From the IMG/VR virus record IMGVR_UViG_3300042261_001312, positions 124,001 through 188,000 of that record: a stretch of 64,000 nt of DNA; one strand, written 5' to 3'. The notes under the pieces were generated by a model. The model worked only from the letters and a program-made list of their open reading frames with translations, searched no databases and had not been told where the DNA came from. A program made the translations under genes and the position numbers. This document shows, piece by piece, positions 1 through 64,000 of this stretch (positions are counted from its first letter, which is position 1; the number at the start of each line of letters is the position of its first letter).

Positions 1-135
1 GCATTTACAATCCGTAAAAGAATATTGGAAGTATCACCCGGTATTGATATGAATTATGAATTTATGACCAATGATGGATATGTTTTTAATGCATCTTTAA
101 CACTAGGTATAGATTTTTTTTTCCCCAGCATTTAG
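1..135 (+). CDS. C-terminal part of tail assembly chaperone / baseplate hub assembly protein (partial, runs off window start)
   Basis: Frame 1 open from base 1: AFTIRKRILEVSPGIDMNYEF...LGIDFFFPSI*. Ends in an FFP motif two genes upstream of the tape measure gene. Confidence 0.6.
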   Translation, partial: AFTIRKRILEVSPGIDMNYEFMTNDGYVFNASLTLGIDFFFPSI

Positions 136-152
136 CGGGGGAATATAAAAAA

Positions 153-326
153 ATGGTCGATGAAGAGATATTCATATTGACCAAACACGCTAAATTTCAG
201 GCAGAATATATTGAAAACTTACCAATTTACCGCAGACGACATTTCTTATTTCTATTACAAAAAGAAAATGAAGAAATTGAAAAAATGCAAGAAAAGGTAA
301 GAAATAAAAGCACAAGACCAAGATAA
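153..326 (+). CDS. 57-aa tail assembly protein (gpT-like -1 frameshift partner); too short for the ORF track
   Basis: MVDEEIFILTKHAKFQAEYIENLPIYRRRHFLFLLQKENEEIEKMQEKVRNKSTRPR*. Lies immediately before the tape measure gene and is open back to the T9 run at 114-122 in the -1 frame. Confidence 0.7.
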   Translation: MVDEEIFILTKHAKFQAEYIENLPIYRRRHFLFLLQKENEEIEKMQEKVRNKSTRPR

Positions 327-344
327 CACAATTTCTTGGTCTTT

Positions 345-353
345 GTATTTATA
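345..353 (+). promoter_or_regulatory. Putative phage (late) promoter motif GTATTTAT(A), representative copy
   Basis: The motif recurs in intergenic gaps, usually shortly before start codons, at 345, 4094, 7776, 9494, 20943, 24305, 25811, 32367, 32906, 37048, 43248, 44267, 49852, 50199, 50550, 59224, and on the - strand at 60716-60724 before the - strand GIY-YIG gene. Confidence 0.7.
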
Positions 354-370
354 TAAAACGTTAAATTATC

Positions 371-2944
371 ATGGCAAAAAACCCTGTTAAAGTAGATGCA
401 ACTAATCTCAAACAAGTTAATGATTTATTAGCAGAACAAGCCAATAAATATAGAGAAATTGGTGCAGTAGAAGAGGCTATTTTCCTAAAACATAAAATGG
501 AGGAAAATAACAGAAAAGTTATTAATGATTTACTTGCTGAACAAGTTAGATTAGTTAATGATACATCACTTAGTGAAGCAACCAGAAATGCTGAATTAAG
601 AAAAATAGAAAAAACTATAACTGAGATTACTGCTGAACAAGGCAAGTTAAATAAGCAACTTAAAATAGAAAATGAATTATTAAAATCAAGTTTAACTTGG
701 AGACAACTTGGGGTAAATGTTGCAAAAGAAATGGGCAACCAATTAAAAATTGGTTGGACTTATTTACAAGCATCTGATAAAGTAATTAAATCAACAATTC
801 TTAATTTAGGATTGTCTGGTGCAAAAGCAAGTGCAATGAGATTATCTTTTGAACAATCCGTTAGTGCTGTAAGTCTATTGGGTGGAAACTTAGAGGATAT
901 TCAAAAAATAATGGAAGGATTTGCTGATGAAACAGGCAGAGCACGTGCATTATCAGCACAGATGATTGAAGATATTACTGCAATTGGTAAAGGTACTGGA
1001 TTAGGAGTTGAACAAGCGACTAGACTTGCTGGACAATTTGAATACATGGGACTTAATGCAAAAAGCAGTATGGATTTTGTACAAGGTGTGGTTGATACTT
1101 CTGAAAGAATGGGAGTTAATACAACCAAAGTATTAAAAAATGTTACCGATAATTTCAAAAAATTAAGCACATATACTTTTCAGGGTGGTGTAAAAGCAAT
1201 GGGTCAAATGGCGATGAGTGCTGAAAAGACTAAAGTTGAAATGACCACAGCATTAAATGTTGCTGAAGCAACAAGAAGTTTAGATAAAGTAATTGAACTA
1301 GGTGCTAATCTGCAAGTTATGGGTGGAGAGTTCGCTAAAATGGACCCATTCCAATGGTTATATATCGCTCGTAACGAGCCAGATAAAATGACTGAAAAAA
1401 TTTCTGAAATGACCAAGGGAATATATACCCTTAGAAAAAATTCAGATGGTACGTTTGAAAAATTCATTTCACCTGAAGATAGAGATAGATTATCTAATGT
1501 TGCTAAAACATTAGGAATTGCCGAAGAAGAAATGTTTAAAATTGCTCAAAGAAGACTCGATTTAACCATGCTAGATAAGCAAACTGCTGGATTGGGTTTA
1601 AATAAACGTGAAAAAGAGTTGATTCAAGGTGCTGCTACAATGAATACTGCAACAGGTAAGTATCAAGTATTACTTGGCGGTACTATGAGAGATATAAGCA
1701 CTTTAACAAAAGAACAAGCAAATGCATTTGCTAGTGAACAAGTCTTACTTAAAGAAAGAGCAAAAGAAGCACAAACATTTGATGAAGCATTTAAAAATAC
1801 AGTTAATGCATTAAAAGGTGCTTTATTACCATTTTTAAAAACAATAAATTCAGTTTTAAGTAATGTGAGAGCAGTAACTGACCCAATTGTTGGAAAATTT
1901 GGAATGTGGGGTGCTGCTGGTTTATTATTGAGTGCAGGTATTGTTTGGAAAGGACTTATAAGTGGACTTAGTATTCTTGCTAATAATTTGGCAAATAAAT
2001 TACCAATATTAAGCAAATTAATTCCATTTATAGGTAAAAGTGGAGGTGGTACTGAAGGAGGTATTGGACGTGGTGGGGGTGCTGCTGGAGGTAAGTGGTG
2101 GCAGACCAAAGCAGGAACTATTAGAAAAGGTGCTCCTGAAATGATGAAAGCAAGAGGAATGTCAAATCTTGCTACAGGTGCTGGTGTTGGTGCTGCTGGT
2201 CTTGGAATTGGTGCAGGTATTGGTGCTGCAGCACTTGGTATTAGTGAATTAGCAAAATCAATAAAAGATGTTGATATTGAGAAACTCAATCTAATGAATA
2301 AAACATTAATTGGTTTGGGTGTTGGTATGGCAGTAATTGGTGGATTAGGAATGTTAGCAGGACCGGGTTTATTAGCCGTAGGTGGTGGTATTGCATTAAT
2401 TGGTGCAGGTATTGGTATTGCTGCTGCTGGTATTGGAGTAATGGCAGAAGGGTTAAGTTTATTGGTTGATAAAAGCAAGGGTGCTGGTAAAGACTTTTTA
2501 ATGGTGGCTGGTGGTATTGCAGCAATTGCTGGTTCAATGGCATTATTTAGTAATCCACTTAGTGGAATTGGAATTCTTGCATTTGCTGGAGTTATGGCAA
2601 CAATTGTTGGTGCATCACTTGCTACTGCACATGTGGCTGAATCAATTGAACGAATGGGAACAGCAATGAAAGGAAGTAAAGATGATTGGATTGCAGTCCA
2701 AAATGCAATTACTGCAATTAGTGGTGCAAATACTAAAGGTGGTGGTATGTTGGCTGAGTTAGCAACGTTATTAAAGTCTCCATTAAAAGTTGAATTTGCA
2801 GATAAGAATGTTGGACTCGTAAATGACATTACTTTAAATATTGATGGTGAGAAATTTATGCAGAAAGTAATAAATGTCAATACATTAATTCAAAAAACAA
2901 ATTATTCGAAAGAAGGAAGAGAAGCAAGTAAGCCAGCCACATAA
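371..2944 (+). CDS. Tail tape measure protein
   Basis: 857 aa. Long helical Ala/Glu/Lys-rich N-half and Gly/Ala-rich hydrophobic C-half; sits between tail chaperones and baseplate genes. Confidence 0.85.
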   Translation: MAKNPVKVDATNLKQVNDLLAEQANKYREIGAVEEAIFLKHKMEENNRKVINDLLAEQVRLVNDTSLSEATRNAELRKIEKTITEITAEQGKLNKQLKIENELLKSSLTWRQLGVNVAKEMGNQLKIGWTYLQASDKVIKSTILNLGLSGAKASAMRLSFEQSVSAVSLLGGNLEDIQKIMEGFADETGRARALSAQMIEDITAIGKGTGLGVEQATRLAGQFEYMGLNAKSSMDFVQGVVDTSERMGVNTTKVLKNVTDNFKKLSTYTFQGGVKAMGQMAMSAEKTKVEMTTALNVAEATRSLDKVIELGANLQVMGGEFAKMDPFQWLYIARNEPDKMTEKISEMTKGIYTLRKNSDGTFEKFISPEDRDRLSNVAKTLGIAEEEMFKIAQRRLDLTMLDKQTAGLGLNKREKELIQGAATMNTATGKYQVLLGGTMRDISTLTKEQANAFASEQVLLKERAKEAQTFDEAFKNTVNALKGALLPFLKTINSVLSNVRAVTDPIVGKFGMWGAAGLLLSAGIVWKGLISGLSILANNLANKLPILSKLIPFIGKSGGGTEGGIGRGGGAAGGKWWQTKAGTIRKGAPEMMKARGMSNLATGAGVGAAGLGIGAGIGAAALGISELAKSIKDVDIEKLNLMNKTLIGLGVGMAVIGGLGMLAGPGLLAVGGGIALIGAGIGIAAAGIGVMAEGLSLLVDKSKGAGKDFLMVAGGIAAIAGSMALFSNPLSGIGILAFAGVMATIVGASLATAHVAESIERMGTAMKGSKDDWIAVQNAITAISGANTKGGGMLAELATLLKSPLKVEFADKNVGLVNDITLNIDGEKFMQKVINVNTLIQKTNYSKEGREASKPAT

Positions 2945-2948
2945 TTTG

Positions 2949-3644
2949 TTAAAATTTACTTCCCTTACTAAGATTATCAGTTTTCCATATAGGCTGTAGA
3001 TTACTTAACATATTAATAGTTTTTGGACTAGTACCCTTCTTAAATGATGATATCGGCTTTTTATGGTCAATGTGCCATTCTTTTCTATTATTCCAAGACA
3101 TTCCTTCTTTGAATTGACATTCAATTCTTTGAATCAATTGTCTTGGTGAATAACCGAATTCCATAACAGTATTTAAATATTCTTTATTAAAACCAAATTT
3201 TTCAGTACGATATAAAAAATTTCTCATCCATTTTACTGTTGCTAACTCCAAATTTTTCTTGTATCTATTACGAGCATATTCACGACACTTATCTGCATTG
3301 TTTTTTCTCCATGTTTTACCGTACTCGTTAGATTTGGTTTTATTGCTAGAATAATATTCTCTCGAATACTGATTTAGTACGTCTTTATTTTCAGAATAAT
3401 ACTTTTTTCTATATTCAAGACATTTAATCTTATTCTTTTCATAGTATTTTCTATATGACTCTTTATATTTTTCAGGATGTAATTTATAATAATTAGTAGA
3501 ACTTTTGTTAATTATTGGCAAATACATTTTTTTAAAACACTCCTTACATTTTGCTTGTCTATTAAGAAATCCTTTTTTATGTTTATAAAAATCATTTAAC
3601 GATTTTTCAACCTTACATACATTACAAATTTTACTATCATTCAT
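2949..3644 (-). mobile_element. Free-standing HNH homing endonuclease
   Basis: N-terminal CxxC...CxxC zinc ribbon, basic helical repeats, C-terminal GMSWNN..EWHIDHKKP..NLQPIW..DNLSKG HNH motif. Opposite strand to its neighbours. Confidence 0.85.
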
Positions 3645-3767
3645 ATTTTCAATTTATTATAAAAACTATACCAAAAATTATTTTATAATTACAAATGTTA
3701 AAATTATTTAATAAATGTTAAAAACAAAAATTTTTCTTTTTTTTCTCCTCAAAATTTTGTAACTTTG

Positions 3768-3900
3768 ATGAAGCCTTCGCAAGCGTACAGCATAGCGTAC
3801 TGCGTACACTACACCGCACAGCATCGCAAGACTTCTTTCTTCAAGTCTGCGACCCGAAGAACAAACTTACAAGATTTGTGATTGAGTTCTTCGAATTCAA
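3768..3900. ncRNA. Putative structured non-coding element (GC-rich island)
   Basis: Locally GC-rich patch with pentamer-like repeats. Hairpins TCGCAAGACTT/AAGTCTGCGA (3824-3852) and CGAAGAAC/GTTCTTCG (3855-3893). Preceded by TAACTTTG (3760-3767). Confidence 0.4.
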
Positions 3901-4115
3901 CCAAAATTTGAGATAAAAGGAATACTATGCTCATTTTCTAAAGAAAATTCAAATTAAAAAATCTAAAGCGTAAATTTAGTTAAATTTAATTTAATACCCA
4001 ATATTTTTTTGGTAAAAATAGGGTGATAAAAATTTTTTGTTTTGGGATGGTCTTATCCAATGTAAAAATAGAACATATAATTTTATTATGCAAGTATTTA
4101 TTAAAAAATATTTGA

Positions 4116-7100
4116 ATGGCAAACGAGCAAGACATGACACCTTCAAGGTTATTAACGAGTACTGAAACACTTAGAAATACAGTAACTGCTAGAAATATAT
4201 ATACACCTGATGCTGAATATCCAACAGCCAATCAAACTACGGTGAATAAGACGGTTAATGCTATTAATAGTGTTATTAGCGTATTAACTCCATTTAAATC
4301 TTATAATTTGGAGAATACTGTTTATGGAAGAATTGTAACTAATAGAACACCATTAGCAACAATTGGTTTGACTATGTTGGGAAAACAAATGGCATTAAAT
4401 GCTATGTCTAGTATTGCTCAAGACAATTTTCCAACAATTAAAGTTGCTAATTTATTTGATAATAATCCAAGCACTAAACTTTTTACTAAAAAAGTAAATT
4501 ACAGTATTACAGTTAAGTCAGGTACTACACCATTTCAAAAATTTTTAAATTCGGCAGTTTATTGGTATGTTGCTGCAGATAATCCGTTTGTTAAAACTCC
4601 AACAAATGATGATTATATAAAAAATACAGGTACTGCTCAATTAGATAGTTTATACAGTGCGGTTAATAAAAACACATATAAGCAAGGTAAAGAGGGTAGT
4701 GTTTTTTATGAATATGCAGATAAAGCAGGCGAACCAATAAAACCAAGAGATTTTATTTATAATGCTACTAAGACATTTTTTAATTTTAATGACGATAGAA
4801 TATATCCTTACTTAAAAACAAGACCAAAAGAAGAGTCAATTGCTAGAGCAAATTCAGATATGAATTATGCATACACTTCAACTGGCGCATTAATACAAGA
4901 ATATGCACCAAATGCAGTATATGTTGAAAGTTATTTTGGTAACACTATTTCAAAAACTTCGTTTGAAAATTTATCTCAAGCAGGTTTAGGATATTCACAA
5001 GATTATAATATGAATAACTGGATTGGTAATGATACTGAATTCAGTAATGATAACATTAATAATAAAATTGTTTGGGGTAGAGATGGTGTTAGTTCACAAA
5101 CTAATAAAGAATTATCTCAATTACAAGGTCTTCCTGATGATGCTACAGTTCAACCTCAAAGTTTGAAAAGTGGATTTAATATAAATGTTGGATTATTAGA
5201 ATATACTAGGAATTTAATTAATGCCACAGAAGGTAGAGTTGGTGATATTACAAGAAAAGCATTTGTAAAAGATAATAAAATTGTTGGATTTAATGGTTCT
5301 GGTGTGTGGAAAGCACCTTCAACAGCACTTCCTGAATTTGCTGGTAAAACTGGTGTTCGTCAACATTCAGTTTTAGATCAGTACGATAAATTTGCAAAAG
5401 CAATTAGATTCAATGGAAATAATGTTTATGGTGGAAATCAAGATTCAGTAATTTTTAATTCAGTACTACCTAGAATACATCCTGTTTTGAATAAAGAAGG
5501 TGTCCTAGAAAATAAAAACATGATGTTTAGTATTGAAAATCTTGCAGTTCGTGTAATTAGCAAAGATGGTTATGGCATTATTGATGATGAATACGGTTCA
5601 AAAATTCCTGCCAGTGAGGTCGGTCCGTTCAATGGACGTATTATGTGGTTTCCGCCATATAATATTGATTTTAATGAAACTGCTACCGCTAAATATGAAT
5701 CAACTGTTATGGTTGGTAGGAATGAACCAATGTATAACTACATGAATTCAGAAAGAACTGCCAATCTTAATTTTACAATGCTTATTGACTATCCACCACA
5801 ATTGAGAAATTTTAGTAATAGTAAAACGCTTCAAAAAGATATTGCAGAATTTTTCGCATTTGGTGGTCAATCTGATTTATTAGAAAATAAATATAGTGAT
5901 AATCTTGAACTTAGAATAAAATTATTACAAAAACAAATAGATGATATTAAAGGTAGTGGTATTATTTCTGAACCAAGAATTAGTGCACCAACCCCAATTC
6001 ATGTGTATTTTCCAAATAATGTTCCGTCTACAACTGATGATTTAAATTCTATTTTTGATGAAATGTATAAAAGATATCATTACGAAATTATTCCAGAGTG
6101 TGGTTCAAGTGATGGTGCTGCATATGGTTTAAATCAACCAGTTTACTATGTTAATAATTTAATTGAACATTATACTGAAGAAGGAAATGTGTATTATGAA
6201 GTAGGTCCTGATCCAGAATCACAATATGATGTTGGACGTGATGTAGTTGATGAAGTTGGAACATCTTCGATTAAATTGAACAATACATTAACCAATGTAT
6301 ATGATAATGAATATCTTAGAAAATATTATAGTATTAGAATTGTTGGTACTGCTTCTAAATTATATAATGAAAATGGTGTAAATGGTACAGAAGCACAATA
6401 CAATACTGCATTAGGTGAAAGAAGAGCAAATGCAACTAAAAATTTAATTGAGGCAAGATTAAAAGCAATTTATGGTAAATCAGCACAAGAATTGGGAATT
6501 GAAATCATAACATCAACTTCTGGTAGTATGAATGCCAGTGTTAATGGTGCAACTGCTTCATCAATTCCATTACGAAATACTAAATTGGAAAGAAGTGCGG
6601 ATATTAATATATTTAGAAACAGTAAAACATTTGAAAAAGTTGATAAAAAATTAACTTCTGAGGAACAGGCAACAATAGATCAATTATTGCTTGAAATAGA
6701 TACACTACAAACTCAAATTAATAATGCAAGTTCACCAAGTGAATTAGTAATGAATGAAAGAAAGGCAAGTGAAACTGCAATTCTAAATGGATATCAATCG
6801 GTTGGTGGTAATTATTTATATCCTGCCTTCCATTCACAAACACCTGAAGATTTTCATAAAAGATTGACGTTTTTACATCAATGTACAAGACAAGGTGCGG
6901 CAAAAAGATATAATGTGGTTGATGAAAATGGTATTTTAAGAGCAAAAAATTCAGTTTTTGGTAGACAACCAATTTGTATTTTAAGAGTTGGTGATTTTTA
7001 TTATACAAAAGTTATTATTGAAAGTATTGCTTTTGACTTTTCCGAAACGACTTGGGATATGAATCCAGAAGGATTTGGTATGCAACCAATGATAGCAAAA

Positions 7101-7382
7101 ATATCAATGCAAATGAAAATAATTGGTGGTCAATCGTTAAAAGGACCTATCGATGCTCTACAAAATGCCGTATCTTTCAATTATTATGCAAATTCCAATT
7201 ATACTTCAAATGGTATGTATAAACTTCCGTCAAATGAAGCAGATAAACAAGAAGCATATATTAACGGAATTTTGACAACAGAAAAGAAAAATTTAGAAGA
7301 TGCATATGCTGCAAATGTTGCAAAAATGGCAAGTAAAAATGTAACCACTAATCAAAACAACGATGTTGTTAATTATGAATAA
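4116..7382 (+). CDS. Large baseplate hub/tail-tube-initiator-like structural protein with internal OmpA-like segment
   Basis: 1088 aa, after the tape measure gene. Tube/hub-like segments (WFPPYNIDFNET, YESTVMVGRNEP, TTWDMNPEG.GMQP) and an OmpA-like motif YNTALGERRANAT. Confidence 0.6.
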   Translation: MANEQDMTPSRLLTSTETLRNTVTARNIYTPDAEYPTANQTTVNKTVNAINSVISVLTPFKSYNLENTVYGRIVTNRTPLATIGLTMLGKQMALNAMSSIAQDNFPTIKVANLFDNNPSTKLFTKKVNYSITVKSGTTPFQKFLNSAVYWYVAADNPFVKTPTNDDYIKNTGTAQLDSLYSAVNKNTYKQGKEGSVFYEYADKAGEPIKPRDFIYNATKTFFNFNDDRIYPYLKTRPKEESIARANSDMNYAYTSTGALIQEYAPNAVYVESYFGNTISKTSFENLSQAGLGYSQDYNMNNWIGNDTEFSNDNINNKIVWGRDGVSSQTNKELSQLQGLPDDATVQPQSLKSGFNINVGLLEYTRNLINATEGRVGDITRKAFVKDNKIVGFNGSGVWKAPSTALPEFAGKTGVRQHSVLDQYDKFAKAIRFNGNNVYGGNQDSVIFNSVLPRIHPVLNKEGVLENKNMMFSIENLAVRVISKDGYGIIDDEYGSKIPASEVGPFNGRIMWFPPYNIDFNETATAKYESTVMVGRNEPMYNYMNSERTANLNFTMLIDYPPQLRNFSNSKTLQKDIAEFFAFGGQSDLLENKYSDNLELRIKLLQKQIDDIKGSGIISEPRISAPTPIHVYFPNNVPSTTDDLNSIFDEMYKRYHYEIIPECGSSDGAAYGLNQPVYYVNNLIEHYTEEGNVYYEVGPDPESQYDVGRDVVDEVGTSSIKLNNTLTNVYDNEYLRKYYSIRIVGTASKLYNENGVNGTEAQYNTALGERRANATKNLIEARLKAIYGKSAQELGIEIITSTSGSMNASVNGATASSIPLRNTKLERSADINIFRNSKTFEKVDKKLTSEEQATIDQLLLEIDTLQTQINNASSPSELVMNERKASETAILNGYQSVGGNYLYPAFHSQTPEDFHKRLTFLHQCTRQGAAKRYNVVDENGILRAKNSVFGRQPICILRVGDFYYTKVIIESIAFDFSETTWDMNPEGFGMQPMIAKISMQMKIIGGQSLKGPIDALQNAVSFNYYANSNYTSNGMYKLPSNEADKQEAYINGILTTEKKNLEDAYAANVAKMASKNVTTNQNNDVVNYE

Positions 7383-7396
7383 AAAATATATTAATT

Positions 7397-7711
7397 ATGC
7401 CATACGTAGATTACAATAGATATTCGATATTAAAGAATGATAATGGTACTACTGAACCAATGCCATTTGTTTATTTGCCCGTAAATGCAAGTGACAAGTA
7501 TGAGAATTGGAATACAGAATTCAGTAGATTGGATAAACTATCTCAAAAATATTATGGAAATCCATTTTATGATTTTCTGATTTTGTATGCCAATAATATA
7601 TATGTTAGTGAATTTGATATTCCAGATAATGCTGTTATTAGAATACCATTTCCATTAAATAAAGTGAAAGCGGATTACGAAGCGTTTTTAACTCAATATA
7701 AAAAACAATAA
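7397..7711 (+). CDS. Baseplate wedge / LysM-like (gp53/tail X-like) protein
   Basis: 104 aa with RLDKLSQKYYGNPFYDFLILYAN...IRIP pattern, in baseplate context. Confidence 0.65.
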   Translation: MPYVDYNRYSILKNDNGTTEPMPFVYLPVNASDKYENWNTEFSRLDKLSQKYYGNPFYDFLILYANNIYVSEFDIPDNAVIRIPFPLNKVKADYEAFLTQYKKQ

Positions 7712-7714
7712 TAC

Positions 7715-7745
7715 TTGCATTATTAAAATAATTAAATTAAGTTTG
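7715..7745 (+). promoter_or_regulatory. Bacteroidota-type housekeeping promoter
   Basis: TTG(7715)-N20-TAAGTTTG(7738-7745). Overlapped by an 11-bp perfect inverted repeat AAGTTTGTAAA/TTTACAAACTT (7739-7762) followed by a T-run. Confidence 0.55.
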
Positions 7746-7798
7746 TAAATGTTTACAAACTTTTTTTGTTATTGAGTATTTATAATAAAAACAAAAAA

Positions 7799-8821
7799 AT
7801 GGGGAAATGGACAAATGATGAAATAGATTATCTAAAAAACAATTATCCTGAATATGGTGTCAATGTGTGTATAGAAAATTTAAAAAGAAGTAAATTAGCA
7901 ATATTGTCAAAAGTGTCTGAATTAAACTTAAAAAGAAAAAATATTTTAGAAAAAAATATTGACGACATTTCTTTCATAAGGAAAAATTATCCTAAATTTG
8001 GTGGTAAATATTGTGCAATAAAATTAAATAAAAATGAAAAATATGTAAAAGATATTGCATTTAGACTCAAAATAAAGGTTGATTCTAATGTTAAAAGAAA
8101 TAATTTTATTAATATTTTAAAAAATAAAAATATTAATAAATATGATGTTAATAATATTATTAATATTCGTGACAAGGAAATTTCATATTTTTTAGGTTAT
8201 TTTTGGGCAGATGGTCATATAGGTTCTTATAGTTCAAAATTATCTTCAATTTCATTAATTGAAGAAGACGCAATTCATCTTTTTACAATATTGAATAGCA
8301 TTAATAATTCGTGGAGCATTAGTGAACCAATTGAAAAATATTGGATAAATTCAGAAAAAGAAAGAGTATATGTTAAAAGACAAAGAAAAATACACACAAA
8401 TTCAATTGAAATATTTGAATTTTTGGAAAAAAATGATTTTTCATATAAAAGTGTAAAAAATTTTAATAAAATATGGAATGTAATACCTGAAAATTTAAAG
8501 TCTTATTTTGTTATGGGATTATTTGATGGTGATGGGTCTTTTAGTATAAATAAAACAAAAAATAAATATATTAATGGCAGAATTGTTTTTGTATCCACAT
8601 ATGATTACGATTGGTCTACGCTTGAAAATTATTTAATTGATAATAATATAAAATATAAGATATATAAATCTATTGTTAATTTAGGTAAATCTTCAAGATT
8701 GGTTATTTCATCATATAAATCAATATTGGACTATTATAATTTAATTTATGTTGATAAAAATTTTTGGGGATTAGAACGTAAATATATTAAAATTAAAAAT
8801 TTTTTAAATGAAAAAAAATAA
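7799..8821 (+). mobile_element. Free-standing double-motif LAGLIDADG homing endonuclease
   Basis: Motifs YFLGYFWADGHI and FVMGLFDGDGSF; N-terminal WTxDEI..L..NY repeats. ATG 7799 preferred over the track's TTG 7766 because it follows the GTATTTATA motif. Confidence 0.85.
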
Positions 8822-9503
8822 AATCATTGTGATTTTTTCATCACATTTTGGGGATGAAAAAAATGAAAATTTTATTAAGCATGTGTCTGAAACAATTGGT
8901 TGCGAATATAAAATTGTCTGTTATACAAATTACAATCAATTTAGTTTAACTAAAGTATATAATACTGCAATTAAAGAACATCATGATGTTAACACAATTA
9001 TGGTGTTTTGCCATTCGGACATTTCATTTAAGACAAAGAATTGGGGTAGATTATTATTAACAAAATTCAATAATAGTAATTTTGATATTATTGGCGTTGC
9101 TGGAACTACATATTTGGCAGAAAATGGTGTATGGTGGCATGATAGGTCAAAAATGTACGGAGTTGTTGAACACACTGATGGTAATTCCAGTTGGGTGAAT
9201 GTATATGCAGAACCACGTGCTGGGTATATCAAGCCAGTTGTGTTGGTTGACGGATTATTTATTGCAGTTAATTTTGATAATATCACACATAATTGGGACG
9301 AAGAATTTAAAGGATTTCATTTCTATGATATTTCATTTAGTTTTAGTAATATGTTGGAAGGATGTAATATTGGTGTAACAACTGATATTAGAATATTACA
9401 TCAATCAATTGGTATGGTCAATGACCAATGGGAAGAAAATAGAAAATTATTTGTAAATAAATATAAAAACGATTTACCTTTTTCAATAGATGAGTATTTA
9501 TAA
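8808..9503 (+). CDS. GT-A fold glycosyltransferase-like protein
   Basis: VFCHSDI (DxD-like), IIGVAG, VLVDGLFIAV, FHFYDISFS and ILHQS motifs typical of GT2-like families. Confidence 0.75.
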   Translation: MKKNKIIVIFSSHFGDEKNENFIKHVSETIGCEYKIVCYTNYNQFSLTKVYNTAIKEHHDVNTIMVFCHSDISFKTKNWGRLLLTKFNNSNFDIIGVAGTTYLAENGVWWHDRSKMYGVVEHTDGNSSWVNVYAEPRAGYIKPVVLVDGLFIAVNFDNITHNWDEEFKGFHFYDISFSFSNMLEGCNIGVTTDIRILHQSIGMVNDQWEENRKLFVNKYKNDLPFSIDEYL

Positions 9504-9518
9504 TAAAATAACTATAAA

Positions 9519-10559
9519 ATGAAAAAGTGGACAGACGAAGAAATTAATTTTTTAATTAATAATTACTCAATATATGGCTCTGAATATTGTATTAGTTATT
9601 TAAATAGAAGTTGGTCTTCAGTAATTGGAATGGCTACAAAATTAAAATTAAAAGCCAAAAAACGTAATTCATTAAATATTGAAGAAAAGGAGTTTTTAAA
9701 AATAAATTATCCTATTTACGGTTGTGAATATTGTATGAATGCCTTAAATAGAAGTAAAAAAACAATTCAAAAAAGCGCACATATATTAAAATTAAAAACG
9801 AACGACGGAGTTAAGGAAAATAACATTAGAAAAAAAAGACGAATAAATAATCTTGAAAAATATGATGTTAGTAATATTATTACAGTTAAGAATAAATTTT
9901 CTGCCTATATATTAGGATATTTGTGGTCGGATGGATATATTGGTAGAAACAATAAACACTTAACCTCAATTAGTTTAGTTAAAGAAGATGCTGAATTTTT
10001 ATTTAGAATATTAAATGATGTTTGTTATGGGTGGACAATAGGTAAAGAAATTAATAAATATTGGAAAAATTCTAATGGAGAGATTAAAAAGGCACAAAAT
10101 CAAAGAACAATTAGAATTTATTCACAAGAATTATTTGATTTTTTAAATAAATATGATTACGGCGTAAAATCAAACATAGGATTTAATAAAATATTTTCAA
10201 TAATTTCTAAAGAATTTAAACCATTTTTTATTTTAGGATTGTTTGATGGCGATGGACATTTTAATTATCAATATAGAAATAACAAATATCATTCTGGTGA
10301 ATTTGTTATTACTGCGTCATACGATTATGATTGGAGTTGTCTTGAAAAATATTTTAACAATAATGAAATTGAATATTCAACATATAGATTAATTGTTCCT
10401 TTGGGTAGAATATCAAACATTATTGTTAGAAAAAAACAATCATTAATTAAATTATATAATATGATTTATTGTGATGAATTTAGGGGATTAGATAGAAAAT
10501 ATGAAAAATATCAAAATTATATAACAAAAATAAATAATGTAGATAATGATAAATATTGA
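9519..10559 (+). mobile_element. Free-standing double-motif LAGLIDADG homing endonuclease (paralog of 7799-8821)
   Basis: Motifs YILGYLWSDGYI and FILGLFDGDGHF; same N-terminal repeats and shared ASYDYDWS.LE segment. Confidence 0.85.
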
Positions 10560-11178
10560 TAAAATTGATGATGGATTACCAGTTAGCATTATTGTACCAT
10601 TAAGCAAAAGCAGAAGAGATTTCTTTGAGAATATGGTATTGCCATTAATTGAAGCAAATAATGTGAATGAAATCATTATAAACGATGATGATGGTCGTGC
10701 ACCTAAGAAAAGAAACGATGGGTTTAAAAAATCAACACAACCTTTTCTTTTTTTCTGTGATGATGATATTCTGCTTCCAGCAAATTACATTAATTCATTA
10801 TATGATGTTTTGATGAAGAATCCAGATGTTGGATTTGCCTACACTGGTTATCATGGAATTGTTCTACATCCTGAAACACATCCAATGCGAGGAAATTTTC
10901 AGATACCAAATATTGAATTTAATAAAAATGCATTGAGATATGGAAATTATATTTCAACTATGACATTGGTTCGCAGAGAATTATTTCCAATGTTTGACGA
11001 AAATCTGAAGAGATTACAAGATTGGGATGTTTGGTTAACTATTGTAAAAAATGGTGGTAAAGGTATTTTAGTTCCAAACCAAACATTTTATGCATACTAT
11101 TTAGATTCAGGTATTACGTCTAATGACAACAGTGAAATTGATGCCTTAAACGCAATAAGAATTAAACACAACATATAG
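10546..11178 (+). CDS. GT2 glycosyltransferase
   Basis: VSIIVP, KRNDG, FFCDDDI (DxD) and LQDWDVWL motifs. Confidence 0.85.
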   Translation: MINIDKIDDGLPVSIIVPLSKSRRDFFENMVLPLIEANNVNEIIINDDDGRAPKKRNDGFKKSTQPFLFFCDDDILLPANYINSLYDVLMKNPDVGFAYTGYHGIVLHPETHPMRGNFQIPNIEFNKNALRYGNYISTMTLVRRELFPMFDENLKRLQDWDVWLTIVKNGGKGILVPNQTFYAYYLDSGITSNDNSEIDALNAIRIKHNI

Positions 11179-11286
11179 TATTTAGGTTAAAATGAAAAAG
11201 AATAATATTGATATTAAATCTTCAATAAAGAAAAAATTGAGAAATTTCAAGAAAGTGCTTCACATTTAAATGAGATAAAAAATAAA

Positions 11287-12405
11287 ATGAATGATAGGGA
11301 ATATAGAAGAAGTGGAAATTTTGATGTTTTACATGACGTTAAATCATTAACACGTGATGAAAGAAGGACATCGGGTGGACTAGCAACTGAAAAACAAATT
11401 GAATTAGATACAACCAAAACAACAGATTCACAATTACAGAACAATTCATTAGATTTAACGCCAGATGAAAGAAGACATTTAAGTGACAAACAAAATAATA
11501 AAGTACTTACTCCTCCGCCAACAAAATCAATTTTTGATTCACAATCACAGATTCGCAGCGAGAGAAGAAATACTGGAAGTAATGTAACATTACCATCCGC
11601 AGTAAATTTAACACGTGATGAAAGAAGGACAATATCAAATGATAGACCATATGATGTTCCAACTAGTTCTGGATATAAGCGAAAAGTATTTGTTGATTAT
11701 GATGTAGTAATTTGCATACCATCATTTAATAGATATAAAAAAGTCAAAAGATTAATTTCACAATTTTATACACAACCGACAAAATACAGATTTAAAATAA
11801 TTTTATTGAATGATGGTTCTGATGATAAACAATATGATAACTTAGTTAATGAATTTCCTAAAATAATTTATTTAAAAAATGAAAAACCAAATGGTAAAGT
11901 ATTACATTGGTTTTGTTATAATCAAATGTGGAATTATATTAAAAATATTGAATGTTATACTGTATTACAAATGGATGATGATTTTATCATATCAAGTCAT
12001 TTTTTAAATACAATTCTTGATCTATATTTTGAGAAAAAAGAAGAAAATAATTCAATATTGGCAATTTCTCCTCACCTGTGGTCATTTAAGAAAAAATCTG
12101 ATTTTGAAAGTTGGTGGGGTAGAAAAGATTTTATTGATGGAATTGCATTGATTGACATAGAATTAATTAAATCAATGAATTATGAAATGAAGCCAGTTAA
12201 TGCGACTGAAATCGCTAAAGCAGGTTCATCTGCACAAGCATGGTCACAAGTTGCAAAACAAGTAAAAAATGATAAAGGTATTATATTTAGAACATCAAAT
12301 TCATTGGTATATCACGACGGCAACGACGAATCAAAATTACATGGTGAATATAGAAAAAATAATAATCATGGTGTTTATACACAAAAATATATTGAAAAAC
12401 TATGA
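11287..12405 (+). CDS. GT2 glycosyltransferase with N-terminal repetitive low-complexity extension
   Basis: VVICIPSFNR, LLNDGSDD and LQMDDDF motifs; N-terminal LT(R/P)DERR repeats. True start may be ATG 11192 via an A-run frameshift. Confidence 0.75.
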   Translation: MNDREYRRSGNFDVLHDVKSLTRDERRTSGGLATEKQIELDTTKTTDSQLQNNSLDLTPDERRHLSDKQNNKVLTPPPTKSIFDSQSQIRSERRNTGSNVTLPSAVNLTRDERRTISNDRPYDVPTSSGYKRKVFVDYDVVICIPSFNRYKKVKRLISQFYTQPTKYRFKIILLNDGSDDKQYDNLVNEFPKIIYLKNEKPNGKVLHWFCYNQMWNYIKNIECYTVLQMDDDFIISSHFLNTILDLYFEKKEENNSILAISPHLWSFKKKSDFESWWGRKDFIDGIALIDIELIKSMNYEMKPVNATEIAKAGSSAQAWSQVAKQVKNDKGIIFRTSNSLVYHDGNDESKLHGEYRKNNNHGVYTQKYIEKL

Positions 12406-13136
12406 TAAGCGTAATTTTAAATGTTTATAGAAGACCCCACATGCTCGAAAGGCAGATTGAAGCAATTAAAAATCAATCAATTCCAGTAAAAAGCGAGAAT
12501 ATTCACGTCTGGTATAATAAAACTGACGTAGCACAATATTTTCCACAAGATTCAAAAATTAATACGTATTCATGTAATTGGAATACTAAATTTTGGGGTA
12601 GATTTACAGTACCTCTTTTAGTTAAAACACCATTTGTTGCCATGTTTGATGATGATATAATTCCTCAAAAAGACTGGCTTAAAAATTGTATGAATATTAT
12701 TGAAAATCCAGAATCTAATGGTATTTTGGGTGGAAGTGGAGTTATTTTTAAAAATAAATCATATATTCCTTTTGATAAAATTGGGTGGAATGGTCAACAC
12801 TTAAACACAACTAAAAGGGTTGATTTAGTGGGACATGCTTGGTTTTTCAGGCAGGAATGGATTAAATATATTTGGTATGAAAAACCATTTACATGGGAAA
12901 ATGGAGAGGACATGATGTTTTCTTTTCTTGCACAAAAATATGGTGGGATTAATACGTTTGTCCCGCCACATCCCGAAAGCAATAAAAATCTGTGGAGTTG
13001 TGATTTTAGAATCGGACTTGAGGTAGGTAATGATGCAAATGCTTCATGGTTAAAAAATACCCATTATGGTCAACGAGACGATATTGCAGCACATTTTATT
13101 AATAATGGATGGAAAACAGTAAATAACATAAAATAA
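12402..13136 (+). CDS. GT-A fold glycosyltransferase
   Basis: MISVILNVYRR, VAMFDDDIIP and GEDMMFS motifs. Confidence 0.8.
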   Translation: MISVILNVYRRPHMLERQIEAIKNQSIPVKSENIHVWYNKTDVAQYFPQDSKINTYSCNWNTKFWGRFTVPLLVKTPFVAMFDDDIIPQKDWLKNCMNIIENPESNGILGGSGVIFKNKSYIPFDKIGWNGQHLNTTKRVDLVGHAWFFRQEWIKYIWYEKPFTWENGEDMMFSFLAQKYGGINTFVPPHPESNKNLWSCDFRIGLEVGNDANASWLKNTHYGQRDDIAAHFINNGWKTVNNIK

Positions 13137-13145
13137 CAAATAAAT

Positions 13146-13874
13146 ATGAAAGACTTTAAACAAGACTTTGCAAAATTCGAAAAGATGATTAAAAATCATG
13201 AGCCATTTGCTATATCTAGAAATAACGATGGTGAAATGATAATTCTTTTCGACGAATTCATTGATTTAAGAAAAAAATTAAATGGTGAATTCATCTACGA
13301 CCCCAAACAAGAACAACACAAATTTTTCAGAGAAAAATTGTTGCAATCTGCACAACATAAAGCAGATAATTATTATGTTGGCATCGCTTGCAGATGTTGT
13401 GTTGGTGATGAAAAGCACAATAGATTAAAAAAATTAACTGGTCTTGATGATGACCATTTAACATGGGGAAATATTTTTGTTAATTCAAATTATCCACCTT
13501 ATGTTGAACGCATTATTCCTTTATTTAGTGATTATAAGGTAGTTATGGTCATTAATCACAAGGCAATTACATATGATTTACCATTTAGAGACAATATTGT
13601 CAAAACATTTAATGTTGGAACTAATGCTTGGATGGAAAATTATTCATTGGTAAATGATATGAAAAAGTACATTGAAGAAAATAATATAGAAGATCACATG
13701 TTTTTATTTTGTGCAGGACCGTTTTCAAACATCCTGATTCATGAATGTTTTAAATCATCGCCCAAAAATACGTATTTAGACGTTGGCTCTACACTGGATG
13801 ATATGATGAGTTTAGGTGCAACAAGAGGGTATTTACGTGGTGCGGACACATTAAAAAAAGTATGTATTTGGTAA
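13146..13874 (+). CDS. GT-D/DUF1792-like glycosyltransferase-related protein
   Basis: FAISRNNDGE N-terminus and LFCAGP...YLDVGSTLD C-terminus resemble the GT-D fold; located in the glycan island. Confidence 0.5.
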   Translation: MKDFKQDFAKFEKMIKNHEPFAISRNNDGEMIILFDEFIDLRKKLNGEFIYDPKQEQHKFFREKLLQSAQHKADNYYVGIACRCCVGDEKHNRLKKLTGLDDDHLTWGNIFVNSNYPPYVERIIPLFSDYKVVMVINHKAITYDLPFRDNIVKTFNVGTNAWMENYSLVNDMKKYIEENNIEDHMFLFCAGPFSNILIHECFKSSPKNTYLDVGSTLDDMMSLGATRGYLRGADTLKKVCIW

Positions 13875-13875
13875 T

Positions 13876-14301
13876 ATGGAAATTATTTATTCTAATGTAA
13901 TTGAGAGAAAGGTTCTTCACATGATAAAAAGATTATCAGAAATTGAAGAACAGGATGTCGATAGAGTTGATATCGTAAATCCCGACAACTTTATTCAATG
14001 TTCAGCATTGAAGATGCAAAGTGGAAAAACATTTAGACCACATAAACACATTTATAAGCACAGAGAATATCCAAGACAAATTGCACAAGAATCTTGGATT
14101 GTTATAAGAGGTTCAGTAAAATGCGTTTTCTATGATTTGGATGATACAATAATAGCCGAACCAATATTATATGCAGGTGACGCATCATTTACTCTGTATG
14201 GAGGTCATACGTATGAGATACTTGAGGATGATACTATTGTGTATGAATATAAAACAGGTCCTTACGAAGGTCAGGAATATGATAAAGTATTTCTAACATG
14301 A
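13876..14301 (+). CDS. Cupin-fold sugar-modifying protein (WbuC-like)
   Basis: FRPHKH...QESWIVIRG...GGHTYE...EYKTGPY cupin His/Glu motifs. Confidence 0.7.
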   Translation: MEIIYSNVIERKVLHMIKRLSEIEEQDVDRVDIVNPDNFIQCSALKMQSGKTFRPHKHIYKHREYPRQIAQESWIVIRGSVKCVFYDLDDTIIAEPILYAGDASFTLYGGHTYEILEDDTIVYEYKTGPYEGQEYDKVFLT

Positions 14302-14822
14302 TAAAAGGTGATGATGTTTTAATTGATGAATTTGTTCGTATAAAACGACCAGAATTGGTAAAAATTGGCAATCATGTTGCTATCGATTTTGGTTTTTATT
14401 GCACAACTTCTTTAGAAATAGGTGATTATGTTCACATATCACCATATGTTACCTGTATTGGTGGAAAAGACGGCAAGTTGATCGTTAGTGGATTTAATAA
14501 TATAATGGCAGGTGCTAGAATTATTTGTTGTTCGGATAGATTCGATGATAGTGGATTGTTTGGTGCAATGATACCTTCTGAATTTAAAGGAAAACAAATA
14601 ATTGGAACGGTTATTATGGAAGAGTTTTCAAATATCGGGACAAATGCAATTGTATTACCTAATTCGAGATTACGAAAAGGTGTTTTGTTAACCGCAGGTA
14701 GTTTATTAATGGGTGACACAGAAGAATGGGGTGTTTATAAAGGAAATCCAGCAGTTTTAATTAAAAAAATTGATGGAAGTAAAATAATGGAAAATGCTAA
14801 ATTATTAAGAAATGGGATTTGA
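14298..14822 (+). CDS. Hexapeptide-repeat (left-handed beta-helix) acetyltransferase
   Basis: KIGNHVAID, EIGDYVHIS, IGTNAIVLP and YKGNPAV repeats. Confidence 0.8.
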   Translation: MIKGDDVLIDEFVRIKRPELVKIGNHVAIDFGFYCTTSLEIGDYVHISPYVTCIGGKDGKLIVSGFNNIMAGARIICCSDRFDDSGLFGAMIPSEFKGKQIIGTVIMEEFSNIGTNAIVLPNSRLRKGVLLTAGSLLMGDTEEWGVYKGNPAVLIKKIDGSKIMENAKLLRNGI

Positions 14823-15405
14823 AGTAATCGGTGCTTTTGAAGAAAAATTGGCTAAATTTTTTGGTAGTCCTTATGCTGTTGCAGTTGATTCATGTACACA
14901 TGGTGTTGAACTATGTTTACGATACACAAATGCAAAAAGCATAACAGTTCCAAAACGTACATATCTATCGATACCTTTTTTATCACATAAATTAGGGATT
15001 GAATTAATTTGGAAAGATGAAAATTGGTTAGATTACTATTATCTGACTGAAAATGTAATTGATGCAGCAGTATTGTGGAAAAAGAATAGTTACATTCCAA
15101 ATACTTTTATGTCAATTAGTTTTCAATATCAAAAGCATCTTAGTCTTGGACGTGGTGGTGTTATATTGACAGACAATAAAGAAGCAGCCATTCAGTTGAA
15201 AAAAATGTCATATGATGGTAGAATACCATTAATTCCTTGGCGTGAACAAAATATTGATACTATTGGATATCACTATTATATGACACCAGAAACCGCTGAA
15301 AACGGATTAAATAAATTAGACAAAGCAATTCAAACAGAACCAAGACAATGGGTTGTTACTGATTGGGTTGATTTAACACAAATGAAAATATTTAAAAATG
15401 AGTAA
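14812..15405 (+). CDS. Short DegT/DnrJ/EryC1/StrS-type sugar aminotransferase
   Basis: FEEKLAKFFG..YAVAVDSCTHG, DAA and SFQYQKHL.LGRGG (PLP lysine) motifs; only 197 aa. Confidence 0.75.
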   Translation: MGFEVIGAFEEKLAKFFGSPYAVAVDSCTHGVELCLRYTNAKSITVPKRTYLSIPFLSHKLGIELIWKDENWLDYYYLTENVIDAAVLWKKNSYIPNTFMSISFQYQKHLSLGRGGVILTDNKEAAIQLKKMSYDGRIPLIPWREQNIDTIGYHYYMTPETAENGLNKLDKAIQTEPRQWVVTDWVDLTQMKIFKNE

Positions 15406-16387
15406 GAGAGCATTAATCACAGGAATTTCTGGTCAAGATGGGAGTTATCTTGCAGAATATTTATTAAGTCTTGGTTATGAAGTACATGGAATAATCAGAA
15501 GAAATTCCGTTGCTGAAAATCAACAATATCGTGTTGACGATATAAGGGATAAATTACACATACATTATGGAGATTTACTAGACCAAACTTCATTGGAAAA
15601 GATATTAACACTTGTTAAACCTGATGAAATTTATAATCTAGCAGCACAAAGTCATGTTAGAATCAGTTTTGATATCCCGCAATTTACCGTGCAAACAAAT
15701 GCATTGGGAGTTATTAATATGTTGGAAGCATACAAACGATTATGTCCCGAAGCCAGATTTTATCAGGCGAGTTCATCAGAAATGTTTGGATTGAGTGTTG
15801 AAAGTGATAATTTTCAGAGAGAAACAACAGTAATGAATCCAGTATCGCCATATGGCTGTGCAAAGGTTTTTGGTTACAACGTAGTTAGACACTATAGAAG
15901 GGGATATGGATTGCATGCATGTAATGGAATTTTGTTCAATCATGAATCTCCAAGACGTGGAAGTAATTTTGTTACAAGTAAAGTTGTAAAAAATGCATGC
16001 ATGATTAAATTAGGTATGTTGGATAAACTTGAACTTGGCAACATGGATTCATATAGAGATTGGGGTCATTCAAAAGATTATGTAAAAGCAATGCATGTGA
16101 TTGTTAATCATGATGTTGCTGATGATTTTGTTGTTAGTACTATGGAAACACGTTCAGTTAGGGATATGTGTGACGTGGTATTTACACACTTGGGTCTTGA
16201 TTATCGTGATTATGTAACACAAAATCCAAAATTTTTAAGACCAGAAGAACTTCCTTATTTGAAAGGAGATTCAACAAAAATAAGAACAACTCTTGGTTGG
16301 AAACCAACATATACATTTGAAGAAATGATGTATGAAATGACTGACCATTGGCTTGATATATTGCAAGGCAAAAAATCATCAAGATGA
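15398..16387 (+). CDS. gmd: GDP-mannose 4,6-dehydratase
   Basis: ALITGISGQDGSYLAE, YNLAAQSHV, YQASSSEMFG, PVSPYGCAK, GILFNHESPRRG and RDWGH.KDYV motifs. Confidence 0.95.
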   Translation: MSKRALITGISGQDGSYLAEYLLSLGYEVHGIIRRNSVAENQQYRVDDIRDKLHIHYGDLLDQTSLEKILTLVKPDEIYNLAAQSHVRISFDIPQFTVQTNALGVINMLEAYKRLCPEARFYQASSSEMFGLSVESDNFQRETTVMNPVSPYGCAKVFGYNVVRHYRRGYGLHACNGILFNHESPRRGSNFVTSKVVKNACMIKLGMLDKLELGNMDSYRDWGHSKDYVKAMHVIVNHDVADDFVVSTMETRSVRDMCDVVFTHLGLDYRDYVTQNPKFLRPEELPYLKGDSTKIRTTLGWKPTYTFEEMMYEMTDHWLDILQGKKSSR

Positions 16388-17088
16388 AAATAATCATTCC
16401 AACATGTGATGCATATCTCAATATAATTCAAGCCAATAAGTATACAATGGATAAATTTAATGGCAAAGAATTGGATGTTGTTGTATTAGGTTATAAAAAA
16501 CCAGATTTTGACATGGGAAACTGGAAGTTTGTTAGTCTTGGTCAAGATACTGGGGCAAAAAATTTTACCAATGACCTTTGGAAATTTTTTGAAAATTTTG
16601 ATGATGAATTTTTTATTTATGGTAATGATGATATCGTGGCTGTTGATAATTTGGATTTGTCATTGTTAAATGATATGGAAAATGTCATGAAAACAGACCC
16701 AAATGTCATGAAAATTTGTGTAACTTCTGCAGCACAAAAGAATTATAAAAACCCGATAATATATAAAGATAATGGTGATTTTCAATACATTGCATTGCAA
16801 CAAGATGCGGAATACAGACTATCACTTCATTACGGCATTTGGAGAACATCATATTTTAAAAAATATTTTCAATTAGGCATTAGTCCTTGGGATTGGGAAT
16901 TAAGAAATGTTGCAAAAAATGATGGTGCAATTATTTTAGGTACGATTGGAAGATATTTTTTGGATTTCGGTCATATTTTACGCAGAGGTGGTAGAGTTAC
17001 CGATAATTGGTATATGTCGGAATATACAAAGAAACAATTATCTGCTTCTGATATTAATTACATAACTAATATAATACGAAAATTATGA
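16384..17088 (+). CDS. Putative glycosyltransferase-like protein
   Basis: IIIPTCDAY, YGNDDI, SLHYGIWR and SPWDWE motifs; translationally coupled within the glycan operon. Confidence 0.5.
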   Translation: MKIIIPTCDAYLNIIQANKYTMDKFNGKELDVVVLGYKKPDFDMGNWKFVSLGQDTGAKNFTNDLWKFFENFDDEFFIYGNDDIVAVDNLDLSLLNDMENVMKTDPNVMKICVTSAAQKNYKNPIIYKDNGDFQYIALQQDAEYRLSLHYGIWRTSYFKKYFQLGISPWDWELRNVAKNDGAIILGTIGRYFLDFGHILRRGGRVTDNWYMSEYTKKQLSASDINYITNIIRKL

Positions 17089-17738
17089 GTATAAAATTTG
17101 ATGATGGTGCTGATTGGTTGCAAAAGCGACTAGACGGTGTTGCGAGTGGATACAGCGTTCCAGATTATTTCAATGGCGATGGTATTTGTATAGATATTGG
17201 AGCAAATGTGGGCGCATTTCCATTAGTATACGGAAATATGTTTAGTAAAGTTTTTTGTTACGAACCTGCATTATATACATATAACGAATGTGTGAAAAAT
17301 GTAAAGGATTTAAAAAATGTTAGTGTTTATAATTTGGCAGTTACAAATGAAAGCAATAAGACAGTTAAATTAAAATCGCACAAAAGTGGTAATGTTTCTG
17401 GTAATGCATCTATTTTAGATTCTGTAGAATGGGATGAAAATAATTATGAATACGTAAAAACCATTTCATTGGCAGAGGTGATCGAAAACGCTAAGATAAA
17501 AGGTGTAAAGAATTATGTGAAAATAGATACAGAAGGTTCTGAATATGATATGTTGCGAAGTTGTGATATATCAATGATTGATTTTTTAGCGGTTGAAATA
17601 CATCTTCAGTTAGGTGTTAGAAAAATAAATGAATTATTTGTGTATTTGTCTGAGAATTTTAGAATTTATCATGAAGTTGGTGGTGGTAATAAACACCATG
17701 AGATAATATATATTAATAGAAAATTAAATTTAGCATAA
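17085..17738 (+). CDS. FkbM-family SAM methyltransferase
   Basis: IDIGANVG, YEP and VKIDTEGSEY motifs. Confidence 0.85.
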   Translation: MSIKFDDGADWLQKRLDGVASGYSVPDYFNGDGICIDIGANVGAFPLVYGNMFSKVFCYEPALYTYNECVKNVKDLKNVSVYNLAVTNESNKTVKLKSHKSGNVSGNASILDSVEWDENNYEYVKTISLAEVIENAKIKGVKNYVKIDTEGSEYDMLRSCDISMIDFLAVEIHLQLGVRKINELFVYLSENFRIYHEVGGGNKHHEIIYINRKLNLA

Positions 17739-17739
17739 T

Positions 17740-18756
17740 ATGCAATTACTTATTTCATATGGTACTCGTCCTGAATATATAAAAATAAAACCAATATTAG
17801 ACGTATTGACAGAAGAAGGCATTGAATATTTGACATTATTCACAGGACAACATCAGGATTTGTTAAAAGAACATACCCCAACAAAAACATTAAACATTAA
17901 AAGTGAAGAGTTAAACAAAAATAGATTGGATAATATTGTCTCTTCAATATTAAGCGATAATGTATTTGATTTTAATGGCATAAGACCTTCACATGTAATG
18001 GTGATGGGCGATACTACTTCAGCAATGGCAGTTGCATTAAGTGCATTTCATAATGGAATAAAAGTTATTCATCTCGAAGCAGGTTTGAGGACGTATGATA
18101 ATGAAAATCCGTATCCCGAAGAAGCAAATAGGCGAATAATATCGGCAATTTCTGATATTAATTTATGTCCAACAGATCACACCAGACTTAATTTGATAAA
18201 TGAAAATTTTACAAAAAATATATTCGTTGTTGGAAACACCGTGATCGATAATCTTTTACCTTATAAGGATAAATGTGCATATACGGATAAAATATTAATT
18301 ACGTTACACAGACGTGAAAATCATCATTGGTTAGATAAATGGTTTGTTGAAATTGATAAACTTGCCGAAGAAAATCCACAATTTGATTTTGTTCTACCAA
18401 TACATCCGAATCCAAATGTACAAAAACACAAACATTTATTAAAACATGTAAATGTAATTGATCCACTGCCTTATGAAGATATGCTTGAACTATTGGTTAA
18501 AACAAGATTGGTTATTACTGATAGTGGGGGATTACAGGAAGAATGTAGTTTTTTCAATAAAAAATGTTTAACTTGCAGAATTGTTACTGAGAGACCAGAA
18601 GCAATTGGAACAAGTACGTTTATGGTTAAAAGTCCAGACGCATTAAGTGATGTATTTAATGAACACATTGATAATTATGTGATTAACTATAAATCACCAT
18701 TTGGAGATGGTTATGCAGCAATAAAAATAATTGCAATTCTTAAAAATATAATATGA
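17740..18756 (+). CDS. wecB: UDP-N-acetylglucosamine 2-epimerase (non-hydrolysing)
   Basis: GTRPEYIK, TGQH, GDTTSA, HLEAGLR, PEEANR, TLHRREN and DSGGLQEE motifs. Confidence 0.93.
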   Translation: MQLLISYGTRPEYIKIKPILDVLTEEGIEYLTLFTGQHQDLLKEHTPTKTLNIKSEELNKNRLDNIVSSILSDNVFDFNGIRPSHVMVMGDTTSAMAVALSAFHNGIKVIHLEAGLRTYDNENPYPEEANRRIISAISDINLCPTDHTRLNLINENFTKNIFVVGNTVIDNLLPYKDKCAYTDKILITLHRRENHHWLDKWFVEIDKLAEENPQFDFVLPIHPNPNVQKHKHLLKHVNVIDPLPYEDMLELLVKTRLVITDSGGLQEECSFFNKKCLTCRIVTERPEAIGTSTFMVKSPDALSDVFNEHIDNYVINYKSPFGDGYAAIKIIAILKNII

Positions 18757-19532
18757 AAAAAGTATTAGTTATTGGCGATGGATGTCAAGATATTTTCAGG
18801 TATGGTACATGCGATAGATTATGTCCAGAAGCACCAGTTCCAGTATTTGTACCAACCAGATTTGTAATTAATGGTGGAATGGTAATTAATGTCTATGAAA
18901 ATCTCAAAGCATTGGGTGTTAATTGTGATATAGTTACCAATGATGATAGACCGATAAAAACCAGATACGTTGATGAAGTTTCGAACCAAATGATATTACG
19001 AGTGGATGAAAAGGACAGAATTAAACGTATTGGTAAAAAAGATTTAAAACTGATTGATTTTAGCAAATACTATGCAATCGTTATTAGTGACTATAATAAA
19101 GGATTCTTAGAAGAGGAAGATATTAAATATATTACTGACAATCATAATTTGACATTTGTTGACAGTAAAAAGAATTTTAATTTTAGTTGGAGCGATAATA
19201 TTAAATACATTAAGATCAACGAAAAAGAATTCAATGCAAATAAAGAATATCTCACAAATCGATATAAAAATAACTTGATTGTTACTGTTGGAAAAAATGG
19301 TGCTATTTTAAATAATAAAGACCATTTTAAACTTGAACATAAAACAGATGTCAAAGATTTGTGTGGTGCTGGTGATACATTTTTTGCCGCATTAGTTGCA
19401 GATTTCATAAAAAATGATAATATTTGCACAGCAATAACGTTTGCAAATAAATGCGCATCTTGGGCAGTTTCACAGAAAGGTGTTACTGTGATAGATGCAT
19501 CAAAAGTTTGTGATGATGGTAATTTATGTTGA
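18753..19532 (+). CDS. HldE/RfaE domain I-like heptose-7-phosphate kinase (PfkB family)
   Basis: VLVIGD...DRLCPEAPVPV, ISDYNKG, KINEKE and DLCGAGDTF motifs. Confidence 0.85.
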   Translation: MKKVLVIGDGCQDIFRYGTCDRLCPEAPVPVFVPTRFVINGGMVINVYENLKALGVNCDIVTNDDRPIKTRYVDEVSNQMILRVDEKDRIKRIGKKDLKLIDFSKYYAIVISDYNKGFLEEEDIKYITDNHNLTFVDSKKNFNFSWSDNIKYIKINEKEFNANKEYLTNRYKNNLIVTVGKNGAILNNKDHFKLEHKTDVKDLCGAGDTFFAALVADFIKNDNICTAITFANKCASWAVSQKGVTVIDASKVCDDGNLC

Positions 19533-19803
19533 CATTGACGGAACAATATGTAATTCAGATGATGGATATGTAAACGCACAGCCAATATTTGAAAACATTG
19601 CCAAAATTAATAAATTATATGATGAAGGAAATACAATCGTATACTGGACTGCAAGAGGTAGAGCAAGTGGTACTGATTGGACAGAATTGACAAATGAGCA
19701 ACTAATTAAATGGAATTGCAAGTTTAACAAGTTAATAATGAATGAAAAACCAAGTTATGACTTGCTGATTTGCGATAAGAGTAAAAGAATTGAGGAAATA
19801 TGA
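19513..19803 (+). CDS. Small HAD-family phosphatase
   Basis: YVDIDGTIC, YWTARG, EKPSYD..ICDK motifs. Start taken at ATG 19513 (track 19495). Confidence 0.75.
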   Translation: MMVIYVDIDGTICNSDDGYVNAQPIFENIAKINKLYDEGNTIVYWTARGRASGTDWTELTNEQLIKWNCKFNKLIMNEKPSYDLLICDKSKRIEEI

Positions 19804-20297
19804 CTAATAAAGTAATATATAATTTCGAAACAGAGAAGGAAGAGATTTCTCAATTACTTTATGAATTGAGGGATAAGAAAATAATATTCACTAATGGATG
19901 TTTTGATCTAATTCATACAAATCATATTAATTTACTGAGTAAATCAAAAGATTTGGGCGATGTTTTAATTGTTGGTGTAAATTCAGATCATTCAGTTAAA
20001 TTACTTAAAGGTGATGATAGACCAATTGTTTCTGAAAGTAGTAGGGTATATACGTTAAGTGGTTTACGTTCGGTTGATTACATAATTCTTTTTGATGATT
20101 ATAGTGTAGATTCATTAGTACGATTTATCAAGCCAGATATTATAACAAAAGGGGGTGATTATACTGTTGACCAACTTGATAATGTTGGTGGTACATTTAT
20201 GAAAGAATCTGGTGGAAAAACGATAATAATTTCAAATAGAGAAGAAATGTCAACAAGCGATTTGATTAGTAAAATTTTAAAAATTTATAATAAATGA
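19800..20297 (+). CDS. HldE/RfaE domain II-like heptose-1-phosphate nucleotidyltransferase
   Basis: IIFTNGCFDLIH, LIVGVNSD.SVK.LKG..RP, KGGDY and STSDLI motifs. Confidence 0.9.
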   Translation: MTNKVIYNFETEKEEISQLLYELRDKKIIFTNGCFDLIHTNHINLLSKSKDLGDVLIVGVNSDHSVKLLKGDDRPIVSESSRVYTLSGLRSVDYIILFDDYSVDSLVRFIKPDIITKGGDYTVDQLDNVGGTFMKESGGKTIIISNREEMSTSDLISKILKIYNK

Positions 20298-20932
20298 AAA
20301 TTGCAAACATTGTTTATGAAGATCAGTTAGTTAATCATACTAATGTGGAATTTGTTAATTATTACAATAAACAAATTGAATATGATAAACTTGACAAGAC
20401 GTTGCCAACGCTATATGTTGGTTGGTCTTTCATGAAGGCGTGTAATCCCGATAATGAAATAATTCAAAATGCTAATATTCTGCACAAAAAGATTATTGGA
20501 AATGAATTATATTGGGAATGTAGTTTTGATGAAAGTAAGGCATCACACGTTAAAGGTGTTGAGAATTTCATAAACTCTGTACCACAATTTTATTTCAGTT
20601 CTAAATATCAGTACATAAATTTAGACCCAGTGTTCTTTCAATTGAAAGACATTGATGATTTAATGGATGTAGTGCCCAAAAATATTGATGTTATGTATAA
20701 TTTCAAAAATGAAATGATATACATATTGTCAGCAGAAAATAAAATAACAGGAATTAACTTAAATACGTATAATTTTTTTCAATTTGATGTTAATAAGATT
20801 ATCGAAAGAATTTCTGAAAGAACCAATACAATACACACTGATTTAAATGGCGAAATTTACGAATATTACTATAAAATTTTGCCTAATTTTCCACAACTTA
20901 AAAGATATATAGTCACATTATTGACAAAATGA
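20294..20932 (+). CDS. Hypothetical protein
   Basis: 212-aa ORF coupled to the upstream gene; no motif recognised. Confidence 0.7.
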   Translation: MKIANIVYEDQLVNHTNVEFVNYYNKQIEYDKLDKTLPTLYVGWSFMKACNPDNEIIQNANILHKKIIGNELYWECSFDESKASHVKGVENFINSVPQFYFSSKYQYINLDPVFFQLKDIDDLMDVVPKNIDVMYNFKNEMIYILSAENKITGINLNTYNFFQFDVNKIIERISERTNTIHTDLNGEIYEYYYKILPNFPQLKRYIVTLLTK

Positions 20933-20971
20933 ATGTTAGATAGTATTTATGTAAAAACAAACATAAATGCT

Positions 20972-21151
20972 ATGGAAAATAATGTAGAAAAAGCACTTAA
21001 TAATTTCATTGGAACTTCGGAAGAAGAAGAAATGAATAAGTCTGAAAACGTAAAAAAACAAGTATTAACCCCTAGAGGTGAACTTATTGAACGTGTTGAC
21101 AAAATTTTTGTTACACAAGATGGTCGTCAATTATTAAGAGAGCAGTATTAA
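20972..21151 (+). CDS. Small hypothetical protein
   Basis: ATG 20972 follows GTATTTAT at 20943; MENNVEKALNNF...GRQLLREQY. Confidence 0.6.
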   Translation: MENNVEKALNNFIGTSEEEEMNKSENVKKQVLTPRGELIERVDKIFVTQDGRQLLREQY

Positions 21152-21164
21152 TAACATTCGTTTA

Positions 21165-22235
21165 ATGGAAAATAAAGAAAAATCGAAACTTTTTGAGGAA
21201 CAACTCAGGAAGTTTAAATATCGTGTTGATTATAGGGTAAATGAATCACCTAGATATCGTCCTTTAGTTGGGGAAGATGAAGAATTTGACGAAATTCCTA
21301 AAGTAACAAATGAAGCAGGTGAAGAAGAAGATGCACCAAAGCCAGAAGGCACAGTACCACCTGAACCAACAGTTGGTGTACCTGCAGGTGTAGATGCAGA
21401 ACCTCCAGTACCTGCATTTGATGATGCAGGAGTACCCCCTGAAGGTGATATGGGAGCACCAGCACCCGTCAATCCAGAACCGCAAGTTGATGAAATTCAG
21501 AATGAAATCATCAAGCACAATATTGAGGCAATGAAAAATATTCATAGTCAATTAGAAAATCTCAATAATGTGGTACAAGGATTGAATTCTAAATTTGAGA
21601 CACTAAATGCTGATGTTGAGGAAGTTCGTGAACCCACTAACACTGAAAAACTCATGAATAAATCAAAAGTATCATATCCATATTATTTTAATTTAAATGA
21701 TTTGTGGTCTGATAACTGGTTTAATCAACAAAGAGAAAATGCACAGGAGAAGGGAATTAAAGAACTACCTGATGGTACATTTATTGCCGATTTTGATGAT
21801 TTACCACAGAAATCCAAAATTGATATTCAAAACAGTTTCAATGAAATAAGTGAATCTGTAAAAAAAAAGAATGTTAACGAAGAATTAGAACCTGCTGCAA
21901 AGTCTGAGATTGATGGTGTTTCTGATAAGAAAATAGCAATTAATAAAATCTACAGAAGAGTAGAACCATTAACACGTGGTTTCTTTAGTGACAGTTCTTG
22001 GCAAAATGTTCATAAAATTTTTAAAGAATTTGAGAACATGGGTCTTGATTGGTACGTAGATAAAGCAGAATATGATGGTTCTATGCCACCACAGAGAAAG
22101 ACTTGGTATTTTGGAATTGATTTCGTTGATAAAATGGGTAAACCAAAACAAATTAGAGGCACATTAACTGCTGCTGGTGCTGGAACTACAGAAGACCCAT
22201 TAAGCAGATATGATATTTCATTGGTAATGTATTAA
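21165..22235 (+). CDS. Putative head/scaffold-associated protein
   Basis: Pro/acidic linker, coiled coil, several (V/I/F)NE-type sites. Confidence 0.5.
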   Translation: MENKEKSKLFEEQLRKFKYRVDYRVNESPRYRPLVGEDEEFDEIPKVTNEAGEEEDAPKPEGTVPPEPTVGVPAGVDAEPPVPAFDDAGVPPEGDMGAPAPVNPEPQVDEIQNEIIKHNIEAMKNIHSQLENLNNVVQGLNSKFETLNADVEEVREPTNTEKLMNKSKVSYPYYFNLNDLWSDNWFNQQRENAQEKGIKELPDGTFIADFDDLPQKSKIDIQNSFNEISESVKKKNVNEELEPAAKSEIDGVSDKKIAINKIYRRVEPLTRGFFSDSSWQNVHKIFKEFENMGLDWYVDKAEYDGSMPPQRKTWYFGIDFVDKMGKPKQIRGTLTAAGAGTTEDPLSRYDISLVMY

Positions 22236-22237
22236 TT

Positions 22238-22681
22238 ATGAAAGTATTTCATCCACATGGCACAAAAGAAAGACTCTTTGAAATGATGAAAAGAGTTGGC
22301 AAACTTAATGAACAAGTTCTTCCAATAGAAAAAAAGGCAGAAATTGTTAACAAGTTTGTTGGCTTTGTTGATGGAAAACTTGATTTTGATGATGTTCCAA
22401 TGGTCAAATTATCATTTGATGAAACAGATGCACAGAAAAATAAATCTTTTGGTAGATATAATCCAGCAACAAATGAAATTGTAGTTGTTGCGGTAAATAG
22501 AAATTTGGCAGATGTATTAAGAACAATTGCTCATGAATTAGTACATTACAAACAAAATAAAATGGGTAAATTAAATATAAATTCTGGTAAGACGGGAAGT
22601 ACTGAAGAAAATCAAGCAAATGCGCTTGCTGGTATCCTTATGAGAGAATTTGGTCAATTATATCCTGAAATATTCGAATAA
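22238..22681 (+). CDS. HExxH zinc metallopeptidase-like protein
   Basis: LRTIAHELVHYKQ...ENQANA. N-terminus shared with the next gene. Confidence 0.65.
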   Translation: MKVFHPHGTKERLFEMMKRVGKLNEQVLPIEKKAEIVNKFVGFVDGKLDFDDVPMVKLSFDETDAQKNKSFGRYNPATNEIVVVAVNRNLADVLRTIAHELVHYKQNKMGKLNINSGKTGSTEENQANALAGILMREFGQLYPEIFE

Positions 22682-22692
22682 AAAAATAGATC

Positions 22693-24246
22693 ATGAAAAT
22701 ATACAATTCAATAGGCAGTAAAGACAGACTTTTCGAAATGATGAGAAATGTCAATAAAATGCAATTAAATGAAGAAGTTTTTGAAACAAATAATATTATT
22801 TTGCATTCATTCGAAGAATTAAAAAACGGTAATTTAAGAGTACAAAAGACAAATACTTTAACAAGTGGCAACGATACGTTTGTTGAAATTGTTGGTGTTG
22901 ATGGTCGTGGAAATACAATTACATTCAGATTCAAGGTTACTGCCACAGAAAGTGATCAAGATGGAGTATATGATATTAATACAGCAACATTGATGGATTT
23001 TAATTCCAAAGATTATCAGGCTGATGAAAATACTGATGAAGTTAGAAGATTTAATAATGAATTTTCTCAAGAAATTGTTGATGTCGTTAGTAATTATGTT
23101 GACTTTGAAGATGAAACGCCTGAAATTGACGAAGAATACTTAGAAGCAGCGAAAAAAATCGATTCATATCCATTCGGCGGCACTCCAAGACCTATGCAAA
23201 CTCCAAAAGCATATGCAAATGAAAAACCCACTAATCCAAAAGTACGAGTAAAAGCACCTGAATTAGATGATGAAGATAAATATGTGCTAGGTGAGATGCA
23301 AACTGGTAAAGCATATGCTGACGAAAAGCCAACAAATCCTGCAGTTAGAGTTAAATCGCCTGAATTGGATAAATATGTTGACGAAGAAAAATCAGTTGTT
23401 GGAAATGAGCCTGATAATAAAATTAAAATTATTACAACTGCAATTAATAATTTAACAACACAAGGAAAGTCTAAAGAAAGTATAACAACAAGTGATGTTA
23501 ATGGTGAAATCCAAAGAATGTTAAGTGGTGGTGAAGCAAAACTTGGAGAATCTTTAGCGGATACAACGGCACAACGTTATGTGAAAAAAAGACCACTTGG
23601 CGAAAAACTTAAAGCAATTGAATTTGCAAAAACACTTGTGGATAAAAAATTGGCAGCATCTGGTATAAGTATTGAAGATATTTCATATGAAAGATATGCC
23701 GAATTGGTTAGAATCGCAGCAAATCGAATACTCACCAGAAGTTTAGCATCAATGAATGAAGATGAAAAAGAAGATGATGGAATGTCATTTGAACCACAAG
23801 GTGATGAAGTTGAGCAAGTTGCACAAGATAGAGAAATGGAAGTTGGAAGCGAAGAAGAATCTCCATTAGAATATGATCCAGATCAAATTTTGGCAGGATT
23901 AAAGATCGAAATGGAAGAAAATCCAGACCCAATGGAAGCATTGGAAGTTGTTATGGCTAATTTGGAAGAAGACCCTGAATACTACGATGTTAGTGAGGAA
24001 GAACCCGAAGAAGAAGAAATCGAAGATGATGAGATCGAAACCGAAGAAGAACCAGAAGGTGAAGAAACTGAAGACGACGAAGAAGACTTTGAAGTTGATA
24101 AAATAGATAATGTTGATACTAATGACGTTGAGGATGATAATATCGAAGTTGATAATGTTGATAATCCTGATGATGATAAAGAAATGACAGATATTTTACT
24201 TGGATATAAGTCAAAAAACGTTGGTGATGATGTAGAAGAAGACTAA
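22693..24246 (+). CDS. Acidic putative internal head protein with internal repeat
   Basis: N-terminal GSKDRLFEMM..V..LNE; two copies of MQT.KAYA.EKPTNP.VRVK.PELD; very acidic C-terminus. Confidence 0.55.
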   Translation: MKIYNSIGSKDRLFEMMRNVNKMQLNEEVFETNNIILHSFEELKNGNLRVQKTNTLTSGNDTFVEIVGVDGRGNTITFRFKVTATESDQDGVYDINTATLMDFNSKDYQADENTDEVRRFNNEFSQEIVDVVSNYVDFEDETPEIDEEYLEAAKKIDSYPFGGTPRPMQTPKAYANEKPTNPKVRVKAPELDDEDKYVLGEMQTGKAYADEKPTNPAVRVKSPELDKYVDEEKSVVGNEPDNKIKIITTAINNLTTQGKSKESITTSDVNGEIQRMLSGGEAKLGESLADTTAQRYVKKRPLGEKLKAIEFAKTLVDKKLAASGISIEDISYERYAELVRIAANRILTRSLASMNEDEKEDDGMSFEPQGDEVEQVAQDREMEVGSEEESPLEYDPDQILAGLKIEMEENPDPMEALEVVMANLEEDPEYYDVSEEEPEEEEIEDDEIETEEEPEGEETEDDEEDFEVDKIDNVDTNDVEDDNIEVDNVDNPDDDKEMTDILLGYKSKNVGDDVEED

Positions 24247-24268
24247 ATAATTAAAATATTCTTCATAT

Positions 24269-24293
24269 AAAAGACTACCTTGTGTAGTCTTTT
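24269..24293 (+). terminator. Intrinsic terminator
   Basis: AAAAGACTAC-cttgt-GTAGTCTTTT followed by a T-rich tract. Confidence 0.6.
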
Positions 24294-24328
24294 CTGTTTT
24301 ATGGGTATTTATAGTAAAAGAACGTAAG

Positions 24329-25774
24329 ATGTCAATTTTTAGGTCATATTTTTTAAAGAACAATACGTTGATAGATAATAATCTAACCAACAATTCGCAA
24401 AATCCAGTTACTGAAATATCGTATGGTACATTCAATAAACAGGTGAGCAGATTCATATTTGACGTTGATTTAAGTAATTTGCAAAATAAAATAGCAAACG
24501 GCTTTATTAATCCAAATAGAATTGTTAAGCACGTATTACATATGACCAATACAATTAGATATGCACAAGAATATATTGGAAAAAAATCATATACATTAAA
24601 TATCGATAGAGCAACTAGTTTTGATTTAGATGTATTCAACATTAATCAAGATTGGGATGAAGGTGGTGGTTATGATTTTGTTTTTGACAATACTGTATAT
24701 CCATATGTTGACATCGTTGACAACCCCAACATAAATCAGCAAGCAGCGAATTGGTTTTACAGAAAAACCACAGATACTTGGGACGTTTATGGAGCATATT
24801 CCAGCGGAGATACTCAAATTATTGGAACACAAAGATTTGAAAAAGGCAGTGAAAATCTCGAAATTGACGTAACTGATTATATCAACCAAAGACTATTTGG
24901 AACTGGTTATACTGGAACATCGGCATATACTGGCAATTCATTTGGATTGGGAGTTAAATTTGCTGACATATATGAACAACTCGATCCAGAATTCAGACAA
25001 GCAGTTGCGTTTCATGCAAAAAAGACCAATACATTTTATGAACCATATATTGAAACAATAATTGACGACACAATTACTGATGATAGAAATTATTTTTATC
25101 TAGATAAAGATAATGACTTATACCTATACGTAAATATCGGACAATTTCAACAAAATATTACTGTAAATAGTGTAAATATTTATGATTATGAAGATGTTTT
25201 AATTCAAACATTAAGTGGTGACTCAATTATTAATGTGGGTAAGGGAATTTATAAAATAACGTTGAATATTAATTCAGCAATGTACCCAGATGCCGTTTTA
25301 TTTAGAGATGAATGGCAATTAATTGTTAATGGTAGAAGCACTTCATATAGTGGTGAATTTTATTTAATTTCTCAAGATAAATATTATACTTTTAATCAAT
25401 CGAATCAGATTGATTTTAATAATTATTTCTTCTATTTCTGGGGAATTAGCGAAAAAGAGAATGTAAGTGCAGGTGTTGTTAGAAAAATAAAACTAACAAT
25501 AAAAGAATTATATGCAAATCAAAATAATTTCCTACCTTTGGACATTGAATATAGACTATTCACAACAGTAGGTGAAAAATATGAAATTGACATAATTCCA
25601 TTTACTGCCGTAAATAGAACAAATACTGGATATGAATTTAATCTTGATGCATCATGGTTAATACCTCAAGATTATTATTTACAAATTAGATTGAAAAATG
25701 GAAATTATTATGAAAATAAGCAAACATTGTCATTCACAGTAGTTAGTGACGGAAATGTATTATTTAATCAATAA
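24329..25774 (+). CDS. Hypothetical, probably virion structural protein
   Basis: 481 aa, beta-rich aromatic composition, preceded by GTATTTATA. Confidence 0.55.
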   Translation: MSIFRSYFLKNNTLIDNNLTNNSQNPVTEISYGTFNKQVSRFIFDVDLSNLQNKIANGFINPNRIVKHVLHMTNTIRYAQEYIGKKSYTLNIDRATSFDLDVFNINQDWDEGGGYDFVFDNTVYPYVDIVDNPNINQQAANWFYRKTTDTWDVYGAYSSGDTQIIGTQRFEKGSENLEIDVTDYINQRLFGTGYTGTSAYTGNSFGLGVKFADIYEQLDPEFRQAVAFHAKKTNTFYEPYIETIIDDTITDDRNYFYLDKDNDLYLYVNIGQFQQNITVNSVNIYDYEDVLIQTLSGDSIINVGKGIYKITLNINSAMYPDAVLFRDEWQLIVNGRSTSYSGEFYLISQDKYYTFNQSNQIDFNNYFFYFWGISEKENVSAGVVRKIKLTIKELYANQNNFLPLDIEYRLFTTVGEKYEIDIIPFTAVNRTNTGYEFNLDASWLIPQDYYLQIRLKNGNYYENKQTLSFTVVSDGNVLFNQ

Positions 25775-25808
25775 TACATTTAATTTTTACTGAAAATTTT
25801 AAAAACTC

Positions 25809-25839
25809 TTGTATTTATAGAAAATGTAGGCTATATTTG
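25809..25839 (+). promoter_or_regulatory. Bacteroidota-type promoter of the replication module
   Basis: TTG-N20-TATATTTG; overlaps a GTATTTATA motif at 25811. Confidence 0.65.
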
Positions 25840-25889
25840 TAGCACAATTATATAATTGAAAATAATTTAAAACTGTAATTTTTATTAAA

Positions 25890-27119
25890 ATGGAAAATCA
25901 AAATGTAAACATGACAAATGCCCAAGGTGGTGATTTGTCAGACTTGAAAAAAATGTTTAGCGACTTTCAGAAGAAACAATCTCAGTCTGGGTCAGGTAAC
26001 AGAAAAACACGTGAGGACATCTTAGCAAAGTATTTCGTTCCTCGTAAATCAAAAGAACTTTTCAGGATTTTGCCCCCAAAGGGAAACAAGAAACACATTG
26101 AAGAAGCATTCTTCCATGTAGTTACTACTAACGCTGCTGGTGGTAAGAAAAAACACGGCACTGTTGTTTATTGTCCTGCACATAATGATCCAAAAGTAAA
26201 AAAATTGGATGTTAATGGCAATCCGATTTTGGATGCATCAGGCAATCCTGTTATGATTCCTGCACCATGTCCTTTATGTGCAAAACACAAAAAATTGCTT
26301 GCACAGCAAGACCAATCTTTAAAGGGCATTAAAAAAGAGAATATGACCGATGCACAATTGAAAATTAAGGCAAAAAATGATGAAATCTATAAAGAGGCAG
26401 TCAAATGGGAAGCCAAAAAATTCTACATTGTTCGTGGTATCGACAAAGGTGCAGAAAAAGATGGTGTTAAGTTCTGGAGATTTAAACACAACTACAAAAA
26501 TCAGGGAACACTTGATAAGTTGCTTCCAATATTACAAGAATATATGGAATCACAACAAGCAGACTTTTCAAGTCCTGTAAATGGTACTGATTTAAGTATC
26601 ATTATGACTGACAGTGAATTTAATGGTCACGTCTACAAAACAATTTCCGCAATTACTTTCCGTGGAAAATCACAACTTCATAGCGACCCGCTTGTTGCAA
26701 GACAGTGGCTTGATGATGATATTACATGGAGAGACGTTTTCTTGCCAAAGAAAGCACCGAATATTACGCCTTATGAATTCCTTGAAATGGTTGCAAATGG
26801 TACAAATCCGTATTGGGATGATACTGATTCGAACAACAAACATTGGGTATTCCCGGGTCGTCCTGATTTGGAAGAAGCCGCAAACACTCGTAATCGTAAC
26901 CTTGATCCCGATGAGGATGAAGACTTCGAACAAGCATCAGACCTTGATGAAGAATATCCAAGGGTTACAATCAGCAACATTACTGAATCAAAAGTAGGTA
27001 CATACCAAGATGATGCATCTGATTTAGGCGCAGAGATATTGGCTTCAAGTAATACCACTAACGATACCACTGATGAAGTTGGTGAAGATAGTGAAAATTA
27101 CGATGATCTGCCCTTCTAA
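25890..27119 (+). CDS. T4 gp32-like single-stranded DNA-binding protein
   Basis: FRILPP, YCPAH...CPLC zinc site, KFWRF, GTDL; acidic tail ending DDLPF. Confidence 0.75.
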   Translation: MENQNVNMTNAQGGDLSDLKKMFSDFQKKQSQSGSGNRKTREDILAKYFVPRKSKELFRILPPKGNKKHIEEAFFHVVTTNAAGGKKKHGTVVYCPAHNDPKVKKLDVNGNPILDASGNPVMIPAPCPLCAKHKKLLAQQDQSLKGIKKENMTDAQLKIKAKNDEIYKEAVKWEAKKFYIVRGIDKGAEKDGVKFWRFKHNYKNQGTLDKLLPILQEYMESQQADFSSPVNGTDLSIIMTDSEFNGHVYKTISAITFRGKSQLHSDPLVARQWLDDDITWRDVFLPKKAPNITPYEFLEMVANGTNPYWDDTDSNNKHWVFPGRPDLEEAANTRNRNLDPDEDEDFEQASDLDEEYPRVTISNITESKVGTYQDDASDLGAEILASSNTTNDTTDEVGEDSENYDDLPF

Positions 27120-27141
27120 AAAGGGTTAAAAATTACACCAA

Positions 27142-27496
27142 TAAGGGGAAATGATTTGTTTTGAGAAACATTATAAGAAATGATGGCGATGTTTGCCCAC
27201 AATGTAAAACTAGAAAACTACGTTATAAAGGAACTCATAAAGATGGTACACGTAGATATGGTAATACATGTGAGTATTGTCACCGTAATGCATATTCTAA
27301 ATTTAAAGAAGATAGATGTAATATTTGCGGATTCATACCTGTCGATAAATGTCAATTAGATGTTGACCACATTGACGGGAATCACAAAAAACGACAATCC
27401 TACTAATTTACAAACAATATGTGCAAATTGTCATAGGCTTAAAAGTAAGTTAGATAGATTGGGTAAGAAATCTCAAAAGTAAATCATTTCCCCTTA
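27142..27496. repeat. Perfect 16-bp inverted repeat flanking the HNH ORF
   Basis: TAAGGGGAAATGATTT (27142-27157) and AAATCATTTCCCCTTA (27481-27496). Confidence 0.9.
27161..27482 (+). pseudogene. Small HNH endonuclease interrupted by a +1 A-run frameshift
   Basis: CPQC, CEYC, CNIC...LDVDHIDGNHK. Removing one A from the A6 run at ~27386 continues NDNPTNLQTICANCHRLKS...* to 27482. Confidence 0.75.
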
Positions 27497-27513
27497 ATAA
27501 TATTAAAAAATTT

Positions 27514-28638
27514 ATGGCAAAAATAGAAGAAGTACCTTCAAACGATAAGGTACGTAAACCAACACCCAAAAAAACATTTTCGTTAGATAATTTCAAGAAA
27601 AAAATTGGGGGTGAGGATGTTCCAGATAAACCGCTTCAGTGGATTAAATTGTCCGAAGGATTTAAAAAAGCGACAGGACTACCCGGTTTTGCCAAAGGCT
27701 ACGTTAATCTTGCACGTGGTCACTCAAATACTGGAAAATCAACTGCAGTTTGTGAGGGAATTGTTGCTGCACAAAAAATGGGTGATTTTGTTATTATCAT
27801 TGATACTGAAAACAACCTTGGTAGAGACAGGTTGACCATGATGGGTTTTGATTGGAATGGTAATTATCTACATATTGATAATGAATATCTCCTTGAAAAC
27901 TTTGGAAAATTGCAAGATAAAGACAGGAAGGAAGCAGCCATTGAAGATATGGCAAAGTTCATGTATTATATCTTGGATTTACAAGATGGTGGAGAATTAC
28001 CATTCGATATCACATTTGCAATTGATTCAATTGGTACATTAAACTGTATTAAAACAGTTAATGCATTGGAAAAAGATGATTCACAAAATAACATGTGGAA
28101 TGCAGGTGCGTATGAAAAGGCATTTATGAACCTATTGAATAATACATTACCAAATAGTAGAAAAGTCAATAAACCATACACCAATACCTTAATTGCAGTT
28201 CAAAAGATTTGGATTGATAATATGAATCAAGGTGTTGTAAAACATAAAGGTGGTGAAACTTTCTATCTTGGTTCAAGATTAATATTCCATTTCGGTGGTA
28301 TCGTAAGTCACTCAACAAAAAGAGTAACTGCAACAAGTAAAAAACGTGAACTATCTTATGGTGTTGAAACTAAGATAAATGTGGCTAAAAACCACATTGA
28401 CGGACCGCTTGGTGGTATATCGATGGAAGGTAAAATTATTTCAACCCCACATGGTTTCATCTATCCTGATGATTTGGAAACATATAAGAAAGCAAATATT
28501 CTTTATTTCCGCAACTTATTTGAAGATAGTGGAATTGACGCTGATGAAATTGAAATGAAATTCAGAAATGTTGATGGAAATGGTAAAATTTCATTCAATG
28601 ATGACATTATTGAAAAAAGCGAAGAAAGTGATGATTGA
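27514..28638 (+). CDS. RecA/UvsX-like recombinase
   Basis: Walker A GHSNTGKST, IIDTEN, Walker B AIDSIG, GGETFY; in the replication module. Confidence 0.85.
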   Translation: MAKIEEVPSNDKVRKPTPKKTFSLDNFKKKIGGEDVPDKPLQWIKLSEGFKKATGLPGFAKGYVNLARGHSNTGKSTAVCEGIVAAQKMGDFVIIIDTENNLGRDRLTMMGFDWNGNYLHIDNEYLLENFGKLQDKDRKEAAIEDMAKFMYYILDLQDGGELPFDITFAIDSIGTLNCIKTVNALEKDDSQNNMWNAGAYEKAFMNLLNNTLPNSRKVNKPYTNTLIAVQKIWIDNMNQGVVKHKGGETFYLGSRLIFHFGGIVSHSTKRVTATSKKRELSYGVETKINVAKNHIDGPLGGISMEGKIISTPHGFIYPDDLETYKKANILYFRNLFEDSGIDADEIEMKFRNVDGNGKISFNDDIIEKSEESDD

Positions 28639-29690
28639 TGAAAACTAGAACACTATTGGTAGATTCATCTAATCTTTTGAAACGTTCATTTCACGGTGCA
28701 AAAGATGTATATACGACCAAATTTGGTCATATAGGGGGATTATATCAATTTTTAACTACCATCCGCAAGTTAATCAAAGAACATATGATAAATAAAGTCG
28801 TATTGGTCTGGGATGGCGAAGCGGGTGGTATTTATCGTCATCGTATCGATAAAGAGTATAAATCGAACAGAAAATCGAAAGAATGGTATAAGAAAATTGA
28901 AATGACTGCTGCGGAAATACGTAGAGAAGAAGAAAAAGAACAATCAATTTTGAAACAGAGAATGAGAATTCAGCAATATGCTGAAGAATTATTCATGAGA
29001 CAAATTGAGGTAGATAGTATTGAAGCAGACGATTTAATTGCACAGTATTGCTTAGACCATCACAACGATGAAGAAATATTGTTATATTCAAACGATAGAG
29101 ACTTTGCTCAATTATTGGATTTGAATATTACGATTTTATTCCCCAACATACATGAACCAGTGAATAAAACAAATTATATCATGCATTTCGATCATCATTA
29201 TTCAAATGCATTGACATTAAAAATAATTTGTGGCGATACTGCTGATAATATCAAAGGTATTGAGGGAATGGGTGAAAAAACATTACTGGAAAATTTTCCT
29301 GAATTAAAATTTAAGCACGTATCTGTAAGGGAAATTTGCAGAAGAGCAGATGAGATTAATAAAGAGAGGGTTGCAAACAAAAAGAAACCATTAAAATCAC
29401 TTGAAAATTTATTAAAAAGCATCAGCCGATTAATAACTAATTATAAATTAGTTAATCTACGTGAGCCAATGCTTAATGAAGAAGCAATTGATGAATTAAA
29501 GCAACTAGAAGTTCCTTTATCACCAGAAAATAGAGGGAGTAAAAATTTGTTGCCAATGATGACTGAGGATGGTTTTTTAACAGTATATAATAGTACATAT
29601 GTTCAATATATAGAGCCGTTTTATACAATAGTAATGCATGAAAAGCAATTACTTCAAGAATACATGAAGAAAAATAAAAATAGTTTGTAA
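28635..29690 (+). CDS. 5'-3' exonuclease / T4 RNase H-like flap nuclease
   Basis: LLVDSSN, VWDG, YKSNR, EADDLIA, SNDRDFAQL and GDTADNIKGIEGMGEKT motifs. Confidence 0.92.
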   Translation: MMKTRTLLVDSSNLLKRSFHGAKDVYTTKFGHIGGLYQFLTTIRKLIKEHMINKVVLVWDGEAGGIYRHRIDKEYKSNRKSKEWYKKIEMTAAEIRREEEKEQSILKQRMRIQQYAEELFMRQIEVDSIEADDLIAQYCLDHHNDEEILLYSNDRDFAQLLDLNITILFPNIHEPVNKTNYIMHFDHHYSNALTLKIICGDTADNIKGIEGMGEKTLLENFPELKFKHVSVREICRRADEINKERVANKKKPLKSLENLLKSISRLITNYKLVNLREPMLNEEAIDELKQLEVPLSPENRGSKNLLPMMTEDGFLTVYNSTYVQYIEPFYTIVMHEKQLLQEYMKKNKNSL

Positions 29691-29758
29691 AAACTCTTTC
29701 GTTTCTAGATAAGATGTGCTATATTTGTAATATTTACTAACAATTTAATTTTTATCAA

Positions 29759-30358
29759 ATGGTCGAAAAGGAATATAAAAACATGTTTAAGTTTTCCTTA
29801 TATCAGGAAGATGTTTTGTTGTGCGAAAACGTATTTGATGCAGATCAATTTAATCCGTTCACAAGGTACTCAATCGATATTAGGGAAATTTTACCTCGTG
29901 CAGTTACCAAGTTGCAAAAAACTCTTTCAAAGAAAAGTTATGATACCCAATTGAGTGAAGACTTTGATTTGTATCAATATCATCAAAGGATGATAAATTT
30001 ATATCCAGTTGAACTGAGAAGTTCAATGAGATATAATCCACAACCCTTTGTTCAACAAATCGAAGAGAAAACAATACGTGGCGTTGAAAACAAAATCGGT
30101 TTTTATATTAATGACAAACCGATTGTTGAAAGAACTTTTTATGTTGACGGGTTCAATCCTGTTGCAAGATGGTCGCTTGACATTGTTGATGCAGTAAATG
30201 AAATTAGCAACGCAATTTATCAACAAATCAAGAAAATTGATATTAAAAATATGTGGGATGATTATGATCTAATCAACACATATGGTTATTCAATTTCACA
30301 AATTCGTGAATTTGCTCCAGCAAAAAGAGAAGACTTGTTGAGAAGATTGAGTAAATAA
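29759..30358 (+). CDS. Hypothetical protein
   Basis: 199-aa ORF preceded by TATATTTG (29720-29727). Confidence 0.7.
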   Translation: MVEKEYKNMFKFSLYQEDVLLCENVFDADQFNPFTRYSIDIREILPRAVTKLQKTLSKKSYDTQLSEDFDLYQYHQRMINLYPVELRSSMRYNPQPFVQQIEEKTIRGVENKIGFYINDKPIVERTFYVDGFNPVARWSLDIVDAVNEISNAIYQQIKKIDIKNMWDDYDLINTYGYSISQIREFAPAKREDLLRRLSK

Positions 30359-30374
30359 ATTTATTCATCTTATT

Positions 30375-30452
30375 TTGGGTGGTTGTTACGCTGTAATTGT
30401 GTCTCTGATGTGTATTTAGTTTATAGTGTGTGATTTAGTAACAACCACCCAA
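30375..30452. repeat. Perfect 15-bp inverted repeat with 48-nt spacer upstream of the helicase
   Basis: TTGGGTGGTTGTTAC (30375-30389) and GTAACAACCACCCAA (30438-30452). Confidence 0.85.
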
Positions 30453-30483
30453 TTTTTCCATTAATTTTTTTAGTAATTTTGTA

Positions 30484-38246: not shown

Positions 38247-41200
38247 ATGGCAATAAATTTAAATGACAACTTCAAAATAAATGTTGGTAAGCCAATTGAT
38301 TCCAAATACTTATCAAGTGGTAACACCGCATACACATCAACTGGTTCAACTAATTTAACAATACCGATTAGTGAGAGATATCGTGGTTTAACGGTTAACA
38401 TTAATGGAGTTGAATATTGGTATAAAGATGGCGTAACCAATACAGATTTGGTTGAGAAAAAAACTGGTTCAGATTTGCCAGTTGGCGACTTTGTTACAGG
38501 TGCAACTAATTTAGGTTTTTTCAGTGGAAAGACTGGTGTACAAACATTGCCACTTAATCATTTACTTAGTGTCGATTATGATGGAAATTACGCCTCACTT
38601 TATAATTATTTCTACAGAGGTGCTGATGGAATAATATATATTGGAACACCAAGTGATGGCATTCCAAAAAGAGGATATGTAAAAACATCTGAATATGTTA
38701 AGTCGTTCTTGTGGAACGAATATACTGGTAATGCAGATTTGGTTGGATGGATATTAATTGATGGAAATATTGCTGATCAACTCGGAACGTTTCAATATAG
38801 TGCAGTGCCATCATATTATGATGGAATTACAAAATTTCCATATACTGGAAATAGTTGGACAACAGGAAGTGCATATAATAACGGTTCAAACTTAGTGGTT
38901 GATACTGTTGTTGGTAGTTTAACAACGGGTAACACCGTAACGATTGGTGGTCCTGTTTATGCAGATTTGGTTGATAATAAATTAGAGTTTAGAACAATTT
39001 ATAGTAAAACTCCCGAAATTATTGCAATATCAAGTGATAGTTCATTCATATATCTTTCTGGAAATACTGGTACAGGAAAAGTAACTGGTGCAACAAATGG
39101 TTTAAAAACAACTGGCGATAAGAAAGTTGGATTAGGTGGTACTTTAACTGGAAACACTACAATTGATGGTGCAAATATAAATAATTTACAATTTACAAAT
39201 ATAAATCAATTTCAAGTAACAACCAGTGGTAGTTCAACATCATTCAGTTTGGATTGTAATAATATATTGATGGGTGTTCGTACTGAATCAATATGCATGG
39301 CTGGTAGTGGTGGTTTGAAATATGGTGCTAATTATAGTGCAAGTTATGATGATCGTTCATTGGTAGATAAAGGATATATTGCAGGTTTAATTACAACTGG
39401 AAATAATGGTATTGTAAAGACTGGTGTTAACTTTCATTTAGGAGGTACATTAACAGGTAATACAACAATAAGTGGTTTAAATACACATGGATTATCTTTA
39501 AATTGTTTATCATCTTTTAATGTTGGATTTAATGGTGCGTCAATAATCACTGATTATGGTAATGTTGGTGGTTTGAAATATGCTGCAGATTATAGTAATC
39601 ATTTTACAGAACGTTCAATTCCAGATGTTGCATATGTATCAGCAGTTGCAAGTGGTTTGAGACCTAAAGAAGCCGTTAATGTTGCTACAACAACATCACT
39701 CCCATATCCATATACTGGTTTAACCACAATTGATGGTGTTATGGTTCAAAATGGTTGGAGAGTTTTAGTTAAAGATGAGGTGGGTTCTCCACAGTTTAAT
39801 GGTGTGTGGATTGCAAGTAGTGGTGTTTGGACACGTGCCACAGATTTTGATGGTATTCCTGTTAGTGGTGAAACAACTTCGGGCACGTATATGTGGGTAT
39901 TAACAGGTAATACTAATCAAAATACTGCATGGGTATTAACTACCCCTGATCCAATATATATTGGATCAACGGCATTAAATTTTACATTATTTACTTTAAC
40001 GATTGATGTTTTAAGTGAGCCAAATTCTGGTATTGATATCACGATGTGTAGTGGTGCACACTATATTGCGCTTGATGATTTGGGGAAATGTGTTAGGCTT
40101 AATGCAATTACTGGTGGAACAAATGGAATAACAAATTATGATGGAAGAAATCTTTGTCTTGGTGGTACATTGAGTAGTGATGTTGACATTAATTTAAATA
40201 CTGGTTTTACATTACAATTAGGAACATTTTGTAGTGGTGGACAATTGAGCGTTGGTAATTACGCAGCATCTCCATCAGATGATAATATATGTATGTTATA
40301 TTGTAATCCTATTTCGGATTATATGGGTGCATTGTCAATTTGTTCAAATGCAACCACATACTTCCAAAGTTATTCAACTGGTGCAAGTAAACAGATGTAT
40401 TTTGACTATACGAATGCATTGCAATATGGCTCTGATTATAGTAGTAGTTATACCAATCGTACATTAGTTGATAAAGGATATGTAGATAGTAAAATATCTT
40501 GTTGTGCGGCAACTGGAACTACTGTTAATAATGGTTTAACTAGAATTGGTAGTAATATAAAACTTGGTGGAACGTTAACTGGTACAACTACCATAAATAT
40601 GAGTGGTAATTCATTTCAGATTTGTAATGGTACTAATAGCGGATTAATTTTAAATACAAATTGTGCAAAACTAATTGGTGACGGTAAATCGATTACATTA
40701 AACAACACCTCACTTCAATTATCATCGGGAATTGGAAATAATTTCACAATGAGCAGTGGTGGTACGGTATATGGTAGTACAGGTAGTACAGGTATTTGCT
40801 ATGACGGTGATTACTCATCTAATTTCACCAATCGTACACTTGTTGACAAAGAATTCGTTGTTAATGCGATTATTGCCAGTGGTACAACTGGAATTGGTGG
40901 CGGTAATGGTTTAGGTAGAGTTGGTAATAACATCACACTTGGTGGAACATTAACTGGCAATACAACAATAAATGGCAATAATTCATATGGCTTATTAATA
41001 TCTACAGATACCACAGAAGCGGGAAATTATGCAAAATTCTGTGTAAATAAAACAGGTACACTTCCATCAACAACTCTTTGTACTACAGACACAACCTATG
41101 GTGGAGTTTATTTAACACTTTCAGGCATCTCTGCAACGATTGGAAATACTGGCTATGGTTTCGGAGGATTTAAATATAATAATGACAATAGTTCATATTT

Positions 41201-42392
41201 TACAAAACGTTCACTTCCTGATGTTGCATATGTTACGGGTTTAACCACAACTTCTGGTGTTCAAAGTGCGAATAATGGTTTAACAAAAACTGGATCGAAC
41301 ATTCGTTTGGGTGGTGCTTTAACTGGTAATACTACAATTACAGGTGCTTACACATTAAATATTTGTGGTGGTGCACAGTTAAACACAACTTGTGGCTATC
41401 AAATTAGTGGTAATACTGTATTCAGACTATCACCAAATTCAGCGAGAGCAATTTTCATTGGTTGTGGTGCTGGTAATGATACGATGACTGGCTGTTATAA
41501 TCTTGCTGTTGGTAACTTAACACTTGGAAGCACTACAACTGGAAGTAATAACACTGCCATTGGTAATCAAGCAATGAGAAACAACACTATTGGTGACAAT
41601 AACGTTGCAATTGGTCGTTGTGTAATGTTTAGTAATGTTTGTGGTACTGACAACGTAGCATTTGGTTATCAAGCACTTTATAACAACTCATGTGGTTGTG
41701 GTAACGTTGCTAATGGATATAAAGCACTCTTCAATAATTTGAGTGGTACACATAACCTTGCTAATGGATATAACGCATTATATGCAAACACTACTGGATG
41801 TAATAACGTTGCATATGGATTATGCGCTGGATTTAATGCATTGGGTTGTGGAAACGTATTTTTGGGAGCAAATGCAGGTTTTAACGAAAATGGTTCAAAT
41901 AAATTATACATTGAAAATTCAAATACAATTAATCCATTAATTTATGGTGAGTTTGATACTAATTGTGTAATTGTTCACGGTGCATTTAAAACAAGCGGTG
42001 CAACTTCATTATTAGTTGCTCCTGTTAGTGGTACAAGTGCTGACCAAATATTAGTTTGGAATTCAAGTGATAAAGTAATTAAAAAAGTTACTCAGGCTTC
42101 AACACAAAATGTTGTTAATGTTTGTAATGTATCTTCAAATTATACAACAACGGCTAGTGATAGTTTTGTTGGTGTAAGTGTGGCTTCAACGATTTGTTTG
42201 TATAATAGTCCTGCACTTGGTCAAAAAGTAACAATTGCAGATATTGGGTCATGTGCATTAACTAACCCAATTATAATATGTAGTCCATTGGGAATCAATG
42301 GTCAACCATTTTCAACAATTAATACTGATTATGGTTCAATAACGTTTATTTACAATGGAACATTTTGGGGTGCAGTGGCATTTGTTAATTAA
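38247..42392 (+). CDS. Long tail fibre protein
   Basis: 1381 aa. Repeated NNGL...LGGTLTGNTTI modules, KEAVNVATT..RVLVKD domain, 17-aa NxAxGxxAL repeats, C-terminal adaptor domain. Confidence 0.8.
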   Translation: MAINLNDNFKINVGKPIDSKYLSSGNTAYTSTGSTNLTIPISERYRGLTVNINGVEYWYKDGVTNTDLVEKKTGSDLPVGDFVTGATNLGFFSGKTGVQTLPLNHLLSVDYDGNYASLYNYFYRGADGIIYIGTPSDGIPKRGYVKTSEYVKSFLWNEYTGNADLVGWILIDGNIADQLGTFQYSAVPSYYDGITKFPYTGNSWTTGSAYNNGSNLVVDTVVGSLTTGNTVTIGGPVYADLVDNKLEFRTIYSKTPEIIAISSDSSFIYLSGNTGTGKVTGATNGLKTTGDKKVGLGGTLTGNTTIDGANINNLQFTNINQFQVTTSGSSTSFSLDCNNILMGVRTESICMAGSGGLKYGANYSASYDDRSLVDKGYIAGLITTGNNGIVKTGVNFHLGGTLTGNTTISGLNTHGLSLNCLSSFNVGFNGASIITDYGNVGGLKYAADYSNHFTERSIPDVAYVSAVASGLRPKEAVNVATTTSLPYPYTGLTTIDGVMVQNGWRVLVKDEVGSPQFNGVWIASSGVWTRATDFDGIPVSGETTSGTYMWVLTGNTNQNTAWVLTTPDPIYIGSTALNFTLFTLTIDVLSEPNSGIDITMCSGAHYIALDDLGKCVRLNAITGGTNGITNYDGRNLCLGGTLSSDVDINLNTGFTLQLGTFCSGGQLSVGNYAASPSDDNICMLYCNPISDYMGALSICSNATTYFQSYSTGASKQMYFDYTNALQYGSDYSSSYTNRTLVDKGYVDSKISCCAATGTTVNNGLTRIGSNIKLGGTLTGTTTINMSGNSFQICNGTNSGLILNTNCAKLIGDGKSITLNNTSLQLSSGIGNNFTMSSGGTVYGSTGSTGICYDGDYSSNFTNRTLVDKEFVVNAIIASGTTGIGGGNGLGRVGNNITLGGTLTGNTTINGNNSYGLLISTDTTEAGNYAKFCVNKTGTLPSTTLCTTDTTYGGVYLTLSGISATIGNTGYGFGGFKYNNDNSSYFTKRSLPDVAYVTGLTTTSGVQSANNGLTKTGSNIRLGGALTGNTTITGAYTLNICGGAQLNTTCGYQISGNTVFRLSPNSARAIFIGCGAGNDTMTGCYNLAVGNLTLGSTTTGSNNTAIGNQAMRNNTIGDNNVAIGRCVMFSNVCGTDNVAFGYQALYNNSCGCGNVANGYKALFNNLSGTHNLANGYNALYANTTGCNNVAYGLCAGFNALGCGNVFLGANAGFNENGSNKLYIENSNTINPLIYGEFDTNCVIVHGAFKTSGATSLLVAPVSGTSADQILVWNSSDKVIKKVTQASTQNVVNVCNVSSNYTTTASDSFVGVSVASTICLYNSPALGQKVTIADIGSCALTNPIIICSPLGINGQPFSTINTDYGSITFIYNGTFWGAVAFVN

Positions 42393-42475
42393 TTTTATTA
42401 TTAAACACATTATATGGTCTATCAAACTTTTTATATATAAAATAACGGAAATAATAATAAAATAAACCAATAATT

Positions 42476-43222
42476 ATGGCTTTAATAACTAAATTAAACT
42501 TATCAAATTCGAAAGTTTATCAAGCAACTGGTGATACGCTAAATTTATCTGGCTCGGTTAACCATTGTTCAGACCAGTGGTTCACTTAGATATGGCGAAT
42601 TAAAAACATTTACAAATAAATATGATATTGTTGATGAAATTATGTAACTGGTTTAACCACTACATCAGGAGTTCAAACGACTAATAATGGTCTAACCAAA
42701 AATGGCACAAATGTTCAATTGGGTGGTGCTTTAACTGGTAATACTACAATTTCGGGTGCGTACACACTGAATATGTGTGGCGCAAAAATAAATTCGCAAT
42801 ATGGCTATCAAATCTGTGGGCATACAATTTTATGTATATCATGTCAAACATGGGGTTCAATCTTTCTTGGCTATCAAGCAGGTACGGCTACAACAACTGG
42901 TGTAAATAATACTGGTATAAACGGTGGTCTTACACGAATTACCAATGGTCAAGGAAACGTGGGTATTGGTTATTGTTCACTTTCACGTGTTACTAGCGGA
43001 AACTATAACGTTGGTTTAGGTTGGGGTGCGGGTATGAGTAATTGTGGTAGTTGGAATATTGCAATCGGTACTGAATCTATGTACATACAAATTGGCACAG
43101 GTAATTGTAACGTTGCTATTGGTACATGTGCAATATACGGTAACTGTACTGGTACTGATAATGTTGGATTAGGTACTAGTGCTCTTTATTCTAATCTTAA
43201 TTTTCTAATAAAAAATATATAA
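42476..43222 (+). pseudogene. Frameshifted, truncated tail-fibre paralog
   Basis: ATG 42476 MALITKLNLSNSKVYQATGDTLNLSG. Two frame changes (~42560, ~42640) are needed to join the track ORF 42719-43222, which stops mid-repeat at ALYSNL. Confidence 0.7.
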
Positions 43223-43295
43223 TATTGAGATTTTTTGATTTATCTTAGTATTTATAAAAAAGTATAAAAATTTATAATCAAATAAACTTTAAAAA

Positions 43296-44198
43296 ATGGA
43301 AAACGACAGAATTAGTGATAACGATAAATATATTATCTTTCATAGCGAAGGTGGACAGGGTAAGCAAATTCAGGCGACTGCAGTAATTAGAGCAATAAAG
43401 AAAAAATATCCAGATAGAAAAATTGTTTGGGTTACATCATGGGATGCGCCTGCATTTGGTAATCCAAATGTGTTTAGGTTTTTTTCACACGGAGAAGTGA
43501 GGTATTTCAAAGATTACATCAAAGATGATACAATCATAATGAAGCATGATCCATATAATGAAACGGATCATATTTTAAGAAAAGAGCATCTAACTGAAAC
43601 TTGGTGTAAAATGTTTGACATTCCTTTTGATGGAAGTAAACCAGAGTTGTTTTTAAACCCCAGAGAACTCGAAATTGCGAAGGATAAGATTAAACCAGAT
43701 GGTAGACCAATTATGCTAATACAAACGCATGGTGGTTCTCCTACGACACAATACTCCAAAAAATCTTGGTATAGAGATATGCCGATTGAGATCGCACAAA
43801 AACTTGTGAATTATTTCGCCAAATCATATAGAATTTTACATATTAGAATGCCAGAACAGCCTGCTTTGCAAAATACCGAAGCATTGAATTTACCATTAAG
43901 AGAATTATATGGCGTATTTCCATTATCATCAAAAAGATTATTTATTGATAGTTTCGCCGCACATGCTGCACGTGCACTTGATTTACAAAGCACGGTTTGT
44001 TGGATAGGCAATTCATCTAAAGTATTTGGATATGAAGAACATATCAACGTACAACCAAATGCAAATATTATTAATAAATTTGATAAATATACATATTTGG
44101 TTGATGATATTTCTGGTCAAATTCAACAATTTCCATATGATACAGTTAATCTTTTCGATATTAACAAAATTATTGAAGCAGTGAATAAACAAAAATAA
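43296..44198 (+). CDS. GT9-like (heptosyltransferase-type GT-B) glycosyltransferase
   Basis: GGQGKQIQATAVIRAIKKKYPDRKI, KPELFL, IQTHGG, FIDSFAAHAARA motifs. Own promoter motif and terminator. Confidence 0.65.
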   Translation: MENDRISDNDKYIIFHSEGGQGKQIQATAVIRAIKKKYPDRKIVWVTSWDAPAFGNPNVFRFFSHGEVRYFKDYIKDDTIIMKHDPYNETDHILRKEHLTETWCKMFDIPFDGSKPELFLNPRELEIAKDKIKPDGRPIMLIQTHGGSPTTQYSKKSWYRDMPIEIAQKLVNYFAKSYRILHIRMPEQPALQNTEALNLPLRELYGVFPLSSKRLFIDSFAAHAARALDLQSTVCWIGNSSKVFGYEEHINVQPNANIINKFDKYTYLVDDISGQIQQFPYDTVNLFDINKIIEAVNKQK

Positions 44199-44217
44199 CA
44201 AATTGTCATAGTTTTTT

Positions 44218-44250
44218 AAAATCCCGTCAAATTTGGCGGGATTTTTTGTT
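44218..44250 (+). terminator. Intrinsic terminator
   Basis: AAAATCCCGTCA/TGGCGGGATTTT plus T-tract. Confidence 0.8.
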
Positions 44251-44372
44251 ACATATAAATTGAAAAGTATTTATAGGTAAAATATGTCAATTAATAAGAT
44301 TATATCGAATCAATTTAATGAGATTCTTTACTTTACAAAACTATTTATTTAATATATACAAAAACAAATCGT

Positions 44373-47267
44373 ATGGCAATTTCAATTGATACAAAACTGA
44401 ATTTAAATAACAATAAATTTGAACAATGTGTAGGTGATACAATGATTTTATCTGGATGTACAGATATTCATGGCACATTTCAGGTTTCAAGTGGCGCAAC
44501 ACTATCTATATTACCCAATCGTGGAAATGGAAAGGTATTAACTTCTGATGCAAGTGGAAATGCTACTTGGCAAACTCCTGCACCAAGTGGTATTTTAACA
44601 GCAAATAATGGTTTAAATGTTATTGATTCAAACGTTCGTTTAGGCGGTGCTTTAACTGGAAATACTTCGATTACTGGTGCTTATACATTAAATATTTGCA
44701 ATGGTGCTAAATTAAATACTACTTGTGGCTATCAAATTTCAGGAACTACCATCCTTAGAACTGCACCAAATACAATTAGCAGTGTTTATATTGGTTGTAA
44801 TGCAGGTAATAACACCTCAACTGGAACAAATAATTTTGTAATGGGATGGAATGCACTTGCATGCAATACAACGGGTGGTGATAATCTTGCGATTGGTTTG
44901 ATGGCTCTTAATAATAATACAACGGGTGGCGAAAATATTGCAATTGGTCGCCAATCTCTTAATAGTAATACTTGTGGTTGGGATAATACTGCGATAGGTA
45001 GTCAAGCACTTTATAAAAATACCACTGCATGTAATAACATTGCAATCGGTCCGCAAGCACTTCAAAATAATACCACAACTAGTAATAATATTGCAATTGG
45101 TGCTACTGCACTTTATAGCAATACTGGGGGAACAAATAATATCGGTTTGGGATATCAATCGCTTTATTGTAATACAACTGGTTGTAATAATATTGCAAAT
45201 GGTTATTCTGCACTTATGTGCAATACAATTGGTTGCAATAACATTGCAATGAGTTATCAAGCACTTAGGTGTAACACAACTGGTAATAATAACGTTGCAT
45301 TAGGTTGTCAAGCACTTATGTGTAATACAACTGGTTGTAATAATATTGCAAATGGTTATCAAGCACTTTATAGTAATACTAGTGGTTGTGCTAATACTGC
45401 AATCGGATTTCAGGCATTATATTCTAATTTAACTGGATGTAATAACTTTGCTGTTGGTTATATGGCATTACGTAATAGCACAACAGGAAGTAATAACATC
45501 GCCAATGGTTTCAATGCATTGCGTTTCAATACAACAGGAAGTAATAATATTGCCAATGGTTTATGTGCATTATATTGCAACACTGGTGGCACATATAATA
45601 TTGCAATGGGTCAATATGCTCTATATGGTAATACGTGTGGTACACATAACACTGCAATGGGTGTGTATACTTTATATTGTAATACTTGTGGGTGTAATAA
45701 TTTTGCTGCAGGGTATTATGCACTTCATAGTAATACAACTGGTAGTTATAATATTGCATTAGGCTATACTGCATTATATTCCAATACAGGTGGCACACAT
45801 AATATTGCCAATGGATACCAAGCACTTTATAGTAATACTAAAGGAAATTATAATATTGCTTTAGGATGTAATGCATTATGTGCTAATACTTGTGGTTGTT
45901 ATAATGTTGCATTGAGTAGTGGTGCATTAAATAATAATACGAGTGGAAATAATAATCTTGCCGCTGGACACCAAGCACTTTATAGTAATACTTGTGGCTG
46001 TCTTAACACTGCAATTGGTTGTCAGGCATTATATTCAAATAAAGTTGGAAGTAACAATTTTGCAGTAGGCTATCAATCACTTTTTGGTAATACTAGTGGT
46101 TGTACTAATAGTGCAATAGGATATCAAGCATTGCGTTATAATACAATTGGTAGTGATAATTTTGCAATTGGCAATCAAGCACTTTATTATAATACTGGTG
46201 GTACAAGTAATACTGCTATTGGATATAATGCTTTATTCTATAATACGAAAGGAACTGATAATATCGCAATTGGCTGTCAAGCACTTAATTGTAATATTGG
46301 TGGTACAAATAATATTGGATTGGGTTATAGTACATTATATTCCAATAAAAATGGTAGTAACAATTTTGCAAGTGGCTATGCTTCTCTTTATTGTAATACT
46401 GGTGGTACTGGTAATGTTGCAATAGGTGGTTATACATTATTTGCCAACACGAAGGGAAATTATAATGTTTCGATTGGTTATGCGACAATGCGTAACAACA
46501 CGAATGGATGTTATAACGTTGCAGCAGGATATAACTCGTTGTGTAAAAATACAAGTGGTTGTCATAATGTTGCGATAGGCAATTTAGCATTACAAGGAAA
46601 CACGATTGGTTCTAGTAATTTTGCCATAGGCTCTGCTGCGCTTTATAGTAACACGGGAGGTACGGATAATATAGCAATCGGCTCTTCTGCATTATTTTTA
46701 AATTCAAAGGGAACTAATAATATTGCATTAGGTTGTCAAGCGGGTTATTTAAATATAACTGGGAATAGTAGTGTATTTATCGGAACTTGTGCAGGTTACA
46801 ACGAAACCAAGTCAAATAGATTATATATTGCCAATTCATCAACAACTTCGTTGATCTATGGCGAATTTGATAATAAGATAGTTAAGGTTGATGGGTGTAT
46901 GTGTATCACCAAATTACCTGCAAAAAGTACTGAAACAAATGTGGTGTTTATTGATACTGCAGGTAAATTAAGTTCAGGTGCTACAAGTGGTGGCAGTAGT
47001 TTAACTGTATCTATAATTACTGGTGCAACAAATGCAGTTAAGAACTATTTATATGTGTTAACCGCATCTTTGACATTAACATTGCCAGCATCACCATCGG
47101 ATGGGGATTCATTAAAAGTATCTAACTTATCAAATACTACGACAAGTGTATTGGGTAGAAATGGTAATAAAATTATGGGACTGTCTGAAGACCTGACAAT
47201 TGATAAATTAAACGCAGGATTTGAAGTAATTTACACAGGTTCTGCATATGGATGGGTTATAATTTAA
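44373..47267 (+). CDS. Tail fibre with long 17-aa beta-roll repeat array and C-terminal adaptor domain
   Basis: Roughly 38 NxAxGxxALxxNTxG repeats; C-terminus TLPASPSDGD...RNGNKIMG...GWVII. Confidence 0.8.
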   Translation: MAISIDTKLNLNNNKFEQCVGDTMILSGCTDIHGTFQVSSGATLSILPNRGNGKVLTSDASGNATWQTPAPSGILTANNGLNVIDSNVRLGGALTGNTSITGAYTLNICNGAKLNTTCGYQISGTTILRTAPNTISSVYIGCNAGNNTSTGTNNFVMGWNALACNTTGGDNLAIGLMALNNNTTGGENIAIGRQSLNSNTCGWDNTAIGSQALYKNTTACNNIAIGPQALQNNTTTSNNIAIGATALYSNTGGTNNIGLGYQSLYCNTTGCNNIANGYSALMCNTIGCNNIAMSYQALRCNTTGNNNVALGCQALMCNTTGCNNIANGYQALYSNTSGCANTAIGFQALYSNLTGCNNFAVGYMALRNSTTGSNNIANGFNALRFNTTGSNNIANGLCALYCNTGGTYNIAMGQYALYGNTCGTHNTAMGVYTLYCNTCGCNNFAAGYYALHSNTTGSYNIALGYTALYSNTGGTHNIANGYQALYSNTKGNYNIALGCNALCANTCGCYNVALSSGALNNNTSGNNNLAAGHQALYSNTCGCLNTAIGCQALYSNKVGSNNFAVGYQSLFGNTSGCTNSAIGYQALRYNTIGSDNFAIGNQALYYNTGGTSNTAIGYNALFYNTKGTDNIAIGCQALNCNIGGTNNIGLGYSTLYSNKNGSNNFASGYASLYCNTGGTGNVAIGGYTLFANTKGNYNVSIGYATMRNNTNGCYNVAAGYNSLCKNTSGCHNVAIGNLALQGNTIGSSNFAIGSAALYSNTGGTDNIAIGSSALFLNSKGTNNIALGCQAGYLNITGNSSVFIGTCAGYNETKSNRLYIANSSTTSLIYGEFDNKIVKVDGCMCITKLPAKSTETNVVFIDTAGKLSSGATSGGSSLTVSIITGATNAVKNYLYVLTASLTLTLPASPSDGDSLKVSNLSNTTTSVLGRNGNKIMGLSEDLTIDKLNAGFEVIYTGSAYGWVII

Positions 47268-47290
47268 TATATAACTGAAAATATTAATAT

Positions 47291-48286
47291 ATGAGCAAAA
47301 TAAGTCAATTATTTGGTATTTTACCAACAAAAAGAAAAATATTTTCATCTGGTAATGCTATTATTGGTACTGGTGCAACAAATACACAGTCATATGGGTA
47401 TCAAATTGCACAACCACCATTTGGTTTTATAAATTCTGCATATGGAAACAATAAGTTTGTGACTTGTACAACTACTACTTCACAAACGTATTATATGAAT
47501 AGCGGTGGAACTATTTGGACTGCTGGCGGTACGTTGCCTACAAGTCAAATAAATACAATGATTGCATTTGGTGCTGGATTGTTCGTTATAATTCAAGGTA
47601 GTGATAATACAACATATTTTACTTCTCCTGATGGGGCAACTTGGACAAGTAGAACTTTAACTAATTATAGTAACGTATATTCATATATAACATTTGTTGG
47701 TGGTTTATTTTTTCTATACAATAATGCTGCGAGATTGTTAACATCGACAGATGGTATAAATTGGACACTTTCGGCAATTTTATTCACCAATACAGTATGT
47801 TATACGGGAGGATTGTATATCGCAACAGTGTTGTATAGTAAAACATATTATACATCACCAACAGCGGCTAATGGCACATGGACAACAAGAACTATTAATG
47901 TTGGAACATATAATGTAAATTATCTAGGCAGTGCTCTAAGTAGTAGTAGCATATTGGCAGCATATTTAACTAACTATACTAGTATTCCCTATCTATTATT
48001 TACAACAAGTGATGGCATAACTTGGACATATAGAGCAGATGTTGGAACATACATGGGAATTAATCAAGGTGGGTATTTTTCACCAAATTTTGTAATTTGG
48101 TATGGAAGTTATGTGCTTTTTTCATCGGATGGAATTTCATGGAAATTATTTACAATGCCGTCTACAATTCTTGCACCCGGGATATATATGATAAGTGGTG
48201 GCAATGGACTTGTGTTTAATAATAGCGGTAGTATAACAAATTTTATAAATTTTAATGGATACGAAATTGTATACGAAAGACAATAA
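47291..48286 (+). CDS. Putative fibre-tip adhesin with Asp-box/BNR-like repeats
   Basis: Repeated TSxDGxxWT; N-terminus MSKISQLFGI..TKR.IF shared with the next gene. Confidence 0.6.
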   Translation: MSKISQLFGILPTKRKIFSSGNAIIGTGATNTQSYGYQIAQPPFGFINSAYGNNKFVTCTTTTSQTYYMNSGGTIWTAGGTLPTSQINTMIAFGAGLFVIIQGSDNTTYFTSPDGATWTSRTLTNYSNVYSYITFVGGLFFLYNNAARLLTSTDGINWTLSAILFTNTVCYTGGLYIATVLYSKTYYTSPTAANGTWTTRTINVGTYNVNYLGSALSSSSILAAYLTNYTSIPYLLFTTSDGITWTYRADVGTYMGINQGGYFSPNFVIWYGSYVLFSSDGISWKLFTMPSTILAPGIYMISGGNGLVFNNSGSITNFINFNGYEIVYERQ

Positions 48287-48292
48287 TTAATT

Positions 48293-49348
48293 ATGGCAAC
48301 ACTATCAAATTTAAGCGGAATATCGCAGACAAAGCGCAATATATTTGCGAATAATCCAGCCACAATTGGAAACCCAATATTAACAGATTCTTTGGGGGCA
48401 ACGTTACATTCACTAAATTATAGCAGGAATTATACTGCTGCCACATATGGTAATGGGTTCTACGTATTCGGAGGAATGAATGATGAAGCAGGTTATGAAG
48501 GATATGTTAATTATTCAGATGGAACTAATTGGACTGGATTTTGGGGTGCAGCAGGTACATATTATCCATATATTGCATTTGGTGCTGGCAGACATCTTAT
48601 TGCATCAAATTCTACTACGGCGGGATATTATTCTGCAACATATGGTGCGGTTTATGGTACTACATTTCCTGCAACCCCATCAGGATTATATTTCTTAAAT
48701 AATCAATTTATTCTTACTTCTGGAAGTAACATATATACATCTGCAGACGGTATAACTTGGAGTTCAGCCAAAGCAACTCCAGCGTCCTTTGTTAAAGTGG
48801 GATATGGTAATGGATTATATATTGGAACGGATAATGCATATCCAAGAGTATTTACCTCAACAGATTTAACAACATGGTCAACTAGAAATTTTGCTAATTT
48901 TTCATATCCTTCATTTCAGTCTTATTGTGTGGCATATGGTAATGGAAAATATGTTGTATTGGGTAATACGTGGTATTATGCAACAACAACAAATGCATTT
49001 TATTCAACAGATGGAATAAATTGGACTGTAACAACAATGCCTCAATCAAGAGGATGGAGAAGTGTCGTATATGCCAATAATTGTTTTGTGGCTGTTGGTG
49101 CGAGTGCAGGTCAAATTGGTTCAAATACGGCAACAGGACCGAGTTATTACGTAGCATATTCACCTGATGGCATAAATTGGTCGAGTAAAAAAACTACAAT
49201 TAGAGCAGACTGGGGATTTGTTAATTATATAAATTCAAAATACATATTAATGCCTGAGACAATTTATGTTGACGATAGTACTGTCGGAAAAGGTAATGCT
49301 GCATATTGGATGGATGCAACTGCAATGGAAGTTGTATATCAAGTATAA
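48293..49348 (+). CDS. Putative fibre-tip adhesin paralog with Asp-box/BNR-like repeats
   Basis: Repeated YSxDGxNW and AYGNG; N-terminus MATLSNLSGISQTKRNIF. Confidence 0.6.
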   Translation: MATLSNLSGISQTKRNIFANNPATIGNPILTDSLGATLHSLNYSRNYTAATYGNGFYVFGGMNDEAGYEGYVNYSDGTNWTGFWGAAGTYYPYIAFGAGRHLIASNSTTAGYYSATYGAVYGTTFPATPSGLYFLNNQFILTSGSNIYTSADGITWSSAKATPASFVKVGYGNGLYIGTDNAYPRVFTSTDLTTWSTRNFANFSYPSFQSYCVAYGNGKYVVLGNTWYYATTTNAFYSTDGINWTVTTMPQSRGWRSVVYANNCFVAVGASAGQIGSNTATGPSYYVAYSPDGINWSSKKTTIRADWGFVNYINSKYILMPETIYVDDSTVGKGNAAYWMDATAMEVVYQV

Positions 49349-49378
49349 AATAATTTAAAAACAAAAAAATAGAAAAAT

Positions 49379-49795
49379 ATGAGTTATTCATTTGACATTT
49401 ATGGATGGTATTCCGAAGAAGAAATAGTTGGAAGAACCACAAAAATTGCTCCACCACCATGTGGTGAAAAAGTTGTAGGAGAACCTTATCCTAATTTTAC
49501 TGGATATGATTGGATGTTATTACCTTACGTTGAACCAATTCCACCTGAACCTGCAATGCTAAAAGTATTAACACCACTACAATTCTTAAATAGATTTACT
49601 GATGATGAAGCAAAAGCAATATTGGCATTGTCGAAAACAAATCCTGATGTGGAACTTTGGTGGATTAAATATAATAAAGCATTGGATATTGATTTAACTG
49701 ATTCGCAGACAATTAGTGGAGTTCGAGCACTTGAATTATTAGGTGTTATTGCGCAAGGTCGTGCCAACGAAATATTAAAAGTATTTCCTGCATAA
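49379..49795 (+). CDS. Tail-fibre assembly/chaperone-like protein
   Basis: TPLQFLNRFT.DE...IDLTD.QT.SGV..L...GRANEIL pattern, in fibre context. Confidence 0.55.
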   Translation: MSYSFDIYGWYSEEEIVGRTTKIAPPPCGEKVVGEPYPNFTGYDWMLLPYVEPIPPEPAMLKVLTPLQFLNRFTDDEAKAILALSKTNPDVELWWIKYNKALDIDLTDSQTISGVRALELLGVIAQGRANEILKVFPA

Positions 49796-49897
49796 TGAAT
49801 GTGTGTTGATAAAAATTAATGATGCATTTAATACTTAATTGATATCAGCCAGTATTTATGTAAAAATAATAACAATAAAAACAATAAAAAAATAAAG

Positions 49898-50185
49898 ATG
49901 GGATTAATTAGCAGTTACTATAACAGACAGTTTGACCTTACCATTACTGATTGTTATTGGAAAATAGAACCTATTGATGGTATTATTGGCGGTAAAGAAA
50001 ATCTAAGAGTAAGAATAAGTTGCTATAAAAATAAGGATGTTGCTGATAGTAGTAATAATATTTATAAGTATAGTGATTTTATTTTTCAATTTGTACCTGA
50101 TTTAAATTCTACTTATAACTTCATTGCACAAGCATATATTTTTGCAAAATCATTACCTGAATTTAGTGATGCTGTTGATGCGTAA
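49898..50185 (+). CDS. Small fibre-associated hypothetical protein
   Basis: 95 aa ending QAY.FAK.LPEF.DAVD; promoter motif upstream. Confidence 0.6.
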   Translation: MGLISSYYNRQFDLTITDCYWKIEPIDGIIGGKENLRVRISCYKNKDVADSSNNIYKYSDFIFQFVPDLNSTYNFIAQAYIFAKSLPEFSDAVDA

Positions 50186-50223
50186 TTAACATCAATCAGT
50201 ATTTATATTAAAAAATTTACATC

Positions 50224-50469
50224 ATGTTAGAAAGTACAGACATAAATGTTCAAAACCCTAAATTTGAACCAGTAACATTAATTCATACGTATTCAGAAAC
50301 TGAATATTATATAGGCGTTTCAAATAACGGTCATGATACCAGCAGAGAAATTTGGCAAATAAAAAAAATGTCTAAAGTTGGTGATGTTTGGTATGTAACT
50401 CAATTTCCAAACGGAAGCCAATTGTTTAATTATGTTTGGGATAATAGATTGATATATACGTATATATAA
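50224..50469 (+). CDS. Small hypothetical virion protein
   Basis: 81 aa; promoter motif at 50199. Confidence 0.6.
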   Translation: MLESTDINVQNPKFEPVTLIHTYSETEYYIGVSNNGHDTSREIWQIKKMSKVGDVWYVTQFPNGSQLFNYVWDNRLIYTYI

Positions 50470-50579
50470 AATGAAATAATTATTGATATTTTAAAGGATG
50501 AAAATTTTTCATCCTTTTTTTATTTGTTGTATTAATTAAAAACTTTCTTGTATTTATTATAAACACTAAAACATAATTT

Positions 50580-53500
50580 ATGGGAATATTTGCACTTGAT
50601 ATATTAACTGGACAACAATATTTGTTCAGCGGCAATTTTAGTAGTGGTTCGACTACTGGAATTCAAACTGCTTGTAATGGTCTAACTTCTTCTGGCACAA
50701 ATGTAAAACTAGGTGGTCAATTAACTGAGGATACAAATATTTATGGTGCGTATACTCTAAATATAGGCAATTGTGCATTTTTAAGCACAAACACTGGTTA
50801 TCAAATAAGCGGATGTACTATACTTACGCTATCATCTAATAATGCATCAAACATATATGTTGGGGAACGTGCTGGTTTACTTGCAAAAATTACTAATGGT
50901 TGTAATAATAACGCTATTGGGTATCAAGCACTTTTTAATAATACAGATGGCTCGGATAATGTCGGAATTGGTTTCAATTCTTTATATTGGAATAAATATG
51001 GGTGCGACAATGTTGCATTGGGTCAGCAAACACTTTCAAACAATACTTGTGGTTGTTTTAATAACGCAGTTGGTCACGGTTCGTTGATATTGAATACCAG
51101 TGGTTGTTTTAACGCTGCAATGGGATATCGTGCACTTTACTATAATTGCGGGGGTAATAATAATATTGCAATTGGTTGCAATGCTGCCTTTTCAAATGTA
51201 AGTGGCTCAAGTAGTGTGTTTATTGGCAATTGTGCGGGTTATGACGAAACAAAATCAAATAGACTTTATATAGCAAATAATGCAACAAGTTCATTAATTT
51301 ATGGTGAATTTGACAATAAATTATTGAAAGTCAACGGAGCATTAACGGTTACTGGAATCACTTGTTTAAGTGGTCTACCTGCAAAAACAAGTGAAACAAA
51401 CATTGTTTATATAAATGCTGCAGGTAAGTTAAGTTGCGGTGCTACAAGTAGTGGAGGAATTTCAACAGCGAATAATGGCTTAAATGTTGTTGGTACTAAT
51501 GTTCGTTTGGGTGGTGCATTAACTGGAAATACAACTATTACTGGTGCATATACTTTGAATGTTTGTAATAGTGCAAAATTAAATACTGCATGTGGTTATC
51601 AAATAAGTGGAAATACTATATTGAGAACATCGCCAAATGTAATAAGCAGTGTTTATATCGGTTGTTGTGCGGGTAATAACACCTCAACTGGAACAAATAA
51701 TTTTGTGGCTGGTTTTGGTTCTTTAAGTGGAAATACGACGGGTTGTAATAATATTGCAATTGGTTGTAATGCACTTTCAAAAAATACTGTGGGTTGTAAT
51801 AATATTGCAGGTGGTTTTGGTTCTCTTTATTTAAACACGGGTGGAACAAATAATATCGCTTTAGGTTCTAAAGCACTTTACTGTAATACTAATGGTTGTG
51901 GCTTAATTGCAATTGGTTACCAAGCATTATATAATAACAAATATGTAAATGCTTCATGTAATGGAAAATATAATACCGCAATTGGACATGGTGCACTGAG
52001 TGGTAGTACCATTGGTTGTGGCAATACTGCAATTGGTTATGGAGTTTTAACTGGAAATACGTGTGGACATAATAACACTGGAATTGGGTATAAATCACTT
52101 CAAAAAAATACGTGTGGTTGTAATAATACCGCAATAGGAAATACTGCACTCCAAAAAAATACTAGCGGTTCTAATAATATTGCAATAGGGTGTCAAACAC
52201 TTTATTGTAATGAGAATGGTACTAGTAATTTTGCCGCAGGCTATAGAACACTTTATAATAATTGTTTTAACTATAATATTGGAATTGGTGAATATACCTT
52301 ATATCAAAATATATGGGGTAGTGGTAATGTTGGAATCGGTGGTTATGCTTTACTTGGTAACTATGTTGGAAATAATAACATAGGAATTGGAACTCAAACG
52401 CTTTATAATAATTATAATGGTTCTAATAACGTCGCTTTAGGTTATGGCTCACTTCAAAATAGTTATTGTGGTTGTGATAATATAGCATTGGGATGTAGCG
52501 CACTTTTTGGAAATGCTTATGGTTGTTCCAATATTGTTTTAGGATATAATGCATTGTACACCAATTGTTCTGGGTGTGATAATATTGCCAGTGGCAATCA
52601 AGTACTTTATTATAATGTTACTGGATGTAGTAATATTGCATTGGGTGCATATGCTGGTTACCTTAATGTTGGTAGTGGAAATACATTTATCGGTAATAAT
52701 GCTGGTTATTCGGAGACTGGTTCAAGTAAATTATATATTGCGAATTCATCTGGAAACACATTGATTTATGGTGAATTCAATAATAAGATGGTTAAGGTTG
52801 ATGGTTGTGTATGTATAACCAAACTACCACCTAAAACAGTAGAAACTAATATAATATATATCGATGATGTAGGTAAATTAAGTTCAGGCGCTACAAGCGG
52901 TGGTGGTGGTGGAATTGGTTGGTCAAATCTAACATATGGTTCAACTGTTGCTGGTTGTGGAACAATTGCAAGCGGTACTTCATGCAATAATACGTATTAC
53001 GGCGTTAGTGCTGGAACTGCAACAACTACTGGTTGTAATAATGTGGCAATCGGTAGTGGTGCATTAAATAGTAATACATGTGGTTATAATAATGTGGCAA
53101 TCGGTAGTGGTGCATTATGTAGTAATACCACTGGTTATAATAATGTGGCAATCGGTAGTGGTGCATTAAATAGTAATACATGTGGTTATGATAATATTGC
53201 CCAAGGATATCAGGCACTTTACAACACAATTGATGGTTTTCATAATATTGCCCAAGGTTATCAGGCATTATATAATAATACGTTTGGTACAGATAATATT
53301 GCCCAAGGTTATCAGGCATTATATAATAATACGTATGGTACATATAATTTTGCTGCAGGTAATCAAGCATTATTGTGCAACACGTCGGGTAATTTTAATA
53401 CTGCAATTGGATATCAAGCACTTCTTGTAAATACAACTGGCTGTTATAATATTGCTATTGGTAGACAAACGCTTGCAAGCAATACTTGTGGTAATTATAA

Positions 53501-54230
53501 TACTGCATTAGGCTATTCTACGTTGGTGAATAATACCAGTGGTTGTTATAACATAGCCAATGGTTATTCTGCATTAAATGGCAATTCAACTGGTTGTTAT
53601 AATATAGCCAATGGCTATTATGCGTTAAGATGTAATAGCAGTGGTAAGTATAATATAGCCAATGGTTATTGTTCGTTACATACTAATTTAACTGGTTCTG
53701 GTAATACTGCCAGTGGACATTATTCACTTAAAGCAAATTCAAGTGGCTGTAATAATATTGCAATTGGTACATGTGCTGGTTTTAACATCACTACTGGTTC
53801 AAATAATGTGGCAATTGGTAATATTGCTGGTGTTGAAGCGGCTGTTAAAAATATTACAACAGAATCAAATCAAGTTGTAATTGGTAATAATTCAACAACA
53901 AATGCATTTATAAAAGTTGCATGGACTACAGGTTCTGATGCAAGAGATAAAATATGCTTTAACGACATTAATCATGGATTGAATTTTGTAAATCAACTTA
54001 AACCAGTTTCATTTTATTTTAGAGAGTGTCGTGAAAGCGAAATACCTTATGGTAGTTTAAGATATGGATTTAAAGCACAAGATGTTTTGGAATTGGAGGG
54101 AACTAGTCCAGTAATTGTAAACAATTGTGATTCTGATTATTTAAAATTGAACGAAACATATTTAATACCAATATTAGTTAATGCAATCAAAGAATTGAAA
54201 GCAGAAATCGAAATTTTGAAAAATAAATAA
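50580..54230 (+). CDS. Tail fibre with three 17-aa repeat blocks and C-terminal intramolecular chaperone (peptidase S74-like)
   Basis: SDARDK...LKPVSF..YGFKAQDV...LIPILVNAIKEL C-terminus; repeat blocks separated by LYIANS..LIYGEFDNK connectors. Confidence 0.85.
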   Translation: MGIFALDILTGQQYLFSGNFSSGSTTGIQTACNGLTSSGTNVKLGGQLTEDTNIYGAYTLNIGNCAFLSTNTGYQISGCTILTLSSNNASNIYVGERAGLLAKITNGCNNNAIGYQALFNNTDGSDNVGIGFNSLYWNKYGCDNVALGQQTLSNNTCGCFNNAVGHGSLILNTSGCFNAAMGYRALYYNCGGNNNIAIGCNAAFSNVSGSSSVFIGNCAGYDETKSNRLYIANNATSSLIYGEFDNKLLKVNGALTVTGITCLSGLPAKTSETNIVYINAAGKLSCGATSSGGISTANNGLNVVGTNVRLGGALTGNTTITGAYTLNVCNSAKLNTACGYQISGNTILRTSPNVISSVYIGCCAGNNTSTGTNNFVAGFGSLSGNTTGCNNIAIGCNALSKNTVGCNNIAGGFGSLYLNTGGTNNIALGSKALYCNTNGCGLIAIGYQALYNNKYVNASCNGKYNTAIGHGALSGSTIGCGNTAIGYGVLTGNTCGHNNTGIGYKSLQKNTCGCNNTAIGNTALQKNTSGSNNIAIGCQTLYCNENGTSNFAAGYRTLYNNCFNYNIGIGEYTLYQNIWGSGNVGIGGYALLGNYVGNNNIGIGTQTLYNNYNGSNNVALGYGSLQNSYCGCDNIALGCSALFGNAYGCSNIVLGYNALYTNCSGCDNIASGNQVLYYNVTGCSNIALGAYAGYLNVGSGNTFIGNNAGYSETGSSKLYIANSSGNTLIYGEFNNKMVKVDGCVCITKLPPKTVETNIIYIDDVGKLSSGATSGGGGGIGWSNLTYGSTVAGCGTIASGTSCNNTYYGVSAGTATTTGCNNVAIGSGALNSNTCGYNNVAIGSGALCSNTTGYNNVAIGSGALNSNTCGYDNIAQGYQALYNTIDGFHNIAQGYQALYNNTFGTDNIAQGYQALYNNTYGTYNFAAGNQALLCNTSGNFNTAIGYQALLVNTTGCYNIAIGRQTLASNTCGNYNTALGYSTLVNNTSGCYNIANGYSALNGNSTGCYNIANGYYALRCNSSGKYNIANGYCSLHTNLTGSGNTASGHYSLKANSSGCNNIAIGTCAGFNITTGSNNVAIGNIAGVEAAVKNITTESNQVVIGNNSTTNAFIKVAWTTGSDARDKICFNDINHGLNFVNQLKPVSFYFRECRESEIPYGSLRYGFKAQDVLELEGTSPVIVNNCDSDYLKLNETYLIPILVNAIKELKAEIEILKNK
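53037..53342 (+). repeat. Six tandem 51-bp units (two near-identical triplets)
   Basis: Units at 53037 and 53139 are identical over 51 bp; units at 53241 and 53292 differ at 2 positions. Confidence 0.9.
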
Positions 54231-54245
54231 AAAAATTAAGATGAT

Positions 54246-57200
54246 ATGGCAACATTTACAATTGATTTATTAACAGGTCTACCATATTTATTTAATAATA
54301 ATTTTAGCGGAGGTACAACATCGGGTACAACGTATCCTCAAGTAGCACAATATATTGATCTACCCTCACCTGCTTCGTCATATGCTGGCGATATTTATGT
54401 TGTCAGACAACCATATGGGACTTATATGACGGGAATTAAAGATGCTGGACTATATTGGTCAAATAATATTAACTGGGTTAGGCTCGGTGATATTACGGCG
54501 TATTTTAATTCGGATAATTTTCAAGTATTTGATGATACTGATAATACAAAGGGACTTAAATTTATTACTTCTGGATTTACTGGAGGAGCAACTCGTTATG
54601 CAACATTTAAGGATAAAAATGGTGTAGTTGTATATCAGGAAGAAATCAACACATATACAGGAACAACTGCCCCAAATACGTTTTTACGTTTAAATCAAAC
54701 TTCTCCTCAAAAAGTTTTTGGTGGAACTCCGATATTTCCATCAATACAATATAATCTAACAGGTGCAACCGCAACCGCAGTTGGTAAATTACAATGGAGT
54801 CCAGATGACTTAACGCTTGAATTTGGGGTAAATTCTGATGTTACACTACAAATTGGGCAAGAAGAAATTGTTCGTGTTGTTAACAAATCGGGTGCACCAA
54901 TGCATAATGGTCAATTGGTGGTTATTAGTGGTGCTAGTGGTAATAAACCAGCAGTTGTTTTAGCCAATGCAAGTAACAAAGATACTGCATTTAAGAAAAT
55001 ATTAATGCTAACCCAAGATATTGGTAATAATAACAATGGCTTTGCCACATCTAGCGGTTTGGTTCATGGATTGAATACGTTCGCATATAGTGCAGGAACT
55101 CGCTTATATTTAAGTACCACTGGTGGGAGTTGGACAAATGTTCCACCACCAGCACCCGCATATACAGTGCCAGTTGCGGTGGTAACATATGAACATATAA
55201 ATCAGGGTGTTGTGCTGGTATTTACAGGCATTTCACCACTTCCTAGATTGGAAGACTTGAGTGATGTTAACGGAACACCACTAACTTCAAGTGGACAATT
55301 TCCAATTTGGAATAATGTTAATAAATATTTTGATTTTACCGCTAACATCAATGATTATGTTCCATATTCAGCATATACTGGCTTACAGGGTGTTACTGAA
55401 GTTGGTGCAAGTACAAATATTGAATCAACATTTAATAGTGGTTTGGTAACAAATAAAATTAGACCAACTGGTGATACGATAAATGCACTTCAGGTTACAA
55501 AAGCAAATGGTACTACTGCAGTGATAAATGTTGATACTGTTAGTGGTTTTACTGGTTTTGGAACGACAACCCCAGATACGCTTATTAACATATATGGTAC
55601 TGACATAAAGGATTCGAATCCCGATTTAATCCAAACCAATGCGTTGCGTATAGATGGTTTGGTTGCATCAGATAAAGAAATTCAATGGGTGGATAATAAT
55701 ACTGTGAATTGGGTGGCAGGTACGTATAGAAATGAAAATGCAAGATATTGGTATTTATATAATCAAGATACTGGTACTGTGCCAATTGTGGCTTCTTCTG
55801 GTGGTAGAATTGGTATAAATAGTCCTTCAAATATTGTTGATTATCATCCCTTCTTGATTTCAGGTGGAACAGATGATTTAAAATTAAGTGGTACATATGA
55901 TAAATATTTTACATCATTGTTTCAAGTAAAAATTAATAGCATTGGTGTAACAGATACTTTTATTTGGAGGGTTTCCTATGATAAGGGAGTTAATTATGGG
56001 TCTTGGTCATCTTCTAATCCATGTACTACAGGAATTACATTATTGGAAAGTGGCGTTTACGTTACATTTGAAAATGTCAGTGGTCATATTTTAAATACTA
56101 TGTGGGGTTTTGCGGCATTTTCGCAATTACCTACTGCATCACTTACAGTACATCCAAATGGATTTAATGAAATATTATTGAATCCAGATTATACTTTAAA
56201 TGTTGACAACTATATTGATGAAACGGGTACTTTAAGTACATCTGATAATGATATGTTTATGCCAATATTTAACGCTGGAAATACAAATGCCGCATTATAT
56301 GTGGGTTCTTTGCTTAAATTTAACACTACCTTTTTTCATTTACATTCGTATGGTGCTGGTATAACGTTAATTACTGAGTATTGGAATGGCAGTTCGTGGG
56401 TGGACATTTCGATTGGAAATCCATTCTATCTTGATGGAACAAATGATTTAACAAAAAATGGCAACATTTCATGGAATAGTTCATCAATGAGTGGTTGGAT
56501 TAAGGCATATTTACCAAATAGAATTGAAGAAGGATATGATTTGTATTGGGTTCGTTTTAGAACTGCAAGCATTCCATCAGCAATTCCATATGTGCAAAGT
56601 GTGATGTTGAATGGTGATAAACGAATTTCAATATTTAGTGCAGAATTAGATTACAATTCAAAATTTTTTGTTGATGCTATTGGTAGGACTAGTATTGGCG
56701 GTGGCACAATTACTGGTAATAATGTGTTGCAAATTAGTGAAAATATAACAACATTAGACGTAGTGGGTGCATCCCCAAGTTTAGTTGAAATTGATTCTGT
56801 AAATGCCGATGCGGTTGACCTAAAAATGCGATTAGTTACTGATGATGCGTGTGGTAGTGGCTTTGTAATTGCTAAATCAAGAGGTACTTTAGATTGTTCA
56901 ACAAATGTAATGTATAATGATAAAATTAGTCATATTTGCTCAAGGGCGACAGTAAATAATATAGCCACAACTCTTTCGCAAATTGAAACAATATATAAAG
57001 GTAATGGAACTACCGCTTATGGTGATATGATGATATGTACACCAAATGGTAGCGTATTAACTGAAAAAATAAGAGTGTCTGCAGTTGGTACTGGATTTGG
57101 TGAAATTACACCAACAGCAATAATACATATTCAATCAGGCACAACAACACTTGCCCCATTGAAATTTACGTCAGGAAATTTACTTTCGTCTCCTCAAATA

Positions 57201-59219
57201 GGTGCTGTTGAATTCAATAATGATGCGTGGTATGGTACTATCACAAGTAGTAGTGCAAGAAAAACATTTGCTTTCCTTGAAAGTCCACAATTTACTGGAA
57301 ATGTAAATTTACCGTCAACTACTTGCTTGAATAGTGTTTGTCTTAATGATATCATCGCATATTCAGGTGGTACATTAAATCCGTTAGTGGTAACACATGA
57401 TGAATTTAATCCATATAGTGCAGCGACAGAATCAATTCTTAATGTAATATATAGTGGTGCTACAAATGGTGTCACTAATTATGATGACCACTATATCAAA
57501 CTTGGTGGTACATTAACAGAAAATACTATAATTAGTGCTACAACATATTCATTGAATTTCAAAGGATATCATGTTGATTTGTCAAATGGTGATGGTGATT
57601 TGAAGTTTAGAATAAATAATAATTCTGCAGTTTTCACTGATAGTAGAACTGGAAGCACGGCAGGTATTGAATATGCGAATAATTATCACGCTGGATTTGC
57701 AACCCATTCATTAGTAGATAAGGCATACGTTGATTCGTTGGCTGGTGGTTTGACACCTAAAGAAGCGGTAAATGTAGCAACAACTGGTAATATAAATTTA
57801 TTGAGTGCGCCTGCTAGTATTGATGGTATTACAATGCAATCTGGTTATAGAGTATTGGTAAAAGATCAAACAAGTGGTGCTACTAACGGAATATATGATT
57901 ACAATGGTAGTGGTTCTGCAATGACACGTAGTACAGATTTTGACGGAACACCTAGTGGCGAAGTGGTTCAAAATGCGTATGCTGCAGTGTTAAGCGGCAG
58001 CACTAATTCAAAAACTTCTTGGATATTAGCAACGCCAAATCCGATAACTGTTGGAGTTACATCGTTGTATTTTACATTATATAGTCAGACTTTAGGAATT
58101 CTTGCGGGTAACGGTATAAAAATAACACCAGCAGGTGGAAATAATGTAATCGCAGTTAAATTACCAACTAATTCAGCATTATTGGCTGATGGTTCTGGAC
58201 TATATGTTGATTCAAGCATTGCAGGAAATTCTCTTACTTGGAATAGCGGTGTGATTAATGTTAATATTAGCGGTGGTACGTTAAGTACTGCATTAAATAG
58301 TAAATTAAATACTTCGGAATTTAACACTTATAGTGGTAATACATTAAATGATATAAACAGTAGAGTATTAACATCTACATTTACTGGATATACTGCATCT
58401 ACTGCAAGCAGCCTCAATAGCAAATTAAATACTTCAATATTTAATTACTACACTGGAACAACAGCACCAAATACATATGTTATAATTCCTGTCTATAGTG
58501 GTTATACCGCACAAACAAAAACAATTCTCAACAGTAAAGCATATTTAAGTGGTGCTACATTTACTGGTGCAATATATGCACCAACTGCAACACCAAATAC
58601 AAGTACAAGTCAGGTGGCTACTACTTGTTATGTGGTTAGTCAAGCATCTACAACAACTCCGTTAATGGATAAAACTGCAGCAATTGGTACTTGTTTAACA
58701 TATGCACGTGCAGATCACAGACATCCAAGTAATACATATGGAACTTCAAATGGTCAGGTATTATTCAATTGCAATGGCGCATTAACTGGTTGTACTGGAT
58801 TTTATATGAGTGGTGGTACATTATATGTACCAAATGTAGAAGTTAATGGTGTTGGTAGTTATCATTATGGTGATAGACTCACAACATTGGCAACATCATC
58901 AATAACACCAATTAAATACTATGGATATACGGCAAGTACATTCACAACAGGCACATATCAAATTGATATTAATACTAGACAAGGTAATTTAAGTAATGGA
59001 AAATGTACGGGAGTTCGTTATTTGTGTGATGGTGTTATACAAAGTACGTTTGAAAATGCTGCTTCATTTGGTGGTGCACAATGGAGTGAATTTGTAACAA
59101 GAGACATACTTATAACTGCAGGAACACACTGTATTGACATTCAAATATATGCATTGGGTGGTGGTACTTCATGCGCATGTATGGCTCGTGGTGTCATCAG
59201 GTTGAGAAAAATTTGTTAA
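54246..59219 (+). CDS. Very long tail fibre/spike-like protein
   Basis: 1657 aa. N-terminus MATFTIDLLTG..YLF is like 50580; KEAVNVATT..RVLVKD domain is shared with 38247; beta-rich. Confidence 0.7.
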   Translation: MATFTIDLLTGLPYLFNNNFSGGTTSGTTYPQVAQYIDLPSPASSYAGDIYVVRQPYGTYMTGIKDAGLYWSNNINWVRLGDITAYFNSDNFQVFDDTDNTKGLKFITSGFTGGATRYATFKDKNGVVVYQEEINTYTGTTAPNTFLRLNQTSPQKVFGGTPIFPSIQYNLTGATATAVGKLQWSPDDLTLEFGVNSDVTLQIGQEEIVRVVNKSGAPMHNGQLVVISGASGNKPAVVLANASNKDTAFKKILMLTQDIGNNNNGFATSSGLVHGLNTFAYSAGTRLYLSTTGGSWTNVPPPAPAYTVPVAVVTYEHINQGVVLVFTGISPLPRLEDLSDVNGTPLTSSGQFPIWNNVNKYFDFTANINDYVPYSAYTGLQGVTEVGASTNIESTFNSGLVTNKIRPTGDTINALQVTKANGTTAVINVDTVSGFTGFGTTTPDTLINIYGTDIKDSNPDLIQTNALRIDGLVASDKEIQWVDNNTVNWVAGTYRNENARYWYLYNQDTGTVPIVASSGGRIGINSPSNIVDYHPFLISGGTDDLKLSGTYDKYFTSLFQVKINSIGVTDTFIWRVSYDKGVNYGSWSSSNPCTTGITLLESGVYVTFENVSGHILNTMWGFAAFSQLPTASLTVHPNGFNEILLNPDYTLNVDNYIDETGTLSTSDNDMFMPIFNAGNTNAALYVGSLLKFNTTFFHLHSYGAGITLITEYWNGSSWVDISIGNPFYLDGTNDLTKNGNISWNSSSMSGWIKAYLPNRIEEGYDLYWVRFRTASIPSAIPYVQSVMLNGDKRISIFSAELDYNSKFFVDAIGRTSIGGGTITGNNVLQISENITTLDVVGASPSLVEIDSVNADAVDLKMRLVTDDACGSGFVIAKSRGTLDCSTNVMYNDKISHICSRATVNNIATTLSQIETIYKGNGTTAYGDMMICTPNGSVLTEKIRVSAVGTGFGEITPTAIIHIQSGTTTLAPLKFTSGNLLSSPQIGAVEFNNDAWYGTITSSSARKTFAFLESPQFTGNVNLPSTTCLNSVCLNDIIAYSGGTLNPLVVTHDEFNPYSAATESILNVIYSGATNGVTNYDDHYIKLGGTLTENTIISATTYSLNFKGYHVDLSNGDGDLKFRINNNSAVFTDSRTGSTAGIEYANNYHAGFATHSLVDKAYVDSLAGGLTPKEAVNVATTGNINLLSAPASIDGITMQSGYRVLVKDQTSGATNGIYDYNGSGSAMTRSTDFDGTPSGEVVQNAYAAVLSGSTNSKTSWILATPNPITVGVTSLYFTLYSQTLGILAGNGIKITPAGGNNVIAVKLPTNSALLADGSGLYVDSSIAGNSLTWNSGVINVNISGGTLSTALNSKLNTSEFNTYSGNTLNDINSRVLTSTFTGYTASTASSLNSKLNTSIFNYYTGTTAPNTYVIIPVYSGYTAQTKTILNSKAYLSGATFTGAIYAPTATPNTSTSQVATTCYVVSQASTTTPLMDKTAAIGTCLTYARADHRHPSNTYGTSNGQVLFNCNGALTGCTGFYMSGGTLYVPNVEVNGVGSYHYGDRLTTLATSSITPIKYYGYTASTFTTGTYQIDINTRQGNLSNGKCTGVRYLCDGVIQSTFENAASFGGAQWSEFVTRDILITAGTHCIDIQIYALGGGTSCACMARGVIRLRKIC

Positions 59220-59236
59220 TGGCGTATTTATGGTTA

Positions 59237-59644
59237 ATGAAAGAAGAATTATTTAAATTGATGTTTGGTGAATTTACAACTGCACAGTTGTTGGGATATT
59301 TATGGTTTTTTCTTATTGGTTATATTATATATGGTTTGTCAGAAGTAACTGGAAGGGATATTGATAATCCTAAAACTCCACGAGAATGGAGTTGGAAGTT
59401 CTGGTTTTTAGATAACTGGCGTAGATATTTGACAACAATATTGTGTACGTATGTATTTTTTAGATTTTATAATGAAATAAGTGGACATCCTTTTGGAATA
59501 TTCGATGCGTTGGTTTTGGGAATAACAGGCGATTCGGTAAGTGTTATAATTAAAAAAAGAATCAAATCTTTGGATATGAATCGAGAAGAAATCATGAAGA
59601 CCATCCAAAGAGACAAAAATAATAGTGAAGAAAAAACAGAATAA
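59237..59644 (+). CDS. Small membrane protein, possibly holin
   Basis: Two to three hydrophobic segments and a basic C-tail. ATG 59237 follows GTATTTAT at 59224 (track start 59171). Confidence 0.45.
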   Translation: MKEELFKLMFGEFTTAQLLGYLWFFLIGYIIYGLSEVTGRDIDNPKTPREWSWKFWFLDNWRRYLTTILCTYVFFRFYNEISGHPFGIFDALVLGITGDSVSVIIKKRIKSLDMNREEIMKTIQRDKNNSEEKTE

Positions 59645-60061
59645 ATGAATTACTCTACATTTGACATTAATAACTTTTTTATTAAGAAAGATAGCACTCT
59701 TCCTGAATTGAAATATCCCCTTATTCAGAAAGTTAGAGAACAATATGGCATTACTGACAACATGCTAGAAAATGTGGCAATAACCTTTTCGATGATAGAT
59801 GCAGACACTGGTTTATATCGTATTGCTAACGTAGCAGCAGATTTTGTCGTTAATAATGATAGAGAAAATTATCCAGCAGAAGAACAATATACGCTTGTAT
59901 ATAAATTTAAATTAAAAGATACCAAAAAAGCAGGAAGATTTTTGGCGAGTTTTGTTATTGATTTTCTTGGGCAAGGTGATTGTGGTAAAATTGCATTGCC
60001 TACTAATGGTTATATTAACGTAATAATTTCAGATAGTATTGTTAAGACTACCGTCATTTAA
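59645..60061 (+). CDS. Hypothetical, BppU-N-like structural protein
   Basis: FFIKKDSTLPELKY N-terminal pattern; beta-rich. Confidence 0.45.
   Translation: MNYSTFDINNFFIKKDSTLPELKYPLIQKVREQYGITDNMLENVAITFSMIDADTGLYRIANVAADFVVNNDRENYPAEEQYTLVYKFKLKDTKKAGRFLASFVIDFLGQGDCGKIALPTNGYINVIISDSIVKTTVI

Positions 60062-64000: not shown

What the first reader, a model, noticed from the sequence alone, without database searches (positions are those of the whole stretch)
43296..44198. GT9-like glycosyltransferase inside the tail-fibre cluster plus a phage NDP-heptose pathway: possible fibre heptosylation
Seen: a GT9-like gene with its own promoter motif and terminator sits between Asn/Ser/Thr-rich repeat fibres. 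HldE-like kinase, HAD phosphatase and HldE-like nucleotidyltransferase genes lie at 18753-20297. Established: these steps make ADP-heptose, and bacterial AAH/TibC enzymes heptosylate repetitive beta-helical adhesins. Inference: the phage glycosylates its own fibres or virion. The GGxGD motif reads GGQGK, with Lys where WaaC-type enzymes have the catalytic Asp, implying altered chemistry. No GmhA isomerase is in the window.
Basis: partly seen in the sequence, partly recalled or inferred. Interest (0 to 1): 0.68.

Follow-up and report, generated by a model that had tools for sequence, protein, structure and literature searches.

The report
Phage GT9-like enzyme in tail-fibre module
A jumbo phage carries, among its tail-fibre genes, a separately transcribed enzyme with the fold of bacterial heptosyltransferases but a lysine where the catalytic aspartate should be; it belongs to a large, unstudied, phage-only family that most likely decorates fibre proteins with sugar, though this is not proven.

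Summary
ORF 43296-44198 (300 aa) has no Pfam, PHROG, NCBIfam or PDB sequence hit. Its AlphaFold model matches only GT9 structures strongly (Z 18.6-22.8; next GT-B Z 11.6), and a family profile aligns to E. coli WaaC/F/Q/U (hhalign 97.9%). Lys23 sits exactly on WaaC's catalytic Asp13 and is about 93% conserved. The donor-side D-S-x-x-x-H motif is kept.

The gene has its own copy of a genome-wide phage promoter motif and a strong terminator. It lies between Asn/Ser/Thr-rich fibres, one with a 17-residue repeat.

The family is large (903 clusters at 50% identity) and essentially phage-only. In 58 related jumbo-phage loci it is a core gene of the fibre cassette, far better conserved than the fibres. 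In distant phages, including pelagiphage HTVC112P, it again adjoins tail-fibre genes. Its commonest partner there is a sulfotransferase with PAPS-synthesis genes.

The HldE-like kinase, HAD phosphatase and adenylyltransferase trio is real, but it belongs to a variable glycan island that many relatives lack.

Fibre glycosylation is the best reading (about 0.4). Host-receptor masking and a non-catalytic role remain open, and the donor sugar is unknown.

The parts
43247..43256 (+). Phage promoter-like motif AGTATTTATA, 40 nt upstream of the GT start codon
   Evidence: 6 copies in the window against 0.52 expected. 35 copies in the genome, 32 followed by an ATG-started ORF within about 130 nt, among them the portal gene and the 964-aa fibre gene.
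43296..44198 (+). GT9-fold (GT-B) glycosyltransferase-like gene, 300 aa (P0001). It has Lys23 in place of the GT9 catalytic Asp and keeps the D218-S219-x-x-x-H223 donor motif.
44218..44250 (+). Intrinsic terminator: 12-bp stem, 4-nt loop, U-run
   Evidence: dG -17.5 kcal/mol, z -4.18, 0 of 200 shuffles as stable.
42470..43222 (+). Decayed paralogue of the 964-aa fibre gene: it matches residues 1-250, has in-frame stops and is truncated
   Evidence: tblastn 37.5% identity, E 4e-33, with stops in the matching frame. PHROG tail-spike hits on the open remnant.
37092..38234 (+). Fibre-module protein (380 aa), conserved upstream of the GT in 45 of 58 clade loci
   Evidence: N+S+T 31%.
38247..42392 (+). 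Fibre-like virion protein, 1381 aa
   Evidence: PHROG virion structural and tail spike hits. N+S+T 32%.
44373..47267 (+). Fibre of 964 aa with about 37 copies of a 17-residue Asn/Thr/Gly-rich repeat. It has the same promoter motif at 44266-44275.
   Evidence: PHROG 23837, 6002 and 4636 hits at 1e-94 to 1e-119. Autocorrelation 0.53 at lag 17..
50580..54230 (+). Second repeat-type fibre, 1216 aa
   Evidence: PHROG tail spike and virion structural hits.
54246..59219 (+). Large fibre or decoration-like protein, 1657 aa
   Evidence: PHROG head decoration and tail fibre hits.
18753..19532 (+). HldE domain I-like PfkB sugar kinase (259 aa; GAGD motif present)
   Evidence: TIGR02198 2.9e-31, 108.8 bits against a cut-off of 345..
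19495..19803 (+). Minimal HAD phosphatase (102 aa; DxDGT motif)
   Evidence: Weak HAD hits. Motifs read.
19800..20297 (+). HldE domain II-like heptose-1-phosphate adenylyltransferase (165 aa)
   Evidence: TIGR02199 9.6e-48, 161.7 bits against a cut-off of 181.5.
8808..18756 (+). Variable glycan-biosynthesis island: GT2-type transferases, WbuC cupin, NeuD/PglB-type acetyltransferase, short DegT aminotransferase, GDP-mannose 4,6-dehydratase, FkbM methyltransferase, WecB epimerase
   Evidence: Content differs between complete clade genomes.

Best explanation
The gene encodes a soluble GT-B enzyme from a large, phage-restricted and so far uncharacterised branch of the GT9 (heptosyltransferase) superfamily.

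Shown:
- It has the GT9 fold.
- It keeps the C-terminal nucleotide-sugar signature: the G146-G147 loop, W158-x-R160-D161, and D218-S219-x-x-x-H223, which aligns to WaaC D261/H266.
- An almost invariant Lys replaces the general-base Asp of WaaC and TibC.
- It is a core, separately transcribed unit of the tail-fibre cassette, driven by the same promoter motif as the portal gene and the neighbouring fibre gene.

Inferred:
- In the infected cell's cytoplasm it transfers a sugar from a nucleotide sugar to a tail-fibre (or other virion-surface) protein before assembly.
- ADP-heptose is the best donor guess. It would come from the host and, in this phage, be boosted by the HldE-like kinase, HAD phosphatase and adenylyltransferase trio.
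- The Lys suggests altered chemistry: either another base (conserved D/E85 or H98) or an anionic or otherwise pre-activated acceptor group.
- In most distant relatives a neighbouring sulfotransferase with phage PAPS-synthesis genes probably adds sulfate to the same product.
For: Fold and homology:
-.
- The A2 profile hits WaaF at the DSxxxH motif.
- One relative passes the Pfam GT9 cut-off, and others are fused to GT25 or FkbM sugar-modifying domains.

Conservation:
- K23, D218, S219 and H223 are each conserved in at least 93% of 109 representatives that are 27-49% identical to the query.

Phage-only family:
- 903 clusters at 50% identity.
- Atlas look-alike clusters are 100% viral.
- Only 44 loci turn up in 185,579 species genomes. 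43 are MAG contigs, several of them 320-550 kb.

Core gene of the fibre cassette:
- It is present in all 58 clade loci at 61-100% identity, while the flanking fibres are 30-55% identical and are swapped between loci.
- Homing endonucleases sit beside it in relatives.

Independent lineages:
- HTVC112P gp49 starts at the stop codon of the 'putative tail fiber' gp48.
- L094, L100, L121, L135 and L075 have PHROG tail-fibre neighbours of different families.
- An ORF of at least 600 aa lies within 3 genes in 19 of 42 groups, against 28% background (p 0.013).

Expression unit.

Donor:
- It is the only GT9-fold gene in a genome with an ADP-heptose-type trio.

Precedents:
- Phage-encoded GTs glycosylate mycobacteriophage virions (Freeman et al. 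2023, as cited in PMC11256854).
- TibC heptosylates a repetitive beta-helix (PMC4358343).
Against: - There is no direct evidence for a protein acceptor. The complex prediction gave no answer.
- The catalytic Asp is missing, so activity itself is unproven. GT9-fold pseudoenzymes exist: the plant NDH subunit 7wff_a scores Z 19.0.
- The heptose trio is accessory. TIGR02199 matches only 3 of 7 complete clade genomes and none of the complete distant phages G019 and G028. HTVC112P has no such pathway annotated in the 12-kb stretch read.
- Enrichment for large neighbours in distant relatives is modest. The more constant partner is a sulfotransferase, and its target is equally unknown.
- N-x-S/T sequons in the fibres are not enriched beyond composition.
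- Genes that modify the host surface can also sit next to receptor-binding genes.
Confidence: 0.4

Rival explanations
1. Host-envelope remodelling, or receptor masking. The enzyme adds a sugar to a host LPS-core or other envelope glycolipid or glycan intermediate at the cytoplasmic face. In relatives a sulfate would be added as well. This would alter the receptor that the neighbouring fibres recognise. It would block superinfection and stop progeny being lost on cell debris, as T5 Llp does from its position beside the receptor-binding gene.
For: - All characterised non-BAHT GT9 enzymes act on LPS inner core (established knowledge; E. coli waa locus).
- JGI annotates relatives as ADP-heptose:LPS heptosyltransferase, and a huge-phage survey lists heptosyltransferase I as an AMG (PMC10747093).
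- A gene with its own promoter and terminator looks like a moron.
- The GT is much more conserved than the fibres, as a conserved inner-core acceptor would allow.
- Fusion partners GT25 and FkbM are typical of LPS/LOS assembly.
- Adjacency to receptor-binding genes is also expected for receptor-masking genes.
Against: - The family is essentially absent from cellular genomes and deeply diversified within phages, unlike recently captured host LPS genes.
- The Asp that deprotonates the Kdo or heptose hydroxyl in LPS heptosyltransferases is replaced.
- The gene shares its promoter motif with portal and fibre genes. That suggests morphogenesis timing, which is late for remodelling the surface.
- It occurs in pelagiphages and likely Bacteroidota phages, whose cores need not contain heptose.
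Confidence: 0.25
2. Non-catalytic GT9-fold protein. It would be a pseudoenzyme serving as a fibre assembly chaperone, an adaptor or a sugar-nucleotide-binding sensor, sitting where tail-fibre assembly genes usually lie.
For: - The loss of the catalytic Asp is fixed across the family.
- GT9-fold structural subunits exist (7wff_a, Z 19.0).
- In HTVC112P and L005 the gene lies immediately downstream of, or overlaps, a fibre gene, as tail-fibre assembly genes do.
Against: - The donor-site residues (D218, S219, H223, the G146-G147 loop) are conserved at 85-96% over about 30% identity. A pure chaperone would not need them.
- Recurrent fusion or adjacency to other sugar-modifying enzymes (GT25, FkbM, sulfotransferase, PAPS genes) points to chemistry.
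Confidence: 0.12
3. The GT is one step of the phage's glycan island (8.8-20.3 kb). It would help build a free or lipid-linked oligosaccharide, or a capsid-directed glycan, rather than a fibre modification.
For: - The same genome encodes four or five GT2-type transferases, Gmd, WecB, an aminotransferase, an acetyltransferase, an FkbM methyltransferase and the heptose-type trio.
- P0001 is the only GT9-fold candidate user of ADP-heptose.
Against: - The GT is 24 kb from the island and always sits in the fibre cassette.
- The island's content varies or is missing in complete relatives that keep the GT.
Confidence: 0.1
4. DNA hypermodification. The heptose-activating trio and a GT-B enzyme would glycosylate hydroxymethylated bases in phage DNA.
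For: A phage cluster of HAD/kinase, cytidylyltransferase and GT-B enzymes produced mono- and di-heptosyl-5hmC in E. coli (bioRxiv 10.1101/2023.12.21.572611).
Against: - No Tet/JBP and no C5 DNA methyltransferase was found in the genome, though the Tet/JBP search rang in no control genome and so does not show absence.
- The thymidylate-synthase homologue passes the ThyA equivalog cut-off.
- The DNA GTs in that preprint resemble T4 beta-GT, BshA and MshA rather than GT9, whereas P0001 matches only GT9 strongly.
- The gene sits in the fibre cassette.
Confidence: 0.03

Closest known systems
LPS heptosyltransferases WaaC/WaaF (CAZy GT9; PDB 2h1h, 1psw) and the uncharacterised GT9 protein 3tov
   Same: - Two-Rossmann GT-B fold (Z 18.6-22.8).
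- Profile-profile homology.
- The C-terminal D-S-x-x-x-H motif aligns to D261/H266.
- A Gly-rich beta1-alpha1 loop.
   Different: - Lys at the Asp13 general-base position.
- No Pfam PF01075 hit.
- Shorter, at 300 aa.
- Phage-only distribution.
- It lies in tail-fibre cassettes rather than in waa-type LPS operons.
Autotransporter heptosyltransferases TibC/AAH (BAHT family; PDB 4rap, 4rb4)
   Same: - GT9-like catalytic domain (Z 19.5).
- TibC heptosylates Ser/Thr on a repetitive beta-helical adhesin encoded next door, much like a GT beside 17-residue-repeat fibres.
   Different: - TibC uses Asp110 as base and has a Cys4 iron finger, a beta-hairpin thumb and a dodecameric ring.
- P0001 has Lys at the base position, only two Cys and no N-terminal extension.
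Mycobacteriophage virion glycosylation (Che8, Rita; Freeman et al. 2023)
   Same: Phage-encoded glycosyltransferases modify the phage's own virion proteins in the cytoplasm (as cited in PMC11256854).
   Different: - The reported targets are major capsid proteins. Per the announcement read, the GT genes lie near the 3' end of the genome, not in a fibre cassette.
- The hosts are Actinobacteria.
- No sulfotransferase partner is reported there.
Phage DNA-glycosylating clusters with a heptose-activating kinase/HAD plus cytidylyltransferase (bioRxiv 10.1101/2023.12.21.572611)
   Same: A phage-encoded kinase, HAD phosphatase and nucleotidyltransferase that activate heptose from host metabolites, used by a GT-B enzyme.
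   Different: - The acceptor there is 5hmC in DNA, and the GTs resemble T4 beta-GT.
- This genome shows no 5hmC route, with the caveat that the Tet/JBP search had no working control.
- The GT here is of GT9 type.

Membership tests
CAZy GT9 / Pfam PF01075 (heptosyltransferases) | GT-B fold closest to solved GT9 structures | tested here: met
   The VIA exhaustive search puts 3tov, WaaF, TibC and WaaC at Z 18.6-22.8, with the next non-GT9 fold at Z 11.6. Foldseek gives 6e-11.
CAZy GT9 / Pfam PF01075 (heptosyltransferases) | Sequence match to the family model | tested here: inconclusive
   No Pfam hit even at E 10, and none in the genome. Against that, hhalign to the E. coli WaaC/F/Q/U alignment gives 97.9%, E 6e-13. 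The A2 profile hits WaaF at E 0.0085. Relative P0224 passes the PF01075 cut-off, 22.9 against 22 bits.
CAZy GT9 / Pfam PF01075 (heptosyltransferases) | Catalytic general-base Asp in the beta1-alpha1 loop (WaaC D13, invariant in the four E. coli paralogues) | tested here: not met
   K23 aligns to D13. It is K in 93% and K/R in 95% of 109 representatives. No conserved acid lies in that loop.
CAZy GT9 / Pfam PF01075 (heptosyltransferases) | C-terminal donor-binding motif D-S/T-G-x-x-H-x-A-A-A (WaaC D261, H266) | tested here: met
   D218 (94%), S219 (96%) and H223 (95%) align to D261/H266.
CAZy GT9 / Pfam PF01075 (heptosyltransferases) | Use of ADP-heptose as donor | not testable with these tools
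   Only circumstantial: an HldE-like trio in the same genome, which is accessory in the clade.
BAHT family (TibC/AAH protein O-heptosyltransferases) | Cys4 iron-finger motif, beta-hairpin thumb and Asp110 base | tested here: not met
   P0001 has two Cys in all (C104, C235), Lys at the base position and no N-terminal extension. The features are defined in PMC4358343.
BAHT family (TibC/AAH protein O-heptosyltransferases) | Encoded next to its repetitive beta-helical substrate | tested here: met
   The gene is flanked by repeat fibres in the window and by tail-fibre genes in independent lineages. This is synteny only; the substrate relation is untested.
ADP-heptose pathway (GmhA, HldE/HldA, GmhB, HldE/HldC) | All four steps present | tested here: not met
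   The kinase-like, HAD and adenylyltransferase-like genes are present but below the equivalog cut-offs. There is no GmhA (SIS_2) in the whole genome, so heptose 7-phosphate would have to come from the host.

The most novel reading that the evidence does not exclude
This is the founding example of a phage-specific tail-fibre modification system. A GT9-derived transferase has swapped its catalytic Asp for Lys. In most lineages it works with a phage sulfotransferase, phage PAPS synthesis and sometimes 2OG-Fe(II) oxygenases. Together they would put (sulfo)glycans on receptor-binding fibres of abundant uncultured aquatic and sediment phages, changing host recognition or shielding the fibres.
Probability: 0.3. 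Interest if true: 0.78.

Novelty: new variant of a known kind. Interest (0 to 1): 0.62.

Why it matters
Phage virion glycosylation is known from only a few mycobacteriophages, where it affects capsids. A conserved enzyme built into tail-fibre cassettes would extend self-glycosylation to the receptor-binding apparatus. It occurs in hundreds of uncultured phage lineages, including jumbo phages and cultured pelagiphages.

That would bear on host-range prediction, phage engineering and the reading of 'LPS AMGs' in viromes. The Asp-to-Lys swap in an otherwise intact GT9 donor site also poses a clear enzymological question.

The recurrent pairing with sulfotransferases and PAPS genes may give a first functional context for phage sulfotransferases. 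Their role is stated to be unclear (PMC10580990).

Tried and rejected
- Single-sequence and close-homologue searches (Pfam, PHROGs, NCBIfam, PADLOC not run, PDB phmmer/hmmsearch) found nothing. Only the fold and a diverse profile revealed GT9.
- The complex prediction of the GT with residues 1-300 of the 964-aa fibre returned 'no answer' (score 0.00). It counts neither for nor against binding.
- The generic sigma-70 promoter scan was at chance in this 31% GC region. I replaced it with the genome-wide motif test.
- The search for related loci with the broad alignments A2 and A3 failed for lack of a conserved stretch. Narrower alignments worked.
- N-glycosylation sequons in the fibres are not enriched beyond composition, so I made no argument from sequons.
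- DNA glycosylation was considered and set aside.
- TibC/AAH membership was considered and rejected.
- The host could not be identified. The closest record is an uncultured 484-kb phage. The many Bacteroidota MAG labels on related contigs are only a hint.
- Literature searches for phage heptosyltransferases, jumbo-phage heptose or sulfotransferase with tail fibre found no functional study of this family.
Full report
**Setting.** The window is bases 124001-188000 of a 327,676-bp virus record that CheckV rates complete. GC content is 31%. Its closest database relative is an uncultured 484-kb phage, and no cultured relative was found. It is therefore an uncultured jumbo phage of unknown host.

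**The gene.** ORF 43296-44198 (+) encodes 300 aa (P0001). Pfam (even at E 10), PHROGs, NCBIfam and a PDB sequence search all gave nothing. A profile built from 30 close homologues also found nothing in the PDB.

The AlphaFold2 model (pLDDT 82, pTM 0.83) is a two-Rossmann GT-B fold.
- Foldseek ranks GT9 structures first: 3tov at 6e-11, then WaaC, WaaF and TibC.
- An exhaustive VIA search of 48,161 chains gives 3tov Z 22.8, WaaF 20.6, TibC 19.5, the GT9-like plant NDH subunit 7wff_a 19.0 and WaaC 18.6. The next fold scores only 11.6.
- A profile of 109 diverse family representatives (A2) aligns to E. coli WaaC/WaaF/WaaQ/WaaU (A4, taken from the K-12 waa locus) with hhalign probability 97.9%, E 6e-13.
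- The same profile hits WaaF in the PDB at the D-S-G-x-x-H motif (E 0.0085).
- One relative (P0224) just passes the Pfam GT9 cut-off.

'GT9-like' is therefore correct, as remote homology.

**Active site.** In the hhalign alignment, G22-K23 falls on G12-D13 of WaaC. D13 is invariant in the four E. coli paralogues. TibC likewise uses Asp110, which was identified by superposition on WaaC (PMC4358343).

K23 is K in 93% of the 109 representatives, which are only 27-49% identical to P0001. No conserved acid lies in that loop. The donor side is kept:
- D218 at 94%, S219 at 96% and H223 at 95%, aligned to WaaC D261/H266;
- the G146-G147 loop;
- W158, R160 and D161.

Conserved N-domain residues that could supply a base are D/E85 (90% acidic), Y87 and H98. 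Whether it means a relocated base, an anionic acceptor or a lost activity cannot be settled here.

**Transcription unit.** The decamer AGTATTTATA at 43247-43256 occurs 6 times in the window against 0.52 expected. It occurs 35 times in the genome. For 32 of these an ATG-started ORF of at least 40 aa begins within about 130 nt downstream, mostly 12-47 nt away. The genes it precedes include this GT, the 964-aa fibre gene (44266), the portal gene and several homing endonucleases.

After the stop codon, a 12-bp hairpin with a U-run at 44218-44250 folds at -17.5 kcal/mol, z -4.2. The gene is thus its own unit, driven by a promoter class it shares with morphogenesis genes. That this class is late is my inference.

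**Neighbours.**
- 38247-42392, 44373-47267, 50580-54230 and 54246-59219 match PHROG tail-spike, tail-fibre or virion-structural families.
- Their N+S+T content is 30-35%, against 15-18% in enzymes.
- The 964-aa protein is built from about 37 copies of a 17-residue repeat.
- Directly upstream of the GT, 42470-43222 is a decayed paralogue of that fibre gene with in-frame stops.
- DNA-replication genes flank the cassette.

**The family.** The word search found more than 501 relatives, many on 330-360 kb contigs. JGI labels some of them 'ADP-heptose:LPS heptosyltransferase'. The exhaustive profile search found 903 clusters at 50% identity.

The family looks phage-only:
- Atlas look-alike clusters are 100% viral.
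- A scan of 185,579 species genomes found only 44 loci. 43 are MAG contigs, mostly Bacteroidota bins and several of 320-550 kb, which are probably mis-binned phages.
- Among 50,697 GenBank phage records, only two single-cell marine viruses and the pelagiphages HTVC111P and HTVC112P carry it. Nobody has studied it.

Some members are fused to GT25 or FkbM methyltransferase domains.

**Synteny within the clade.** In all 58 IMG/VR loci of the clade, the GT (61-100% identical) sits between the 37092/38247 homologues and a variable set of fibres. Those fibres are only 30-55% identical or are replaced outright. GIY-YIG homing endonucleases lie beside it in some relatives, and L003 adds a sulfotransferase.

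**Synteny in distant phages.** 481 further viral contigs encode relatives.
- HTVC112P gp49 begins at the stop of the 'putative tail fiber' gp48.
- In L005 the gene overlaps the end of a 626-aa ORF.
- Large neighbours in L094, L100, L121, L135 and L075 are PHROG tail fibres of different families: T4-like distal fibre, collagen-like fibre, and the same repeat type as in the window.
- Across 42 non-redundant groups, 19 have an ORF of at least 600 aa within three genes, against 28% for genes of this genome (p 0.013). The enrichment is real but modest.

The most constant partner is a roughly 273-aa sulfotransferase, found in 27 of 49 groups and usually adjacent. With it come an APS kinase, a small ATP-sulfurylase-like nucleotidyltransferase, a DUF2061 protein and, in some loci, triplicated 2OG-Fe(II) oxygenases. 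The window and its genome have no sulfotransferase.

**The heptose genes.**
- 18753-19532 is HldE domain I-like (108.8 bits against a cut-off of 345; GAGD motif present).
- 19495-19803 is a minimal HAD with DxDGT.
- 19800-20297 is HldE domain II-like (161.7 bits against 181.5).

This is the ADP-beta-heptose type of route. GmhA is absent from the whole genome. The three genes close a glycan island (8.8-20.3 kb) that holds GT2-type transferases, a WbuC cupin, a NeuD/PglB-type acetyltransferase, a short aminotransferase, Gmd, an FkbM methyltransferase and WecB.

The island is accessory. TIGR02199 matches 3 of 7 complete clade genomes and neither of the complete distant phages G019 and G028. The kinase and Gmd vary independently of one another.

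P0001 is nevertheless the only GT9-fold gene in this genome. It therefore remains the best candidate consumer of ADP-heptose here, with the trio topping up a host-dependent supply. The link is plausible but not required by the data.

**Weighing the explanations.** Fibre or virion-protein glycosylation fits several findings:
- the phage-only distribution;
- core status in the fibre cassette;
- recurrence beside unrelated fibre families;
- the shared promoter motif;
- the retained donor site;
- precedents in mycobacteriophage capsid glycosylation and TibC/TibA.

Receptor masking explains the same synteny and matches what GT9 enzymes are known to do. It fits less well with the phage-only phylogeny and the lost base. 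A pseudoenzyme role is possible, but the conserved donor residues and the enzyme partners argue against it.

DNA heptosylation has a precedent. Here it lacks a visible 5hmC route, although the Tet/JBP search rang in no control genome and so does not show absence. The fold is also of the wrong type. The complex prediction was uninformative.

**Verdict.** This is a new, Lys-bearing, phage-specific variant of the GT9 kind. Its acceptor and donor are unproven.

Noticed in passing
L065-L144 (e.g. L067:8864-9685, L098:8873-9319, L117:7152-7556, L069:9733-10170, L099:7312-7968); L003:8410-9255: In distant relatives the GT9-like gene travels with a sulfotransferase (27 of 49 groups), an APS kinase, a small ATP-sulfurylase-like nucleotidyltransferase, a DUF2061 protein and sometimes triplicated 2OG-Fe(II) oxygenases. 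This looks like a self-contained PAPS/sulfation cassette in phage fibre modules. The literature says the role of phage sulfotransferases is unclear (PMC10580990).
   Followed up: partly
window 43247, 44266, 50198, 7775, 9493, 60716(-); 35 sites genome-wide: The genome-wide promoter-like decamer AGTATTTATA usually lies 12-47 nt upstream of an ATG. It precedes the portal gene, a fibre gene, the GT and several homing endonucleases, and is probably a phage-specific (late?) promoter.
   Followed up: partly
window 42470-43222: Pseudogenised, truncated paralogue of the 964-aa repeat fibre gene, with several in-frame stops. In relatives this slot holds a GIY-YIG homing endonuclease (L001, L002, L003).
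   Followed up: yes
window 7799-8821, 9519-10559, 8808-9503, 10546-11178: Two LAGLIDADG-type ORFs, each with the promoter motif, bracket a GT2_5 gene. The GT2 ORF at 10546-11178 matches only the C-terminal part of the Pfam GT2 model, so a glycosyltransferase gene may have been split by a mobile endonuclease. 7766-8821 also has a weak Phage_capsid_2 hit (E 0.003).
   Followed up: no
window 14812-15405: The DegT/PseC-type aminotransferase ORF is only 197 aa (the family is about 360-380 aa) and matches in two separated pieces. It may be degenerate.
   Followed up: no
G000:C1:100092-101213 (-), L190:958-2103: The thymidylate synthase passes the ThyA equivalog cut-off but carries an insertion of about 65 residues between the two matched halves.
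   Followed up: partly
L146-L189 (e.g. L148, L152, L153, L158, L170): Contigs of 320-550 kb carrying the phage GT are deposited as parts of bacterial MAGs (Paceibacterota, Bacteroidia, Flavipsychrobacter and others). They are probably mis-binned jumbo phages. The excess of Bacteroidota labels may hint at hosts.
   Followed up: no
L004:2009-2395 (HTVC112P gp46): The pelagiphage tail module also holds an HlyC/RTX-toxin-type lysine acyltransferase next to the tail protein genes. This is another possible tail-protein modification enzyme.
   Followed up: no
window 60029-60700 (-): A free-standing GIY-YIG/HNH-type homing endonuclease with the promoter motif lies between the fibre cassette and the primase/helicase gene.
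   Followed up: partly
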